The translations under genes were made by a program, and so were the position numbers. From a virus (Duplodnaviria; Heunggongvirae; Uroviricota; Caudoviricetes): a stretch of 64,000 bases of DNA. The DNA is taken from IMG/VR virus record IMGVR_UViG_3300045146_000225, positions 1-64,000 of that record, one strand, 5' to 3'. The notes under the pieces were generated by a model. The model was not told where the DNA came from, did not search any database, and saw only the letters and a list, made by a program, of their open reading frames with translations. Positions 1-64,000 of this stretch are shown in pieces (the stretch's first letter is position 1; every line of letters starts with the position of its first letter).

Positions 1-507
1 TCTCTAAGGTTAGTCCCATTTAGCCTGTCGATATGCTTCTGTGTTATTTTACTCGCCAAAGATTGCATAAACCTAGGGTCGTTTTCTTTCTCCACAGTAG
101 TGGCAATCCTAGATTTTTCAGCGTACAAGGCTTTAGGTACGAAGTATATATTAGATTCTTCCGTGGTCTTGTAATTTACACCACCACTAGTATCGACAGC
201 AACTCGCATCTTGTAACCATCCTTGCTGAAATCAATATCAACTAGACTGGTCTTATTACCAACCTCAAACGTAACGATACCACTAGCATCGGTTTTAGAA
301 TTTGATTCTTCCGAGAAGAGCACCACACCTTTACTATCCACTATGGACACTTTGATACCGACCAACTTGTTGGCTACTTTGACACCACCGGCAGACCTGA
401 CGGTAGCCTGACCTAGCATAACTCTGTTTGATACTTGGGCGAAAACACCCGAAACGATACACAACGCTGTTAAAACAGCAACGATTTTTGAAATTGAGGT
501 TCTCATA
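1..507 (-). CDS. Secreted protein, 3'-partial. It has a signal peptide followed by a carboxypeptidase-regulatory-like (CarbopepD_reg) beta-sandwich domain. The start codon is at 507 and the gene runs off the window edge.
   Basis: rc of 1-507 translates MRTSISKIVAVLTALCIVSGVFAQ... (a typical Bacteroidota signal peptide), then GIKVSIVDSKGVVLFSEESNSKTDASGIVTFEV. There is no stop inside the window. The six-frame track omits it because it is incomplete. Confidence 0.45.
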
Positions 508-548
508 ATTTTACTTTTTAAATTAATTAATATACGCAAATTTACAAA

Positions 549-1022
549 TTATTTTTTAATTACAGCTACATTATTATATTTTTTTTCAGAAAAAATTAAA
601 ATATATTCACCTGACGGCAAACATGACAAGTCAACAGATGTAGATTCAGATTCCCCAACAACTTCAACACCTATGTTGTTCACAACTCTGTACGGAGACC
701 CAACTCGTACATTAACGACACCTGTCGTGGGGTTCGGGTACACGTTTTCACTACCGCTGTTAAAATCGACAACAGATGTTTTAGGATCAATTGGTTTTGT
801 GTTTTTACTGGTGTCGACAACTTGTCGTTTACCTATCTTGACAGCGTTAGGCGATTGAATACCTTTAGAACCAAGCGTAAAACTAACCTTAACAGATGAT
901 CCTGCTGAAACGAAACCTACTTGTGCAAGTAGCGATGCTGATAACAGCAAACCAGCAACGGAAAAAAATACTCTTTTCATATTATTAATATTTAAAATTA
1001 AGGTGGTGTATAAGCTCCACAC
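549..1022 (-). CDS. Small secreted protein made only of a signal peptide and a type IX secretion system C-terminal sorting domain (Por_Secre_tail).
   Basis: N-terminus MKRVFFSVAGLLLSASLLAQ. C-terminus VYPNPTTGVVNVRV...LPSGEYILIFSEKKYNNVAVIKK matches the YPNP...G.Y...K..K pattern of T9SS C-terminal domains. Confidence 0.5.
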   Translation of the reverse strand: MWSLYTTLILNINNMKRVFFSVAGLLLSASLLAQVGFVSAGSSVKVSFTLGSKGIQSPNAVKIGKRQVVDTSKNTKPIDPKTSVVDFNSGSENVYPNPTTGVVNVRVGSPYRVVNNIGVEVVGESESTSVDLSCLPSGEYILIFSEKKYNNVAVIKK

Positions 1023-1050
1023 AGTTGACCACCTTTATACCAACTGTGTG
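1001..1050 (-). terminator. Two overlapping, mutually exclusive stem-loops between the fibre gene and the T9SS C-terminal-domain gene. On the minus transcript the 3' hairpin is followed by a U-rich run.
   Basis: aggtggt(1001-1007)/accacct(1028-1034) and cacacagttg(1018-1027)/caactgtgtg(1041-1050) share nucleotides. Confidence 0.4.
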
Positions 1051-1110
1051 AAGCAAATTTACAACTTATTTTTTAAAAAACAATAGGATTATGAAAAAAT
1101 AATACATTAA

Positions 1111-3036
1111 TTAGTTATGTATAGCAGTATTATGTATATGGTTATATATTTCCTCCACCGTAACAGTACCAATATTTTTTAATTTAAAATCAATTGTATC
1201 AGCGTCTATCAATAAGCGGGTACCGACTATAGTATTATAGATACCATATAATTGTAGTACTATATAACCATTAGAATTAGCATAACTCGAAAATGTAGCA
1301 CCTGCTTCTCCACTATCAAACGTAAATTTACTAGATCTTACCTCAAACTCTGTACTTGTTTCTAAAATAACATCACTATTAAACGTAATAAAACCGGTTT
1401 TTGTACCAGATGAATTAATATAAATATTAGACCATGAACCACTACCACCATCACCATAATTAACAGTTAGATCACCAGTCACATTCAAAGTAGTGGCTTT
1501 ATTAAAGTCAATTGTACAATCAGATGCGGCAGTATCAAAATAATACTTACCTGTTGATGATTTTAAAGTCAAATTTCCAGTAACATCCAAAGCAGTGGAT
1601 TTATTAAACCCAACAGTAATCGCCGTAGACGAACCTGAGTTAAAATAAACACCACCAGTTGATGGGGAAAACGAAAGATTACCTTGTGTGTTTACGGTAA
1701 CATTTTTATTAAAGTCAATTGTACAATCAGATGCGGCAGTATCAAAATAATACTTACCTGTTGATGATTTTAAAGTCATATCACCAGTCACATCCAAAGT
1801 AGTGGCTTTACTAAACCCAACAGTAATCGCCGTATACGAACTTGAGAAAAAAGAAAAATAACCGGTTGCTGAGGAAAACGTAATATTACCTGGTGTGTTT
1901 ACGAAAACACCTTTATCAAAGCTAATTCCACAATAAGATCCTTCACTATTAAAATAATAATAACCTGTTGATGATTTTAAATATAAACTACCAGAAGTTA
2001 CATTAAACGTAGTAGCTTTATTGTAACTGACAGTGATGCCACTACCGGTAGTATTAAATTCAAAAGCCCCTGCACCAGATTCTAAACTTAAACCTGCACC
2101 AGATTTTATATTTAACTTTTGTCCAGTAGATATAACACCACCTCCACTATCAACACCAACAGATAAAGCATCCCCTTTAAGTATAGTAATACCAGAATCA
2201 AATGCACTATTTGAAACACCATATAAATTATTAACATAAGCTGACGAACCTATAATAACAGAACCATGTCCATTTGAATTGGTAATCGGGTTATGGATAA
2301 AGTTGAAACCAGTTACAATATCCCTCGAAGATTCACCGTGCATGCTGAACACCCCAACCCTCATGTTATTATAAACCGAATGGAAAATCTTCAACGAGTC
2401 ACTATACTCATCAAGCGTATGCTGTTGCCCGGACAATTGCGAGCTAGTCAACAGCAAAGTACCCGTTGTTGGAGTACTCCCTACATTTTCGGTACCCCTC
2501 ACACGACTTATACACAAACTAGGGTTAACATTATAACCAGTGAAATCCGCAGCAGTCAAGCCACCACCGTTCAAGAACATAGTATTATATCCAGTACTTG
2601 GTTCAGTAGTGTACTTTACAACAGTATCATCCTTCGTAAACACATTAGTTGAACCAGATGCGGCTGTTTGTATTATTTCTAAATTATTAACATGGATTTC
2701 AAATAAGAACGGAGTTATAGATGTTATTTTATAAATATTACCATTTTCTAATACGAAAAAATCACCGATGCGTGGGTTATTAGCACCTATAAACGCTTGG
2801 GTTGTACCGCTAATTATATCCACCTCACTATAAACAGGATACGGGTATATAGAATACCCCGTCATACCCATCGGTCCAGTAACACCCTGCATCCCCGGTA
2901 TACCAGTCGCACCCGTATCACCCTTTATGGTCTTTATGTTGTTAGCCAAGTCCATCAACCTCTGGAAGTTGTAGTTGCACTTGTACGTGAGCCTGTCCTG
3001 GTTATCGGAAGGGTTGATATTTAACATCTTTATCAT
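1111..3036 (-). CDS. Tail fibre-like protein with N-terminal collagen Gly-X-Y triplets and three 69-aa beta-rich tandem repeats.
   Basis: GDTGATGIPGMQGVTGPMGMTGY. Protein repeats TAITVGF(S/N)K(A/S)T.LDVTG..TLKSSTGKYYFDTAASDCTIDFNK... The DNA direct repeat has a 207-bp period, starting at 1501 and 1708. Confidence 0.7.
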   Translation of the reverse strand: MIKMLNINPSDNQDRLTYKCNYNFQRLMDLANNIKTIKGDTGATGIPGMQGVTGPMGMTGYSIYPYPVYSEVDIISGTTQAFIGANNPRIGDFFVLENGNIYKITSITPFLFEIHVNNLEIIQTAASGSTNVFTKDDTVVKYTTEPSTGYNTMFLNGGGLTAADFTGYNVNPSLCISRVRGTENVGSTPTTGTLLLTSSQLSGQQHTLDEYSDSLKIFHSVYNNMRVGVFSMHGESSRDIVTGFNFIHNPITNSNGHGSVIIGSSAYVNNLYGVSNSAFDSGITILKGDALSVGVDSGGGVISTGQKLNIKSGAGLSLESGAGAFEFNTTGSGITVSYNKATTFNVTSGSLYLKSSTGYYYFNSEGSYCGISFDKGVFVNTPGNITFSSATGYFSFFSSSYTAITVGFSKATTLDVTGDMTLKSSTGKYYFDTAASDCTIDFNKNVTVNTQGNLSFSPSTGGVYFNSGSSTAITVGFNKSTALDVTGNLTLKSSTGKYYFDTAASDCTIDFNKATTLNVTGDLTVNYGDGGSGSWSNIYINSSGTKTGFITFNSDVILETSTEFEVRSSKFTFDSGEAGATFSSYANSNGYIVLQLYGIYNTIVGTRLLIDADTIDFKLKNIGTVTVEEIYNHIHNTAIHN

Positions 3037-3045
3037 ATAAAAACA

Positions 3046-6000
3046 CTATAACATTTTAACAGAAACATTGAACGCGAACGATGCGGCACCATCGCTTGGT
3101 GAATCGTAAGTGAACGCGAACACCGTGTTACTTACTTTATTTATACTTATACCGTCCGTGATTGTACCACCACTAACGTACTTGACTATACCCGAGCCAA
3201 ACCTGTACAACGCAGTGGAGACAGCAGATATACCGAACGACGGCAATATGTTCTCCCTTATGTACATCTCGACGTACTCGTCCTCGGACATACCACCTAT
3301 GAACTCTGACTTATCGACCGTGCCGTCGAAACCGCCGAATATGAAATCATCGAACGACTTGCTTATACCCATGCCGACAAGCACACGTATTATACCATGC
3401 GACACGTCGAACAAACCGCTGACCTTGCCGTTGACCTCTGAATACGCGACATCGTACCCGTCCGGGATAGACGTGACGACACCTTCAACCTTAACCACCT
3501 CGTAATCCGATACGGATAAACCAGACGGCAACACCATGACGTTGTTAAGGAACGTGTCATCCTCTTGCACGCGCAATGTACCCGGGACAACAACACTATC
3601 CTTGGATGAAGTGTACTTCCTGTGGAACCCGTAATCCCACGACGACAACAACACGTTGTAATCAGCCTTGCCTATGTTGATCTCGTGTATATCCTCGTAG
3701 AACAAATCGCTCGTGTTCTTGTTGTACAACTTGAATATACCACCATCAGATACCTTCACGTGGTTGAAGTTGCGTATCAACCCGAAACCAGCATTAGACG
3801 CATTGAACGACGAGTTCTGCAAGTAAACGCCTTTGTACTTACCGATAGTGAACGTTATGACATCGGAGAACATAGGCTCGTACTTGCCGTTGTACCTGTT
3901 TATAACATACGGGACCCTGTTCTGCGCCGCGTACAGTTCATACGCGGAGAACCCGTTGAAACCATTAACATCAACACCATAAGCATCGAGCTTGTTCGAC
4001 TTATATATCTGCGTAGGACGCTCGAACCTCAATGATATCCCACCGAAATCAACCATGCCAGACATGTTGTTAACCATGTTGTATATGTTCGAGAAAGACA
4101 TGTACGATAACATGTTCTTGTAGTAATTCCTACCACCCATAAGCTGGTACGCGTAGTCTATAGGTAAAACATACGACGTGGAATCGCCACCAGAATCAAC
4201 ACTCCTGCACGATTTGCCCTTATTATCGAAGAATATATTAGAACCACCAGCACCAGTAATGTTATTCATCTCTTGTATAGTACTACCATCGTACAAGTGG
4301 ATACCATACATCTTACTATCACCAGATATTGATGACCTCACGAGCAACGGGTTGTTAACTCCGAAATCGTCGATGTACATACTAACATCATACACGTAAT
4401 TAGGGTACGTGCTGTTATTATAACTACCGTAGTTATACGGTCTAACAAATGTTTCCCCACTACCCATGGTGTTGTACATGTAGCTGGTATTAAAAGTGAA
4501 CGGTAGCTTTATGTTAGAGTACTCCATGTCTTTAGCCGAGAACTTCTTGTCTACAAGCGTGTACAAATCAAGGTACGATAGGGACGTGACATCACGTAAC
4601 CTGTAATCACCATCTATGTTGTAATTATTATTAGCATATAACTTATAAAGATACTTGTACCTTGGTTGTGGAATAGGTGGGTCACCTGGATGATATACCA
4701 GATCATGCACTCCCTTACCCATATTAATACCATCAATAAACACACCATCGTACATTAAAACATTACTGATGTCATCGAGGTATACCGTCGTGCAGAAAAC
4801 GATGTACCCACCATCGGACAAGTTATCCCCCACGATAACATCGAATGTTATGGGCAACACGTCGGTACTGCTCTTGTTGACAACACGCGTCACGCTAGAG
4901 AATAGATACCCATCGTATTTAGATGAATCCCCGACTATAACCTTAACCCCACGGAAGAACGTCTCGCATTCACCGGTGTTCTTGTTGTAACGCAACTTGG
5001 TGTATTGCAACTTGTCTACACCACCGGTTTTAACGGTAAACTTGCCGACAAAATCACCAATACTAAATATACCAGACAGCAACTTCTTACCATTTGATAT
5101 AACGACATCAAGACCACCATATATGTAATCAGCCGATGCCCTATCCCTGTTGCTCACAAGGTAACCCCACTCGTGCGTGTATCCCTGTGTGGATTGACCA
5201 TCTAAATCGAACGACGGGCATATGTTGTTCACGCCGAAAACATACGACGTGTTGAGCCGGTAAGAGTTACCACGGCAATCGAACCCATCCACGTACCTCC
5301 ACTTGCAAGCGTACTTGACCAGCTTGTTGAAATAAGCGTACCCCACGTTAGAATTCTCCTTGTTGTAATCGTATTCGGTTGAAATAGCGTTCTTCGTGAA
5401 CCGGTCGCGGTACATGTAAGCATCGGAGCTCAAATCATGTTCACCCGAAGACAAGTGCAACTTAGACATACCGTTGAAATCGAACAACACCCTGTTGGTA
5501 TCGTGTATAGGGTGTAAATTAAACCTAGGCTGTAGTCTATAAGTCCACATAGAGTATGCCGAAACATTAACATCCTTAAATACAACATCATCAGACAACC
5601 CAAACATAGTATATGTTATGACGTCGTCTGAAAACTTGTACGATTTAACAACATCACCTATCGTATAATTAGCATAATCCTCGTACAAAAACATCCTAAC
5701 ACCAGCATCAACACCATCTATAACCTCGAAAGTGTTTTCAGAGCCACCGACGAACATCGTACCGGTCGGAGTTATGGCGTATTCTTTACCCTCGTACAAC
5801 AATGCACCAGATTTACCACAAACGACATACGCGTGTGTATCATCAATACCACCAATACCGATATTCATCCTAGATATAGGTATCGAAACACCATCAATAG
5901 TGAACAGTTCCTGATCAGGAGATATGTTATCGTACTTAACACCCCTATAATACAACGATACATCACTATTACTAGTAGGCACACATATAGTGTTACCTTT

Positions 6001-9000
6001 TATGACCTCATTGTTTACCAAAGGATATTTATTGACCCCATCTAAAAGAGCAACATTTCCAGGTATAATTAAATATGGAATTCTCACATATACCGTCAAA
6101 TCCCTGAACTTTACCTCAATCCCATCGAACCCAGTATTATCATCCTTAACTATATCACCCCACAGCAAATCATCACGCCTCGTTATATAAAACCACGGGA
6201 TAACGATCGGGTCACCTGACTTGACGGAATAATCGTACGTGCCATTCTCTACACAGAAGTACCCACCAGAGCTGTAATCACCACCATCGTATACCACGGA
6301 ACCATCGCCTATAACGAGGTACGCCGTATCCTTCTTCAACATGTTGCTACCCGGGTACACGTGGTAATACTCGCCGTATTCAGACTCAAGCCCGCTCATA
6401 TAAGACTTGGAATAATAGTCGAAATCGAAGTCACACACAGAGTAAAACGCGAGAACACCGACACCAGCCTTGTACCTCAAGCAAGTCGTGAACGTGCCGC
6501 TAGACAACATCGGCTTCTTGCTGGAACAAACCGCGACGTAATTGGAATACGTTGAGAACTCACGTGATGTTCTCGTTATATAGCCAGCGTACGCGCATAC
6601 CTTATCAACGAGGCAATACCCACCATCAACCCGTATCAACAGCTCACCTATGGAACCAACAAGAGCATCGTAATGCTTCTTGTCGACCAGCACGATGTGA
6701 CCGGACGTGTACCCACCGACAGCATCCATGACATCACCACTCGCCGCCGAACCATTAACAGACATAACACCGTCCAAGCCAGTAGACGAAGTGAACGAAA
6801 CGGAGAACTCGACCTCGTCGCTCGCCTCGTAAGACACGATGTAAACCGATAAACCGTCGTTACACGCGAAGAACCCGCGCACCGGAATCTGGTTTATGCA
6901 GTTAACCAAACCCTCGCAAACCTTGTCACCGACAACGGACTTGCCGACACCGACGAAGTAGTAGTTCGATTCATCGACACCCACATCGTTACGCGAGTAC
7001 ACGAGCTTGACGGAACCGTTATCATCAATCGAGCCTATAAGCTTGAACACGTCACCGTCAACATAACCAGTGTACGAGTAATTGACGCTCGAGTTCGTCT
7101 TGTAAACTAGATACCTCGGCGTGAACTCCACAGCAGACACAACGTTATCAACATTGGCAATTATGACGTGGAAGTACTCGTCTAAAATCTCATCTTTTGT
7201 CTTACCCGAAATATCTACACCCTGCGCATAGTTGTTGATATCGTATATATACTCGTCCATCTTGGTAGCACTATCGAAGTATACAGGCTTGGTCATGACG
7301 CATAGCAACCCATTCCTATCGACCACTCCACCAGTACCGAAACACTTGACGTAATCGTTAACACCGCCCACGACGAACTTCTGCAACACGTTGTTCACGT
7401 AAACCTTCTGCGAACCATCAGAAACATCGACCACGTCGTAATCATCTATAAGCTCGAGAGGTGCCGAACCATCCCACGTGCCAGCGTACTCGGAAGGAAC
7501 GACGAACTTGTTACTGCTCGAATAATTAAACACCACCGCGTTGTAATCACCGGCATCACCATAAAGCAAATCGCTAGACAAACCCGTGGTGAACGTTATA
7601 ACATCATACCTGCTACCATCACCGTTAACCCTGCTGCCACCAACGTGGTTTATAACTATGGTATCAGTGTTAGACGGCACCGACAACATGTCCATCTTCA
7701 CGTGGCAAACACCCATACTATCGGGTACCTTGGCTATACCCGTCACGAATATATCCTTGAATGTACCGGAGAAGTCATTTACATTAACAGACTTGTCGGA
7801 TATTTTCAACGACTTATCAACACCACCATCACCGTGTTCACCGCCAGATATAACCCTGTGTAGCGAACCGTTCCTATCTGACACGACCGGCACGACAAGA
7901 TTTGATGTTGACAACTTGTCCTTGAATATACCGAACTCATCACCGTTCAGACCAGAGAAGAAAAGAGAGACACCTGTGTTATTGTTAACGGTGATGATTT
8001 TAGACGAATACGGGTCTATATCCGAGTACAACCTGGGGGTATTATCAACGCCAGCAACACTGTTGTACGTCACCTGCGAACCAACGTCGGCGAGCAATGA
8101 ACCGTACGTGGACACGTTACAGTAGAAGCCGATGTACCTGTTGTGGTCGAAAACATTAGAAGTGTTATCATCGAAGAGGAACTCCAAGTTGAATATGTTG
8201 GGGTACAGGAGCGAGTGGCGCTTGAACCCCTCCGATATGAACGTCTCGAAGTACTTCAACGTGTGGTCATCCTTGTAGAAATCGTGCAGGTACTCACCGT
8301 AAGACGAGTACACGCCGCTACGCATATCTATACCGTTCCAGTATGTCATCTTACCCTCGTTGAAACTCACATCAATAGGTGTCTGTGGGAAATCATCACC
8401 CGACACGACCTTGCGCAAGTACGCTCCTATCTTGGACTTCGCGGTTAAATCGAACGTCTTTATTATGTTGGAATTCCTAAGAAGGTCGTACATGTAATCA
8501 GTGTTCTTGTACGTGCCAGCCTCGAACTTCCTCTTCAACTCCACGACATCGTAGTTAACAGGCCCGTTTATCTTCAGCACGACGAAATAATCAGGTACAT
8601 CACCACCCTTCACGTACAGCGGCGACAAGTACGAGAACTTCTCGGCGTAGTACCTCGAGTTGAGGTACCTAACACCGGCGAAGTACAGCGAGAAATCGTA
8701 CTGGTCAGCGTAATCTGAAGTAACCCGAGTCGGGTCAACCTTGGTGAACACGTCGAAGAACTGGTCGTTGTTGGCACCACCCCTCGACAGGAACTGCTTT
8801 ATGTTGGCGGGGTACGATGCCCTCGTGTCAAGGACGTAATTCTTGTAAGCCTGCGCAGAGAGAGCACCGTTGGCATCAATCGTGTTCAACCACGCGCCAC
8901 CAGACGAACCGACCGTGAGCTTTATGTTACCCGTGAACAAGGGGTTCGTCCTCACTAGGGAGAACGTAGATTCGTTAGATGAAATATCCCTGAAAAAAAC

Positions 9001-9003
9001 CAT
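3046..9003 (-). CDS. Giant (1985 aa) virion structural protein, a putative long tail fibre or adhesin.
   Basis: Uninterrupted ORF in the late operon, only 13 nt from the upstream gene. The composition is Gly/Ser/Thr/Asn/Tyr/Val-rich and beta-type. Confidence 0.65.
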   Translation of the reverse strand: MVFFRDISSNESTFSLVRTNPLFTGNIKLTVGSSGGAWLNTIDANGALSAQAYKNYVLDTRASYPANIKQFLSRGGANNDQFFDVFTKVDPTRVTSDYADQYDFSLYFAGVRYLNSRYYAEKFSYLSPLYVKGGDVPDYFVVLKINGPVNYDVVELKRKFEAGTYKNTDYMYDLLRNSNIIKTFDLTAKSKIGAYLRKVVSGDDFPQTPIDVSFNEGKMTYWNGIDMRSGVYSSYGEYLHDFYKDDHTLKYFETFISEGFKRHSLLYPNIFNLEFLFDDNTSNVFDHNRYIGFYCNVSTYGSLLADVGSQVTYNSVAGVDNTPRLYSDIDPYSSKIITVNNNTGVSLFFSGLNGDEFGIFKDKLSTSNLVVPVVSDRNGSLHRVISGGEHGDGGVDKSLKISDKSVNVNDFSGTFKDIFVTGIAKVPDSMGVCHVKMDMLSVPSNTDTIVINHVGGSRVNGDGSRYDVITFTTGLSSDLLYGDAGDYNAVVFNYSSSNKFVVPSEYAGTWDGSAPLELIDDYDVVDVSDGSQKVYVNNVLQKFVVGGVNDYVKCFGTGGVVDRNGLLCVMTKPVYFDSATKMDEYIYDINNYAQGVDISGKTKDEILDEYFHVIIANVDNVVSAVEFTPRYLVYKTNSSVNYSYTGYVDGDVFKLIGSIDDNGSVKLVYSRNDVGVDESNYYFVGVGKSVVGDKVCEGLVNCINQIPVRGFFACNDGLSVYIVSYEASDEVEFSVSFTSSTGLDGVMSVNGSAASGDVMDAVGGYTSGHIVLVDKKHYDALVGSIGELLIRVDGGYCLVDKVCAYAGYITRTSREFSTYSNYVAVCSSKKPMLSSGTFTTCLRYKAGVGVLAFYSVCDFDFDYYSKSYMSGLESEYGEYYHVYPGSNMLKKDTAYLVIGDGSVVYDGGDYSSGGYFCVENGTYDYSVKSGDPIVIPWFYITRRDDLLWGDIVKDDNTGFDGIEVKFRDLTVYVRIPYLIIPGNVALLDGVNKYPLVNNEVIKGNTICVPTSNSDVSLYYRGVKYDNISPDQELFTIDGVSIPISRMNIGIGGIDDTHAYVVCGKSGALLYEGKEYAITPTGTMFVGGSENTFEVIDGVDAGVRMFLYEDYANYTIGDVVKSYKFSDDVITYTMFGLSDDVVFKDVNVSAYSMWTYRLQPRFNLHPIHDTNRVLFDFNGMSKLHLSSGEHDLSSDAYMYRDRFTKNAISTEYDYNKENSNVGYAYFNKLVKYACKWRYVDGFDCRGNSYRLNTSYVFGVNNICPSFDLDGQSTQGYTHEWGYLVSNRDRASADYIYGGLDVVISNGKKLLSGIFSIGDFVGKFTVKTGGVDKLQYTKLRYNKNTGECETFFRGVKVIVGDSSKYDGYLFSSVTRVVNKSSTDVLPITFDVIVGDNLSDGGYIVFCTTVYLDDISNVLMYDGVFIDGINMGKGVHDLVYHPGDPPIPQPRYKYLYKLYANNNYNIDGDYRLRDVTSLSYLDLYTLVDKKFSAKDMEYSNIKLPFTFNTSYMYNTMGSGETFVRPYNYGSYNNSTYPNYVYDVSMYIDDFGVNNPLLVRSSISGDSKMYGIHLYDGSTIQEMNNITGAGGSNIFFDNKGKSCRSVDSGGDSTSYVLPIDYAYQLMGGRNYYKNMLSYMSFSNIYNMVNNMSGMVDFGGISLRFERPTQIYKSNKLDAYGVDVNGFNGFSAYELYAAQNRVPYVINRYNGKYEPMFSDVITFTIGKYKGVYLQNSSFNASNAGFGLIRNFNHVKVSDGGIFKLYNKNTSDLFYEDIHEINIGKADYNVLLSSWDYGFHRKYTSSKDSVVVPGTLRVQEDDTFLNNVMVLPSGLSVSDYEVVKVEGVVTSIPDGYDVAYSEVNGKVSGLFDVSHGIIRVLVGMGISKSFDDFIFGGFDGTVDKSEFIGGMSEDEYVEMYIRENILPSFGISAVSTALYRFGSGIVKYVSGGTITDGISINKVSNTVFAFTYDSPSDGAASFAFNVSVKML

Positions 9004-9016
9004 CGCGCTTGTATTT

Positions 9017-12000
9017 TTACTTCAAGTTCTTGATGACGTTGTAAACGCTCTTGGTACCGCTTATGCTAGACGTGTTGACAGAAGAAGTAGCCACGTCAGG
9101 CTTGTGTTTGCACTGGACCGTGATGTCGAACGAGAACACGTCATCGTACCTGCCGCTGTTACCCTGGTACACCTTCTGGTAGATATCTATACCCATCTGC
9201 TTCATGTACGTCACGTTGGTGCGCTTCTTACCAACAGCACTGTACCCACCTACATAACCAAGTTTATCCTGGCACCTGTACTGGAAAACAACGGGTATGT
9301 TAATGGCATTCTCCTGACCGCTCTTCAACTTGGCCGAAGATAGGCTCTGGTGATTACCCTTTATGGAAATAGACTCATAATCCTTCGGCGACAGGTAAAG
9401 GTACGCGCCGCACGTGTACTTGCCTATCAAGTACTCGTCGTTCTCGTTGAACCCTATCTTGGTAGGGTAATTCAACGTTGTAGGTACACCAGAACTGTAT
9501 GTAGTCGCCGCCGAATAAGCCGATTGCTTGAGGTAGTTTATACCCATACCGTTAGTCGTTTCCTCCATCTGCACATCGAAACCAACCGCATGGCATATAG
9601 GCATAACGCTTTGCTTGTACACGTTATTGTTTTGGGTGAACGCCGGTTTGAACACTGCTTTATTGATATCAGAACCGAACATATAATCAGTATCAGGGTT
9701 AGCAGCTTTAAAAGCAGTTAGATACTCCTCCAGCCACGGGCAGTTCTTATCTATACAGAACTCACTCAACGAACCACCACCATTTATGGCAAAAGACCCG
9801 GTAAGGTCAGCATGTCCATTCCATATGTTTACATTCTCGTCCGGCATAGGAATAATTTGGTGAGAACTAGGTGCGATAGGCAACAACATCCTACCATCAG
9901 TCGGTACAGTACCGAAACCAGTATAAAAGGCACCAGTAAAATCATAACTAGAATTAGCAACAACAGGAACGTGGTACAATTCCTTCTCCAATGGGAAATC
10001 GTAATACCTAGAATTGATGAACTGCGACATCGACTGGCCTGACTGGTATCCTACGACGTTCTTGAAACCACCGACATCCGGCGTCTCGTTATGCAACACC
10101 GACATCGGTACCTTATCGTACTTCCTCCACGCGTAATCACCGTCAGTCACGGTAGACGAACTAGGTACAGGCAGACCTATACCAGCACCGAACCTCGAAA
10201 CAAGCTCGAGAGGTACACCGGCAGAGTTCTCTATACTTATTAGGAAATCGTATGAAACTACACCACCTACACCGAGCTTCTCCTGGTCGTAGTACCCTGC
10301 AAAAATACTGACGTTCTCACCGTTGCTAACCAACCGTCTAGTACCATCCTTTTCCACGACGTACACGCGTATCTCACCTATGGAGTTGGTTATGGCAAGC
10401 TCCAAAGCGGCTATCCTGCTCTTGAAATCAGATATAACAGCATACGCGTCGATTATGTTACCCTCCTGTGTGAACATCCCCGACGCTATCGACTCCAGCT
10501 TGTGCGGGTAGTACTTGTCACCCTTCGTTATCGAATCATACAGGTGTATGTCGAGACCCCTAGAGTTTAATTCATCTTGGAAATCAACGAGAGATGACTC
10601 TATAAGCAACCTCTCGGTCAACGTCACATCCTCCTCGCGCATCTCCATCTCGGCGGGGAACTCTATCGGTATTATATCCGACCAATCTGACATCACTGGG
10701 TTAATCGGGTAACCAGCCTCGGACACCGATTTAACCCTGAACTCGACTATCTCACCCTTGTTTATAGGTATATCAATCTGGTTTATGTTAACGACATCTG
10801 GATCCTGCACGTTCTCGTCGCTCCACACGTACAACCCTGTAGCCGAATCGAACTCCTTCTTGCGAATCTTCGAGAAAACCTCCACCCACTCGGAGAAATA
10901 AGCGTTCGTTTGACCATCGCCAGTCAAAGGTATGTTCTTCGCCGAACTAGTACCACCGGACTTGTTCTTGTACCTGTAAGAAACAACGAACTGTATCACC
11001 TCCTGCTTACCGTACTCGTTCTCCACGGGTAACGGCATAGGGAAGAAACCGCGCACCCTGTACTTGGCGGACACGCTAAGGTTTATGTTGGTCTTTATAT
11101 CGAAAGTAAGCTCGTCCAACATGGTGTTGAGCTGCTTCTGCAAACCAGTCTTCTTGTTGAGCAAGTCGGTTATCTTCTTCTGCGTGTTCAACCTGTCCTG
11201 GTCAGTAGCCGTGGCGGAAGTGTTGAGTTTAGCCCTGTAATCGTTTATAACCTTGTTTGTAGACTCTATCTCGTTCTTTATGTTATCCTTGCCCGCTATC
11301 TTGGTCTTCAACTCGGATGTCGACTTGCTGCTCTTTATGTGGTTGTTTATGTTGACAACAGCCATGTCAGCCGCATTCACGACGGGAGCGTTGGGCGTCA
11401 TACCCAAAACTGATGGGATCTGCCTCTCCTTGGCGAAATTCATCAACACGAGACCGAAATCGCTAACGTAATTAGTGTAGTACTCGCCGAGAGACATCGA
11501 CTTGCCACCAGACAACAATATACTCAACTCGTTGGTGTAAACACCGAAACCCTTAGACCACACGTCAGTCGTCATGTCCATCTGCGCGGCTATCGGCTTA
11601 ACGAATATAACCTCGCGTTCAGAGTAACCGACGTTGACCGACAACTCGGGTATCCTGTAAGCCTCCGGTCTAATCTTCAACACGCCAACACCGACGTTTA
11701 TGATGTCCTTGCCGAACGAACGCTCCAACAACACCCTGTTGGTCTGCGAATCAATAGCCCTCACGACGTACTCGCTATCACCAGACGTCACGAGGACATC
11801 GCCCTCCGCAAGGTACGTCTTACCCTTGTTAGCCGATAACACGTCGGTGTAGAACAACACGTCGAGCGTGTAGTACACCCTCTTGACGACGATACCGTCT
11901 ATGGTCGCCGAAGATTCATCAATCCTCAACACGTTGAAAGACCCGCGCCTCCTGTTTATAGAAGACGGCAACTCGTACTCGTTGTCATCTACATCGTACG

Positions 12001-12595
12001 CTATACCGGCATTCCTGAAAGAATCGAGAACATCGTCATACCTGAGCGTGTTGACACCCTTGAGGTTAGAATCGAAGAACCTTATATCATCGGCATCACT
12101 GGAGTTCATTATAACACGCCTCACCGAAAACTTGGACATTGACGTATCACCAACCATACCCGAAACGTTAACGGGTATGCTCAACAGCGGGTTTAAAAAC
12201 GACTCGAACATCCAGTTGCTCTTAGCCCTGAACTCGGTCGGGTTCGAAAGCGATACATCAGACGTGGAGTTAAGCAAGTCAACAAGCTTTGACATCTTCT
12301 GCATTGCGAACGTCCTGATGTTACCATCGGGGTAAGCGAGGTTTATGGTATCGCTGTTGTTCTCTATCATAGAGTGCAGGTCGGACTTCAACCTGTCTAT
12401 ATCGGAGCGCATATTACCATACGACGGTATGTTTATGGTTTGCTTTTTATTGTTGTTATCGTACCACACGACACTCTCGTGATCAGCACGCGATGTCGTT
12501 GATTGTGCGAATTTCAACAAGAACTCGTCAAGTGCCCTGTAGAGGACAACTAGGTTCGACATCATCTGCGACTGGGACATTACACCGTTCATCAA
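9017..12595 (-). CDS. Large (1192 aa) virion structural protein with a central coiled-coil segment. It is the first gene after a T4-type late promoter.
   Basis: A TATAAATA box lies 28-35 nt upstream. The coiled coil is KIAGKDNIKNEIESTNKVINDYRAKLN...LQKQLNTMLDEL. Confidence 0.65.
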   Translation of the reverse strand: MMNGVMSQSQMMSNLVVLYRALDEFLLKFAQSTTSRADHESVVWYDNNNKKQTINIPSYGNMRSDIDRLKSDLHSMIENNSDTINLAYPDGNIRTFAMQKMSKLVDLLNSTSDVSLSNPTEFRAKSNWMFESFLNPLLSIPVNVSGMVGDTSMSKFSVRRVIMNSSDADDIRFFDSNLKGVNTLRYDDVLDSFRNAGIAYDVDDNEYELPSSINRRRGSFNVLRIDESSATIDGIVVKRVYYTLDVLFYTDVLSANKGKTYLAEGDVLVTSGDSEYVVRAIDSQTNRVLLERSFGKDIINVGVGVLKIRPEAYRIPELSVNVGYSEREVIFVKPIAAQMDMTTDVWSKGFGVYTNELSILLSGGKSMSLGEYYTNYVSDFGLVLMNFAKERQIPSVLGMTPNAPVVNAADMAVVNINNHIKSSKSTSELKTKIAGKDNIKNEIESTNKVINDYRAKLNTSATATDQDRLNTQKKITDLLNKKTGLQKQLNTMLDELTFDIKTNINLSVSAKYRVRGFFPMPLPVENEYGKQEVIQFVVSYRYKNKSGGTSSAKNIPLTGDGQTNAYFSEWVEVFSKIRKKEFDSATGLYVWSDENVQDPDVVNINQIDIPINKGEIVEFRVKSVSEAGYPINPVMSDWSDIIPIEFPAEMEMREEDVTLTERLLIESSLVDFQDELNSRGLDIHLYDSITKGDKYYPHKLESIASGMFTQEGNIIDAYAVISDFKSRIAALELAITNSIGEIRVYVVEKDGTRRLVSNGENVSIFAGYYDQEKLGVGGVVSYDFLISIENSAGVPLELVSRFGAGIGLPVPSSSTVTDGDYAWRKYDKVPMSVLHNETPDVGGFKNVVGYQSGQSMSQFINSRYYDFPLEKELYHVPVVANSSYDFTGAFYTGFGTVPTDGRMLLPIAPSSHQIIPMPDENVNIWNGHADLTGSFAINGGGSLSEFCIDKNCPWLEEYLTAFKAANPDTDYMFGSDINKAVFKPAFTQNNNVYKQSVMPICHAVGFDVQMEETTNGMGINYLKQSAYSAATTYSSGVPTTLNYPTKIGFNENDEYLIGKYTCGAYLYLSPKDYESISIKGNHQSLSSAKLKSGQENAINIPVVFQYRCQDKLGYVGGYSAVGKKRTNVTYMKQMGIDIYQKVYQGNSGRYDDVFSFDITVQCKHKPDVATSSVNTSSISGTKSVYNVIKNLK

Positions 12596-12622
12596 TAGTA
12601 TGTTTTTGGAAGCGTATGTACT

Positions 12623-12630
12623 TATTTATA
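12623..12630 (-). promoter_or_regulatory. T4-type late promoter -10 box TATAAATA.
   Basis: The + strand reads tatttata. It sits about 30 nt upstream of the ATG at 12595. A gp55 homolog is present in the window. Confidence 0.55.
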
Positions 12631-12708
12631 CGTGTATTATTCAATACAAAACGAGCACAAACACAACGAAAAACAACCAACCGCTTTACACGAGTTGGTT
12701 GTTCACAA

Positions 12709-12783
12709 GTGGATCATATTGGAATCGAACCAATTACCTACTGATTATGAGTCAGCCGCTCTAACCGATTGAGCTAATGATCC
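12709..12783 (-). tRNA. tRNA-Met (anticodon CAT). It could be an elongator, an initiator, or an Ile2 lysidine-type tRNA.
   Basis: rc gives TGGATCA-TTAGCTCAATCGGTTAGAGC-GGCTGACTCATAATCAGTAGG-TAAT-TGGTTCGATTCCAAT-ATGATCCA. That is a 7-bp acceptor stem, D and T arms, a TTCGATT T-loop and a CAT anticodon. No CCA is encoded. Confidence 0.8.
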
Positions 12784-13006
12784 ATTAAAATCAATCTCTA
12801 ACTATCATGTTACCACATTTCGGACAGAACTTCTCTTTCGTTATGGGACCAACCTTACAACATTCTGTAAAATTAATACCAGCAAAACTAAGTGATTCGC
12901 CACAGGTAACTTTCAAAAGCTTGGTTCTACCAACAACCAAAGTTCTGAAAAACATGATGAAATCATATATGTACACCTTTAACAATATTTTTTTTCTATA
13001 AGTTAG

Positions 13007-13014
13007 AATCACAA
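13007..13014 (-). promoter_or_regulatory. Bacteroidota-type -7 box (TAnnTTTG) facing the tRNA.
   Basis: rc of caaatata is TATATTTG. It is preceded on the transcript by an imperfect hairpin (13040-13075) and a T-run. Confidence 0.4.
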
Positions 13015-13105
13015 AACAAATATACTACTTTTTTTAAATAAAAAACACCGCATGCCTAAAAATATTTTAGGTATGTGGTTCGATTAATAATATTCCTCGT
13101 CAAAC

Positions 13106-13602
13106 TTACCTACCTAGATTAATGAAAGGCGTGTTTGAACCTGAAACTTGCGGCAATTTACCATCCCAGACTTCAATAGCTTTATAATTAACCAAAGTTG
13201 GCGAAATGCTGGCGGCAAGCAATTGGTTCGCTTTAGCCTGTGCTTGCGCGACAAGTAAGATACTCTGCGCATCTCCATTTGCTTTAGCAATAGCAATCTC
13301 AGCTTTTGCTTTTTCTTTAGCAACCTCGTTCTCGGCTGCCTGTGCTTCTTGTGTCATTTTAACCTTCGAATCTAAAGCATCCTTAACACTTTTAGGAATC
13401 CTGATACTTCCAATCAAATATACTTTATCAATTATAATACCTGTATTTTTTAAAGCATAGGTTACTTTATTTTGCAAACTATCTATTAGCTTACCTTTCC
13501 CTTCACCATATACATACTCAACCGGCATAGAGCCACAAATTTTATTCAACTCGTCACGCATCGTATTCCTAACAACTATAGACCTGATGTCGTCTTCACC
13601 GT
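13106..13602 (-). pseudogene. SPFH/band-7 (prohibitin/HflC-like) domain gene, 5'-truncated. Its coding sequence starts directly at the tnpB stop codon.
   Basis: IRSIVVRNTMRDELNKICGSMPVEYVYGEGKGKLIDSLQNKVTYALKNTGIIIDKVYLIGSIRIPKSVKDALDSKVKMTQEAQAAENEVAKEKAKAE matches the SPFH domain plus its Ala/Lys-rich C-terminal helix. There is no N-terminal transmembrane segment and no in-frame start. Confidence 0.5.
13390..13427. repeat. 38-bp direct repeat, copy 1 (inside the SPFH fragment). Copy 2 is at 15193-15230.
   Basis: ttttaggaatcctgatacttccaatcaaatatacttta is identical at both sites. On the minus strand it contains GTATATTTG. Confidence 0.8.
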
Positions 13603-14805
13603 TCAAATGAAATTGGAAGAAATTACCGTATCGCCTGAGTGGTAATAAGGATGTTTCACCAAAAACATTTGTTTGTATTGGGAACCGTAAGTACCCAAAG
13701 CGAACCGAGCCAGTGAATTTGTCGCACCGACAGTATCGGCATCGCGTGAAACACCACACTTCACACAAACAAATTCTCCCTGACTTGCTCGGTTCGCCTT
13801 CTCCCTGTGGTTACAGTATGGGCATGTAATAGAATTACCATAAGCGGACACTCTCCGAAGAGAGACACCGTTCTCCTCGGTTAGCATTTGAATCCTGCTG
13901 TTTATTCTACCAATAGACCAACCAGTGAGAACAGACCGCATATTTTTACTCAGGCGACCTCTGAGTTTACTCTTGCTTTTTAGTTTACTCTTGCTTTTTA
14001 GTTTACTCTTGTTTTTGATTTTCCGGTTGTCCTCTAGGACAAGCAGCCGTAAAGTATCAAATGGAATCTGCTTTATGGAATGATCTATGTATTCAAGGAT
14101 CTCCTCTCTACACGCATGCCATGCTGTTGAATTTCGTTTCTTACGTTTCAGTTTTTGTAGCAGTGGCATCATTTTTGACCCGTAATGGTTTCCTTCATCG
14201 TCATTGATGACATGTACAGCACCAGGATCTACACCAATGATGTTTCCTTCCGTATTCTTTACTTTTTCACATTCAAATGAAAACTGGACATATTTATCGG
14301 TCAAGATAACCGATGCACACAGCGTCCCTTTAGATTTCCATTTGTTGAACATTTTGTTCTTTTTCAATGGAATTGCCACAGAAACTGCTCTCTCACGTGA
14401 ATCAAAACAACGCAAATCAACCAACAGATCGAATCCTTTCAGTTCTGGATTCAGTTGAATATTTACATTCGTACAGCTAAGTAGAATACGACTCGAATTA
14501 TGATGCGGTCGTGAATATGGCTTGTTCAATTCATCAGCACTGCGTTTGGTTCCAAGAACCAAAGCATGTGCTTCAGCGAATGCATTCTTCTTTGCTCTAG
14601 CGGTCAACCACGATTCGCATCTTGATAGGTTCTCTGCTAACAACAAAGATGGTTTCTTCATTCCATTCAATATATCAGATTCGTGATGCTCGATAGCCCA
14701 GGTCACAACTCTATGCATTTCAGATATGAATTCACGGATCGAAGTCAACTTCGATTCTGTTATCCACTTGCCGAAATGGCATTTTGATGATCTAATGTAT
14801 TTCAT
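13603..14805 (-). CDS. tnpB: IS200/IS605-family TnpB (OrfB) RNA-guided nuclease homolog, full length with an intact RuvC triad.
   Basis: IGVDPG (RuvC-I), LVLEDN (RuvC-II), zinc finger CPYCN...CVKCG, and DADTVGATN (RuvC-III). There is a KSKLKS x3 repeat (18-bp DNA repeat, 13967-14020). Confidence 0.85.
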   Translation of the reverse strand: MKYIRSSKCHFGKWITESKLTSIREFISEMHRVVTWAIEHHESDILNGMKKPSLLLAENLSRCESWLTARAKKNAFAEAHALVLGTKRSADELNKPYSRPHHNSSRILLSCTNVNIQLNPELKGFDLLVDLRCFDSRERAVSVAIPLKKNKMFNKWKSKGTLCASVILTDKYVQFSFECEKVKNTEGNIIGVDPGAVHVINDDEGNHYGSKMMPLLQKLKRKKRNSTAWHACREEILEYIDHSIKQIPFDTLRLLVLEDNRKIKNKSKLKSKSKLKSKSKLRGRLSKNMRSVLTGWSIGRINSRIQMLTEENGVSLRRVSAYGNSITCPYCNHREKANRASQGEFVCVKCGVSRDADTVGATNSLARFALGTYGSQYKQMFLVKHPYYHSGDTVISSNFI

Positions 14806-15110
14806 TTCTTCGAGCTATTTATTTTTCTCACTGACTTCTTTGTTTTGTGACTACGCTTTTGATCGCTTATCATTCATACCGGAACCAACTTCATCATATA
14901 CGAATCCAACTTCATAGGTTGTATGGTTCCGACATCCAATTCAAACTCATCTTCCGTTACACGCACTACTTTCATTTGTTTCATTTCCTGCTTTCCTATT
15001 AGTTTATAAAAGTTGGTATTTTTTCCAATTTCTTCTAATAATGTATATTATTTAACATGCAGTTATCAACCCTACACTTGAAAAGAATAATTTGTTTTTC
15101 ATAATTGATT
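13603..15110 (-). mobile_element. tnpB-only (IS1341-like) IS605-family remnant. The left-end-like region lies upstream of tnpB. There is no recognisable right end.
   Basis: About 300 bp of non-coding sequence precedes the tnpB start. The 3' end abuts SPFH coding sequence, which suggests a deletion removed the right end. Confidence 0.45.
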
Positions 15111-15111
15111 G

Positions 15112-15195
15112 TGTTTAAATTAAAAATAAAAACCTAGTTTATGTTTGGACCCCATTTTAAAATGAAATCACATTGCAAATATACAAATATTTTAG
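15112..15195 (-). repeat. Duplicated promoter and leader cassette, copy A (about 84 bp, about 93 % identical to 16015-16098).
   Basis: Contains TATATTTG (15176-15183, minus) and the shared leader ttaaaatgggRNNcaaacataaactaggtttttatttttaat. Confidence 0.7.
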
Positions 15196-15230
15196 GAATC
15201 CTGATACTTCCAATCAAATATACTTTAAAA
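15193..15230. repeat. 38-bp direct repeat, copy 2 (upstream of the tnpB unit, overlapping the stop of 15214-15513).
   Basis: Identical to 13390-13427. Confidence 0.8.
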
Positions 15231-15513
15231 AATCTTCTAAGTATCCTATCGATCCCATTATATAACCATACAATGTGCCATTTACAAGTTTATCGTTTTT
15301 AATAATGCGTTTTTGAATTAGAAATAACTCATAAGTTCCGTACCCATTCTCCCTTAATTTCTTCAAAATATAATCTTTACTATTTGTTGCTGAGTAAATA
15401 AAATAGTCCAGCAATTCATAATCATCGACATTTTCAATATTTCTTTCAATCTTTTGTTTTATGAGATTTAAAGAATCGATATCAAATTTTTGATTTTGTT
15501 CATTCATAATCAT
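15214..15513 (-). CDS. Hypothetical protein (99 aa).
   Basis: ORF with a 4-nt start/stop overlap to the upstream gene. Confidence 0.45.
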   Translation of the reverse strand: MIMNEQNQKFDIDSLNLIKQKIERNIENVDDYELLDYFIYSATNSKDYILKKLRENGYGTYELFLIQKRIIKNDKLVNGTLYGYIMGSIGYLEDFLKYI

Positions 15514-16013
15514 ACAATTGGTTCTTGTGGTGGAGGCATTGTGTTTTTTTGTAATTCCCTTAAATATAAATCTCTCTTTGCTTTAAATTCGGAGAATAGT
15601 TCTTCTGCTTTAGTATCATAATTTTGCAATTTTGAGTTTATTTCTTCATAGTGTTCTTTAAAGTATTTTGCAACTTGATTTTCCGCACTAATATAAGATG
15701 CAACAACAATAGATAATAGCAACGTTACAATGATACCTAAATAAACAAGAAAATCATCCAATCTTTTATTAATTGAATTTAATTTTTCATCAAATTGCTC
15801 AATTTCGCTCTTTAATTCAATGTCTTTTTCTATGTCGCCTTTCTTTTTGTTGAGTGCTAGTGTTTTCTTCATCTCAAATTTGATTTGAGAAACAAGCTTG
15901 TTTTTTTCAAAAGAATATATGGTTAATTGAGCGAGAAAAGCAAAAGCAATACATAATAAGACTATAAACATAACGCTTTTTTGTGAGTCTTTTATTATCA
16001 TTAAAAATTTCAT
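15510..16013 (-). CDS. Membrane protein with two transmembrane segments flanking a coiled coil (167 aa).
   Basis: Hydrophobic segments FIVLLCIAFAFLAQL and LGIIVTLLLSIVVASYI. The promoter box CAAATATA at 16078-16085 is rc TATATTTG. Confidence 0.5.
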   Translation of the reverse strand: MKFLMIIKDSQKSVMFIVLLCIAFAFLAQLTIYSFEKNKLVSQIKFEMKKTLALNKKKGDIEKDIELKSEIEQFDEKLNSINKRLDDFLVYLGIIVTLLLSIVVASYISAENQVAKYFKEHYEEINSKLQNYDTKAEELFSEFKAKRDLYLRELQKNTMPPPQEPIV

Positions 16014-16014
16014 T

Positions 16015-16098
16015 TTATCAATTAAAAATAAAAACCTAGTTTATGTTTGCATCCCATTTTAAAATGAAATCACATTGCAAATATACAAATATTTTAAA
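16015..16098 (-). repeat. Duplicated promoter and leader cassette, copy B. It drives 15510-16013.
   Basis: Same sequence as 15112-15195. Confidence 0.7.
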
Positions 16099-16122
16099 TA
16101 AAAACACCGCACACCTAAAAAT

Positions 16123-16359
16123 ATTTTAGCTGAGCTATCTCAGTCTGAGATTTCCCTGCTTGTACTAAACAAGAAATTTGATACCTTTGTTGTTCGGTTA
16201 TATGAACCAAAGTGCAACTTGTTTTTGGGAGACTTAGGGGGGCAATTTAGCAAATATACCCATCAAGGCAAAGAGGTAATTTCTTACCATCTTTGTTTTG
16301 ATGGATATATTTGATTTTTATTACCATTCCCAAAGTTGCATTTACTACTTGAATCTAAG
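16123..16359 (+). repeat. About 225-bp intergenic repeat element, copy 1. It is an IS30-end-like, MITE-like or structured-RNA candidate.
   Basis: About 90 % identical to 37022-37238. It starts attttagctgagc and ends ccaaagttgcatttactacttgaatctaag. Internal hairpins are present, and there is an internal CAAATATA box. Confidence 0.7.
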
Positions 16360-16416
16360 TTACTATAAGTTTAAAAATTAATATTTAATGAACAACTCAC
16401 CCACGACAAAGCCGAT

Positions 16417-16935
16417 TTAATTATCGAACCAAAAAACAACCCTGACATCCTCTGGTTCTCCAAGTGTTTTTAGTTCTTCAAGGTGTATAAAAAACCATCC
16501 ATCTAAGTTTTGTCTATACGTTAAAACCTTACCTTCACCCTCTTCTGCAAGTGCTGCTCCATTTATACAGTTACCTTCTTTTTTAGTAACCCTTCTATTC
16601 CAAAAGGTCTTGTCATAATCAAACTCTAGCAGCTCTTTTGCTGTTAAATAAGAAGCCGAATGAGCATAACACTCCAAATCTTCGTAATATTGTCTTACTT
16701 CATCACTTAAATCTTCAGGTAATCCTCTAGGTTCACTTATTGGTTCGCAGCGGTCGTAATTTCTAACACCAGCTAAAAAGGCAAACATCGAGTAACTTCT
16801 CCAACAAAATGGATTTCCACTTTTTTCTTTGTTGTAGTATTTTTTCTCATAAGAATCAAGCGAAAAATGGTTATCTACCTTTTCCCAGTTATTGTTTATC
16901 TTCACTTCCGCAAATGAATAAATGTCACATCCCAT
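16417..16935 (-). CDS. Hypothetical protein (172 aa).
   Basis: ORF only. Confidence 0.5.
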   Translation of the reverse strand: MGCDIYSFAEVKINNNWEKVDNHFSLDSYEKKYYNKEKSGNPFCWRSYSMFAFLAGVRNYDRCEPISEPRGLPEDLSDEVRQYYEDLECYAHSASYLTAKELLEFDYDKTFWNRRVTKKEGNCINGAALAEEGEGKVLTYRQNLDGWFFIHLEELKTLGEPEDVRVVFWFDN

Positions 16936-16965
16936 AATATTTGATTTTTAAATTAATGAACTAGT

Positions 16966-17196
16966 CTAAATATTGCGATTAATTATTTCAAAATGTCTAA
17001 AATGCGGCAATGATTCGTCAATTTCATAAGGCATAACTCTACGTTGCATGAAAAAGTAAGGTATACACATCGCGAGTTCATATGTAGTAATATCTTCTTT
17101 AGGTTGCCAAATCATTTCAAGTGGAAATATAATCTTATGACCAAAACATATGTCCAACAATGCAGTTTCTTCTGTATTCGATTTCTCGTGTTCCAT
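16966..17196 (-). CDS. Hypothetical small protein (76 aa).
   Basis: ORF 42 nt downstream of a TATATTTG box (17238-17245, minus). Confidence 0.4.
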   Translation of the reverse strand: MEHEKSNTEETALLDICFGHKIIFPLEMIWQPKEDITTYELAMCIPYFFMQRRVMPYEIDESLPHFRHFEIINRNI

Positions 17197-17265
17197 TTTT
17201 AAATGTTTTTTTTTATTGTTCTCATAAATTTAATTTGCAAATATACTACTTTTTTAAATAAAAAA

Positions 17266-17298
17266 CACCGCATATAAAATTTTTTCCCACATGCGGTG
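17266..17298 (-). terminator. Rho-independent terminator after 17319-19511. A host-type promoter follows immediately.
   Basis: caccgcat...atgcggtg forms an 8-bp stem. On the minus transcript it is followed by UUUUUUAUUU and then GTAGTATATTTG. Confidence 0.6.
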
Positions 17299-17318
17299 CA
17301 AGACAAACATAATCTTAA

Positions 17319-19511
17319 TTAACGCAACCTGTCTACCTCGAACTTCATAGAATCTGAATCGACGCAAGTAACCCTGAACATAGGGGTGACGTAAACGTTA
17401 GCCAACACCGGTGGAGTAACAGTCGTATCGTACCCTATGCCGACGAAATCATCATAGGTGAATCGTTTTATCAACTTGCTGTACGTACCTGCACCCATCT
17501 TGTTGGTCGCGTCCGTCATCAAGAGCACACCACCAACGCTACCAGAACCACCGGCGAACACCACTTTGGTGTCGAACACTATGTCCATCACCTGCCCGCT
17601 GCTCCACGGTACGAGCGTGTCATCAACACGTATGGTGTAATCGCTGGATATGGTGACATCACCCGTGTGCGAGTGCTTCAGGTAATTGCAGTTCTTGTTA
17701 AGCTTAACCGTGTTGACTATATCAGTAGAGAACAAATTGGTCTTGTACGACAGGACATCCGGGTTATACTCCTGCGGGTGGTCAACGAGGTTGTTTATCG
17801 CCGACCTGCTCATGTTGTACGTAACGTCAACTGTAGTCGTGTTCTCCATTATGTTGTTGTACTTCTTGTAAAGGTCAGTTATGAACATCATTACCGACTG
17901 CGAGTTCTCGAATAAAGAACTAGCCGCGGATACAGAGTTTTCCAAAACACCTATCCTTAAAGCCAGCTCTTCCTTGTTCTCGTCGTTAAGGAACAACTGC
18001 TTCAACGTTGTTATCTCGTTGCGCATATCGGTTATGTACGTGATGTTATCCCGGTAAGCCGACGACATGTCGTTCATCGAAGTGAGTGCCTGTATGAACA
18101 GGTCCATCGAGAACGTGTTGTAATCGCCACCGGTCTTCGTGTTAAGCAACTTCACGACACCAGCGTTATCGTGTGAACTGTCACTCTTCAAGTTTATCTT
18201 CTCTGCAAGCGCGTTGCCATTTATCTTGCCGACTAGGTCAGGCTTGTACTTAGCCTTAACATGCACGATGTGTTCAGTGCCCACGCCGACCATGTTCGAC
18301 ACGAACTGCACGCCATACAGGTTGGTTACCGTCTTCACATTAGAAGGATCAGACGAATCAACCATGTCGTAGTATATCAACACCACGTTGTACTCGAAGT
18401 CCTTGGAACCGATATACGAGTTGAAATCATTGAGGTTCTCTATCGAATCGTTACCCTTCGCGAGCTTGTACGAATCGAGATCCCAGTCGATCATTATACC
18501 ATCCAACGTGTTCCTCGGGCACATCACGCTGGTGTTCCCCGAAGTCTTCCTAGACACATCGGTCACAGCAGTACCGAACGCTGGCTCCGTCATGTAAGAG
18601 TTAGGCACCGCGTTGTTGATACCATCTATGAACCACGCACCGCTCTCCCACGCGCCGTTTGTGAACTTCTCGTACACCACGTTCTCATCGCCGTCGTAAT
18701 CGTAATACGACTTTGCGGTCAACCCGAACGGGTGCACATCATCCTCATCCCTACCAGACAAGTACTCTATACTAGACGTGGCGTTAGCGACGTTTACGTA
18801 ATTGGTACCAACCTTGTAATTATCATCGGACACCGACTTGAACAACACGTGAGGTGTAGTACCGTGGTCGGTAGGAACATATATGTACAGCTCCGTGTAA
18901 ACGTTATCGCCCTTGTTGGTATGCACGGCTGATATGTCGTTTATGTACTTGACGACCTTGTTGTAACCAATGAAAGCACCCGAATCCACGTCGAACACCT
19001 CGTCTTCCTCGACGAACCTGCCACCGGTAGCGGCGTTCTCGTACGTGTTACCTGCCCTGAAACGCAAGGCACCCGACTCCTTCAACCACTTGAAGAAAAC
19101 CCTCTCGGAAGTAGTAGACCTGTTGCCGCTCTTGTAAGCAGGCTGCGACATCAACACAGCCTCCATGTTGAGGCAGTAGTTCTGGAAGCTCTCCGCAAGG
19201 TTCATCGACTGCTCGGTTGCACCACCAGCCCTTAACAACGTCGGGTCTATGATTAGAGAATCACCAACCGCGCCCAACTGCATCTTATTCACCACGCTCG
19301 GCTTAACAACCATGTCTCCGTTGACAACATCGAACACGTCGGACTCGGACAACACCCCTATCTCGGGGACACGGAGCAAGGCGAACTTAGAGAACGTGAA
19401 CTTCATGTTCTGCTGGCTCGCTATCAAGTTCGTGTCGTTTATCGCGCTCTGGAATGCGTAAAACACACCAGACCTGTTAGTTATGGGTTTTATCAACGGG
19501 GTTACTGCCAT
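17319..19511 (-). CDS. Virion structural protein (730 aa), a putative baseplate or fibre component.
   Basis: Late operon context. No recognisable motif. Confidence 0.6.
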   Translation of the reverse strand: MAVTPLIKPITNRSGVFYAFQSAINDTNLIASQQNMKFTFSKFALLRVPEIGVLSESDVFDVVNGDMVVKPSVVNKMQLGAVGDSLIIDPTLLRAGGATEQSMNLAESFQNYCLNMEAVLMSQPAYKSGNRSTTSERVFFKWLKESGALRFRAGNTYENAATGGRFVEEDEVFDVDSGAFIGYNKVVKYINDISAVHTNKGDNVYTELYIYVPTDHGTTPHVLFKSVSDDNYKVGTNYVNVANATSSIEYLSGRDEDDVHPFGLTAKSYYDYDGDENVVYEKFTNGAWESGAWFIDGINNAVPNSYMTEPAFGTAVTDVSRKTSGNTSVMCPRNTLDGIMIDWDLDSYKLAKGNDSIENLNDFNSYIGSKDFEYNVVLIYYDMVDSSDPSNVKTVTNLYGVQFVSNMVGVGTEHIVHVKAKYKPDLVGKINGNALAEKINLKSDSSHDNAGVVKLLNTKTGGDYNTFSMDLFIQALTSMNDMSSAYRDNITYITDMRNEITTLKQLFLNDENKEELALRIGVLENSVSAASSLFENSQSVMMFITDLYKKYNNIMENTTTVDVTYNMSRSAINNLVDHPQEYNPDVLSYKTNLFSTDIVNTVKLNKNCNYLKHSHTGDVTISSDYTIRVDDTLVPWSSGQVMDIVFDTKVVFAGGSGSVGGVLLMTDATNKMGAGTYSKLIKRFTYDDFVGIGYDTTVTPPVLANVYVTPMFRVTCVDSDSMKFEVDRLR

Positions 19512-19543
19512 AATGATATGATGCTATTTTGTACCGGTTAAAA

Positions 19544-20467
19544 TTACACGCTTAAATCAACAACGTCCATTGATTTAACCATAACGCCTTTACCGTGGTA
19601 ATACTTGAACGTCAACGTAACAGTGTTCGCACAGTAGAAAGTCGAGAACTTGGGTATGGTTATACTTTGAGCTTGCCCCACTACACCAGTAGCAACACGT
19701 TTATTCATGAACGAACCGGTAGATAGACGAACGGTAACATCACCCATGGTAGATATAGAGGTGGTACCGTTCGTTATATCACCAAAAGCTATGCTGAACA
19801 ACCTGCCGTCCTCGGTATCATCAAGGTCTGTAACATCAACAACAACATCCACTGCATACATGTCGTAATAACCAGCCGTGGCGTTCTGCGGCAAAGTAAC
19901 ATTAAGCAATATATCAGACTTCACGGTATTATTCGGCAAACCATCACCCTTCAAAATAGTGACACCAACGGTGGCTGTAGTAGTAGGAACATCAATAACC
20001 GCAAGAACTGGAGCACTACCGTAACCCTCACGCACTATACCATTAAGGTTAACATCATCGTACGATATATCACCGATAACATTCAAATCACCGTTCACCG
20101 TTACATCACCACTAGTCTCCAGTATATCAAACGCCGCCTTGACCTTACCGTTGGTATCAGCCTTTATACCGTTAGATTTGTCCACTGTACCGTCGGCTTT
20201 CGTGAAAACTATACCGGTAGTCGGGTTACCGCTAGATTCAGCCAACCTGACGTTCACCGACTTAGAGTACACATTATAAAGCGGCTCAGAACCGTAACCC
20301 AACGACGTGTTGCCGTTATTATCGGTGTATAACCTTAAATTGTTGATGGTATTCTCAATGTTTACCCTTAACAACTGCGTGTTGTAATTTATCTTACCCG
20401 CGTACTCCGGTATGTAATCGCTGTTCAACAAATCCTTAACTGTCAAGGAGACCTTATTATATGCCAT
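19544..20467 (-). CDS. Virion structural protein (307 aa).
   Basis: Late operon context. The size and position match T4 gp8 only by analogy. Confidence 0.55.
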   Translation of the reverse strand: MAYNKVSLTVKDLLNSDYIPEYAGKINYNTQLLRVNIENTINNLRLYTDNNGNTSLGYGSEPLYNVYSKSVNVRLAESSGNPTTGIVFTKADGTVDKSNGIKADTNGKVKAAFDILETSGDVTVNGDLNVIGDISYDDVNLNGIVREGYGSAPVLAVIDVPTTTATVGVTILKGDGLPNNTVKSDILLNVTLPQNATAGYYDMYAVDVVVDVTDLDDTEDGRLFSIAFGDITNGTTSISTMGDVTVRLSTGSFMNKRVATGVVGQAQSITIPKFSTFYCANTVTLTFKYYHGKGVMVKSMDVVDLSV

Positions 20468-20485
20468 ATATTTTACACTCTTATT

Positions 20486-23400
20486 TTAACCTAACCTATA
20501 ACTCAACCTGCCCTCGGCGTACTCGATGTACCCGAGCCTATCCTTAACGCAAACGTGGTTCTTGCCGTAGAAACCATGCACGTTACCCGCGTTGTCGACG
20601 ACATCAACAGATATATCGTACATGCCATCGGTATCGAAGAACCACACAAGACACATCGTGTTCCTAACCGTGGCTATAACCGAACCGCTAGAACCATCAA
20701 TTATCTTCCACACCACGCGCTTCTTGCTACTTATGTTATTTATGAAGAAAAACACGTGCTTGTATTGAGGCACGGTGACACAGCCGTTGGTTATCTTGCA
20801 CGTGTTGATGTTTATGAAATTATCCACGAAGTACATCGACAAACCGCCGTACTGAACACCATCAATAACATCGACGTACTTGTTATCCACGTAATAATCC
20901 ATAGACATCGCCCTACCGTTTATCATGTCAACGTAAGGAACGCCAGCGTGTATCAACTCGTACCCTCCGAAACCGCTTTCCTTGAAAGCACTTACAACAC
21001 CATCCACGGCGTAATCCATAGCATCGAACGACATCATCTTCTCGGGAACATACGAACCATCACCCTGTAACCTTAGAACTTCCACGGGCAAGAACCCTTT
21101 ATTGGTCAAGTCCCTGCAACTCGCTATTATGTACCTGAACTCGGACGCACCCTCGTTCGGTTCGTAGATAGAGAACTCGAACATGGCTATACCCGGGTTG
21201 TAATCGTACACAGGCTCGTACACGTAAACACCGTTCTCTATAACAGGGTTACCTTGGTAATCCAGCGCGTTGGTATAACCAGAATAACCGTTGTTCAAAA
21301 GGAAGCAATACGTTTCAAGCGATGTCGGTATCGTTGGTGGTAACACGGGGACAACCCATTCCGGATAACCGTGCGTGGGGTGGTAACCAACACGTATCTT
21401 ATCACCAGCCTTTATACCCTTCAAGTAAAAGCAAGGCACCACATCGTTAGACATGACACAATCGACCGCCCGTATGTGGTACAGGTCACCGACGGGGAAC
21501 GACGCTAAATCCTGAACCCTCAAGCACTTCCTGTCACCAAAACGCAAGTTCTCAACGAACGGGTACGTCGATGTCACGACGCTCTCCCACGCCCTAGTCT
21601 CGCTGTTGTAAACCTCAGCACCCTTCAATTCGGCTGATATGATACACGAGTCTATTATGTTCGGGTCAACCTCGACACCGTTATCTATATCAATGACGTT
21701 CACCCTCGGGCAATAAGCAGCCGACGTGCCGAAATCAGACACCATCACATTGTGGAGGTCACCGGTCATGAACGATGTCTTGTCGTTGGCAACGAAAGCA
21801 GTCACGACACTAGGCGCAACCCTGTTCACGACCACCAGCGACGCGTTGTAAGAGTACGAGTAGTTACCGCTGAAATCCCACACCCTAGCTGATATGTTGT
21901 AATCACCAGAATACGGCAGTATGATGGGAAGCTGCCTCAGAGCATGCACACTGCCCCTCTGCACGAACTCATACTTCCTGTTGTTGTTTACGGAAGTAAC
22001 GTGGGATACGGTCCACTCTATCTCGTACATGTCCTTGTACTTTATAGTCTCGGCGGTGGAGTTAGACAAAATGTTAAGCTCGTCTCCGTTATCCGTGAAG
22101 TGGTGTATATTTATACCATCAAGCTCGGAAACCCTTAGCTCTGGTACATCCAGCGACAATATAACGGGGCAACCTATCGGCTTCATACCATCATCCGTGT
22201 ACTCGTTGCTGTTATCGCGTATCCTGTTGCCGTAATCAGGCAGTATACTGGTGTAGTAATCGTTCACCGCCTGTATCATGCCCGGTATATCAGCCTCGTT
22301 TATTGATTTAGGAGCTACCGGCGGGTTATCGTACAAATCACAGAACGACACCTTCGGGAACTCGAGCATACCATCACCCTTGTACTTGACCTTACTGAAC
22401 GAACTTACATCCGATACCTGGAAAAAAGCACCATCCGGTAAAACCTTAACGGATAACTCGCGGTTGAGGTTAACGACAGGTACCTCTATGGAATCAGACC
22501 ACACGTACGTCTTGAAGCTTATGAAGTACTTCCACTCGCCGATGACATCCTTTATGGTGACATTAACAGGCAAGAACGTGTCGTGGAGCATATCCTTCAA
22601 CTTGTGCAGCTTGTAGAACATCTCCGATGAAGCCATGTCCGTGGTGCTAACCATTATCGGCAAACCATCGGCATCGTACTCGCCCGACTCGACATCGAAC
22701 TGGTACGCCAAGGCAAGGAAACCAGATTTAGAGAACGAGCTATCGAACTTGATGTTCTTGTTGTTCTCTATCATGTTCATGTTGTCTATCTTGCCGTCGT
22801 CAAGCATATCGGCTATGCTCACCAGCATGTACTTGTTGAAATACGACGATTTGGAGTTGACGTTCTTCCAGTACTCCCTTATATCAAGGACACCCTTGTA
22901 CCCGAGGACATCAACGAAGTTCTTCAACCCAATGTACGTGCCGACATACGGGAATATCTCCTCCTTGTTTATTATAAGCTGCTTGCGTATGTCGTTAACC
23001 AGCGTCCAGTCAGGGTAAGCCTCCTTTATATCGTAATCCTTTATACATAAAGAATCCGTCCTGTTGAAACGAATGCCGAAGTTCTCTAGTATGACCCTCA
23101 TGCGCTCGTCCTCGCCGACACCCTCGCCGTAGAACTTCACGTTAAGGAACTTGACCATGGAACCACCCGCCGACACCACGTAGCCGTTAAGGTACCTCTC
23201 GAATATCGACTCCGACGACGGGCAGAAAGCCACGTTTAACTGTAGCGGTAACCTGACACCAGACACGCTCTCGGAGATCGTGACGGAATTAACCTTGTTT
23301 ATGTACGGGTAGCCGTTCGAATCATCATCAACCACGTCGTACAGGAAGAACTCCTGCACCGAATCACCGACCCACTTGAACAACAGCGATTCGCCGGCAG

Positions 23401-23584
23401 ATAGCTCCGGGAAGTAGAAGTTACCGTCCTGCTTCTCCTGCAACACGAACAAGTTGACGTTATCGTACAAGGATAAAGACAGAGGTTGAAGGTACACCTC
23501 GCCAACGAAACAACCATCCGGGTCAACCTCGTAATTACACGGGTACCCGTCCTTATCGAAAAACCTCAAATCATTGACCTGCAT
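20486..23584 (-). CDS. Large virion structural protein (1032 aa), a possible baseplate wedge (gp7-like by size and order only).
   Basis: First gene of the operon. An AATAAATAA element lies about 30 nt upstream (23606-23614). Confidence 0.6.
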   Translation of the reverse strand: MQVNDLRFFDKDGYPCNYEVDPDGCFVGEVYLQPLSLSLYDNVNLFVLQEKQDGNFYFPELSAGESLLFKWVGDSVQEFFLYDVVDDDSNGYPYINKVNSVTISESVSGVRLPLQLNVAFCPSSESIFERYLNGYVVSAGGSMVKFLNVKFYGEGVGEDERMRVILENFGIRFNRTDSLCIKDYDIKEAYPDWTLVNDIRKQLIINKEEIFPYVGTYIGLKNFVDVLGYKGVLDIREYWKNVNSKSSYFNKYMLVSIADMLDDGKIDNMNMIENNKNIKFDSSFSKSGFLALAYQFDVESGEYDADGLPIMVSTTDMASSEMFYKLHKLKDMLHDTFLPVNVTIKDVIGEWKYFISFKTYVWSDSIEVPVVNLNRELSVKVLPDGAFFQVSDVSSFSKVKYKGDGMLEFPKVSFCDLYDNPPVAPKSINEADIPGMIQAVNDYYTSILPDYGNRIRDNSNEYTDDGMKPIGCPVILSLDVPELRVSELDGINIHHFTDNGDELNILSNSTAETIKYKDMYEIEWTVSHVTSVNNNRKYEFVQRGSVHALRQLPIILPYSGDYNISARVWDFSGNYSYSYNASLVVVNRVAPSVVTAFVANDKTSFMTGDLHNVMVSDFGTSAAYCPRVNVIDIDNGVEVDPNIIDSCIISAELKGAEVYNSETRAWESVVTSTYPFVENLRFGDRKCLRVQDLASFPVGDLYHIRAVDCVMSNDVVPCFYLKGIKAGDKIRVGYHPTHGYPEWVVPVLPPTIPTSLETYCFLLNNGYSGYTNALDYQGNPVIENGVYVYEPVYDYNPGIAMFEFSIYEPNEGASEFRYIIASCRDLTNKGFLPVEVLRLQGDGSYVPEKMMSFDAMDYAVDGVVSAFKESGFGGYELIHAGVPYVDMINGRAMSMDYYVDNKYVDVIDGVQYGGLSMYFVDNFININTCKITNGCVTVPQYKHVFFFINNISSKKRVVWKIIDGSSGSVIATVRNTMCLVWFFDTDGMYDISVDVVDNAGNVHGFYGKNHVCVKDRLGYIEYAEGRLSYRLG

Positions 23585-23621
23585 CTAACGGAGAACGCTT
23601 TGGTTTATTTATTAAAGGTTT

Positions 23622-24269
23622 TCATATAGTGTATATCTCACTGTCGCCACCCTGGTTCAACGATAGGAACGACATGCTCGCTATGTAATCAATCTTAACA
23701 TCAATGGAATCGACGTGACCAACACCGTCGATGAAGCAGCACGTAGCGTCGATGTTAGACTTATCGTACTCGAACCACCGCGATAACACGCTACCGCACT
23801 TGTACCTGACGAATATCTTCTTTATCTGGCTATACGACATCGTGTCGCAGAACATCTTCTCCACGCAACTTATCTCCGACACTAGCTTTGGGAAATCAAT
23901 GGCATCATCAATCTCCACCTTGTACTTCTTCTGGTGCTTTATGAACCTGTGCTTGTGTATGACCTTGAACTCCTTGGCATACCCGTTGAATATGAACGAC
24001 GTGAAGAACGAGAACGGGTCGTTGCAATCCTTCTCGTTGAAATTACGCCAGTACTTGCACAAGTCGTGCAACGCTGACTGTATCACGTCTTCCTGGTCCC
24101 TCGGGTCAGGGTAATTCAAGTTGGCGTGTTTAACACCATGCGATGCCATCTTTATGAAGTAATTCACGGCGCCATCGGTAAGGGCATCCCTGCGTTTAGA
24201 CTCGACTATCTCCCTGTAGAAATCAGCCTGGTCTATCCTCAACCTGGTACCTATCTTCTTGTAACCCAA
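23622..24269 (-). CDS. Late sigma factor, gp55-like.
   Basis: YWRNFNEKDCNDPFSFFTSFIFNGYAKEFKVIHKHRFIKHQKKY aligns with T4 gp55 [40 protein letters not shown]. Confidence 0.6.
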   Translation of the reverse strand: MGYKKIGTRLRIDQADFYREIVESKRRDALTDGAVNYFIKMASHGVKHANLNYPDPRDQEDVIQSALHDLCKYWRNFNEKDCNDPFSFFTSFIFNGYAKEFKVIHKHRFIKHQKKYKVEIDDAIDFPKLVSEISCVEKMFCDTMSYSQIKKIFVRYKCGSVLSRWFEYDKSNIDATCCFIDGVGHVDSIDVKIDYIASMSFLSLNQGGDSEIYTI

Positions 24270-24284
24270 AACATCGTTATTTTT

Positions 24285-24989
24285 TTATCCGTTTATCGTC
24301 TTGTATATCTTCATAACAGGCAGACAAGCATCTATGATATCGTTGAACGGCGACTTTATGACAGACTTATCATCCTTTGTAACCCTCAGCACCTTGTCAT
24401 CCTTGTTATCGACTATATAGTTGTAGAACACCGTGCTCTTCAGCTTGGGCAACACGGGATCTTCGATGAACGCGTTGAAGATCTCGGACTTGGCGGCGTT
24501 GCCCTTGCACCCTATGCTGTTCTTCAACTCGCTAGGTGAGAATACGAACAACTTGTTAACATCATTCTTCAATACAGACAACATCAACTCCCGCCTGAAC
24601 ATGCCGGTCGCCTGAGCCGTGTCGAAAACGGCTGAACCTTCAGACGAGTAGCTGTACCCCTCCATCCCGACAAGGGTGTCCGGCAAGTTGCCCGTACAAT
24701 CAATTATCTTGTTTGCCAACACGTTGCTCACGTGCATGTGGTTTATCAACTTGACACGCTCGGATTCCTGGTACGTCATACCATCATAATCAACACACGC
24801 ATTCACGCGTTTGGTAATGGTGAAATTAATATAACCATTGCTTTTTTTCGATAAATCAGACAGCACGTCGAGAGTCTTCTTCGGCATCTTCGTCGGGTTT
24901 ACTATGGAACCGAACCAGTACTCATCAAAATCACGGGTGATGCAATAAGACGCGTGGGTTATCGAGTAATCTATCCCTACTATATACAC
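24285..24989 (-). CDS. RuvC-like Holliday junction resolvase (RNase H fold).
   Basis: MYIVGIDYS (first Asp), GMEGYS (Glu), and C-terminal FNDIIDACL (D-x-x-DA). Confidence 0.5.
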   Translation of the reverse strand: MYIVGIDYSITHASYCITRDFDEYWFGSIVNPTKMPKKTLDVLSDLSKKSNGYINFTITKRVNACVDYDGMTYQESERVKLINHMHVSNVLANKIIDCTGNLPDTLVGMEGYSYSSEGSAVFDTAQATGMFRRELMLSVLKNDVNKLFVFSPSELKNSIGCKGNAAKSEIFNAFIEDPVLPKLKSTVFYNYIVDNKDDKVLRVTKDDKSVIKSPFNDIIDACLPVMKIYKTING

Positions 24990-25107
24990 GTGGTTTATCT
25001 TTTATTTAGAAACGTACACGTGTGTCATATAATTATTGCCGATTAGAAAATCACTACAACTAACAACATTTGGTAGAACTTTATTTTGAAAAACAAATAA
25101 AATGTTT

Positions 25108-25115
25108 TATATTTG
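25108..25115 (+). promoter_or_regulatory. Bacteroidota -7 box TATATTTG. It sits inside a 30-bp cassette that is duplicated at 34899.
   Basis: tatatttgttgttataagtatgtatttttt versus tatatttgttgttataaatatgtattattttt. Confidence 0.55.
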
Positions 25116-25157
25116 TTGTTATAAGTATGTATTTTTTTTAACATAAAACTTTCTTAT

Positions 25158-25397
25158 ATGAAAGATATTAAACAAATGGAAGTAGAAGAACTTCGTAAAG
25201 AAATGGATGACCTTTGGGGATACTTGTATATGACAAAGGAAACAGGAACGTATGATAAATTTGAATGGAACGGATTAGATTATTGGGATGCTGATAGACG
25301 ATATCACAAAATATCACAAGAAGTTATTCTACGAAGTTTATTAGAACACGCTCTTAGCAGAAGAGAAAATAAAATATCAAAAAGCAAATCAAGATGA
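25158..25397 (+). CDS. Small protein (79 aa), translationally coupled to the C5 methyltransferase by an ATGA overlap.
   Basis: ORF with AT-rich codon usage like the methyltransferase. Confidence 0.45.
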   Translation: MKDIKQMEVEELRKEMDDLWGYLYMTKETGTYDKFEWNGLDYWDADRRYHKISQEVILRSLLEHALSRRENKISKSKSR

Positions 25398-26425
25398 AGT
25401 ATAAATTTATAGACTTATTCGCAGGAATTGGAGGTTTTAGAATAGGCTTTGAAGAAGCAGGTTTTAAATGCGTATTCACATCAGAAATTAATCCTCATTG
25501 CCAACAAGTTTACGAAACAAACTTTGGAGAAAAACCATTTGGGGACATTACCAAAATCAATCCAGCAGATATTCCAGATTTTGATATTTTATTAGGAGGG
25601 TTTCCTTGTCAACCATTTAGCATTTCTGGTAAAAAAATGGGATTTGAAGACACAAGGGGAACTTTGTTTTTTGATATTTGCCAAATAATTGACAGCAAAC
25701 AACCCAAAGTTGTGGTTTTAGAAAATGTAAAACATTTAATACACCACGACAAAGGAAGAACTTTTACAGTTATTATAAAAGCTTTAATGGACTTAGGTTA
25801 CAATGTAGCGCATAAAATATTAAATGCTAAAGATTTCGGACTCCCTCAAAACAGAGAAAGAATTTTTATCATCGCAACAAAAAATCATTATTTTGATTTT
25901 GCTAAATTAAAAAAGAAAAAGAAAGTTATATTAAGAGATTTTTTAGACACTGAAGGCGATTTTGAATTTATAGACAAATCAGAATACACTTTAATTGACA
26001 TTCCTAAAAAACAAGAAAGTGGTCTTTTATTCGTAGGATACAGAAATAAAAACACTTGGAAAAATGGCATTAGGGAAAATACTGAACATCTTTCAAGGGT
26101 TCATCGGCAACCAAACAGAATTTATTCAATCGATGGAAATCATCCTACAATTCCCTCACAAGAAACAACAGGAAGATTTTTTATTTACATTCCAGAATTA
26201 GATGCAGTTAGGAAATTAACATTGAATGAATGTTATAAAATAATGGGCTTTAAGCCAAATTTTAAAAAACATTCAAATGTCGGGGAACAATATAAACAAA
26301 TTGGAAATTCTGTTGCTATTCCAGTGATAAGAGCCATTGCTGAAAGTATAAACGAACAAAAATTATTAATCGATGAATCACAAAGACAAATTGTTGGAGA
26401 TTTACAAACTCTCCTTTTCGCTTAA
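25394..26425 (+). CDS. DNA (cytosine-5) methyltransferase.
   Basis: Motif I FAGIGG, motif IV GFPCQPFS, motif VI ENV, and a C-terminal Q.GNSV motif. Confidence 0.9.
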   Translation: MKYKFIDLFAGIGGFRIGFEEAGFKCVFTSEINPHCQQVYETNFGEKPFGDITKINPADIPDFDILLGGFPCQPFSISGKKMGFEDTRGTLFFDICQIIDSKQPKVVVLENVKHLIHHDKGRTFTVIIKALMDLGYNVAHKILNAKDFGLPQNRERIFIIATKNHYFDFAKLKKKKKVILRDFLDTEGDFEFIDKSEYTLIDIPKKQESGLLFVGYRNKNTWKNGIRENTEHLSRVHRQPNRIYSIDGNHPTIPSQETTGRFFIYIPELDAVRKLTLNECYKIMGFKPNFKKHSNVGEQYKQIGNSVAIPVIRAIAESINEQKLLIDESQRQIVGDLQTLLFA

Positions 26426-26491
26426 CGACATTAAAGATATAGATAAGAAAACAAAAAGTTTTATCAAATCTATTGGAGAAAGAATTAATAC

Positions 26492-26728
26492 TCAAAAAGG
26501 TGTTTTTACTGTTTGATTTATAACGTGCATAGGTATTATTTTAGAACCACCACACACATCACACCCAAACATACCACTTGACATGCTAGTTCCACCATAC
26601 CATTGCTTCACCATTACGTGTCCATCACCGTTGCATTTTGGACAAAGTTGGTAAGGCACAGTAGACAACACAGTATAACCACAATTAGTGTGGTTCTGTG
26701 TTTTTGATTCTTTTGTTTTTCTTTCCAT
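26492..26728 (-). CDS. Small Cys-rich protein with a zinc-ribbon-like CPKCNGDG...CDVCGGS.
   Basis: ORF with CxxC pairs. Confidence 0.4.
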   Translation of the reverse strand: MERKTKESKTQNHTNCGYTVLSTVPYQLCPKCNGDGHVMVKQWYGGTSMSSGMFGCDVCGGSKIIPMHVINQTVKTPF

Positions 26729-26984
26729 GTTATATTTTATGATTATTGTAACTATTTACCACCCTTATAATGGGGTTATTGTTGTGAATATCAATATGAT
26801 AGATTTTGTTAAAATAAAATTTAAGTTTTTGTTGACTTTTGTAATAATTTGAATATGAATATTTTAACAAAAGTCAAGTTAAAAAAATAAATTACCTATC
26901 TGTTTCAAGTTCTTACTGTATGCCATATTTTTTACTATTTTAATTATTTACATTCTAATCAGACACTAAATGAAATAGTTGACG

Positions 26985-27209
26985 TTAGAACTCATCCTCA
27001 AACAATTGACAATCTAGGTACATTGATAATACTTTTTGATTTGTAGTTAATCCATATTTACCTTTAAAACACAAAAAGGATCTATCCGAGTACAAATTAA
27101 CGTCCATTACCTTACAGTGTTTACATTTAATACAAGATGTACGAGTGTTAACATCACCTAATATACCATTATTGGTATCATTATCGTTTGATAGTTTATC
27201 GGTATTCAT
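26985..27209 (-). CDS. Small Cys-rich protein (74 aa).
   Basis: ORF with a CIKCKHC motif. Confidence 0.35.
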   Translation of the reverse strand: MNTDKLSNDNDTNNGILGDVNTRTSCIKCKHCKVMDVNLYSDRSFLCFKGKYGLTTNQKVLSMYLDCQLFEDEF

Positions 27210-27524
27210 ATTTTTATCACGTGTTTAAAGTTTATACCTAGTGTTGCCGTGATGATACCAGCATTCAATACCTCCGTTAAAATTACCAAAAGAAACATTT
27301 ACCGCTCCGATATGTTCCGATGGTTCTACTTTCCAATTTCCTCTCGTGTACATATTATTATGATTTAAAGATTAAACAATAAAAGAAGTGCTACACCTAC
27401 AGTTTATTCTTCGGAACACCCCTCTCGTATTCGGTGATGCCGATTATCACCAAGCCGTCAAGCAGCACAAAGGTAATGCTTTTTTTGTTTAAATAATCCA
27501 AATGCTCTGGCGTTTATTTCTAAA

Positions 27525-27740
27525 TTATTTCAAATCTTTCCTCTCGTCGCAGAGTTTCTGGACCAATTTTGCACTGTATGGACGCTTGTTACAGTTCCAG
27601 TTAATCTCCCGGTAAACCGTGCTCATGTCCGTCTCAACTATCTGAGCAATTTTATTTTTCGGTGTTCCTGTTTGGAGCAAAGCATCAATTTGATACCTTT
27701 GCTCTATGGTAGTCGATTTCCCCCGTTTCGTTATTTGCCA
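27525..27740 (-). pseudogene. IS30-family transposase N-terminal HTH fragment. It has no start codon and begins in frame directly after the ligA stop.
   Basis: TIEQRYQIDALLQTGTPKNKIAQIVETDMSTVYREINWNCNKRPYSAKL matches IS30 LSEREEIRAGL...IATALNRSPSTISREVQRNRGRRYYKA. Confidence 0.45.
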
Positions 27741-29809
<2,069 letters not shown>

Positions 29810-29830
29810 TTGTCTGTGTTCCATATTTAA

Positions 29831-29865
29831 CCTGAAAAATGAGTATTCAATAACTCATTTTCAGG
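29831..29865 (-). terminator. Near-perfect 14-bp hairpin after dam.
   Basis: cctgaaaaatgagt attcaata actcattttcagg. Confidence 0.5.
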
Positions 29866-29938
29866 TATCATTTTAACTGGAGTTCTCGGTGATGTTGTAA
29901 CGAATATTACTTTGCTGTCAATCCTTGCCATAATCTAT

Positions 29939-30847
29939 TTAAAATGCTAATTCCGTTTGAAATTCCAATTTTGGATATTTTTTGTTTGCCTCGTTTCCAT
30001 AATTTGAAATTAAAATGTGGCTTGCGGTAGATTTAAACCGATTCCTAATATTTACAGCATAGGATTTACCATATTCATCAACAATCAAATCATTATACAG
30101 TTTATCTGTTAACGGTGTCCTGCCAATTACCATTAATGCCTTACATTTAAGATTCAAAAAACTAATAGCTAATTCAGCATGGTGTTTTTCGTTAAAACCA
30201 TCTTTATACTCAGCATTTCCATAATCAGAGAAAACGCAATCATAAGGAGGGTCTAAAAACATAAAATCATCTTCGTTTGCCATTTCAAAAATATTCTTGT
30301 AATCCAAATTGTATATTTCTGTATTAGCAAGTAACTCACTGTGTGCTTTGGTTACCAAGGAAGTATTGAGGTTAGCATATCTGCCGTAAGGAACGTTAAA
30401 TTCACCTTTTGCATTATACCTAATCATGCCCGAATACGCAGTTTTATTGATAAAAAAGTACAAAAGAGCATCAGAATATTTCTTTTTTGTCAAATCGTTG
30501 AACATATCACGAATTTGGTAATACAAAGTCTCATTTTCGTCATCAACTCTTAAATCAGGTGTTTCTGCTTTTAACTCTTCAAACTTCCTTCGATTGATTA
30601 AGTATGTTTTCTCTATTTCCTGAAGCTCTTTACTAAGTATCTCAAAATCTGATTTAACTCCTTTGTAAAAAGCCATCAATCTCGAGTTAATGTCGTTTAT
30701 TATAGCATTTTTGGGCTCTAAATGAAAGTACAATGCCCCACCTCCAAAAAAGGGTTCAATATACCTTCCTGTGAAATTGGGAATGTGTTTTATTAAATTA
30801 GGTATTTCCTTCGATTTACCGCCCCTATATTTTACAAGTGGTTTCAT
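29939..30847 (-). CDS. dam: DNA adenine methyltransferase, Dam family (D12 class N6-A).
   Basis: N-terminal YRGGKSK...EPFFGGGALYF and motif IV FLDPPY. Confidence 0.85.
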   Translation of the reverse strand: MKPLVKYRGGKSKEIPNLIKHIPNFTGRYIEPFFGGGALYFHLEPKNAIINDINSRLMAFYKGVKSDFEILSKELQEIEKTYLINRRKFEELKAETPDLRVDDENETLYYQIRDMFNDLTKKKYSDALLYFFINKTAYSGMIRYNAKGEFNVPYGRYANLNTSLVTKAHSELLANTEIYNLDYKNIFEMANEDDFMFLDPPYDCVFSDYGNAEYKDGFNEKHHAELAISFLNLKCKALMVIGRTPLTDKLYNDLIVDEYGKSYAVNIRNRFKSTASHILISNYGNEANKKYPKLEFQTELAF

Positions 30848-30852
30848 ATATT

Positions 30853-31155
30853 TTACTTTTTAAATCCAGATTTATACTCAATCGCGCTTTCATGTACAAT
30901 GCCAAGTACCTTTTCTGCATTTTCCTCATCTTTCACAACTGAATAAATCTGTTCAGCTAGCCAAAGATTTAACAGTTGGATTTTGTCGGTTTCTAACAAA
31001 TCGACAAGAATTGAAACTTGTTCCCTTTTTGCACGTCTTTCTCCACGCTAAATTTTGCAATATGTAGCTGTATCTATCTCCAAAGCAGCAGCCAATTGTC
31101 TTTGATGCATTAGTTTTTGTTCCTTTAACTGTCTAATTCTATCAGCAAACAACAC
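30853..31155 (-). pseudogene. XRE/Cro-type HTH controller (C-protein-like) gene with an in-frame TAG at a conserved Glu position. Its stop is 5 nt upstream of the dam ATG.
   Basis: (GTG)LFADRIRQLKEQKLMHQRQLAAALEIDTATYCKI*RGERRAKREQVSILVDLLETDKIQLL... The TAG at 31048-31050 replaces the E of the canonical IsriErG motif. Confidence 0.5.
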
Positions 31156-31452
31156 GTTGTAAATTTTGTCTTAACATTATTTGGCAAATATAAATCTTAA
31201 TATTGGAAAAGTCAATTTTTTTCATACAGTAAATGCTAAATCATTGGCAGGTGGTCTTTTCTTCGGCTTGTTGGTAACGGTCGCTGCTATGAGCGGTGGC
31301 GGGCTTCGTGGCTGCTCCCGTATCCCACGTTACATACCTTACCTGCGAGACGAGACGTTGTTGTACGCTTGTCGTTATTGTTTTCTAATCTAATTATCTC
31401 ATTTTTAACACACTGTCTCCCAGTCCCAGCGATGGAGCGGGATGGACTTGAA

Positions 31453-31508
31453 GGCACATTTGGCATTTTTGGATCGAGGGCAAGCTCTGCGGGAATGCCA
31501 AATGTGCC
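31453..31508. other. Perfect 15-bp stem (ggcacatttggcatt / aatgccaaatgtgcc) inside a 300-bp GC-rich non-coding stretch.
   Basis: Read directly from the sequence. The flanking ORFs have no protein-like features. Confidence 0.4.
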
Positions 31509-31540
31509 TGAACGCGAAGGGATGGTGCACGTTAGCGAAA

Positions 31541-34500
31541 TCATTGTTCCATTACCTTTTTTACAAGTTTATCAATCTTTTCAAGTTCTTCCGCCAAATG
31601 TTTCTTTAAATCGACTCTTATTTTACCTAATACATGAGCAGTTAAATCACCATCTGGTGGATTTAAAATTATGTATTTAATTGTCTTCTCGTGACAAGTT
31701 TTCCCTAATGTGGCGAGTTCGATGTGAAATTCATCTTTGTCACTAAAGAGAGGAAAATAAACATCTAAGATTTTCTTATGAACGTCTCTTGCCCCAAATA
31801 ATCCTTTTGTTTGGAAGTCTTTCATAAGCAAGTTTGGAATAGATGAATTTAAAATGGATGATAAGTAATATGCTTCATTTTCATCATTTGTATAGCAAGC
31901 GTAGGCTTTGCTTTCATTAATAAAATCAAGGTCTATTTTTGTCCTATCAATTACAAGTGCATTAGCATCTTTTGCAGATGCATTATACAAAACACAAAAC
32001 CTTGCATTTAAATTTTGGTCAGTTAATTTGTTCAACCAGTTCAAATAATCTTCTGCGTTTATTTCACTGTTTTTTTCAGTTTTATTTATATCCCAAATTC
32101 GTTCAGCGTTTACAAACCATTTAGAAGCATTTAAAAATCCTTTATTCATTAAATCTTCAGATGTGTGTAAATGGATTTTTTTTTGCTCGTCACTACTTAA
32201 TTCGACGGTTATCGGTAGAGTGACAAAATCAGGTTTATATAGTAGGAATGGGAGAATTGATTTAGAAATTGCCGTTCGATAGATAAATCTACTTTCAATT
32301 TTACCGGAAAAATCTAATCCTTTCCAAGGAGCTTTTGCATCTGCTTTTATTGAATCTGCCGTTTTTATATTAATAATTCTGTCATTGAAATCATCGGGCA
32401 TTTCCTGATTTAAATCGACAAAATAAAATGCTCTCGGGACAATAGTCGCACCTTGTTTGAAACGGTTCTTATATGGATTCACATTTTCCTGTGAACTAGA
32501 TTTCCTGGTCGAAAATGCTGTTGAGTTTCCTTGCTTTGCATAATACCATGTGACAGTAGATTCAGTTAATTTATTTTTGGCAATATCATAATGACAGTTA
32601 TGAGCCGGTAATCTGCCTGAAAACTGTTTTCCTTCTAAACCGGTTGCCTTTATTTTTCTATCGGCATGTGCCTTTTCAGAGATAAGTACACAACTTGGGA
32701 TTCTGAACAAAGGAGTAACATCTGTTAAATCCCAAATATCTATTAAACGAAATCCTTTGGCGACACCACTTCTTGAATTATCATGATGGTCGGCACTAAA
32801 AAATGCCCTTGGTAAAACAAATGCAATTTTACCTTGGTCTTTTAGAAAATAACTACTGCAATATGACTGAAAAATTGCAGCAATTTCTAAGTGCGGATAA
32901 TTAGCTGCTTTTTTCGGTTTAACATCATATTTGATTGCAAGTTTATCAAGAATGTTTTGATAATCTTCATTTTTTATGGAACTATAAGTAAACCAAGGTG
33001 GGTTTCCAATTATGTAATCAAATTTATTTGCTAAGAAATATGGTTTGTACATGTTAGAAATAATGAATTTCCAGATACTATCACTACCTTTTTCTTTAAC
33101 CTTTTTAAACCCCTGATAAATTTTGTAAAAACTATCGACTAATTGAGGCGTCAAACCACTTGTATGTTGATTTAAAATATTTTCGAAAACTGAATTTTCG
33201 ATATTTTTTTTATCCATTGTCTGTTCCGAAAGTTCCTCGCAGACATCCAGCACGGTATCAAATACTTCACCATTTTCTAATACCTGTGCATTTATCATGT
33301 ACTTATCTTTATCGATGTGCATAATAAATTCACCTCCGAATAAATCCCCAATACATTCTGTAGCAAGTAAGGTATTTGCAAGTATTACATTTAGGTGAAC
33401 AGGTTTTCTTGCTTTTGAAATGGTATTACCTAGAGCAAGAAGCAATGTTGTTTTTGCAATTTGAACTGACAAAGGATGAATATCTATACCATAAACTTGA
33501 TCGTTAATTTCTTCAGGTGTAATTTCTTTATTTGTTTCTCTAATTCGGTGAATTATAGCTCGAAGAAATGAGCCACTTCCACATGAAGGGTCAAGAATTT
33601 TGTCTGTTTTTGTAAATTCAAACTCGTTAACTATTCTTTCACAAAGCCAATCGGGAGTATAGTATTCACCGAGAGAATGACGTGTATCTAAATCAATTAA
33701 TTCCTGATAAACACCTTTGAGAATATCTTCATTAACATTGGTAAAATCAAAGGCTGAAATCTCTTGAGCTATTAATCGAAATACTTTTTTAAGCTTTGGA
33801 TAATCGCGGTCCCCGTTTACCCAATGAAAAAAATCATTGTCGACAAAGTTGGAAATATTGTAAGTATGGAAAATGCTACCGTCCAAAACTTTCCGCATTT
33901 CATCATCATCGATATAATCATCATTTGATACAACAGCATATGCAATCATTTTAGAAAATACGCTCAAATACGTATGGATTAAAAAGATATCTTCACGAGC
34001 ATCAAATGAACCGTATGCGATACTAAGAAACTTATGCCATTGTTCATACGAAACTTGAATTACTCCATATTTTTTAGCTTCGTTAAACCAATTATTCAGT
34101 TCTCGAAAAGATTCAATAAAAACTGGACTTTGATATCCAAAAGCTTCTTCTATACTTTTTAAAGTCGCTTTTTGTTTTTCTTCTTTGAATAAAAACCTGT
34201 CAAGCCAATAGTAAAACTCTTCTGAATTGGTTTCATTTAGTACAAAAGATGCACTTTCTACCTCATTCAGGATTAGTTCATGTCCCAATAAAGAATCCAG
34301 TTTATCCAAACAACTAACATCTGGTGCAACGACTTTCCAATTGATAAAGTCCGATGCAATCAATGTGAAATTATACCCGACACCAGATTTGAATTGTCCA
34401 AGTAAATAGCATGCTAATTGTTCTTTGGCATGATTATATGTTGCTTTTAAATCATTCTCAAATTCTATGATAATGGTATTGAACAAAGTATCAGCACTGC

Positions 34501-34705
34501 CACGATGTAACTTGTCCTCACGGGGGATGTTAACTATTGTAGCTTCAGCACCAAGTGTAATTTTATCAATTATTTTTTGAATTTCCTTGTCAGAGGAATA
34601 AAGCCCATTCAATAAATCTTTAAACGCTTCTTTTTTAGTCAATTCATTATTTGAGGCTTTAACCTTTTGATAATATTGTCGAATAAGCTCTTTTTTATCT
34701 ATCAT
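31541..34705 (-). CDS. Type IIL (MmeI-like) restriction-modification fusion protein. It has an N-terminal PD-(D/E)xK nuclease, a gamma-class N6-adenine methyltransferase and a C-terminal target-recognition region.
   Basis: N-terminal GSADTLFNTIIIEFENDLK, motif I DPSCGSGSFL, motif IV GNPPW. Length 1054 aa. Confidence 0.75.
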   Translation of the reverse strand: MIDKKELIRQYYQKVKASNNELTKKEAFKDLLNGLYSSDKEIQKIIDKITLGAEATIVNIPREDKLHRGSADTLFNTIIIEFENDLKATYNHAKEQLACYLLGQFKSGVGYNFTLIASDFINWKVVAPDVSCLDKLDSLLGHELILNEVESASFVLNETNSEEFYYWLDRFLFKEEKQKATLKSIEEAFGYQSPVFIESFRELNNWFNEAKKYGVIQVSYEQWHKFLSIAYGSFDAREDIFLIHTYLSVFSKMIAYAVVSNDDYIDDDEMRKVLDGSIFHTYNISNFVDNDFFHWVNGDRDYPKLKKVFRLIAQEISAFDFTNVNEDILKGVYQELIDLDTRHSLGEYYTPDWLCERIVNEFEFTKTDKILDPSCGSGSFLRAIIHRIRETNKEITPEEINDQVYGIDIHPLSVQIAKTTLLLALGNTISKARKPVHLNVILANTLLATECIGDLFGGEFIMHIDKDKYMINAQVLENGEVFDTVLDVCEELSEQTMDKKNIENSVFENILNQHTSGLTPQLVDSFYKIYQGFKKVKEKGSDSIWKFIISNMYKPYFLANKFDYIIGNPPWFTYSSIKNEDYQNILDKLAIKYDVKPKKAANYPHLEIAAIFQSYCSSYFLKDQGKIAFVLPRAFFSADHHDNSRSGVAKGFRLIDIWDLTDVTPLFRIPSCVLISEKAHADRKIKATGLEGKQFSGRLPAHNCHYDIAKNKLTESTVTWYYAKQGNSTAFSTRKSSSQENVNPYKNRFKQGATIVPRAFYFVDLNQEMPDDFNDRIINIKTADSIKADAKAPWKGLDFSGKIESRFIYRTAISKSILPFLLYKPDFVTLPITVELSSDEQKKIHLHTSEDLMNKGFLNASKWFVNAERIWDINKTEKNSEINAEDYLNWLNKLTDQNLNARFCVLYNASAKDANALVIDRTKIDLDFINESKAYACYTNDENEAYYLSSILNSSIPNLLMKDFQTKGLFGARDVHKKILDVYFPLFSDKDEFHIELATLGKTCHEKTIKYIILNPPDGDLTAHVLGKIRVDLKKHLAEELEKIDKLVKKVMEQ

Positions 34706-34898
34706 AAATTATTAAAATTAGTTTTTCAAATGTAAAGAATTCATCTCAATAATCCGGGTGAGCGTTGGCATTTTCTTTTTTTGTCTTTTAATCAGTCGTT
34801 AATTATCTGCTGTGTCTGTTTTTTCGGCTTGCGTACAACAATAACAAATATACCATGTTAATATTGTGACTTTTTAATTAAGTTAACGTATAATATGG

Positions 34899-34906
34899 TA
34901 TATTTG
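34899..34906 (+). promoter_or_regulatory. TATATTTG box, the second copy of the duplicated promoter cassette.
   Basis: See 25108. Confidence 0.55.
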
Positions 34907-34928
34907 TTGTTATAAATATGTATTATTT

Positions 34929-35189
34929 TTGTTTTACCTTTTAAAAATAAATATTATGAATTACGAAGAACTGAGAAAAGAGAAGTGGATGAGGGAAAAT
35001 TCACCAAAATCACAATTACTTGGTAATAATTTTTTACCGATGAATCCAGAAGTAGGTTTTTTCATAACAGTAGAGGGACTACAAATATCACAAGACTTCT
35101 TTAAAGAAGAATATGAACAAATAAGTAAATCATATTATTCTGTTATGAAAAAACTGGATGAATATTATAAAAACTCAAAACAAAAATAA
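34929..35189 (+). CDS. Hypothetical small protein. The true start is probably the ATG at 34957.
   Basis: ORF downstream of the promoter box. Confidence 0.4.
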   Translation: MFYLLKINIMNYEELRKEKWMRENSPKSQLLGNNFLPMNPEVGFFITVEGLQISQDFFKEEYEQISKSYYSVMKKLDEYYKNSKQK

Positions 35190-35359
35190 TATTACGTATA
35201 ACGGCTGGCAATAAGGCAAGTGGCTGATTACGGACTACGAACCTATCAATTTGCACTGCCGTTTGAGCGGGTTAGGTACTTTAAATAACCACAGAACCCG
35301 CCATTTGCTTTATTGCGTGTTATGGTTTCGGTTTTTATTATCAATCTAAAAATATTAAA

Positions 35360-35635
35360 ATGACAACAGAAGAATTTGCAATTAAACAAGCCGAAATGAG
35401 TAATGAAGAACTCATTAAACTGGCAGATAAACAGGTTTCAGAACTTGCTAAAACTGGTGGTAGGAGTCATAAAATGTCAGTTCCTCCACAAATTACCGAT
35501 ACTGATATGATTTTTTGTGAACTTATCAAACGGTTTGAAAAATTAATATCTAATCCAATTTGTCAAAACTGCGGAAAATATAAAACAATACAAGGCAATG
35601 GTATTATGTACCAACTTTGTGAGTGCGGTTCTTAA
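35360..35635 (+). CDS. Small protein with a C-terminal zinc ribbon (CQNCG...CECG).
   Basis: ORF. Confidence 0.45.
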   Translation: MTTEEFAIKQAEMSNEELIKLADKQVSELAKTGGRSHKMSVPPQITDTDMIFCELIKRFEKLISNPICQNCGKYKTIQGNGIMYQLCECGS

Positions 35636-36166
35636 ACTGAACCATAACGGTTGGCGGTATGCGCCGTAGGGGATTTCGGAGCTGCGTCTGTATCACCCGT
35701 TACGAACCTTGATGCGAGCTGAAACGCTTGATATACCACTAAAACCCCTATGGCGTATGACCGCTTGTTACCTGCTGGGCTTTATTTTTTTCATCTTTCA
35801 ATGTTTGCCAATCTCACTGTCAGCGTAGGCTTGCATGCTCTTTTGCAATTTTTGGTCAAGCGTTGGCTCGTGTGGCTTGCAAATGTGCTGCAATGTGGGT
35901 TGGTTATTCATTCTTGTTTTTCTGTCATTTTTTTTAGCAAATTGTCCGCTGAGTCGTTTTCTAACCTTGCTGCCAACTTACTTATATGCGTACCTGAAGA
36001 AACAGGTGAAGTCAGACCTGACTCTGTACGAAATCCAGCAAATTTTAAGCGTCTCAATTTTTTTTTTCAAAAACACCTATAAATGAACTACTTAACCAAG
36101 TAAAAATCGAAAATAAAAGAACATACAGTTGTAATCAGTTGAATTTGTTTGACTTATAACGCAATG

Positions 36167-36571
36167 CTAGTGATTTACAATAGTAAAAGCTATGAGCAAT
36201 CCAATTCCAGCAACTAAGGTACCAATCATAAATTCATTAAACCACGTAATCCAGTCACTGTCTTTTACTGTAAAATCATTATTCTCAACTTTTTTAATAC
36301 GTTTCATAATCAACCGAGCTGAGATATAATGTGCTAAAAATCCTATCAAGATTGTAAGACCAAAAAGGATCAGAGCGATATAATATAACCACAAAAGTTT
36401 AGCCTCTTTGATAGGAACAATATCTTTCAAAAAAGTTAAACTAATTGCAAGAGCACCGCTACTCAGATATAAAGCTTGAGAATCAAATTTTTCAATACTA
36501 TATCTAAAATCAGTGTATAAATCTGCAATGTATTTATTCTTAATTTCTTTTAGTTCTTCTTCTGGTGTCAT
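36167..36571 (-). CDS. Membrane protein with 3-4 transmembrane segments (134 aa). It is flanked by 20-bp direct repeats at 35975 and 36604.
   Basis: Hydrophobic segments. AT-rich codon usage. Confidence 0.5.
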   Translation of the reverse strand: MTPEEELKEIKNKYIADLYTDFRYSIEKFDSQALYLSSGALAISLTFLKDIVPIKEAKLLWLYYIALILFGLTILIGFLAHYISARLIMKRIKKVENNDFTVKDSDWITWFNEFMIGTLVAGIGLLIAFTIVNH

Positions 36572-36755
36572 AATATCTGGTTTCGTTATTTATGCTTGTA
36601 CCTAACTTACTTATATGCTTACCAAAGGTGCGAATTTACTACATATGTTTGTTGTATATGCGTACTTTTTTGTTGCCAAATATAGCACAAATATATGTTT
36701 TTTTTAAATATCATCGAATGGGGATTTGATTTTTTTTTGCAATTCTTTGTTACGA

Positions 36756-36823
36756 CAGAAGGTGAATGGGATGGCACAAGAGCATACGGTGAAACGCTGT
36801 TGGCTGGTAGAAAAACACTTGAA
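36756..36823 (+). repeat. 68-bp identical duplicate of an internal segment of gene 37772-38350 (the other copy is at 37937-38004).
   Basis: cagaaggtgaatgggatggcacaagagcatacggtgaaacgctgttggctggtagaaaaacacttgaa at both sites. Confidence 0.85.
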
Positions 36824-36871
36824 GGTAGATTCAAGCTTCAAATGCAACTTTAGTAAGTGCAAATTTATAAT

Positions 36872-37024
36872 TTAAAAATTCAATGTACGAAGAAAATTTA
36901 TGTTTTTTTTTCGCGGTAGCGTATTAAGTTTATCCTTAACACGCTTAATATCCTCATCAGTAATATTTTCAAAAGATGATTTCTTGGGAAAATACTGCCG
37001 AATCAAGCCATTCACATTCTCATT
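36872..37024 (-). pseudogene. IS30-family transposase C-terminal fragment. An IS-end-like sequence extends to 36823.
   Basis: NENVNGLIRQYFPKK...LNTLPRKKNINF matches the IS30 C-terminus NENTNGLIRQYFPKK...LNNRPRKTLKF. The adjacent sequence ggtagattcaagcttcaaatgcaactttag matches 22 of 30 positions of the 225-bp element terminus. Confidence 0.55.
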
Positions 37025-37238
37025 TTAGCTGAGCTTCTCAGTCTTGGATTTCCCTGCTTGTACTAAACAAGAAATTTGATACCTTTGTTGTTCGGTTATA
37101 TGAGCAAAAGTGCAACTTGTCTTGGGAGACTTAGGGGGGTAATTTAGCAAATAGATGGTGAGAAATTACCCCTTTGTTTTGAAAAATATTTGATTTTTAT
37201 TACCATTCCCAAAGTTGCATTTACTACTTGAATCTAAG
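37022..37238 (+). repeat. About 225-bp repeat element, copy 2.
   Basis: See 16123-16359. Confidence 0.7.
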
Positions 37239-37771
37239 ATTTCTTTACCTATGGTTTCTAATAATACTTTGGCGTTTTCTAATGAGTGGCTAAAATCAGA
37301 TTCAATATGCGTTTCTATTCTGCCAATGTAAATTGACAGTTCAACCCAACGACCATATTGCTCTATTGTTTTTTTAACTTATTCATTAAATTTCTATACT
37401 AACATCACCATTCAATATTTTTGGCTACAAATTGTTTTTTATGGTTTTGAGTGTTGATATTTGACCGAGGTTAAAAATTACCTTATCATATAACTCACCA
37501 ATTTGAATAGAGTATTCCTTTATTTCTTCTTCACTTAAAATTGAAAACCCGCAATAGAATATGATGACAAATGTTCTTAATGCTATTTGTCATTGTAGAG
37601 AAAATAATTTGTTCGAATAAACTGAAGAAAAATTATGCGTTTGTAGAGATGGCAATCAGGTTTGGTGTGTATTTGATAGAGATAAAGAAGAAACTGAATT
37701 CATATACAGCCAATCAGCAACACACAAATGGTTATCTAACCGCAACATAAATAAAATAAAACACACAGTAC

Positions 37772-38350
37772 ATGCGGCTAATAGAAACAACAATATTGGA
37801 ATACATCAACCCAATTAAAAAAACAGACGTGTTTTACCACGGATCAACAGACAAAAACATGAGCGGTAAGAACGGCATACATGTCGGAACTAAATTAGCA
37901 GCAACACAAGCACTACAAGCAAGGATAGGTGTTCCGGCAGAAGGTGAATGGGATGGCACAAGAGCATACGGTGAAACGCTGTTGGCTGGTAGAAAAACAC
38001 TTGAACTTAAAAACACGGAGTTAGGATACAACTGCACTACCGGATATAATTGCGGGAAAGATTTACCAGAAGAAGATTATTATCCCACACAAAGAGAATA
38101 TAGAGCGTCATTCTCAGATGGAACCCCCATTCCGTTCAATTGCAAACCAATCGTGTTCCCTGTTAAAATCACAGGACAAATGACAAACACGCAATCTTAC
38201 CCCCACACCGACGACAAAGCAAACTCCATGATGAAAAGGAACTTAAAAATGGGCAACGCTAAAAGTGGTTACTACTACACCAATATAGCGCAGGATTCCG
38301 GCTCGATATCTGCGGTAGTCCCAGACAAGTCATTCCTCGAAATACTGTAA
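37772..38350 (+). CDS. Hypothetical protein (192 aa).
   Basis: ORF. A terminator hairpin follows. Confidence 0.5.
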   Translation: MRLIETTILEYINPIKKTDVFYHGSTDKNMSGKNGIHVGTKLAATQALQARIGVPAEGEWDGTRAYGETLLAGRKTLELKNTELGYNCTTGYNCGKDLPEEDYYPTQREYRASFSDGTPIPFNCKPIVFPVKITGQMTNTQSYPHTDDKANSMMKRNLKMGNAKSGYYYTNIAQDSGSISAVVPDKSFLEIL

Positions 38351-38362
38351 CAGCAAACAAAA

Positions 38363-38398
38363 AACTCTGGTTGTACCTTAACAACCAGAGTTTTTTTT
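38363..38398. terminator. Bidirectional rho-independent terminator between 37772-38350 (+) and nrdJ (-).
   Basis: aactctggttg taccttaa caaccagagtt, followed by a T-run and preceded by an A-run. Confidence 0.65.
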
Positions 38399-38411
38399 GT
38401 TTAAACCATAA

Positions 38412-40928
38412 CTAGCTACCACACTTTGGGATACCGCAGTCCTTGCACAACAAGCAACCCTCCTGATAAATCAAGTTGGTGCTGCCGCAGTTATCGCACT
38501 TGTGCTTCTTGCCAGCCACCGTACCGTTCTTTATGTACGACTTCAAAGCCTTGACAACACCGAACTTCCACGTGGATATAGAATCGGAATCGAAGTGCAT
38601 GGACCAGACAAGGTCAACGACATCGGCAACAGGCATACCGTGCCTCAAAACACCAGAAATCAATCTGGCATAGTTCCAGTACACGCTGTCGAAAATCCTC
38701 GATATACCGTCTAACGTTGTCTTGTACCCCTGCTTGTCGGTGTACGTGAAATCATACCTTGACGTACCGTCTTCGAGCTTGACCTTTGTGATGACACCGT
38801 GCTTCACCGATGTCGGGATGTTCATGGTATCCTCGTCTATCTTACCGGTGAACACCTCGTACGGGTTGCCATCCTTGATACCGACGAACGCTATCCACTT
38901 CTCCTTGTTGTTGTTGAACCTGACGATATCGGCATCTAAAAACTTACCCCTCTTGATGACACTAACCTCGGTCTTCTTGGGTGTTTTATCCGAAATCAAC
39001 ACGCCGTCACGCGACCCCGCGCGGTATATGGTTATACCCTTGCACCCGTACTTCCAGCCAGCCTCGTATATGCTAGACACCGTCTCGACCGTTGTTTCCT
39101 CGGGAACGTTAACCGTGACGCTTATGGAGTGGTCGATATGCTTCTGTACCATACCCTGCATCTTTACCTTCGATGTCCAATCAACGTCAGCACTAGTCGC
39201 CTTGTAATATGGTGAGCCAGCAACAATAGCATCGAGTTCCTCCACAGACAACGAGTTTATCTTGTCCTCCGTGTAACCCTTTATCTTCATGTAATCCACG
39301 AACTTGTGGTGGAACACGTAGTACTCGCTGAACGCGTCACCAGTTGAATCCACGAAATCAACTCTCGTGCTCTTGTCGTTGGGGTTGATCTTGCGCCTGC
39401 GCTTGTAGTAAGGCAAGAAGCAAGGCTCGATACCCGATGATGTCTGTGTCATCAAGCTCAACGTCCCGGTAGGCGCACACGTCAACAAGCATATGTTCCT
39501 GCGACCGTACTTGACCATATCATTGTACAACCCCTCGTCCTCCTCGCGTATACGGGCGATGAACGGGTTGTTCTCCTCGCGCTTGGGGTCGTAAATCTTG
39601 AAACTACCCCTGTCCTTAGCCATATCAACTGAAGACCTGTAAGCCTCCAGCTTCATAACCCTGTGTATCTCCTCGGAGAAGTCGTTGGCTTCATCAGAAC
39701 CGTAGCGCAAGCCAAGAGCGGCAAGCATATCACCCTCGGCTGTTATACCGAATCCACTCCTGCGGATATTCGTGCATTTACCACGGATACCAACCCACAG
39801 CGAACGCTCGCATTCCTTCACTTGATTGCTCTCGGGGTCAGAATCTATCTTGGCTATGATCCTGTCAACCTTCTCCAGCTCCAAAGTTATGAGGTTATCG
39901 ATGAAACGCTGGCCCTTGAAGCAATGCTCCTTGAACAAGGACCAGTTGAACGTTGCCATATCGGTGAACGGGTCGTTAACATACGAGTAAAGGTTGATTG
40001 ACATCAGGATGCAACTAGAACCACCATCGAGAGGTATCTCGCCGCAAGGGTTGGTAGATATAGTCTTGTGACCGAGGTCGGCGTAGCAATCAGACACCGA
40101 TTCACGTATGATGGTATCCCAGAAAAGTATACCGGGTTCAGCCGACTTCCAAGCGTTGTACACTATCTTAGCCCACAGCTTGGACGCGTCTATATCCTTG
40201 ACAACAGACGGCGCGTCTGAATCAACAGGGAACTGCTGCGTGTACTTGTAGCCGTACAACGCCGCATTCATGAAATCATCGTCTATCTTAACCGATATGT
40301 TCGCACCGGTAACCTTGCCGTCAACCAGCTTGGCGTTTATGAAGTTCTCTGCTTCGGGGTGGCGGATACTTAGGCTCAACATCAAGGCGCCGCGCCTGCC
40401 ATCCTGCGCAACCTCTCTGGTCGTGTTACTGTACCTCTCCATGAACGGGACTATACCTGTCGATGTCAACGCGCTGTTCTTTACAGGCGAACCCTTCGGG
40501 CGTATGTGGCTCAAGTCAGTACCAACACCACCCCTGCGCTTCTGCAACTGCGCTATCATCTCGTCGACACGGAATATACCGCCGTAAGAATCAGACTTAC
40601 CCTCGTTACAAACCACGTAGCAGTTGGCGAGAGAAGTCACCTGCATATCGTTACCGATACCGGTCATACCACCACCACCGAAAACGAGGTACTTGAAGTT
40701 GGCGAGCAAAGCGTAGCACTCGTCAAGACCGATAGGGTTAGGGAACATGCTCTCCACGCGTGCCATTTCCCTGGCTATACGCCAATGCATGTCGTCCGGT
40801 GATTTCTCGTACAGATTACCATCGGAATCTTTCATGCAATACTTGTTTATCCATACGTCAGCGGCGAGAGTGTCATTGTTAAAATACGCGAGAGTCTCGC
40901 GCAATACTTCCTCGTGAGTGTAACTCAT
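38412..40928 (-). CDS. nrdJ: Ribonucleotide reductase, class II (adenosylcobalamin-dependent, NrdJ-like), monomeric type.
   Basis: No ATP-cone and no adjacent small subunit. Active-site NPCGEIPL. Gly-rich FGGGGMTGIG. C-terminal CDNCGS...CLLCKDCG Cys pairs. Confidence 0.7.
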   Translation of the reverse strand: MSYTHEEVLRETLAYFNNDTLAADVWINKYCMKDSDGNLYEKSPDDMHWRIAREMARVESMFPNPIGLDECYALLANFKYLVFGGGGMTGIGNDMQVTSLANCYVVCNEGKSDSYGGIFRVDEMIAQLQKRRGGVGTDLSHIRPKGSPVKNSALTSTGIVPFMERYSNTTREVAQDGRRGALMLSLSIRHPEAENFINAKLVDGKVTGANISVKIDDDFMNAALYGYKYTQQFPVDSDAPSVVKDIDASKLWAKIVYNAWKSAEPGILFWDTIIRESVSDCYADLGHKTISTNPCGEIPLDGGSSCILMSINLYSYVNDPFTDMATFNWSLFKEHCFKGQRFIDNLITLELEKVDRIIAKIDSDPESNQVKECERSLWVGIRGKCTNIRRSGFGITAEGDMLAALGLRYGSDEANDFSEEIHRVMKLEAYRSSVDMAKDRGSFKIYDPKREENNPFIARIREEDEGLYNDMVKYGRRNICLLTCAPTGTLSLMTQTSSGIEPCFLPYYKRRRKINPNDKSTRVDFVDSTGDAFSEYYVFHHKFVDYMKIKGYTEDKINSLSVEELDAIVAGSPYYKATSADVDWTSKVKMQGMVQKHIDHSISVTVNVPEETTVETVSSIYEAGWKYGCKGITIYRAGSRDGVLISDKTPKKTEVSVIKRGKFLDADIVRFNNNKEKWIAFVGIKDGNPYEVFTGKIDEDTMNIPTSVKHGVITKVKLEDGTSRYDFTYTDKQGYKTTLDGISRIFDSVYWNYARLISGVLRHGMPVADVVDLVWSMHFDSDSISTWKFGVVKALKSYIKNGTVAGKKHKCDNCGSTNLIYQEGCLLCKDCGIPKCGS

Positions 40929-41032
40929 ATTTACATTTTTTTAAATTAGAAAAGACAAAAATTCCCTCCAAAGTTACTAATTTAATAATAACTTCAAAAG
41001 AAATCTTTAAAAAATATAGGTTATTTATAATG

Positions 41033-41314
41033 TTACTTGACCTCTTCAGCCGGCAGGTTTACCTTCACGCGAGACACTATCATCAGGTAGTCCAACTGCG
41101 TCTTCTTGTTGAAATAATTGTTGATTAAATCGTTGACCGAATTGAAGTCAACGGTACCGTTCTTGAACTCCTCTATCTTTTTATCCATTTCCACTTTCGA
41201 CGACTCGGTCTCTGAACGCAAACGCTCTATGTCGGCATCTACCGTCTCTGGATTGTACTGGATGTCCGATTTGAAATCCTCTAAAAGCATATCCGATAAC
41301 GAAGGAACACGCAT
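41033..41314 (-). CDS. Hypothetical protein (93 aa).
   Basis: ORF. Confidence 0.4.
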   Translation of the reverse strand: MRVPSLSDMLLEDFKSDIQYNPETVDADIERLRSETESSKVEMDKKIEEFKNGTVDFNSVNDLINNYFNKKTQLDYLMIVSRVKVNLPAEEVK

Positions 41315-41383
41315 GGTGATTTGTATTTTAATTATTTATTCGAGTCGTGTGTATTGTGTACTGAAAGCACATACATGAACTAC

Positions 41384-41602
41384 TTATATACAAGTTGGAG
41401 AAACATTTTTTTCACAATTTATACACCAAGAAATTGATATTGTCACATCACATGCCATTATTCCAACATACACATTTCTTTCTGGTGATATTTGTACTTT
41501 ATCAAAGTTATTTTCATCTGTATCTGTTAAAATATATTTTAAACCACAACCCATACATAACAAAGTAGCAACACCATCGTGTTTTTCTAATAAGTTTTCC
41601 AT
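41384..41602 (-). CDS. Small Cys-rich protein (72 aa).
   Basis: ORF. CMGCG...CINCEK. Confidence 0.4.
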   Translation of the reverse strand: MENLLEKHDGVATLLCMGCGLKYILTDTDENNFDKVQISPERNVYVGIMACDVTISISWCINCEKNVSPTCI

Positions 41603-41673
41603 ATTTTTAAAGTTTACTTTATTAATACCAGCAACAACACCAAACCAATATCAAATGAAAACGACAACGAAAT

Positions 41674-41961
41674 TTACCAACAATTCACGAAACGAATTTT
41701 ATGCACATCATCAGGTATTTCGGAAACAATGATTTCATATACATCTGCATAATCTTCTGTGTATTTACTATACGGCACAGCAACCTCTATTTTTTCATAC
41801 AGTAAACACTTATCAACATATTTACTACCAAAATATTCTGCCGTTTCTTTTGGTAGTTCTGAAACACCAGCCTCAATACACGCAATTAAAACTTTCGAAT
41901 GTTTCTTGTATTTTATATCTTCGGATGAAACATAACCTTGGATTCTCGTTAACATTCCCAT
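41674..41961 (-). CDS. Hypothetical protein (95 aa).
   Basis: ORF. Confidence 0.4.
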   Translation of the reverse strand: MGMLTRIQGYVSSEDIKYKKHSKVLIACIEAGVSELPKETAEYFGSKYVDKCLLYEKIEVAVPYSKYTEDYADVYEIIVSEIPDDVHKIRFVNCW

Positions 41962-42013
41962 TTTATTATAGTTTTTTAAATTAATAATTACAAATATATG
42001 AACATATTAAACA

Positions 42014-42238
42014 TCATAATACAAAATCAAAGTGCGACAACCACACATTGTATTTTCCAGAAAACACCTGACCACATCCATCCACTTCCGTGACTTCAAT
42101 GAATCCATTTTCCATTGATTCAACCAAAGACTTTAAAATGCGAATCGAGTATATTGATTCATACACTGGCAAATCTTTTAAATCATCTTCGCTGTACAGA
42201 CTTTCGAGAGTCTCGTGTATTTTTAATCTAACTTTCAT
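42014..42238 (-). CDS. Hypothetical protein (74 aa).
   Basis: ORF. Confidence 0.4.
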   Translation of the reverse strand: MKVRLKIHETLESLYSEDDLKDLPVYESIYSIRILKSLVESMENGFIEVTEVDGCGQVFSGKYNVWLSHFDFVL

Positions 42239-42808
42239 GTTTATACGTGTATGTTAACTAATTGACATATGAACACAGAACTCTGTCTGCTATTAATCCG
42301 GATTCTATATTCACCAGTTGGTGTCCGTTTTAAGCCTTTAAGTTGGTTTCGCAACCACTCAGCACACGCATCAGATTTTCCCTGATTAAGGCAAAACATT
42401 ACTTATGACCACACCTTGAGAAATTGCGGTGAATCCACATCCCAATATTTTCAGGGCAAGGAATTGAAACACACCAGCGGAAATACGGAAACAAGCCGGT
42501 GACACCTACCCCCCAGTGCGTATCCGTAACAATTGAAACTTCAAAACACGGCTCATCAATCGTCCACATCGTGAAAAACAACCATCTGAACGAGAAACTG
42601 CTAGTGTTGTGTTCGTCAGCTTTACTGCACTCGACAACAGGCACCAGCGGGAAGATGTTCTTGTTGTACCACTTTTGAACTCTGTTGGTTCCAGAAGATG
42701 ATTGACACATTTTTGATAATAATTATATTTTATTATTTAATCACACATATTCATTTATATCTGAAACCATTATGTTGGTTAAACAAATTAGCAACTAAAC
42801 ATATCTAA

Positions 42809-43756
42809 TTAATTTGAAACGTGACTATCCACGAGCGACTTGAAAATGTGTGCTATTACATCGACAGTCCATCCGTTTCCAAGCATATTGTATCTTTCGG
42901 TATCCGTAACAACTCCAGTATAATTATCTGGCACAGTCTGTAATCTTTCAACTTCAACCGGTGTTAATCTTCTGTAATAACCAAGAACATCGAATATTTC
43001 AACTAACGCTTTTGGATAAAAATTCTTACCGGTGCTGTGTGCTAATTCAGTAGTTAATGTAGGTACTTTACCGGTCGCTTTATAACTTTTAGGTAAAAAC
43101 TTCATTAATGTTTCAACTCTTTCATCTTTAATGTTGTATTTAACATCCACGACTGGCTCTAATATATCTTTTAGCGTAACATTGGTTTTAGTTGGTTTAA
43201 CAACATTGGGTATATTTGTCCAATAATATCTCGGTCTATTCTGTGCTGTAATATCACCACTGCAAATGAACACAGGTTCAAGACCAATAGCATCACTCAA
43301 TACCTTTTTCCATTTATCGCTCATTTTAACGTTTTCCAATAAGAAATATCTTGGCTTTAAAATAGTCAAAGCATACATATATTCCCAAAACAAGTAGGAT
43401 TGCCCTTGAAATTCAAAACCATTATTCTTCAGCGATAGATAATGCTCCAATGTCAATATCTCAACATTATCTTTTGTCGTCATGCCATTTCGTTTACCAG
43501 CGAATGAAAAGGATTGACACGGACTCCCTCCGATTAATAAATCAATCTTGGGTAAATTATCGTAATTGATGTTCTTCACATCACCAAGCTGTATCGTTTT
43601 AGGATAATTGGATTGTGTTACCTTCATCGCTGGTTTGTTAATCTCACTCGCAAAATAGTTTTCGTATTCGATACCAACTCGATTAAGAGCTATTTGACCA
43701 CACGATTGCCCGTCAAACAAACTAAGCACATTCGTTATTTTTTCCATATTATACAA
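42809..43756 (-). CDS. DNA (cytosine-5) methyltransferase, the second one in the window.
   Basis: Motif I LFDGQSCG, motif IV GGSPCQSFSFAGKR, motif VI LLENV. Confidence 0.85.
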   Translation of the reverse strand: MYNMEKITNVLSLFDGQSCGQIALNRVGIEYENYFASEINKPAMKVTQSNYPKTIQLGDVKNINYDNLPKIDLLIGGSPCQSFSFAGKRNGMTTKDNVEILTLEHYLSLKNNGFEFQGQSYLFWEYMYALTILKPRYFLLENVKMSDKWKKVLSDAIGLEPVFICSGDITAQNRPRYYWTNIPNVVKPTKTNVTLKDILEPVVDVKYNIKDERVETLMKFLPKSYKATGKVPTLTTELAHSTGKNFYPKALVEIFDVLGYYRRLTPVEVERLQTVPDNYTGVVTDTERYNMLGNGWTVDVIAHIFKSLVDSHVSN

Positions 43757-44060
43757 CTTGCGTTTTACATATTTTTTTTGAAACGTAAACTATTAACCGT
43801 ATATTTTAGCAGAGAATGAAGCCCAGCAGCATGATAACTCACGTTATCTTTATAATTACCATTATGGTCTAAATCTCTAAAAAAAAATAATATCTCATTT
43901 TGAGAAAAATAACCACACTGCAAATATACAACAATAATTATAGGTAATAATAAGTTGTTATAATTATTTTTTTTATTAAAAAATAACATACTTTTGTTTC
44001 AAATTTCATCACCAATGATGATGTGTTAATCACACACAGGTAAGCAATACGAAACGGTAA

Positions 44061-44540
44061 TTGGTAGGACACTCGTTGATGAACTTGTCTGGGAAAAAAT
44101 CCAGTGAACATACCATACATATTAAACTTAACCAATTAAATAGCAACGAAATGGATTTACAAAAATTAAGGGACTGGTTCGATTCGGAAGAAGGTATAAA
44201 GCATATCACCGACATCAAAAACAAAAACAAGGTAGAAGCTAGACAACTAGAAAGACTATACGAGTCTGGATGTTTTGAAAAGTTAACAGAAAAAGCAATC
44301 GAAAAATATAACAGCAGCGAATACCGAGACAGATGGTACAATAGAGGTATCGCTCCACCAGAAGATTTGTTGTTTTTTCTTTTCGATTACGCAAAAAAAT
44401 ATGGGCGTGAATGCAGCGAGGAAGAATGGATTAAACATGGTAACGCATTCTTATCTGGTTTGTTCTTCTGCAACGGATATTACTTCAACATGATGAATGG
44501 TCAAGGTAGTGCCATCATAGTCACGAAATGTTCAATTTAA
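44061..44540 (+). CDS. Hypothetical protein. The start is possibly the ATG at 44150.
   Basis: ORF. Confidence 0.4.
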   Translation: MVGHSLMNLSGKKSSEHTIHIKLNQLNSNEMDLQKLRDWFDSEEGIKHITDIKNKNKVEARQLERLYESGCFEKLTEKAIEKYNSSEYRDRWYNRGIAPPEDLLFFLFDYAKKYGRECSEEEWIKHGNAFLSGLFFCNGYYFNMMNGQGSAIIVTKCSI

Positions 44541-44824
44541 CAGTTAATTTTTAATCAAAATGAATGCAGTAGAAAAATTACAAAAAAAATACGAAATAGG
44601 ACAAGCAATATTTAAACAATTATTTCAACTTAATGATGTTGATTTAAAAGAAAAACTAATTTCTATTACAGATGGAAATCATAAAAATATTCTAACAAAT
44701 AATTGCGATTGCGTAAGGACTATTCGTAATTCTGACCGTTTGATTTAAACCAGTTAACGATAAAACACAAAAAACCTCGCCGGACACATCACACGCCCAG
44801 CGAGGTAAAAAAAGAGAAAGGGGA

Positions 44825-46009
44825 TTACTTTAGAAAATCAAAGTACACTTGTTTCCCTATAACGTCAACATCGGTGACACACACCAGCTTGTAAACGTCG
44901 AGGTACTTCTTGATTGAATTGTGCGGGATGTTAAGGGTACACGCTGGTTTACCACCTGATAATATCACGAATTGCTGTGTTTTCTCGCTGTACTCGTAAT
45001 CGTACTCACCACCGACAAGCTTGTTCTTGTACTCCTGGTAACACAACGATGTCTGGTCAACGCTCTCAGCGTTTAAAGTAAGGTTTATCCTGTACTCGCC
45101 ATTATCTTTGATAGACACGTTCTTGATGTATATATCAACCTCGTCGCCTGACCTTAAATGCCTTGTTTCCTCATTGTAATCCTTGAAGTCGAACATGTGG
45201 ACAAGCCCGGTGAATATACCCTCGAACTCTATGAACAGACCTATCTTGCTCGGGTTACTCGTCAGCGTTCCACGGTATCGCTTACCGAACTCTAGGTTGT
45301 TGATTCTCTTGGGGATTTCATTCTTGATAAACTTCTTGTGGGAAACGACGAACAGGTTGGAGAACTTGTCGAAATTATCGACCATTACACTAACGGTCTT
45401 GCCTATGTACGACTCGAAATTGTATATCACGTTAGGTGCTGCGTGTGCACCAGGTAAGAAGCAATCGACGTTGGAGTTGTACTTTGCTATGAAACCACCC
45501 TTGACGAGTTCAACGATCTTGACATCGAACGGCGTATTCTCCTTGTGTAATTTACCTAACACGTCAAAAGATTCTACCTTCTGGTATTTCTTTATGGAAC
45601 CATAGATGGCACCGTTGGCGTTGAGCGTGGTTATAACTTTAAACGAAGTCCGTGACATCATGTCAACATCACTCGTTTTGAACTCGGAAAATGGTACGAT
45701 AACTAATGTTTTACTTGATAATTCCTCGCAATAAGCCATTTTATTATCAACATCGAGTTTTTTGATACTAACCGAGTAAATATCACCGGATACAAGATCC
45801 TTACTCGCGACATTTAAACAACCACTTACACGGTTGTACTTGTTGTATAATTCTTGAGCGTAACTTTCCTTGCACAGTATTCTTGTGTTGCTGTTATCAT
45901 CCTTATGTAATTTAACATTGGTATTATACTTACATTTAGGTTGGTCGAAAAGGTAATCAAATTGCGGGTCTGGTAAAACCAGAGTGAAACCGTTTTTAAA
46001 TTTAGCCAT
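44825..46009 (-). CDS. Protein with about four S1 (OB-fold) RNA-binding domains, resembling ribosomal protein bS1.
   Basis: GTLTSNPSKIGLFIEFEGIFTGLVHMFDF...LRSGDEVDIYIKNVSIKDNGEYRINLTL and three further G..V.G.V blocks. Confidence 0.45.
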   Translation of the reverse strand: MAKFKNGFTLVLPDPQFDYLFDQPKCKYNTNVKLHKDDNSNTRILCKESYAQELYNKYNRVSGCLNVASKDLVSGDIYSVSIKKLDVDNKMAYCEELSSKTLVIVPFSEFKTSDVDMMSRTSFKVITTLNANGAIYGSIKKYQKVESFDVLGKLHKENTPFDVKIVELVKGGFIAKYNSNVDCFLPGAHAAPNVIYNFESYIGKTVSVMVDNFDKFSNLFVVSHKKFIKNEIPKRINNLEFGKRYRGTLTSNPSKIGLFIEFEGIFTGLVHMFDFKDYNEETRHLRSGDEVDIYIKNVSIKDNGEYRINLTLNAESVDQTSLCYQEYKNKLVGGEYDYEYSEKTQQFVILSGGKPACTLNIPHNSIKKYLDVYKLVCVTDVDVIGKQVYFDFLK

Positions 46010-46077
46010 TTAAAAAGATTTAAAAATTAATACTAAATATTTAACGTTTTAATATATTAAATAATTATTTTTTCGAG

Positions 46078-46200
46078 AGTAAAATTTCACTTTTTAAACT
46101 AAAAAATTATTTTTTTGGAAGCAAAATTTCACTTTTTAAACTAAAAATTTATTTTTTTGAAAGTAAAATTTCACTTTTTTAAACTAAAAATTTATTTTTA
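46078..46200. repeat. 3 x 41-bp direct repeats (gtaaaatttcactttttaaactaaaaatttatttttttg).
   Basis: Seen directly in the sequence. Confidence 0.85.
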
Positions 46201-46467
46201 CACACAGGTACACATGCACACAGGTACACACACGTACATGCGCACACATGCACACACATGCACACACGTACATGCGCACACATGCACACACGTACATGCG
46301 CACACATGCGCACACGCATTTATATATAATACTAGTATTATATATAAATGTATATAAATATAATTAATATAATTAAATATAAATTAAATATAATAAGTAT
46401 AATAAGTATAAATTAAATATAATAAATATAATAAGTATAATAAGTATAATAAGTATAATATTCGCGC

Positions 46468-47070
46468 GCGGACGTACGTATGCAAGACGTGGTTTTTTTT
46501 TCGAGTTCGGTCATAAAACAAAAACCAAGAAACTACAAATAACAGCAGCATACATTCCTTTCGAACAGAAACGATGTTTTTTTCAATTCAAATACAAAAA
46601 CAGTACATTGACACGTCTTAATATGTTTTATTCGATTTAAACGCATTTATGAACGTCGGTTTTTTCGTGTTTTTGAAACCAACAAGATTTTTCACAAAAA
46701 AAACATGCCTCGCACACGCGGACGTACGTATGCAAGACGTGGTTTTTTTTTCGAGTTATTTTTCACAAAAAAAACATGCCTCGCACACGCGGACGTACGT
46801 ATGCAAGACGTGGTTTTTTTTTCGAGTTCGGTCATAAAACAAAAACCAAGAAACTACAAATAACAGCAGCATACATTCCTTTCGAACAGAAACGATGTTT
46901 TTTTCAATCCAAATACAAAAACAGTACATTGACACGTCTTGATGTGTTTTATTCGATTTAAACGCATTTATGAGCGTTTGTTTTTTTCGTGTTTTTGAAA
47001 AACCAACAAGATTTTTCACAAAAAAAAACATGCCTCGCACACGCGGACGTACGTATGCATGGCATGTTTT
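46468..47070. repeat. Two roughly 250-bp direct repeat units, each preceded by a GC-rich palindromic core and followed by A-run / hairpin / T-run elements.
   Basis: Spacing of core copies is 250, 71 and 254 bp. The units are more than 95 % identical. Confidence 0.85.
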
Positions 47071-47319
47071 TTCCGTTATTTTAAAAACTATTGGAATTTA
47101 ACAACGACCCAAAATGGAATGTATGTAACTTAACGATGGTTTCTTGTGCGTATCAAAAAAACAAGTTTTCTTACCCTAAATGCGAGTGTAGCGTGAATTT
47201 CTACACGAGAGATGCCGTTTCTTTCCTGTGCGAGAATAAACGTAACAAATTGACAACCACTTGTTAAAAAAAACAAAAATATATTTAATTGCATTTAGCA
47301 TTTTTTAATAAAAAAGTAG

Positions 47320-47327
47320 TATATTTG
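47320..47327 (+). promoter_or_regulatory. TATATTTG box for the helicase gene.
   Basis: aaaaagtagtatatttgcag. Confidence 0.5.
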
Positions 47328-47383
47328 CAGTAGCAAAATATACAATCAAATTGTTTGAGTTCAACGTCATAGCGAATTGCCAG

Positions 47384-48910
47384 ATGATCCAATGCGTCAA
47401 AGCCCCTTCCGAGAAGGAATACAAGGCTTTGAAGAAGCATTTCAGCCTTAGACAGAAGGGGTATTTCCTTAAACCTGCGTTCAGGAAAGGTTTCTGGGAC
47501 GGGTACGACCACTTCTTCAACGACGTTTACCTACCGATAGGGTTGTGGGGCGAGTTGCAGGATTACGTGGTATCGAACGGGTACGATTTCAACATAAACG
47601 GGCTAGACAAGTTCTTGAACTTCACCCTCGATAGGGATATGGTGTTTGATTTCATAGCAACTTTGTTTGAGAACACGGGTATAAACCCTAGGTGGTACCA
47701 GTACGAGTCGATTTACAGGATTTTGAAGTACAGGTACTCTGCGCAGCAGCTATCAACATCTTCCGGCAAGACGATGATATCTTTCGCCGTGTACGCTTAC
47801 CTTAAACACACAGGTGCGGTTGACAAGAATAACAAGTTCCTTATGATTGTGCCTAGGAGCGGGCTTGTGAAGCAGACTTACGAGAAGTTCATAGGCGGTT
47901 ACGACAACGGGACCGTAAAGGTCGAGGCGATGATGGTAGGTGGTGGCGTGAAGTTCGACATCGACATGTTCAACAATTGCGATTGCGTCATCTCGACGTA
48001 CCAGTCGTTGAACAACCTGCCGTTATCCTTGTTCTCGAAGGTCAAGACCATAAACGTGGACGAGGCTCATACTGCCAAGACGGAATCAATATGCAGTATA
48101 ATAAAGGCAAGTACGCCGCTGAGGTACAGGTTCGGGTGTTCTGGTACTCTCGTCGAGGCACGTGGGTATTCTGAATATTACAAGAACCTCGAGCAGCTTG
48201 GGCCGCTCACTATGGTCTACGACGCGAAGGACTTGATTGATGATGGTTACGCGCCGAACGTTAAAATAATCCAGCTTCACCTCGATTATTCGAGGAGGAT
48301 GCAGGAGGGTAACATCTCGGGGTACATGGAGTACAGGAGAAAGAAGCCGAGCCCCAACACTGACGAGGAGCTGATTTACTTCAAGTCGTTGTACACCATA
48401 GAGCGCGACATGATATTGAACGACGAGATAAGGTTCAACGCTATAATGAATTATGTCATGGGGTTGGACAAGAACACGCTCATACTTTTCAATGATGTCA
48501 AGAACGAACACGGCGTCAGGATATGCCAGTACTTGGGTGACCGAGGTGTCACGTGCGATTACATAGACGGTGGTACTAAGAACTCGGACAGGGAACTTTA
48601 CATATCAAAGATAGAGGGCAGTAGCAAGATGATGCTCGTCGCATCGTACGGCACGTTCTCGACAGGTATAGACTTGAAGAACGTGCATTACATAGTTGAG
48701 ATGGAATCGTTCAAGTCACCAACGCTCATAGGCCAGAGCATAGGGCGCGGCTTACGTGAGTTCAAGGGCAAGAAGGAGGTCGTTATCATAGACGTTATCG
48801 ATGGGCTGTACAAGCATACTGTTAACCAGAGCAAGGATAGGGAGAAGCTGTACAACAAGCAGGATTACTCGATAGAGAGGGTGGATATCGTGCTTGATGT
48901 GAAAAATTAA
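47384..48910 (+). CDS. SF2 DEAH-box DNA helicase (UvsW-like role suggested by context). The ORF track uses a TTG at 47351; the ATG at 47384 is the more likely start.
   Basis: Walker A SSGKTMISFAVYAY. Motif II INVDEAHTAK. Motif VI-like GQSIGRGLR. Confidence 0.75.
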   Translation: MIQCVKAPSEKEYKALKKHFSLRQKGYFLKPAFRKGFWDGYDHFFNDVYLPIGLWGELQDYVVSNGYDFNINGLDKFLNFTLDRDMVFDFIATLFENTGINPRWYQYESIYRILKYRYSAQQLSTSSGKTMISFAVYAYLKHTGAVDKNNKFLMIVPRSGLVKQTYEKFIGGYDNGTVKVEAMMVGGGVKFDIDMFNNCDCVISTYQSLNNLPLSLFSKVKTINVDEAHTAKTESICSIIKASTPLRYRFGCSGTLVEARGYSEYYKNLEQLGPLTMVYDAKDLIDDGYAPNVKIIQLHLDYSRRMQEGNISGYMEYRRKKPSPNTDEELIYFKSLYTIERDMILNDEIRFNAIMNYVMGLDKNTLILFNDVKNEHGVRICQYLGDRGVTCDYIDGGTKNSDRELYISKIEGSSKMMLVASYGTFSTGIDLKNVHYIVEMESFKSPTLIGQSIGRGLREFKGKKEVVIIDVIDGLYKHTVNQSKDREKLYNKQDYSIERVDIVLDVKN

Positions 48911-48921
48911 ATGTCGATGAT

Positions 48922-49989
48922 ATGGATAGAGGTTTTGTAAGAATAAGCAAGAATGGCGATAAGCTGTTGGGAATTGATAAACTGTCAACTAGATTAACAA
49001 TACCCGACGGTGTTACAATCATACATAAAATGGCTTTAAGAGATTGCGAGTGCCTGGTTGAAGTCACGATACCTGATACGGTGACCCGTATCGGTGATGG
49101 TGCGTTCATGAATTGCATTAGCTTGAAACGGGTGAACATACATTGTAAAACGGTATGGTTCGGGAACAATATGTTCCATGGGTGTACATCGTTAGAGGAA
49201 GTGAATGTAACGGGGACGTTATTGAGTATAGGTAGTTCTGCTTTCGAAGGTTGTTGCAGTTTAAAATCAATCAATATACCGGACACGGTAAATAGAATAG
49301 GATCCGCTGCTTTTATGGGTTGTTCCAGCTTAAAGTTTATCAAAATACCATTATCTGTCGATAGCATCGCCAATAACACATTCCGCGGTTGCACCTGTCT
49401 AACGTTGATAGATATGCATGACTCGATAAAGAGCATAGGTAGTTCTGCATTCAGAGAGTGTACCGGGTTGACATCGATAACGATACCACGTTCGCTGGTG
49501 AAGATAGAGGAACACACGTTCCAATCATGTTCTAGTTTGAAAGATATAACCATCCCCGTTTCGGTTGAACGCGTGTGTTGTTTTGCTTTCAATGGCTGCG
49601 ACGGCTTGATATCCGTCGATATATTGAATTCTAATGTGAACGTATCACCTCTGGTGTTTAAAGGGTGTAACAGCTTAACGTCAATTACCATAAAAGGAGT
49701 AAAGTACAATATCACTTCTGGGCGTAATGGTAATATATGCACGTACAGTGATTCGTACATGCACGACGTTAACTATGGTGGCGTGGACAAAGTTAAGGTG
49801 TTCGCTGGTGTCAGGTATATCATTGATGTTATAAATGGCGAGGTTTCACTATCGCACGAGACTGTTATGGTTTACGATGAAAAGAAGGAATTCCATATAC
49901 ACGGCGATACGCTAGTTTCCGTCATGGAGACGTTGATTTCAGAGATTGAATTGAAAAGATTGTTTAACCATGCGGTGATTCATGGTTAA
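48922..49989 (+). CDS. Leucine-rich repeat protein of the BspA type (LRR_5).
   Basis: About 23-residue repeats IPDTVTRIGDGAFMNCISLKRVNI / IPDTVNRIGSAAFMGCSSLKFIKI ... Confidence 0.7.
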   Translation: MDRGFVRISKNGDKLLGIDKLSTRLTIPDGVTIIHKMALRDCECLVEVTIPDTVTRIGDGAFMNCISLKRVNIHCKTVWFGNNMFHGCTSLEEVNVTGTLLSIGSSAFEGCCSLKSINIPDTVNRIGSAAFMGCSSLKFIKIPLSVDSIANNTFRGCTCLTLIDMHDSIKSIGSSAFRECTGLTSITIPRSLVKIEEHTFQSCSSLKDITIPVSVERVCCFAFNGCDGLISVDILNSNVNVSPLVFKGCNSLTSITIKGVKYNITSGRNGNICTYSDSYMHDVNYGGVDKVKVFAGVRYIIDVINGEVSLSHETVMVYDEKKEFHIHGDTLVSVMETLISEIELKRLFNHAVIHG

Positions 49990-50052
49990 ATTACAAAAAA
50001 AAATAATATGGTGATATATTGTTTTTTTTTAGTATATTTGCACTGTAATTTT

Positions 50053-50060
50053 AAAGTTAA
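50053..50060 (+). promoter_or_regulatory. TATATTTG box.
   Basis: agtatatttgcactg, 8 nt before the ATG at 50068. Confidence 0.5.
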
Positions 50061-50067
50061 AAGTATT

Positions 50068-50709
50068 ATGGAGAATAAAGAGAAGATGAGCCTACACAGG
50101 GCTTTAGCCGAGTTGAAAGTGATTGATTCGAGGATCGAAAAGACCATAGACCTGTTGGAACCAACTGGTATTATGCAGAAAGATAAACTGGTCAACGGCA
50201 GGTACAAGAAGGAAGAGTTCGTAGCCAATGCTATTTCTAAGTACCAGTCGGTAACGGACTTGATAGCACGCAAGAATAAGATAAAGGCTGCTATTGTAGC
50301 GGCAAATAGCGTGACGTACGTAGAGATTAACGGTGTAAGGATGACGATTTCGGATGCCATTAACTTCAAGTCTGTGATTTCTTTGAAGAAGAACCTTTGG
50401 GGTGCATTGAGTAAAAAACACAGTGTTGTAAATGCCAAGTTGAACATCGAGAATGAGAAGGTCAACATGACCGCGTTGGAGAACGCAAAGCTCGTCCTTG
50501 GTAAATCGGATGAAGGTAAGGTAAAACCAACAGACGCTGATGTTAAGGCTATAATTGAACCGTTCGTTACGAGAAACGAGTACCACATCGTGGATCCTAT
50601 CGGTGTAGAGAGCGTGATCGATAAGCTTTACAACGAGATAACCGGGTTCGAGCTAGAGGTGGATGCTGCTCTTAGTGAGATAAACGCTGTGACGTTCATA
50701 GTTATTTAA
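50068..50709 (+). CDS. Hypothetical protein (213 aa). The likely start is the ATG at 50068 inside the track ORF 50008-50709.
   Basis: ORF plus promoter. Confidence 0.5.
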   Translation: MENKEKMSLHRALAELKVIDSRIEKTIDLLEPTGIMQKDKLVNGRYKKEEFVANAISKYQSVTDLIARKNKIKAAIVAANSVTYVEINGVRMTISDAINFKSVISLKKNLWGALSKKHSVVNAKLNIENEKVNMTALENAKLVLGKSDEGKVKPTDADVKAIIEPFVTRNEYHIVDPIGVESVIDKLYNEITGFELEVDAALSEINAVTFIVI

Positions 50710-50718
50710 CGCTATAAG

Positions 50719-50986
50719 ATGCCGATACGAAAAACAAGAATATAACCACCTAATCTCAACAGGGTAAGTTTGAGAGACTACTACAAATAGCACATTAAGT
50801 TGTACTTACAACTACCAACTCAAAGGTTAAGGTTTAACGATTAAAGTGTAAAGTTTAAGTGTCAAAGTTCTTTTATCATCAAAGGTTATAAGTTAAAAGC
50901 GTAAAGGTCTTTAAAACCCGTGGTTTAGTTTCGAGAGTGTTGGTTATTTAACTCGTTGTTTTGCACACGGCTGTATCGGCATCTTA
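50719..50986. repeat. 11-bp inverted repeats (gatgccgatac / gtatcggcatc) bracketing a 250-bp AT-rich block of degenerate AAAGKT repeats, upstream of the gp32 gene.
   Basis: Seen directly in the sequence. Confidence 0.6.
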
Positions 50987-51041
50987 TTTTTAGTTTTTAT
51001 ATTTTTTTAGTTTTTTTATTAATTTTTAATTTTTTTAAAAT

Positions 51042-52388
51042 ATGAGTAACGGTTTGAGTTTTAATTTTTCATCTGTGCAGACAACTGATTTTTCTAATGG
51101 TGGTGGGTACCAGCAGGATTCAAACTTGTGGCAGTGTAAATCGTCTAACGGTAAGAACAACGAGTACGATGCTATCATCAGGTTTCTTCCGTACATGTTC
51201 GACATCAACAAGTCGAAGTACACTAAGAACATAGTTAGTGTTAAGAACCCCATGAATCCAAAGGAATTCTTAGTTTTTGATTGTCCTAGGAACAATGGTA
51301 AGGCTTCTATTTTCAGTAATTTGAACGAAATACTGAGAACAATCGTTAATAATAACAATAAACATGACACTGCCGAGACTGCTGAAATCAAGAAATGGTT
51401 CAGCAGGTATATGCAGTCACATTCTATTGTTTATATCATGACTGACAATTTTAACCCTTCTAACCAGAACACGGTTAAGATTTTCAAGTATGGTTCAAAG
51501 ATTAACGATATATTGACTGACGCCGAGAAGGGTACCGGTACTATCAAGCCTTTCAAACCTTTTGACTTGGTTAACGGTAAGGATTTCTACTACATCGCGA
51601 AGAAGGGATTCGATACGTATGACAAGTATGATGGTGCGAGGTTCATGGATAATAACAAGCCTTTCCAGTTCTTATTGCCTGACGGTTCTATGTATTATGT
51701 TGCCCAAGAGCATTTGAACGCGATAGAGGCTGGTCATACAGCGAACCAACCTATCGTGTGGTTGTACAACGAGATTGTTCCGAAGATGGATGCTTATTTC
51801 CACAAAGACCCATCGCAGGAGACAATCGCTAAGGCTTGTGGTTATCTACGTATTATCCTTAGCAGATTCCCAGGTATCTACAACAAGTTGATTGAAGTTA
51901 CCAATGATGATTTCGCTAAATCTTGTCTTGTTAATGCCGTTGGTCAAGCATCTCATTTTCAAATACCAACTGTTGGTAACACTCAGTTCGATATAAACAC
52001 TAACCAGGTCGTTGAGAACAATGCTGCGCAATTTACCCAGCAGCCTGCTCAACAGCAAGTGCAGCAACCTGTTCAACAGCAACAGTGGTCTCAGCCAGCA
52101 CCACAACAAGTGCAGCAGCCTGTTCAACAGCAGTGGTCTCAACCTGCACCACAACAAGTGCAGCAACCTGCTCAACAGCAATGGACTCAACCTGCACCAC
52201 AACAAGTGTATCAACCTGCTCAACAGCAACAGTGGTCTCAACCAGCACCACAGATGCCTAGTTTAGATGGTGGTTTCGCACCTCAGCCAGCAATGCAGCA
52301 TCAACCAAAGAATGATTTATCATTCCTAGATGCTCCGCAAGAAGTTAATATTGATCCAAGATTCGCAAACGCGATGTCAACGCTGTAA
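51042..52388 (+). CDS. Single-stranded DNA-binding protein, T4 gp32-like, with an inserted Gln/Pro-rich tandem repeat before the C-terminal tail.
   Basis: NGKNNEYDAIIRFLPY aligns with T4 gp32 GNGQAVIRFLPS. There are 4 x QQP.QQQ(Q)WSQPAPQQVQQP repeats (DNA 52020-52260). Confidence 0.65.
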   Translation: MSNGLSFNFSSVQTTDFSNGGGYQQDSNLWQCKSSNGKNNEYDAIIRFLPYMFDINKSKYTKNIVSVKNPMNPKEFLVFDCPRNNGKASIFSNLNEILRTIVNNNNKHDTAETAEIKKWFSRYMQSHSIVYIMTDNFNPSNQNTVKIFKYGSKINDILTDAEKGTGTIKPFKPFDLVNGKDFYYIAKKGFDTYDKYDGARFMDNNKPFQFLLPDGSMYYVAQEHLNAIEAGHTANQPIVWLYNEIVPKMDAYFHKDPSQETIAKACGYLRIILSRFPGIYNKLIEVTNDDFAKSCLVNAVGQASHFQIPTVGNTQFDINTNQVVENNAAQFTQQPAQQQVQQPVQQQQWSQPAPQQVQQPVQQQWSQPAPQQVQQPAQQQWTQPAPQQVYQPAQQQQWSQPAPQMPSLDGGFAPQPAMQHQPKNDLSFLDAPQEVNIDPRFANAMSTL

Positions 52389-52543
52389 TTAACTCTATTA
52401 ATATCCTAGATTTAATTTATTTTTGAATGTTAGTAAAACATTTTTAAATACTTTGCATTATGAAAACAATACTTGTATTGGCCTTTTTGCTGGTAGGTGT
52501 CCATGTACTGACGGTTGATTGCAAGTAATGTATCTGTTTCAAA

Positions 52544-52583
52544 ACACACGCTGGTATGGTAGTACCAGCGTGTGTTTTTTTTT
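52544..52583 (+). terminator. Rho-independent terminator after the gp32 gene.
   Basis: 13-bp perfect stem acacacgctggta/taccagcgtgtgt followed by T8. Confidence 0.75.
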
Positions 52584-52721
52584 GTAATAAATCATAATTG
52601 CGACAAGTTAGGAATTGAAAATCTAAGACGTGCAAGTAAAGCAGAAATTCACAATTTATTAAAACATGAAATTGAGAACGACTGTCTTTAGCATGAACGC
52701 TAACGGTCGCAGGTATGTTTA

Positions 52722-53078
52722 GTGTCTGATTTAGAATTACAAACTTTAAAAATACAAATAACAATGAAAAAAGAAAAAAACTTGAATAAACCACAGAAAC
52801 AGGCATTAAATATACATGTTGTTATACGCAGGTTTTCTAACTGGTTTAAAAGAAATTTTATTTGTTCAACAATTTTTAGCAATGGACATATTCCAGAACC
52901 ATTTTTAACTGAAACCGAATTTTCAATTCATACTAAAATATGTAAAAGATGTAAGTATGTTTTAGGCTTAGGTACATGGAAACATATCCCACCTCCACCA
53001 AATTCAACACCAGAACAAATAAAATCATTTCAAAAATATAAAGAGGGACAATTGGACGAATTACGTAGGTCTGTTTAA
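52722..53078 (+). CDS. Hypothetical protein (118 aa).
   Basis: ORF with a CKRCKY motif. Confidence 0.4.
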   Translation: MSDLELQTLKIQITMKKEKNLNKPQKQALNIHVVIRRFSNWFKRNFICSTIFSNGHIPEPFLTETEFSIHTKICKRCKYVLGLGTWKHIPPPPNSTPEQIKSFQKYKEGQLDELRRSV

Positions 53079-53126
53079 ACTTGCGTATAACTTACTTATA
53101 TGCTCACCTAATATTAAAAAAAATAG

Positions 53127-53134
53127 TATATTTG
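53127..53134 (+). promoter_or_regulatory. TATATTTG box.
   Basis: 15 nt before the ATG at 53150. Confidence 0.5.
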
Positions 53135-53149
53135 TAAAAAATTCTGACA

Positions 53150-53452
53150 ATGGTAGAGAATAATACAGATGAGAAGAAACTGCTGTTCGGTTCTATAAGT
53201 TACGAGACCGAATCTGAATTAGAAGAATTGAAGGGGCATATATCCACGTACGGCGAGCCTACTATTTGCGTACATCTTTTGAGTGAAGCACTAAAAAAGG
53301 GTAAGTCGGCTGGTGTCTATACCGAATTTGAATCTAATATCATAGAGTTGTGTGTCGGTTCTTTATTCACGTTGGTGGATTTGTTATTAAAACAAGAACC
53401 GGTAAAAGAAGATGAACAAGTAAAAGAAAAAGAGGATGAATGTAGTAATTGA
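53150..53452 (+). CDS. Acidic small protein (100 aa).
   Basis: ORF overlapping the next gene by 17 nt. Confidence 0.45.
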   Translation: MVENNTDEKKLLFGSISYETESELEELKGHISTYGEPTICVHLLSEALKKGKSAGVYTEFESNIIELCVGSLFTLVDLLLKQEPVKEDEQVKEKEDECSN

Positions 53453-54599
53453 CGGTAACTCGCTTATAAATGTCGTCATCGGTGCCACGATGCACACGTC
53501 GCAAGATACTGATTTGAATAGACCGTTCTTCATGGTCAACGGTAAATGGGTCATAAAGGATGGCGCTAACAAGTATTACGGTTCTGCTATAATGCGGTAC
53601 ATATCAAACATAGTGTACACGATAGGTTACGTTGATAACATATACATAGCCTTGGATTCTAAATCTTGGCGCAAGGTATATTACGACAAGTACAAGGATA
53701 CGATGTCGTGGAGACCTGATTACGCCGAAATACAGAAGGGATACAAGGGTACGCGTGTGTCTGATTCGGAGAAGAAGGTGCAGATGGTCGAGTTGATGAA
53801 GCACATATCTGGAAATATAATAGGTGAGCTGTCTAAACATATTGGTGGTGTCAAGATCGTATCAGACCAAGGGTTAGAGGGTGATGATATCGTGTTCTTG
53901 CTCGTCGATATGTTGAAGAAGAAAGGTGATGTTCTCGTGTGGTCAAACGATTCCGATTTACACCAGCTTATAGACAAGAATGTGGTTGTTGTAGGTGGTA
54001 ACGATAGCAAGACAAACACGAAGAAGATGTTCAGGTGTAGTCCCGATATGGTTCAAAAACCCAAGAGCGGGTTCAGCCTATCATATTCATCTAGCGATAT
54101 ACATACGGTGTTCGACGCTCTTGTTAAGAATGGTACTTACGGGGAGAAGATAGTTGACCCGCACGTTGAATTGCTCGCCAAGGTTATAACGGGTGATTCC
54201 GATTCTGATAATATCCCGCCGTGTCACTGTATCCTGTCTAAAACCGGAAAGATAATCAACGCCACGAGGGTCAAGGTTGCCGATAAGGTGATTAAATCGT
54301 TAATGGATGTGGGGCAAACGCCAGCTTCTGTCCTTGGAAAGATTGATATGTCAGACATGGAGATGTTGTCTGAAATTGCATCGCTCGTTTGCGAGTTCAT
54401 AGGTGATGAGGGGTATGACGATGCTAGGGTTGCTGATGTTGTTAACTGTATAAAGTTCAATTACAGGTTGGTGGCGTTGACGAGGAACACGGTACCAGCA
54501 CCGTTCGTCGAGTATTTCGACACATATGAGTTGTTCGAGGGTAAATGTTTCAATTACTATATGTTTGTAGAATATATGCGTGGTAATTACAAGTATTAG
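53436..54599 (+). CDS. rnh: RNase H / 5'-3' flap exonuclease (T4 rnh-like).
   Basis: IYIALDSKSWRKVYYDKYK aligns with T4 RNase H IVLCIDNAKSGYWRRDFAYYYKK. LEGDDIVFLLV...WSNDSDLHQL aligns with YEADDHIAVLV...ISSDGDFTQL. Confidence 0.65.
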   Translation: MNVVIDGNSLINVVIGATMHTSQDTDLNRPFFMVNGKWVIKDGANKYYGSAIMRYISNIVYTIGYVDNIYIALDSKSWRKVYYDKYKDTMSWRPDYAEIQKGYKGTRVSDSEKKVQMVELMKHISGNIIGELSKHIGGVKIVSDQGLEGDDIVFLLVDMLKKKGDVLVWSNDSDLHQLIDKNVVVVGGNDSKTNTKKMFRCSPDMVQKPKSGFSLSYSSSDIHTVFDALVKNGTYGEKIVDPHVELLAKVITGDSDSDNIPPCHCILSKTGKIINATRVKVADKVIKSLMDVGQTPASVLGKIDMSDMEMLSEIASLVCEFIGDEGYDDARVADVVNCIKFNYRLVALTRNTVPAPFVEYFDTYELFEGKCFNYYMFVEYMRGNYKY

Positions 54600-54630
54600 G
54601 AGTTTGTAAAATATTATTATTTAAAGAAAA

Positions 54631-55818
54631 ATGAAGCAATATTTAGATTTACTATCGCATATCCTTGAAAACGGGTACAAGAAGTCTGACAGGACTGGCA
54701 CGGGTACTATTTCTTCTTTCGGACACCAGATGAGGTTCGATCTGTCAGAGGGTTTCCCTCTGTTGACCACGAAGAAGTTACATACTAAATCAATATTCGC
54801 CGAGTTGTTGTGGTTCATAAGCGGCGATACTAACAACAACAACCTGGTTAGCGATGGTGTGAAGATATGGAACGAGTGGGCTGATAAAAACGGTAATCTC
54901 GGTAAGATTTATTCAGCTCAGTGGAGGTACGTTAAGTCCACAAGCGGGAGGTTTATACCGGTTGATAAGAAACACCCAGTTCACGTCGATTACAAGTACG
55001 AACCAGCGATAGCGTTGAAGCGCGGTAAGAATGTTGATATAGTTTACAACCTATGGGCTACGATCATGAACGCTTGTCATTGTACATCGTATGGTTTGTA
55101 TAATGTATATGGTGGTTATGGTGTTACGGTTAACCCAGAATGGCACAATTTAGGTAGGTTTATCAAAGATATAAGTAAAATAAAGGGGTATTCTTATTGG
55201 ATTAAAGATCCTAAAAGATACGAGTTATCGTATAACTACTTCGGTGCGGCACAGTACGGTAAAGATACATCTATATTCGTTGACCGTAGGTGTAATTATT
55301 TAAAACATGTTGAAACTGAAGGATATTGTTTATATAGGGAAGAAGAATGGATAGACCAGCTCGATGTCGCTATAAACGATATAAAGAACAACTCCGATTC
55401 GAGGAGGATAATAGTCAATTCTTGGAACGTATCCGAGCTTGATGACATGGCTTTACCGCCGTGCCATTCGTTCTTCCAGTTCTACGTCGCTGGTGGTAAG
55501 CTATCTTGCCAGATGTACCAGAGGAGCGGTGACATGTTCCTCGGTGTCCCTTTCAACATAGCTTCTTATGCTTTGTTAACACACATGGTTGCCAAGGAAT
55601 GCGGTCTTGAAGTCGGTGAGTTCATCCATACGCTTGGTGATGCTCACATATACATGAACCACGTGGAGCAATGCAAGATGCAGTTAAAGAGGGATACAAG
55701 GGAGTTACCTAGGCTTGTTCTAAGTGATGGTGTTGGTTTCTTCGATTACACGTTGGATGATATACGCATCGAGGGGTACGACCCACACCCGCATATAAAG
55801 GGTGATGTTAGTGTTTAA
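54631..55818 (+). CDS. thyA: Thymidylate synthase (ThyA family) with a roughly 110-aa insertion in the small domain.
   Basis: DRTGTGT, QWR, catalytic [12 protein letters not shown], and [15 protein letters not shown] (Asn gives dUMP specificity). It is 395 aa against roughly 265-315 for typical enzymes. Confidence 0.85.
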
Positions 55819-55822
55819 ACAA

Positions 55823-55856
55823 AAAGGGTGTTGTTTTTAAAAACAACACCCTTTCC
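55823..55856. terminator. Bidirectional terminator between thyA (+) and the acidic-protein gene (-).
   Basis: aaagggtgttgttttt aaaa acaacaccctttcc, a perfect 14-16-bp stem. Confidence 0.75.
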
Positions 55857-55859
55857 ATA

Positions 55860-56534
55860 TTAAAATTCATCTTCTGGTTCTTCTTCGAAGCTTGTATCTT
55901 CTGGTTCCCCACCTTGTGGTTCCTCGCCTAAGTTATCCTCGTCGGTAATATCACCAGATTCGTCGCCGGACATATCGTCTTCTCCGAAACTAGCGTTATC
56001 TTCCATTTCCTGGTCTGTGGTTTCGCCGTCGGTTGGCTCTAGCTCGTCGAACGTGGTGTCATCTTCACCAAAATCAGATGTATCACCGCCGTCATCTACT
56101 GGTGTTTCCTCATCAATATCTATGTTGACATCACCATCACCTTGCTCGTCCTCGAACTCGTCGATATCACCTTTCATTTCCTCGTAACCATCTTCTTTAT
56201 CGCCGGATTTATCGTCTGGTAGAAGACCTACCTTCTCGTACCAGTAGCCCGGGTCCTTTACGAAATCACTGAAAGACGGTACTTGTATGTCCATGCCGAA
56301 CTCGTCAACGTAATGTGGTGCGGTTCCTTCTTCTTGTTCTGGTTCACCTTCGTTTTCTTGTGATTCTACCGGTTGTATTTCCTCGAAACCAAGGTCGACA
56401 TCGGTATCTGTATCATCACCTTCTTGTGTTGTGTCGTCTATCTGTGCAGTATCATCCTGAACATCTTGTACATCACCTTGAACGTCATCTTGTGGTGTGT
56501 CTTGTACTTGTACGTCTTCTGTTTCTTCCTCCAT
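55860..56534 (-). CDS. Hyper-acidic, low-complexity protein (224 aa, about 45 % Asp+Glu).
   Basis: MEEETEDVQVQDTPQDDVQGDVQDVQDD...EEEPEDEF. Confidence 0.55.
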   Translation of the reverse strand: MEEETEDVQVQDTPQDDVQGDVQDVQDDTAQIDDTTQEGDDTDTDVDLGFEEIQPVESQENEGEPEQEEGTAPHYVDEFGMDIQVPSFSDFVKDPGYWYEKVGLLPDDKSGDKEDGYEEMKGDIDEFEDEQGDGDVNIDIDEETPVDDGGDTSDFGEDDTTFDELEPTDGETTDQEMEDNASFGEDDMSGDESGDITDEDNLGEEPQGGEPEDTSFEEEPEDEF

Positions 56535-56551
56535 GTCGATATATGTTTTTT

Positions 56552-57010
56552 TTAAATGCTGTTTATTGCCTCTGCGAACGGTATTATGAATATGAAAATC
56601 CTGAATATGAAGATGGTGGTCGGGCTTAATATGTTTAGTCCGGACAACATCATTTTTATCTTACCTGTAATCGAAGAGTCTGAATCGTAAAGGTAATGTG
56701 TGCCTTGTATGAGATTGTATGTTATGTCGTAAACAAGGAATCTTGTACATGCCATGGCGTATATTACGAACCATATCTCACGGGCGGTTTCCCAAGTTGT
56801 AAACGTTTTCCAAGCATCGAATGTAGTGGCGAAAGGTATCAGCAACAGCATCATGAACAGTACAGCCGCTTGTGCTGCGTGTGATATTAAACTGTAAGTC
56901 TTTGTCAACCCATCTCTACATGTAAGTTGTTTATGCCTGTACGAGTAGCCGACGGCATCCATTATGTTTATAGCCGTGAACGCTACTACCAGTAATAATT
57001 TCTCCATCAA
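56552..57010 (-). CDS. Membrane protein with about 4 transmembrane segments (152 aa).
   Basis: Hydrophobic segments. Co-transcribed with the sheath gene. Confidence 0.45.
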   Translation of the reverse strand: MMEKLLLVVAFTAINIMDAVGYSYRHKQLTCRDGLTKTYSLISHAAQAAVLFMMLLLIPFATTFDAWKTFTTWETAREIWFVIYAMACTRFLVYDITYNLIQGTHYLYDSDSSITGKIKMMLSGLNILSPTTIFIFRIFIFIIPFAEAINSI

Positions 57011-57289
57011 TTACTCTGTGTTTTTAAAATTACTTATGATGTCCTTGGATACTTTCTTCTTGTACCCTAGCAACCCAGCACCTATGGTTATGACTATTAT
57101 CGATGCATACACGTGTTCTGCACTCATGCTATAATACGCGGCACCGAGTATGCTGAAAATGAAACCAAGTAAACCAACTGTTATGCACATCAACCCGGAT
57201 ACACCTGTTGCCGATGTCTTACCGTTGCTGTTGCTCGTCAACTCACCGAAGTTGAACTTCTTTATATCCCCTATCATGCCCATGTCCAC
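57011..57289 (-). CDS. Small membrane protein with 2 transmembrane segments (92 aa, holin-like topology).
   Basis: GVSGLMCITVGLLGFIFSILGAAYY and ASIIVITIGAGLLGY. Confidence 0.45.
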   Translation of the reverse strand: MDMGMIGDIKKFNFGELTSNSNGKTSATGVSGLMCITVGLLGFIFSILGAAYYSMSAEHVYASIIVITIGAGLLGYKKKVSKDIISNFKNTE

Positions 57290-57345
57290 GTTGTGTATTT
57301 TTAAACAAGATGTCGGTGGCTGTTACACCACCGACATCGTTATGC

Positions 57346-60153
57346 TTATACCGCGCTGAACCCGCTTTGAGCGATTGATAGCTGACCACCTGGGCGTGTC
57401 ACTGTTATCTTGTTGATGAACTTGTGGATACCCCTGTTGAAGTCAACCGTAACGTCTAGCACTGCCGAGTTGTTCTCGAGAATGTAGGTGTCGTTGTTGT
57501 TCTCGTCTATCTGTATCGTGTACCCTGCTATGCCGTTGTTGTTGAATACTCCTTCTAGGTAGTTGTCTATTAGGGTATAGACACGCGACCTTGTGATAGG
57601 AGTGTTGTACTTGAACAGGAAGTTGAACAATATGTTCTCGATGTTCTTCTCTATCGTGATGAGCGTGTCGCGGACGTGAGCGTTGTTGAGTGCAGATTTA
57701 ACTCTGTTGTAAGCAGTGTTATTCGTGAACAACATCACACCACCCTTGCGCTTTTTGACGAGGAGGTTGTACCCTTTTGGCTCGAGTAAACCGCGGTCTG
57801 AATCGGTGAGTTCGTACTCGACACCAAGCACATCGAAGTCTGTTATCCTACCAGCGTTACCAGCTATGATGGTGTAAGGAGCATTGGCCTTGAACTTCTT
57901 GATATACGCGTTGCATGTATATGGTGAAGGTATCATAAGCTTCTCCTTGCCGTCGTCGTTTATCACGAGGTTGGGGAACGTGTAGTGTGCGAAAGACTCG
58001 ATGGGTACACCGTTAACGGTGTCGGAACCGAATGCGAACGTGTAGCTAGGGTTTAACGCCAAGTTACCACCTTCCGATATGTACTCGACGTTTACGATTC
58101 CACCCGAAGTGATGTCGATGAACGACGGGTCAACAGAGTTCTCGAACTCCTTCATAGAAGGCGCGTTCGTGAACAACATCGCTTGACCGTGCGTTGCGGC
58201 GAGCTTGCTGAGGTTGTACTTCGAACTAGCCTTAATGTCACCCTTGTACGAATCGACTATGTAACGTATGTCTATCGCGTCGCTCTCGGATATAGCTTGT
58301 GCGATGTTCGTGGTGAACAATGTTGACATTATGCTCTCCTGGTTCGAACCGTTAGGTAGGAGGTCGCTTGTTATAGCGAACGGTATCATCTTTGTACCAT
58401 TGAGTGTAGTGACCTGTTTAGACAAGCTCTTGTATACGATGAACTTGTTTCCAGAAATGTCTATACCTTCTACGGAAGGTGAAGCACTTGGTAAAGTCTC
58501 GATGTATAGGAAAGTTATTAACCCTTCTTTTACTTTAGATACTTTTGTTATGCGGGACATCCTTGGTCTACCATCTGTCACGGCTACCTTGATGTAATTT
58601 CCTACCTTGATGTATTCCTTGCTTATGTCATAAGCTTTTTTTTCAGTAGCGTCAGGTGTTTGCCCAACTTCTTCGAACTGCGTAACATCTAATTTCAAGA
58701 CGTTTGGTTTAGACAACTCGTATGAATCGAATATGTTTGTTGCAACGACGTTGCTATAATCAGATGCGGATGAAACTGTTATAGTTATATCATCACCATC
58801 TGAACCTAGTGTTGTTAATGTTGTCAACTGTGCATCGCTGTACGCCGATATGTTTATAACCTTTAAAGAAGCATCTGTTGATTCTTCTATTTTAAGATAT
58901 TTGTTCGTACCAGCTGTATCGCCGTTCTTCAAGAAACCGTACTCGTATAGCTTGTACAGGTTGCTGTCTTGGTAAGCTCTAACACCATAGTTCGACCCGC
59001 CAATCAGGTATGATTTTATGAGTGTTGCTGTTACTGGTGTGGCAGCAGTCGATACCATGTATTTAAGTGTGTTGCTTGTTATACCTCTGTACGATAGTGT
59101 GTCGATTATCTTAACGTTGTTGGCTGTTAAATCCACGTCGATGTAATTAGCACTATCAAGTAAACCGTGTCCAACTAGGTCGAGGCGTTTTGTCTCTACA
59201 TCGGTATTGTTGTAAGTACCGGATGTCAAATCAATCATATCTAGGTTGTCGGCATCAATAGCACACACCATCTGCGATATCGGGAACATGTTGTTGAATT
59301 TCCGGTCTATTGATATAATGGTACCGGTGTTATCTTTGAAGTCGGGTATGATGCTTCCCTCCACGTTAACTATAACGTTGGTTGTCTTCAACTGCAAGAA
59401 CTCTCCAATGGTTGATGTCTTCAACCCTGTAGTCGTGAAGTATTTAGAGAACACTGGGTCTGCTGCCAACTTGCGGTAATTTGTCCAGTCGCCGTCAACT
59501 ACAACTACACGCACGATGAAATCCGATATGTAATCATCGGGGTGAAGGTATGATGGAACTTCGACGTTTGCGCCTAGAGCCGCGTACCACTCGTTCACCG
59601 TGATATCGTAGCCGTTCGAGCTACCTTTCATGACGAACACGGTGGTCGTGCGCTGGCTGGTGTTTGCGAATGATAGGACGTGCGTTTTGTCTAATGTGCT
59701 CGTGTTGTTCTTGGTCCTGTTAAGCTCAGCGTCGCTGGCGTACCACAGTTTCTGGCGGTTGAACAGCTTGAACACCTCAACATCTGCCGACGCGTTGTTA
59801 ACGTCAGCACATTCCGTGTTGATGGTCGCTATGCTACCCCTGTGCGTGTTGCCTGGACCGCTGGTGGTGTCGATAGGTAAAACGTTAAGTGCGTAAACCG
59901 GTCCCTCGCGGAGCAATATCTCCAACGACTTGTGGAAGTAGCTGCCCTTCTTCTCGAGCATCTTGTCGTTGCTACCGTATATGTTCTTCGCTTGAGCGTC
60001 AGTGTTTATCTTGACGATAGTGTTGAACGGGCCTTTTTTAGACGAACCGATAAGCAGCCTCCCGTATTCGCTTACCTCGGATATTGTTGTACTGGCATCG
60101 TACTCGAACGTGTACACCCCAGACGCTTTCAGCGCATCTAAGTTTATATTCAT
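57346..60153 (-). CDS. Contractile tail sheath protein (gp18-like) with large insertions.
   Basis: C-terminal NGIAGYTIQIDENNNDTYILENNSAVLDVTVDFNRGIHKFINKITV aligns with T4 gp18 GGIYEYRVVCDTTNNTPSVIDRNEFVATFYIQPARSINYITLNFV. HVRDTLITIEKNI aligns with INVRRLFNMLKTNI. Confidence 0.75.
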   Translation of the reverse strand: MNINLDALKASGVYTFEYDASTTISEVSEYGRLLIGSSKKGPFNTIVKINTDAQAKNIYGSNDKMLEKKGSYFHKSLEILLREGPVYALNVLPIDTTSGPGNTHRGSIATINTECADVNNASADVEVFKLFNRQKLWYASDAELNRTKNNTSTLDKTHVLSFANTSQRTTTVFVMKGSSNGYDITVNEWYAALGANVEVPSYLHPDDYISDFIVRVVVVDGDWTNYRKLAADPVFSKYFTTTGLKTSTIGEFLQLKTTNVIVNVEGSIIPDFKDNTGTIISIDRKFNNMFPISQMVCAIDADNLDMIDLTSGTYNNTDVETKRLDLVGHGLLDSANYIDVDLTANNVKIIDTLSYRGITSNTLKYMVSTAATPVTATLIKSYLIGGSNYGVRAYQDSNLYKLYEYGFLKNGDTAGTNKYLKIEESTDASLKVINISAYSDAQLTTLTTLGSDGDDITITVSSASDYSNVVATNIFDSYELSKPNVLKLDVTQFEEVGQTPDATEKKAYDISKEYIKVGNYIKVAVTDGRPRMSRITKVSKVKEGLITFLYIETLPSASPSVEGIDISGNKFIVYKSLSKQVTTLNGTKMIPFAITSDLLPNGSNQESIMSTLFTTNIAQAISESDAIDIRYIVDSYKGDIKASSKYNLSKLAATHGQAMLFTNAPSMKEFENSVDPSFIDITSGGIVNVEYISEGGNLALNPSYTFAFGSDTVNGVPIESFAHYTFPNLVINDDGKEKLMIPSPYTCNAYIKKFKANAPYTIIAGNAGRITDFDVLGVEYELTDSDRGLLEPKGYNLLVKKRKGGVMLFTNNTAYNRVKSALNNAHVRDTLITIEKNIENILFNFLFKYNTPITRSRVYTLIDNYLEGVFNNNGIAGYTIQIDENNNDTYILENNSAVLDVTVDFNRGIHKFINKITVTRPGGQLSIAQSGFSAV

Positions 60154-60213
60154 GTATCCTTACTTTTTATTTATTTATTTGACACGGAGGTGTGAAAAAT
60201 GGAAAATTCCATG

Positions 60214-60221
60214 TATATTTG
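60214..60221 (+). promoter_or_regulatory. TATATTTG box.
   Basis: catgtatatttgctag, about 24 nt before the ATG at 60245. Confidence 0.5.
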
Positions 60222-60244
60222 CTAGAATTTAAAAATTTAAAACC

Positions 60245-60541
60245 ATGGAATACAAAGACAACCTACCAGTGAAGTACCTGACTGACACGTACAGGTTAAT
60301 TGATGGTTACCCACGTGACAGCGGTGACGTGGTTATAACAATAGTGCAAGCTATAAGGTCTTCTAGGAAGATTAAAAAATCGTGGTGCGCTGATGATTAC
60401 GTGTTTAGCTCAGACTTGTTCTTGCAGAATTTCGACATGGAAGTACTTGACGACTGCATATCTTGTGGTCTCGTCTTGAAGAAGAGCGATGGTGTGTTAT
60501 ATTTCTCGAACGATGGGCTGGGGTTGATTTTCAAGGCGTGA
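60245..60541 (+). CDS. Hypothetical protein (98 aa).
   Basis: ORF plus promoter. Confidence 0.45.
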   Translation: MEYKDNLPVKYLTDTYRLIDGYPRDSGDVVITIVQAIRSSRKIKKSWCADDYVFSSDLFLQNFDMEVLDDCISCGLVLKKSDGVLYFSNDGLGLIFKA

Positions 60542-60667
60542 TGGTAAAGATACAGTATCGTTGTAAATGGTGGTATCTTCAATAAATAACAAAAACTAGC
60601 ACTTGGATAACCGATAATTATATCCAGTATAGGAAAAGTATAGTGTAAAAAATACAATCGTGTTTAT

Positions 60668-61201
60668 ATGTCATATGTCGTCAGCGAGAATATAACTAAC
60701 AGGCTTGTCCTCCACAAGGATGATTCCGTTAACTCGGTAAAGGTTTGCGTCGAGGATACCAGACCGCTCCTTTACATTATGCCGTTCGTGCTTGATTCCG
60801 TGAACTCGAAGATAAAGCACGTGTACTTACACAAGAGGCAGGACATGTTCGGCGATACGGTAACGTCTGTTCTTGGCGTGAACACGGTTAACTTCAACAC
60901 TAACCTCGATGTTGTCAACGCGTTCGTGTCGAAGTTCTTCAGCATACCGCAGAACAAGATAGATACCGAGCGTGTGTTCTACCTCGGTGATGTCGATGTA
61001 GCCATGTCAGTTTTCAAATCATCTTACACGTGTTACGGTGTCAACATAACTGGGCTTATCGGTGATGACGAGGTGGAGTTCAACATAGGTGATGACGGTA
61101 CCATGTGCAGGGTGTCGTATTACGACATCACGAAGGGTCATTACATGGATAACATGACCATGGCTATAACGTTCCAGTTGATGTCGTACTTCATGTTGTG
61201 A
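60668..61201 (+). CDS. Hypothetical protein (177 aa).
   Basis: ORF. Confidence 0.5.
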   Translation: MSYVVSENITNRLVLHKDDSVNSVKVCVEDTRPLLYIMPFVLDSVNSKIKHVYLHKRQDMFGDTVTSVLGVNTVNFNTNLDVVNAFVSKFFSIPQNKIDTERVFYLGDVDVAMSVFKSSYTCYGVNITGLIGDDEVEFNIGDDGTMCRVSYYDITKGHYMDNMTMAITFQLMSYFML

Positions 61202-61269
61202 TTTTATACAATATGAAAAACATATTGTTTTTTTAAGTATATTAGCGGTATAATTAAAAACTATTTTTT

Positions 61270-61719
61270 ATGACTAGAAACGAATGGGTATCGACGCACG
61301 TGTGTTGTCCGAAGTGCGGGTCGCTTTCGATTATGAAATCGGACAAGGACGTTCCCGATGTTGATGATTACATCGACGAGGTTAATTCCGCCAAGTGTAC
61401 CGCTTGCGGTTGGAAGGGTATGGTGAAGCAGCTGGTTGATGACCCCAACAGGCTTGCCGGTGTTGAAACGCTCAATGTTGCTATACGTACCATGGACAAG
61501 GACGGTGATGTTTTCATCAGCGCGAGGGATACCATTGGTTCTATATTACAATTCGGGTCTGTGCTGATCGCTAACCTGCAAGATGAGTCTGCGAAGCAAT
61601 ACACTAAGAATATATTGACAGAAATCATAAAGATGATCAGTTCGACCGATGCGCACCATATGAAAGCCAAGTTGTTGGCTCAGGCTGATATACTTGAAGA
61701 AGGTGCATCACAGGAGTAA
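61270..61719 (+). CDS. Hypothetical protein with an N-terminal zinc ribbon (CCPKCGS...CTACGW).
   Basis: ORF. Confidence 0.5.
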   Translation: MTRNEWVSTHVCCPKCGSLSIMKSDKDVPDVDDYIDEVNSAKCTACGWKGMVKQLVDDPNRLAGVETLNVAIRTMDKDGDVFISARDTIGSILQFGSVLIANLQDESAKQYTKNILTEIIKMISSTDAHHMKAKLLAQADILEEGASQE

Positions 61720-62189
61720 TGTTGCTTAGGTAAATGTGTATGTTATAACGATGAGTAAATGTAGAATAATAGAGAGGACACTTCCTTGCGAAAGGAAAAT
61801 ATTCATTATCCAACAGAAGCATTTTTTATTTTTCTGGAAGTGGATTGATGCTAGTTGCAACCTGTTTGCTAAAAGTAACGATAGCTTTCTCACATTAGAA
61901 GAAGCAAAACTTAACTTGTGCCATTTCGATGGTAGTAAATCTTATGAGAAAATTATTTGGGAATAATAACTTAAATATGAAGTGCTATGTCTTACGATGT
62001 ATCCGTGTCCGAAGATGGTGTTCTTTCATTATCTTTCAAGGAACACTATGTTGATAACATGTACTGGTGTACTGATTTCGATATAACGTTCGAAATGTTG
62101 CCGTCATTCATGAATATGTTCGGTGATATAGTTTTCGACAATAAGTTATCTATAAGTGAGGTTTGTTTGTTCGTTGATGAATTCAAAAA

Positions 62190-62456
62190 ATGCAATTATC
62201 CGTGAATATTTACTTTGATTCTTTGGTGTTATGTATAATCGTCTTGCCGTTCTTGTTATTCTTCTTGACCGTGTTCTCGAAACACGAGGTGCTATGCAAG
62301 GACTATGGTAATAATGTTGTTATTGATAAAACCAATGGCAAGTTCTTGTGGGTGTCGTACAAGAAGACTGTGTGTGAGACTAGAATAGTCAGAATTGTCG
62401 TAGAATACAAGGTGTTGTGGTTCACGTATAATAGAGTATATTTCAAGTATTTGTAA
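62190..62456 (+). CDS. Small transmembrane protein, paralog 1 of 3 tandem copies.
   Basis: N-terminal transmembrane helix plus a conserved K.GKFLWV.Y..T...V.I...EY....Y...FKY C-terminus. Confidence 0.45.
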   Translation: MQLSVNIYFDSLVLCIIVLPFLLFFLTVFSKHEVLCKDYGNNVVIDKTNGKFLWVSYKKTVCETRIVRIVVEYKVLWFTYNRVYFKYL

Positions 62457-62487
62457 ATTTTAACACGTAATCATTTAATTAAAATCT

Positions 62488-62742
62488 ATGTTGTTTTATT
62501 ATTTCATTTTTTCGTCCGTGGTTATTTTATCGGTTATGATGTTCGTCTATAAATCATTTTTGGATCCACATAACCTGTACTGTAAAAAATGTGGCACTAG
62601 CTCTATCATTTCCGTGGTTAAAGGTAGGCGGCTGTGGGTTAATTACACAGAAACAACCAGCGAGGTCAATATCGTTAGGAACACGAAAGAGTACAAGTTC
62701 CTTGGTTTAACGTACACCAAGATCTTTTTCAAGTACGTTTAA
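62488..62742 (+). CDS. Small transmembrane protein, paralog 2.
   Basis: Same architecture. It has an extra CKKCG pair. Confidence 0.45.
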   Translation: MLFYYFIFSSVVILSVMMFVYKSFLDPHNLYCKKCGTSSIISVVKGRRLWVNYTETTSEVNIVRNTKEYKFLGLTYTKIFFKYV

Positions 62743-62748
62743 TTAAAA

Positions 62749-63018
62749 ATGTTTTTTATGGTAATTTGGTTTGTTTATATCTGTGTTCTTATAATGTTAA
62801 TGCTCTATAACGTTTCATTCTCTAAGTATGAAAAAACAGAGGAGTATAATAAAACGAGTAAGGCTGTAAAGTATACAAAGGATGGTAAATTCTTGTGGAT
62901 TCGTTACAACAAGATTGTTAGCGTTGTTGATATCACGGAATCATTTGTTGTTATAGAATATGAAATATTCTTGTTCAAGAAATGTGTTGTCTTTATAACA
63001 ACCAGTAAAGATCGTTAA
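62749..63018 (+). CDS. Small transmembrane protein, paralog 3.
   Basis: Same architecture. Confidence 0.45.
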   Translation: MFFMVIWFVYICVLIMLMLYNVSFSKYEKTEEYNKTSKAVKYTKDGKFLWIRYNKIVSVVDITESFVVIEYEIFLFKKCVVFITTSKDR

Positions 63019-63036
63019 TTTTTAATTACAACCAAT

Positions 63037-64000
63037 ATGGCAAAAGCAAGTGCTTTCGAGAAATTAAATTCAATGGTGTCCAAGAAGCTGGACGATGGTA
63101 AGAACGGGTTCAGGATATTCGAGAGGTTCGGTAAGGTCACCGACTACATATCCTTGAACAACTACATGTTGAACGCCCAGATTTCAGGTGATTTGTTCCT
63201 CGGTTTACCCAACACGCGGAGCTTGGAGTGGGCTGGTAAATCTGGTACAGGTAAGACTATAATGTGCCTGAACATGATGCAGGATGCCCAGCGTAAGGGT
63301 TACTGTATTTATTACATCGATACCGAGGGTGCGATAGACGAGGGCCAGTTCGATAACTTCGGTATAGATGACTCGCCCAGTTGCTTGCAGCACATCCGTA
63401 ACATAAGCACGTTCGAGAAGCTGATAGAGTGTGTTAACACCATCATCGACAACGTTCGCAAGGTGCGTGCCGAATTGTCGGAAGACGAGGAGATGAAGGT
63501 GATGATAGTGATAGACTCTATCGGCATGTTGAACGCGTCCACCGCTCTCGAAAATGCGCTTAAAGGCAAGTACGCCGAGGACATGGGTAAGCGTGCCAAG
63601 CTCACTAAGGAGCTTTTCAGGAATATAACACTGCCTTTGTCGAACCTTGGTATCCCGCTCGTGTTCACCAACCACACGTCCAACAGCCTCGATTTATTCG
63701 CGATCGACAAAGAGGTTATGTCTTCAGGCGAGGGACCAACGTTCGCGGCTAGTTTCATCACGCTTCTCGGCAAGGCCAACTACCTTAAAGAGGAATCTGG
63801 CGACGGTGAGAAGAACAAGACAGGCGTGTTGTTGCGTGCTAGGAGTCACAAGAACCGTGGTGTTGTTCCAATGGATGTGAAGTTCCACTTGTCTTGGAAA
63901 AAAGGTATGAATCCTTATGTCGGGTTAGACCAGTTCATAGGGTGGGATAACTGCGGTGTTGATTTCGGGACGATAATGACAAAGGTTGACTTCGACAAGA
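63037..64000 (+). CDS. uvsX: UvsX/RecA-family recombinase, 3'-partial (it runs off the window).
   Basis: Walker A GKSGTGKT. DSIGMLNASTALENALKGKYAEDMGKRAKLTKELFRNITLPLSNLGIPLVFTNHT aligns with T4 UvsX DSLGNLASKKETEDALNEKVVSDMTRAKTMKSLFRIVTPYFSTKNIPCIAINHT. Confidence 0.8.
   Translation, partial: MAKASAFEKLNSMVSKKLDDGKNGFRIFERFGKVTDYISLNNYMLNAQISGDLFLGLPNTRSLEWAGKSGTGKTIMCLNMMQDAQRKGYCIYYIDTEGAIDEGQFDNFGIDDSPSCLQHIRNISTFEKLIECVNTIIDNVRKVRAELSEDEEMKVMIVIDSIGMLNASTALENALKGKYAEDMGKRAKLTKELFRNITLPLSNLGIPLVFTNHTSNSLDLFAIDKEVMSSGEGPTFAASFITLLGKANYLKEESGDGEKNKTGVLLRARSHKNRGVVPMDVKFHLSWKKGMNPYVGLDQFIGWDNCGVDFGTIMTKVDFDK

Follow-up and report, generated by a model that had tools for sequence, protein, structure and literature searches.

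A repeat-packed non-coding stretch in the genome of an uncultured large phage may be the control region of a bidirectional replication origin, placed in the divergent promoter region of a T4-like phage. Judged from its sequence, we hold this reading tentatively, at slightly less than even confidence. The stretch (46010-47383, ~1.37 kb; gap measured 1341 nt) is the largest gene-free gap of the window, by which we mean the 64,000 nucleotides of DNA that were analysed; the next largest gap is 736 nt. The phage, whose genome is at least 120 kb in size, probably has a host among the Bacteroidota and belongs to a lineage without an isolate. In the databases, it comes closest to huge metagenomic phages and Prevotella Lak phages (25-32% protein identity).

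The features of the region and its two flanking genes, from left to right, are:

44825-46009, minus strand: left flanking gene, phage homologue of ribosomal protein bS1, 394 aa (Pfam S1)
46058-46199, no strand: 42-bp direct repeats (TRF score 226; 3.4 copies, 91% matches)
46199-46316, no strand: CA-rich tract, CACACRTR-like, periods 24/34
46313-46462, no strand: candidate DNA-unwinding element by duplex stability, made of the palindrome and the 9-bp array
46317-46350, no strand: AT-rich perfect palindrome, 34 bp, centred on CTAG
46467-46501, no strand: GC core copy 1 (truncated) and T9; hairpin on neither strand (z +1.65 on both)
46502-46686, no strand: body of repeat unit 1; no conserved ORF, no Rfam match
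46687-46757, minus strand: 71-bp cassette copy 2, predicted leftward intrinsic terminator; stem 46707-46738, then U8
46758-46828, minus strand: 71-bp cassette copy 3, perfect duplicate of copy 2; stem 46778-46809
46829-47010, no strand: body of repeat unit 2, 95% identical to unit 1
47011-47082, no strand: cassette copy 4, 3' end diverged; hairpin 47029-47066 with A-run and T-run on its flanks
47083-47293, no strand: unique, non-repeated spacer, holding a 58-aa ORF and a weak leftward box
47294-47331, plus strand: predicted helicase promoter; -7 box GTATATTTG at 47319-47327, A-run upstream
47384-48910, plus strand: right flanking gene, UvsW-type SF2 helicase, 508 aa from its ATG (Pfam, PHROG)

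Repeat elements of the region

An earlier, sequence-only reading of this DNA had listed a series of repeat elements in the region, all of which are found where it placed them, with slight corrections of length. Its statement that the region has no coding capacity also stands, as the 66-aa ORF at 46157-46357 falls on the CA tract. A 58-aa Cys-rich ORF within the unique spacer (47091-47267, plus strand) found no match in PHROG or by tblastn against phages and was not called as a gene in any of the 8 spacer-spanning assemblies, which leaves it unsupported as a real gene; the small ORFs near the region gave no family match. The two-unit architecture was seen again in independent assemblies from different samples and is therefore not a mis-assembly. 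Searches of 50,697 phage records (megablast, blastn) returned no sequence similar to the region, and the three motifs scanned against IMG/VR (GC core, 42-bp repeat core and CA tract) had no exact occurrence there. With Rfam 15, the gathering score was passed within the window only by a tRNA-Met (12709-12783); sub-threshold miRNA-type matches on the CA tract were dismissed as low-complexity artefacts.

The array next to the left flanking gene had been described as three 41-bp repeats; it is present, but with a period of 42 bp and 3.4 copies. It has a GC content of ~17%, a 21-bp half-period and A-/T-tracts phased at 10.5/21 bp, the strongest such phasing in the window, so that its DNA is probably intrinsically bent. 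The array is also the second least stable duplex of the window, and it offers the three or more direct repeats in helical phase that characterise iteron-type origins. Strains carry 2, 3 or at least 8 copies, and the repeat core exists in two variants (TTTCAC / TTCTAA) that are mixed in the arrays of 99.8%-identical strains; the portion conserved among strains is the A/T-tract part. We see in the array either candidate iterons or architectural elements, or else the AU-rich bS1 leader. An apparent extra copy at 507-557 proved to be a partial AT-rich resemblance.

The imperfect 24-bp CA-rich repeats noted earlier follow directly. They hold a perfect alternating pyrimidine/purine run of 96 nt (46224-46319; the runner-up in 64 kb has 16 nt), which is predicted to be Z-DNA-prone and which in one strain, lacking a 24-bp unit, measures 72 nt. 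The top strand of the tract has 43 C and 20 G, so a leftward transcript would be G-rich. A role of the tract as a restriction-site decoy was rejected, since its 4-bp palindromes are not avoided elsewhere in the window and the avoided sites GATC and GGCC do not occur in the region.

The adjoining AT palindrome around CTAG, given previously as 26 bp, is in fact perfect over 34 bp. No other perfect palindrome in the window is as long, and this one would be cruciform-capable. Five repeats had also been reported here, and ATAATAAGT indeed occurs in exactly 5 copies, within a 9-bp (TATAATAAR) array of 12.8 copies (46339-46460). At all window sizes tested, from 50 to 200 bp, no duplex in the 64 kb is less stable than palindrome and array together (-85.7 kcal per 100 bp; mean -130.7, sd 9.7), which offer the AT-rich unwinding element next to repeats known from iteron origins. 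An 18-bp insertion/deletion polymorphism distinguishes strains in this block. Its single copy of the T4 late-promoter motif TATAAATA is uninformative.

The right half is built around a GC core, GCGGACGTACGTATGCA, with four occurrences (0.10 expected) and none elsewhere in the window; copy 1 is truncated and copy 4 diverges after GCA. The sequence-only reading had the four copies right but took the core for a DNA palindrome, whereas it pairs well only as minus-strand RNA. Together with the trailing U8-9, this points to leftward intrinsic terminators in the cassette hairpins. The two repeats of roughly 250 bp that the core was said to frame are a real duplication, of which the unit measures 321 bp (x1.9, 95% identity, 46467-47082); a perfect 71-bp cassette duplication spans 46687-46828. 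In cassette copy 2, the stem has 13 pairs including 4 G.U on the minus strand, which folds at -27 kcal/mol (z -4.6) against -14.5 kcal/mol (z -0.7) for the plus strand. Copy 3 is lacking in some strains. Copy 4 folds well on both strands (plus, -21.9 kcal/mol, z -4.1; minus, -31.6 kcal/mol, z -6.6) and sits between an A-run and a T-run, which suggests a bidirectional terminator. The minus-strand folds of -27 and -31.6 kcal/mol, each followed by U8-9, are those expected of intrinsic terminators, and three tandem leftward ones are predicted on the right side of the region.

No strict DnaA box (TTATCCACA-like consensus) was found in the region. The relaxed form TTWTNCACA has 4 of the window's 14 matches here, all on the plus strand, the window count being not above chance; three of the four are copies of one cassette, with TTTTTCACA at 46688-46696 (plus strand) in cassette copy 2. 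The GC core was also considered as a mimic of a CRISPR repeat and rejected. In a scan of JGI metagenomes (241 million records), its 17-nt core gave 33 single-copy matches, compatible with chance, and no arrays, which indicates that the phage is absent from the collection and that the core is not a CRISPR repeat. If the region were a CRISPR array, its "spacers" would be identical 250-bp units.

Strand composition, promoters and flanking genes

A skew inflection, put forward earlier as a check on the origin, is present: the raw cumulative G-C minimum falls at 47410 in the window plus a 7.7-kb extension, and is thus the minimum within 71.7 kb, the whole genome measuring at least 120 kb. At ~44-47 kb the polarity of GC3 and TA3 skews switches, whatever the gene orientation (permutation 0/1000 each). 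On the top strand, GC3 skew is -0.12 for plus-strand and -0.01 for minus-strand genes on the left, and +0.085 and +0.22, respectively, on the right. The orientation-independent component is carried by 13 head-on genes, and the ORF at 63205-63675, which lies inside the RecA-family recombinase gene, was left out of the regression. The four best breakpoints of GC3 skew lie at 44.1-46.8 kb, while for TA3 skew the best is at 26 kb and 46.8 kb comes second. In bacteria, an excess of G and T marks the leading strand. Here, G and T are in excess on the would-be leading strand moving away from the region, so the direction of the asymmetry is origin-like and not terminus-like. At the region, strand composition reverses, and so do the directions of promoters and genes. 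Skew indicating bidirectional replication has been reported for ~30% of huge phage genomes (PMC7162821).

The -7 box of the predicted helicase promoter, GTATATTTG, is of the Bacteroidota type. It occurs 15 times in the window (1.06 expected), mostly in intergenic positions; to the left of the region most copies are on the minus strand, to the right every copy is on the plus strand, which indicates promoters diverging from the region. No strong promoter toward the AT block was found; the sole strong one (47319-47327) points away from it, and the -7-like boxes facing the CA tract are weak (8-13 bits vs 30.8 for the helicase promoter). A weak TAnnTTTG box on the minus strand (47281-47274) could feed the terminators. 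Scanning for sigma-70-type promoters gave fewer matches than in shuffled sequences.

The right flanking gene encodes a protein with the Pfam domains UvsW_N (PF21241), ResIII, DEAD and Helicase_C (phrog_16) and heads a rightward replication/recombination block with genes for SSB (phrog_224), a 5'-3' exonuclease, ThyA, a RecA-family recombinase, a family B DNA polymerase and a DnaB-family helicase. The sequence-only reading had taken an adjacent SF2 helicase as a signal of an origin. This argument fails, as the helicase is of the UvsW type and not an initiator: in T4, UvsW dismantles origin R-loops and does not initiate (PMC3016281), so that its position next to the region does not speak for an origin. 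Among the ORFs searched, both neighbours of the region included, none was recognised as a Rep-type initiator. The left flanking gene is the first of the leftward gene block. Its multi-S1-domain product matches NCBIfam models of 30S ribosomal protein S1 (E 3e-21, under the curated cut-offs) and bS1 chains in the PDB (E 5e-12).

Alternative readings and strain variation

The region could instead be no origin at all, a prospect that we consider rather unlikely: it would be a fast-evolving non-coding spacer from an inversion or rearrangement junction, equipped with ordinary expression signals (the helicase promoter, a putative bS1 promoter and insulating terminators) and slippage-prone tandem repeats, and the compositional switch would be the junction of gene blocks differing in history and transcription direction. 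Comparison with relatives agrees with this. At nine loci, homologues of the helicase and of bS1 (37-63% identity) have different neighbours and no long gap; the bS1 gene stands directly behind a gene of 1150-1297 aa and the helicase behind one of ~155 aa, with gaps below 100 bp in both cases. That conserved pre-helicase gene is absent from the window and distinct from the window's 153-aa gene, and the bS1-RNR block runs in the opposite direction in L021 and L024. On this comparison, the region appears lineage-specific and located at an inversion breakpoint; given the different neighbours at the nine loci, conservation is usable neither for nor against function. Strains that are 99.8% identical differ here almost solely by repeat copy number, in many assemblies the sequence breaks off within the region, at one repeat or another, and the lack of anything alike in the phage records and of the three motifs in IMG/VR fits as well. 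Hypervariability and dispensability in relatives had been named beforehand as grounds for abandoning the origin, and half of this was borne out: repeat copies vary among nearly identical strains, and no comparable region lies beside the homologous genes of relatives. A neutral junction, however, leaves unexplained the reversed third-position skews of head-on genes on both sides, the coincidence of window-extreme melting, purine/pyrimidine alternation and palindrome, and the persistence of every element type, in at least one copy, in all eight region-spanning strain-level assemblies. In bacterial chromosomes, moreover, breakpoints of rearrangements are known to fall at origins, so a junction is compatible with an origin.

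Other readings concern parts of the region or its physical role. The right half (46467-47290) might be a small-RNA locus with leftward RNAs ending at the strong minus-strand terminators: two paralogous RNAs of ~250-300 nt (units 1 and 2) and a unique one of ~200 nt, from 47270 to 47023. The strand-specific hairpins (4 G.U in 13 pairs, then U8-9), the lack of a minus-strand gene upstream for the terminators to end, differences between the units in a small internal hairpin that keep pairing (two G.U) on the minus strand only, minus-strand folds that modestly beat shuffles (z -2.0 to -2.3) and the weak minus-strand TAnnTTTG box are in line with such RNAs. We nevertheless think them improbable, given that no Rfam family matches, neither unit is preceded by a convincing promoter, unit 1 ends in a truncated, non-folding cassette, and the units exist in just two near-identical copies, too few for covariation; in addition, two independent assemblies lack one whole 321-bp unit, which may be a real deletion or an assembly collapse. 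The 42-bp repeats (46058-46199), in turn, would on another reading be not iterons but an AU-rich 5' leader or translational operator of the phage bS1 gene, comparable to the autoregulation of bacterial rpsA, an established case in which S1 binds its own AU-rich leader without a Shine-Dalgarno sequence. The array ends 48 nt upstream of the start codon of a gene for a multi-S1-domain protein, before which no Shine-Dalgarno sequence is visible. Yet no promoter was found by scanning upstream of the array, the leader fold is not significant on either strand (z -0.97 and +0.27), bS1 homologues of relatives have repeat-free upstream gaps of 48-96 bp, and such a leader would account for just ~10% of the region; we deem it very unlikely. 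Finally, ends of some linear phage genomes are non-coding and repeat-rich, and several contigs stop within the region, as might be seen at physical genome ends or a packaging site (pac/cos or terminal repeat). These contig ends are scattered over the 42-bp array, the CA tract and the 321-bp unit, as repeat-induced assembly breaks would give, eight assemblies run through the region with identical flanks, no terminase gene is nearby, and T4-like phages, which package by headful, have no fixed ends (PMC3016281), all of which makes a genome end scarcely credible.

For the replication origin itself, we counted in favour the skew minimum with its orientation-independent component and origin-like direction, the diverging GTATATTTG promoters and the strong A/T-tract phasing, as well as that the least stable duplex, the sole long purine/pyrimidine run, the longest palindrome and the largest gap all coincide here, that replication and recombination genes lie on the right arm, and that all element types persist in the 8 assemblies. 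Counted against it were the extent of the skew, which spans 71.7 kb, the small number (13) of head-on genes behind its orientation-independent component and the best TA3 breakpoint at 26 kb; the lack of a recognised initiator, with a bS1 homologue and a UvsW-type helicase as neighbours; the lack of a strict DnaA box and of a strong promoter into the AT block; the variable 42-bp core and copy number (2 to at least 8); and the lineage-specific position at an inversion breakpoint. Of the phage origin as first proposed from the sequence, the skew check and the AT-rich unwinding stretch hold up, but the helicase argument and the DNA palindrome in the GC core do not. T4-like phages use several origins and recombination-dependent replication, so one dominant origin is not guaranteed.

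Proposed mechanism, implications and comparison with known systems

If the region is an origin, divergent transcription would generate negative supercoiling that opens the AT block, and the repeat arrays would work through DNA architecture or non-B structure, not as iterons bound sequence-specifically by a Rep protein. With T4-like replication genes and no initiator found, priming would more likely be T4-like, by a transcript held as an R-loop or by recombination intermediates. Transcribed leftward, the CA tract would yield a G-rich and hence R-loop-prone RNA. The terminators might keep leftward read-through away from the origin and the bS1 gene, or set RNA 3' ends. A more elaborate version, to which we give only slight credence, is a composite supercoil-sensing origin in which the Z-DNA tract and the cruciform, on the flanks of the unwinding element, gate it, the G-rich R-loop primes and the UvsW-type helicase later removes it. 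If true, this would be a kind of origin not described in phages, with a counterpart in the mitochondrial control region that extends to the variable-number repeats.

Hardly any large uncultured phage has had its origin located. The candidate could serve as an anchor for coverage-based estimates of phage replication in situ and as a start for replicons or engineering tools for Bacteroidota phages, and with it one could ask directly if T4-like origin firing without an initiator also holds for this clade. Strains can readily be told apart by the variable-number repeats. If it is not an origin, the region would be an ordinary repeat-rich divergent control region at a rearrangement junction; as an origin, it would be one of an ordinary kind, a reasonable but unproven reading.

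Among known elements, the 71-bp cassettes resemble bacterial intrinsic (Rho-independent) terminators in their GC-rich hairpin and U8-9, but here three stand in tandem, inside a duplicated 321-bp unit and with no gene upstream on that strand. The candidate region shares the combination of a transcriptional divergence and a strand-composition shift with T4 oriE, oriF (ori-uvsY) and oriG, for which transcriptional divergences coinciding with compositional shifts have been described (PMC3016281). Evenly spaced direct repeats also occur at oriE, where they measure 12 nt instead of 42 bp and where the role of the iterons is unproven (PMC3016281). T4 has the same types of replication genes and, like the ORFs searched here, no recognised Rep initiator. 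On the other hand, T4 origins have no sequence similarity to the region; oriF lies 0.9 kb from uvsW on its 3' side, whereas the candidate is 5' of the helicase gene; and oriF and oriG are compact, with a middle promoter and unwinding element in or beside genes, while the candidate is 1.37 kb long and gene-free, with no promoter facing the AT block identified.

The satellite PLE has a proven origin in a multi-repeat non-coding region (PMC7145576), and several repeat families are likewise gathered within one non-coding region here. With iteron-type theta origins (lambda ori, P1 oriR, R6K, RK2, pSC101), the candidate shares phased direct repeats by an AT-rich unwinding element and, probably, bent DNA. 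It differs from them in having no recognised cognate initiator gene in cis, a repeat core that differs between strains, DnaA boxes that are relaxed matches only and a repeat unit of twice the usual iteron length.

The animal mitochondrial control region is a single long, AT-rich non-coding stretch at a strand-asymmetry switch, with variable-copy tandem repeats, dinucleotide-type tracts, hairpins and termination-associated sequences, and its replication is primed by a transcript via a G-rich R-loop. All of these architectural traits are seen in the candidate region except the priming, for which a transcript is inferred here. As replicon and enzymes are unrelated, the resemblance is architectural only. 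It is plausible that the candidate origin is more T4-like, or more like a mitochondrial control region, than Rep/iteron-like.

Layout of the gene-free region

At 1341 nt, the gap between two divergently oriented genes exceeds every other gene-free gap of the window (the runner-up has 736 nt). It is densely packed with repeats, which are listed here with the bounds of the region.

Features of the region
From the start of the minus-strand gene (44825-46009) to that of the plus-strand helicase gene (ATG 47384; TTG 47351 also possible): region bounds, 1.37 kb
46058-46199: 42-bp direct repeats, 3.4 copies, 91% matches, 21-bp half-period
46199-46316: CA-rich tract, containing a perfect 96-nt alternating pyrimidine/purine run (46224-46319)
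46317-46350: perfect palindrome, 34 bp, CTAG at its centre, longest in the window
46339-46460: 9-bp array (TATAATAAR), 12.8 copies, five ATAATAAGT among them
46467-47082: 321-bp unit, 1.9 copies, 95% identity, framed by a 71-bp cassette
47083-47293: unique spacer, 210 bp, unrepeated
47294-47331: helicase promoter, -7 box at 47319-47327

All repeat elements described in an earlier, sequence-only reading were recovered. Its element types stand and its lengths do not, the direct repeat measuring 42 rather than 41 bp and the palindrome 34 rather than 26 bp. Across the 64 kb, the longest alternating run after the one of 96 nt measures 16 nt. An A-run, a GC hairpin and a T-run make up each cassette, whose 17-nt core occurs four times (0.10 expected). 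The two-unit architecture recurs in independent assemblies from other samples and is therefore not an assembly artefact.

The same phage is present in more than 10 contigs at about 99.8% identity, which differ in this region almost only by copy number. The 42-bp repeat is present in 2, 3 or at least 8 copies, and two core variants (TTTCAC and TTCTAA) occur. The alternating tract measures 72 or 96 nt, the AT array shows an insertion/deletion of 18 bp, the 321-bp unit occurs once or twice, and one 71-bp cassette is present in some strains and absent in others. Part of this variation may reflect collapse of short reads. All element types are kept in all eight assemblies spanning the region. The constant part of the 42-bp repeat is its A/T-tract part, and the variable core would argue against a sequence-specific iteron.

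Further repeats were observed elsewhere in the window. A 237-bp pair (16123-16359 / 37022-37238, 85%) lies in non-coding gaps of 403 and 736 nt, the latter being the second largest of the window. A 76-bp pair (36748-36823 / 37930-38005, 97%) has one copy inside a 192-aa ORF (37772-38350). Short dispersed repeats (13007-13070, 15118-15194, 16020-16129; 77 bp at 97%, 64 bp at 84%), which include promoter-like GTATATTTG cassettes, ring a 400-aa ORF (13603-14805, minus strand) matching the phage transposase families phrog_506 and phrog_12300; together they may form a mobile element carried by the phage. A 207-bp tandem repeat (1497-1981, 2.3 copies, 85% matches) lies in a 641-aa ORF (1111-3036, minus strand) adjoining very large (1985-aa, 1192-aa) probable structural proteins. 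A Q/P-rich repeat segment of a putative single-strand-binding protein (51042-52388) is encoded by tandem repeats that keep the reading frame (52038-52252; periods 24, 48 and 99 nt). The 32-bp perfect palindrome AAAGGGTGTTGTTTTTAAAAACAACACCCTTT (55823-55854), between the convergent thymidylate synthase and 224-aa genes, looks like a bidirectional terminator.

Skew polarity and duplex stability

GC skew is negative from 1 to 46 kb and positive from 47 kb, and raw cumulative G-C reaches its minimum at 47410, a minimum local to the analysed part of a phage genome of at least 120 kb. The skew inflection that had been proposed as a check on an origin is thus found here. The positive skew persists through a 7.7-kb extension of the window, taken from a 99.96%-identical contig. 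Because skew and gene direction switch at the same place, third-codon-position skew of the top strand was measured gene by gene, with orientation and side fitted jointly. Top-strand GC3 skew was -0.12 for plus-strand and -0.01 for minus-strand genes left of the region, and +0.085 and +0.22, respectively, to its right. For GC3, the best four breakpoints all lie within 44.1-46.8 kb; for TA3 skew, a breakpoint at 46.8 kb was second best, marginally behind 26 kb. None of 1000 permutations equalled the fit for either measure. Genes pointing towards the region therefore carry reversed skews, as is predicted by replication-associated bias and not by purely transcriptional bias. G and T are in excess on the strand that would lead when moving away from the region. 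In bacteria, the leading strand is the one with G/T excess; by this rule, the polarity around the region is of the origin type and not of the terminus type.

No duplex in the 64 kb is less stable than the AT block (46313-46462), which comprises the palindrome and the 9-bp array. This holds for all window sizes tested, with -85.7 kcal per 100 bp compared with a mean of -130.7 (sd 9.7). The 42-bp repeat block comes second; in it, phasing of A-/T-tracts at 10.5 and 21 bp is stronger than anywhere else in the window, which implies a probable bend. Four relaxed DnaA-box matches in the region, all on one strand, are a weak lead, as three are copies of one cassette; none of the four fits the strict consensus.

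Terminators, flanking genes and the source phage

Every full cassette folds on the minus strand into a stem of 13 pairs, four of them G.U, with U8-9 behind it. Fold energies are -27 kcal/mol (z -4.6) and, for the final copy, -31.6 kcal/mol (z -6.6). The plus-strand fold, in which the G.U pairs turn into A.C mismatches, does not improve on shuffled sequences (-14.5 kcal/mol, z -0.7). The asymmetry points to selection on the minus-strand RNA; taken with the U8-9 run, it makes the cassettes three predicted tandem leftward intrinsic terminators, the last copy probably bidirectional. The leftmost copy is truncated and lacks the fold. What had been described as a GC palindromic core is thus a putative terminator that pairs well on the minus strand only. 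There is no minus-strand gene upstream, so the terminators would either end short non-coding transcripts or insulate the DNA to their left. A leftward small-RNA locus, although compatible with an origin, is improbable. No RNA family match was found for the region. As a leftward promoter, a weak TAnnTTTG box (47281-47274) is the sole candidate. Compared with shuffled sequences, the unit bodies have only a modest folding advantage (z about -2).

The left gene (44825-46009, minus strand) matches PDB bS1 chains and NCBIfam S1 models and, by these matches, is a predicted phage homologue of ribosomal protein bS1. It contains several S1 domains, and homologues of 24-47% identity were seen in other metagenomic phages and Prevotella Lak megaphages. 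The neighbouring 42-bp array, taken alone, could be an AU-rich leader or operator of this gene, which we consider more improbable still. The helicase has a UvsW N-terminal domain and SF2 motifs. Its adjacency had been put forward as an argument for a phage origin; the argument fails, as the helicase is UvsW-type and T4 UvsW, which unwinds origin R-loops and branched recombination intermediates, is no initiator (PMC3016281). Neither flanking gene is a replication initiator, and nearby ORFs gave no match to one.

From its gene content, the source phage is a large T4-like myovirus. The window encodes a 935-aa tail sheath, NAD-dependent ligase, ribonucleotide reductase (RNR), thymidylate synthase, 5'-3' exonuclease, single-strand-binding protein (SSB; phrog_224) and several DNA methyltransferases, besides large proteins of no known function that are probably structural. 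A RecA-family recombinase, Cpn10, family B polymerase and DnaB-family helicase lie just past its right end. A search of 50,697 phage records turned up no close relative; at the protein level, huge metagenomic phages and Prevotella Lak phages match most closely. The thymidylate synthase (54631-55818, plus strand) has 395 aa, about 120 aa over the usual length, with an HNH endonuclease-like segment (about residues 135-225) splitting the ThyA domain halves; a homing-endonuclease or intein-like element inserted in frame may account for it. The sole tRNA, tRNA-Met (CAU; 12709-12783, minus strand), is also the sole Rfam gathering-level match in the window. Throughout, there is strong avoidance of the sites GATC and GGCC (observed/expected 0.25 and 0.17), and at least four methyltransferases are encoded (25394-26425, 29939-30847, 31541-34705, 42809-43756), which together suggest heavy anti-restriction pressure.

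The motif GTATATTTG occurs 15 times (1.06 expected), mostly in intergenic positions with an A-run ahead. It fits the Bacteroidota -7 promoter consensus, TAnnTTTG, and from this motif we infer a Bacteroidota host. Left of the region, most of these promoters are on the minus strand, and to its right every one is on the plus strand; the helicase promoter (47319-47327, 30.8 bits) is among the best matches to the promoter matrix.

Candidate origin, rearrangement junction and known systems

In distant relatives (helicase 52-63%, bS1 37-47% identical), both the divergent arrangement and an adjoining gap of at least 250 nt are absent. Their gene order is bS1 gene, small gene, and RNR or SSB gene, in one direction throughout. 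The bS1-RNR block is inverted in the present phage, which places the region at an inversion breakpoint. Two independent contigs (L015 and L016, first 46 nt) from a relative at 59% identity both stop some 40-46 nt ahead of the start of the small gene preceding the helicase; the coincident ends may mark an unassembled repeat region. In a related phage (L017, 1913-4360; L018, 1912-4357), the Cpn60/GroEL-like gene adjoining the helicase is broken by a LAGLIDADG-type segment, giving an 815-aa fusion or two split ORFs, which suggests an intein or homing-endonuclease insertion.

The main rival, a repeat-prone spacer at a rearrangement junction with promoters and terminators only, draws on this breakpoint; we hold it to be rather unlikely. 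A genome end or packaging site, in a stretch that assemblies span, is the least credible reading. We tentatively favour the control region of a bidirectional replication origin within a divergent promoter region. The earlier origin proposal keeps its skew inflection and an outstanding unwinding element; it loses the helicase argument and the palindromic core, and the region is restricted to its lineage, with copy numbers that vary. We infer a mechanism in which the AT block would act as unwinding element, the phased repeats, Z-DNA-prone tract and palindrome as architectural or supercoil-responsive elements, and the terminators as insulators. Initiation would be T4-like rather than Rep/iteron-like. 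The top strand of the CA tract holds 43 C and 20 G, so a leftward transcript over it would be G-rich, favouring R-loops. In T4-like phages, several origins fire and recombination-dependent replication follows (PMC3016281).

The region is a predicted, as yet unverified phage origin or divergent control region, both of kinds already known. No sequence similarity to it was found in the phage records searched, and three of its motifs had no match in IMG/VR. The closest architectural match, by resemblance only, is the control region of animal mitochondria, which is likewise one long non-coding stretch sited where strand asymmetry switches and has hairpins, termination sequences and repeats of variable number. 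Classical iteron origins share the repeats, phasing and AT-rich element, but their defining adjacent initiator gene is absent here, and we therefore do not class the region with them. The closest functional analogues are T4 oriE, oriF and oriG, which lie at transcriptional divergences with compositional shifts, oriE also having iterons of unproven role (PMC3016281); oriF is 0.9 kb from uvsW on its 3' side, whereas our region is on the 5' side of the helicase gene.
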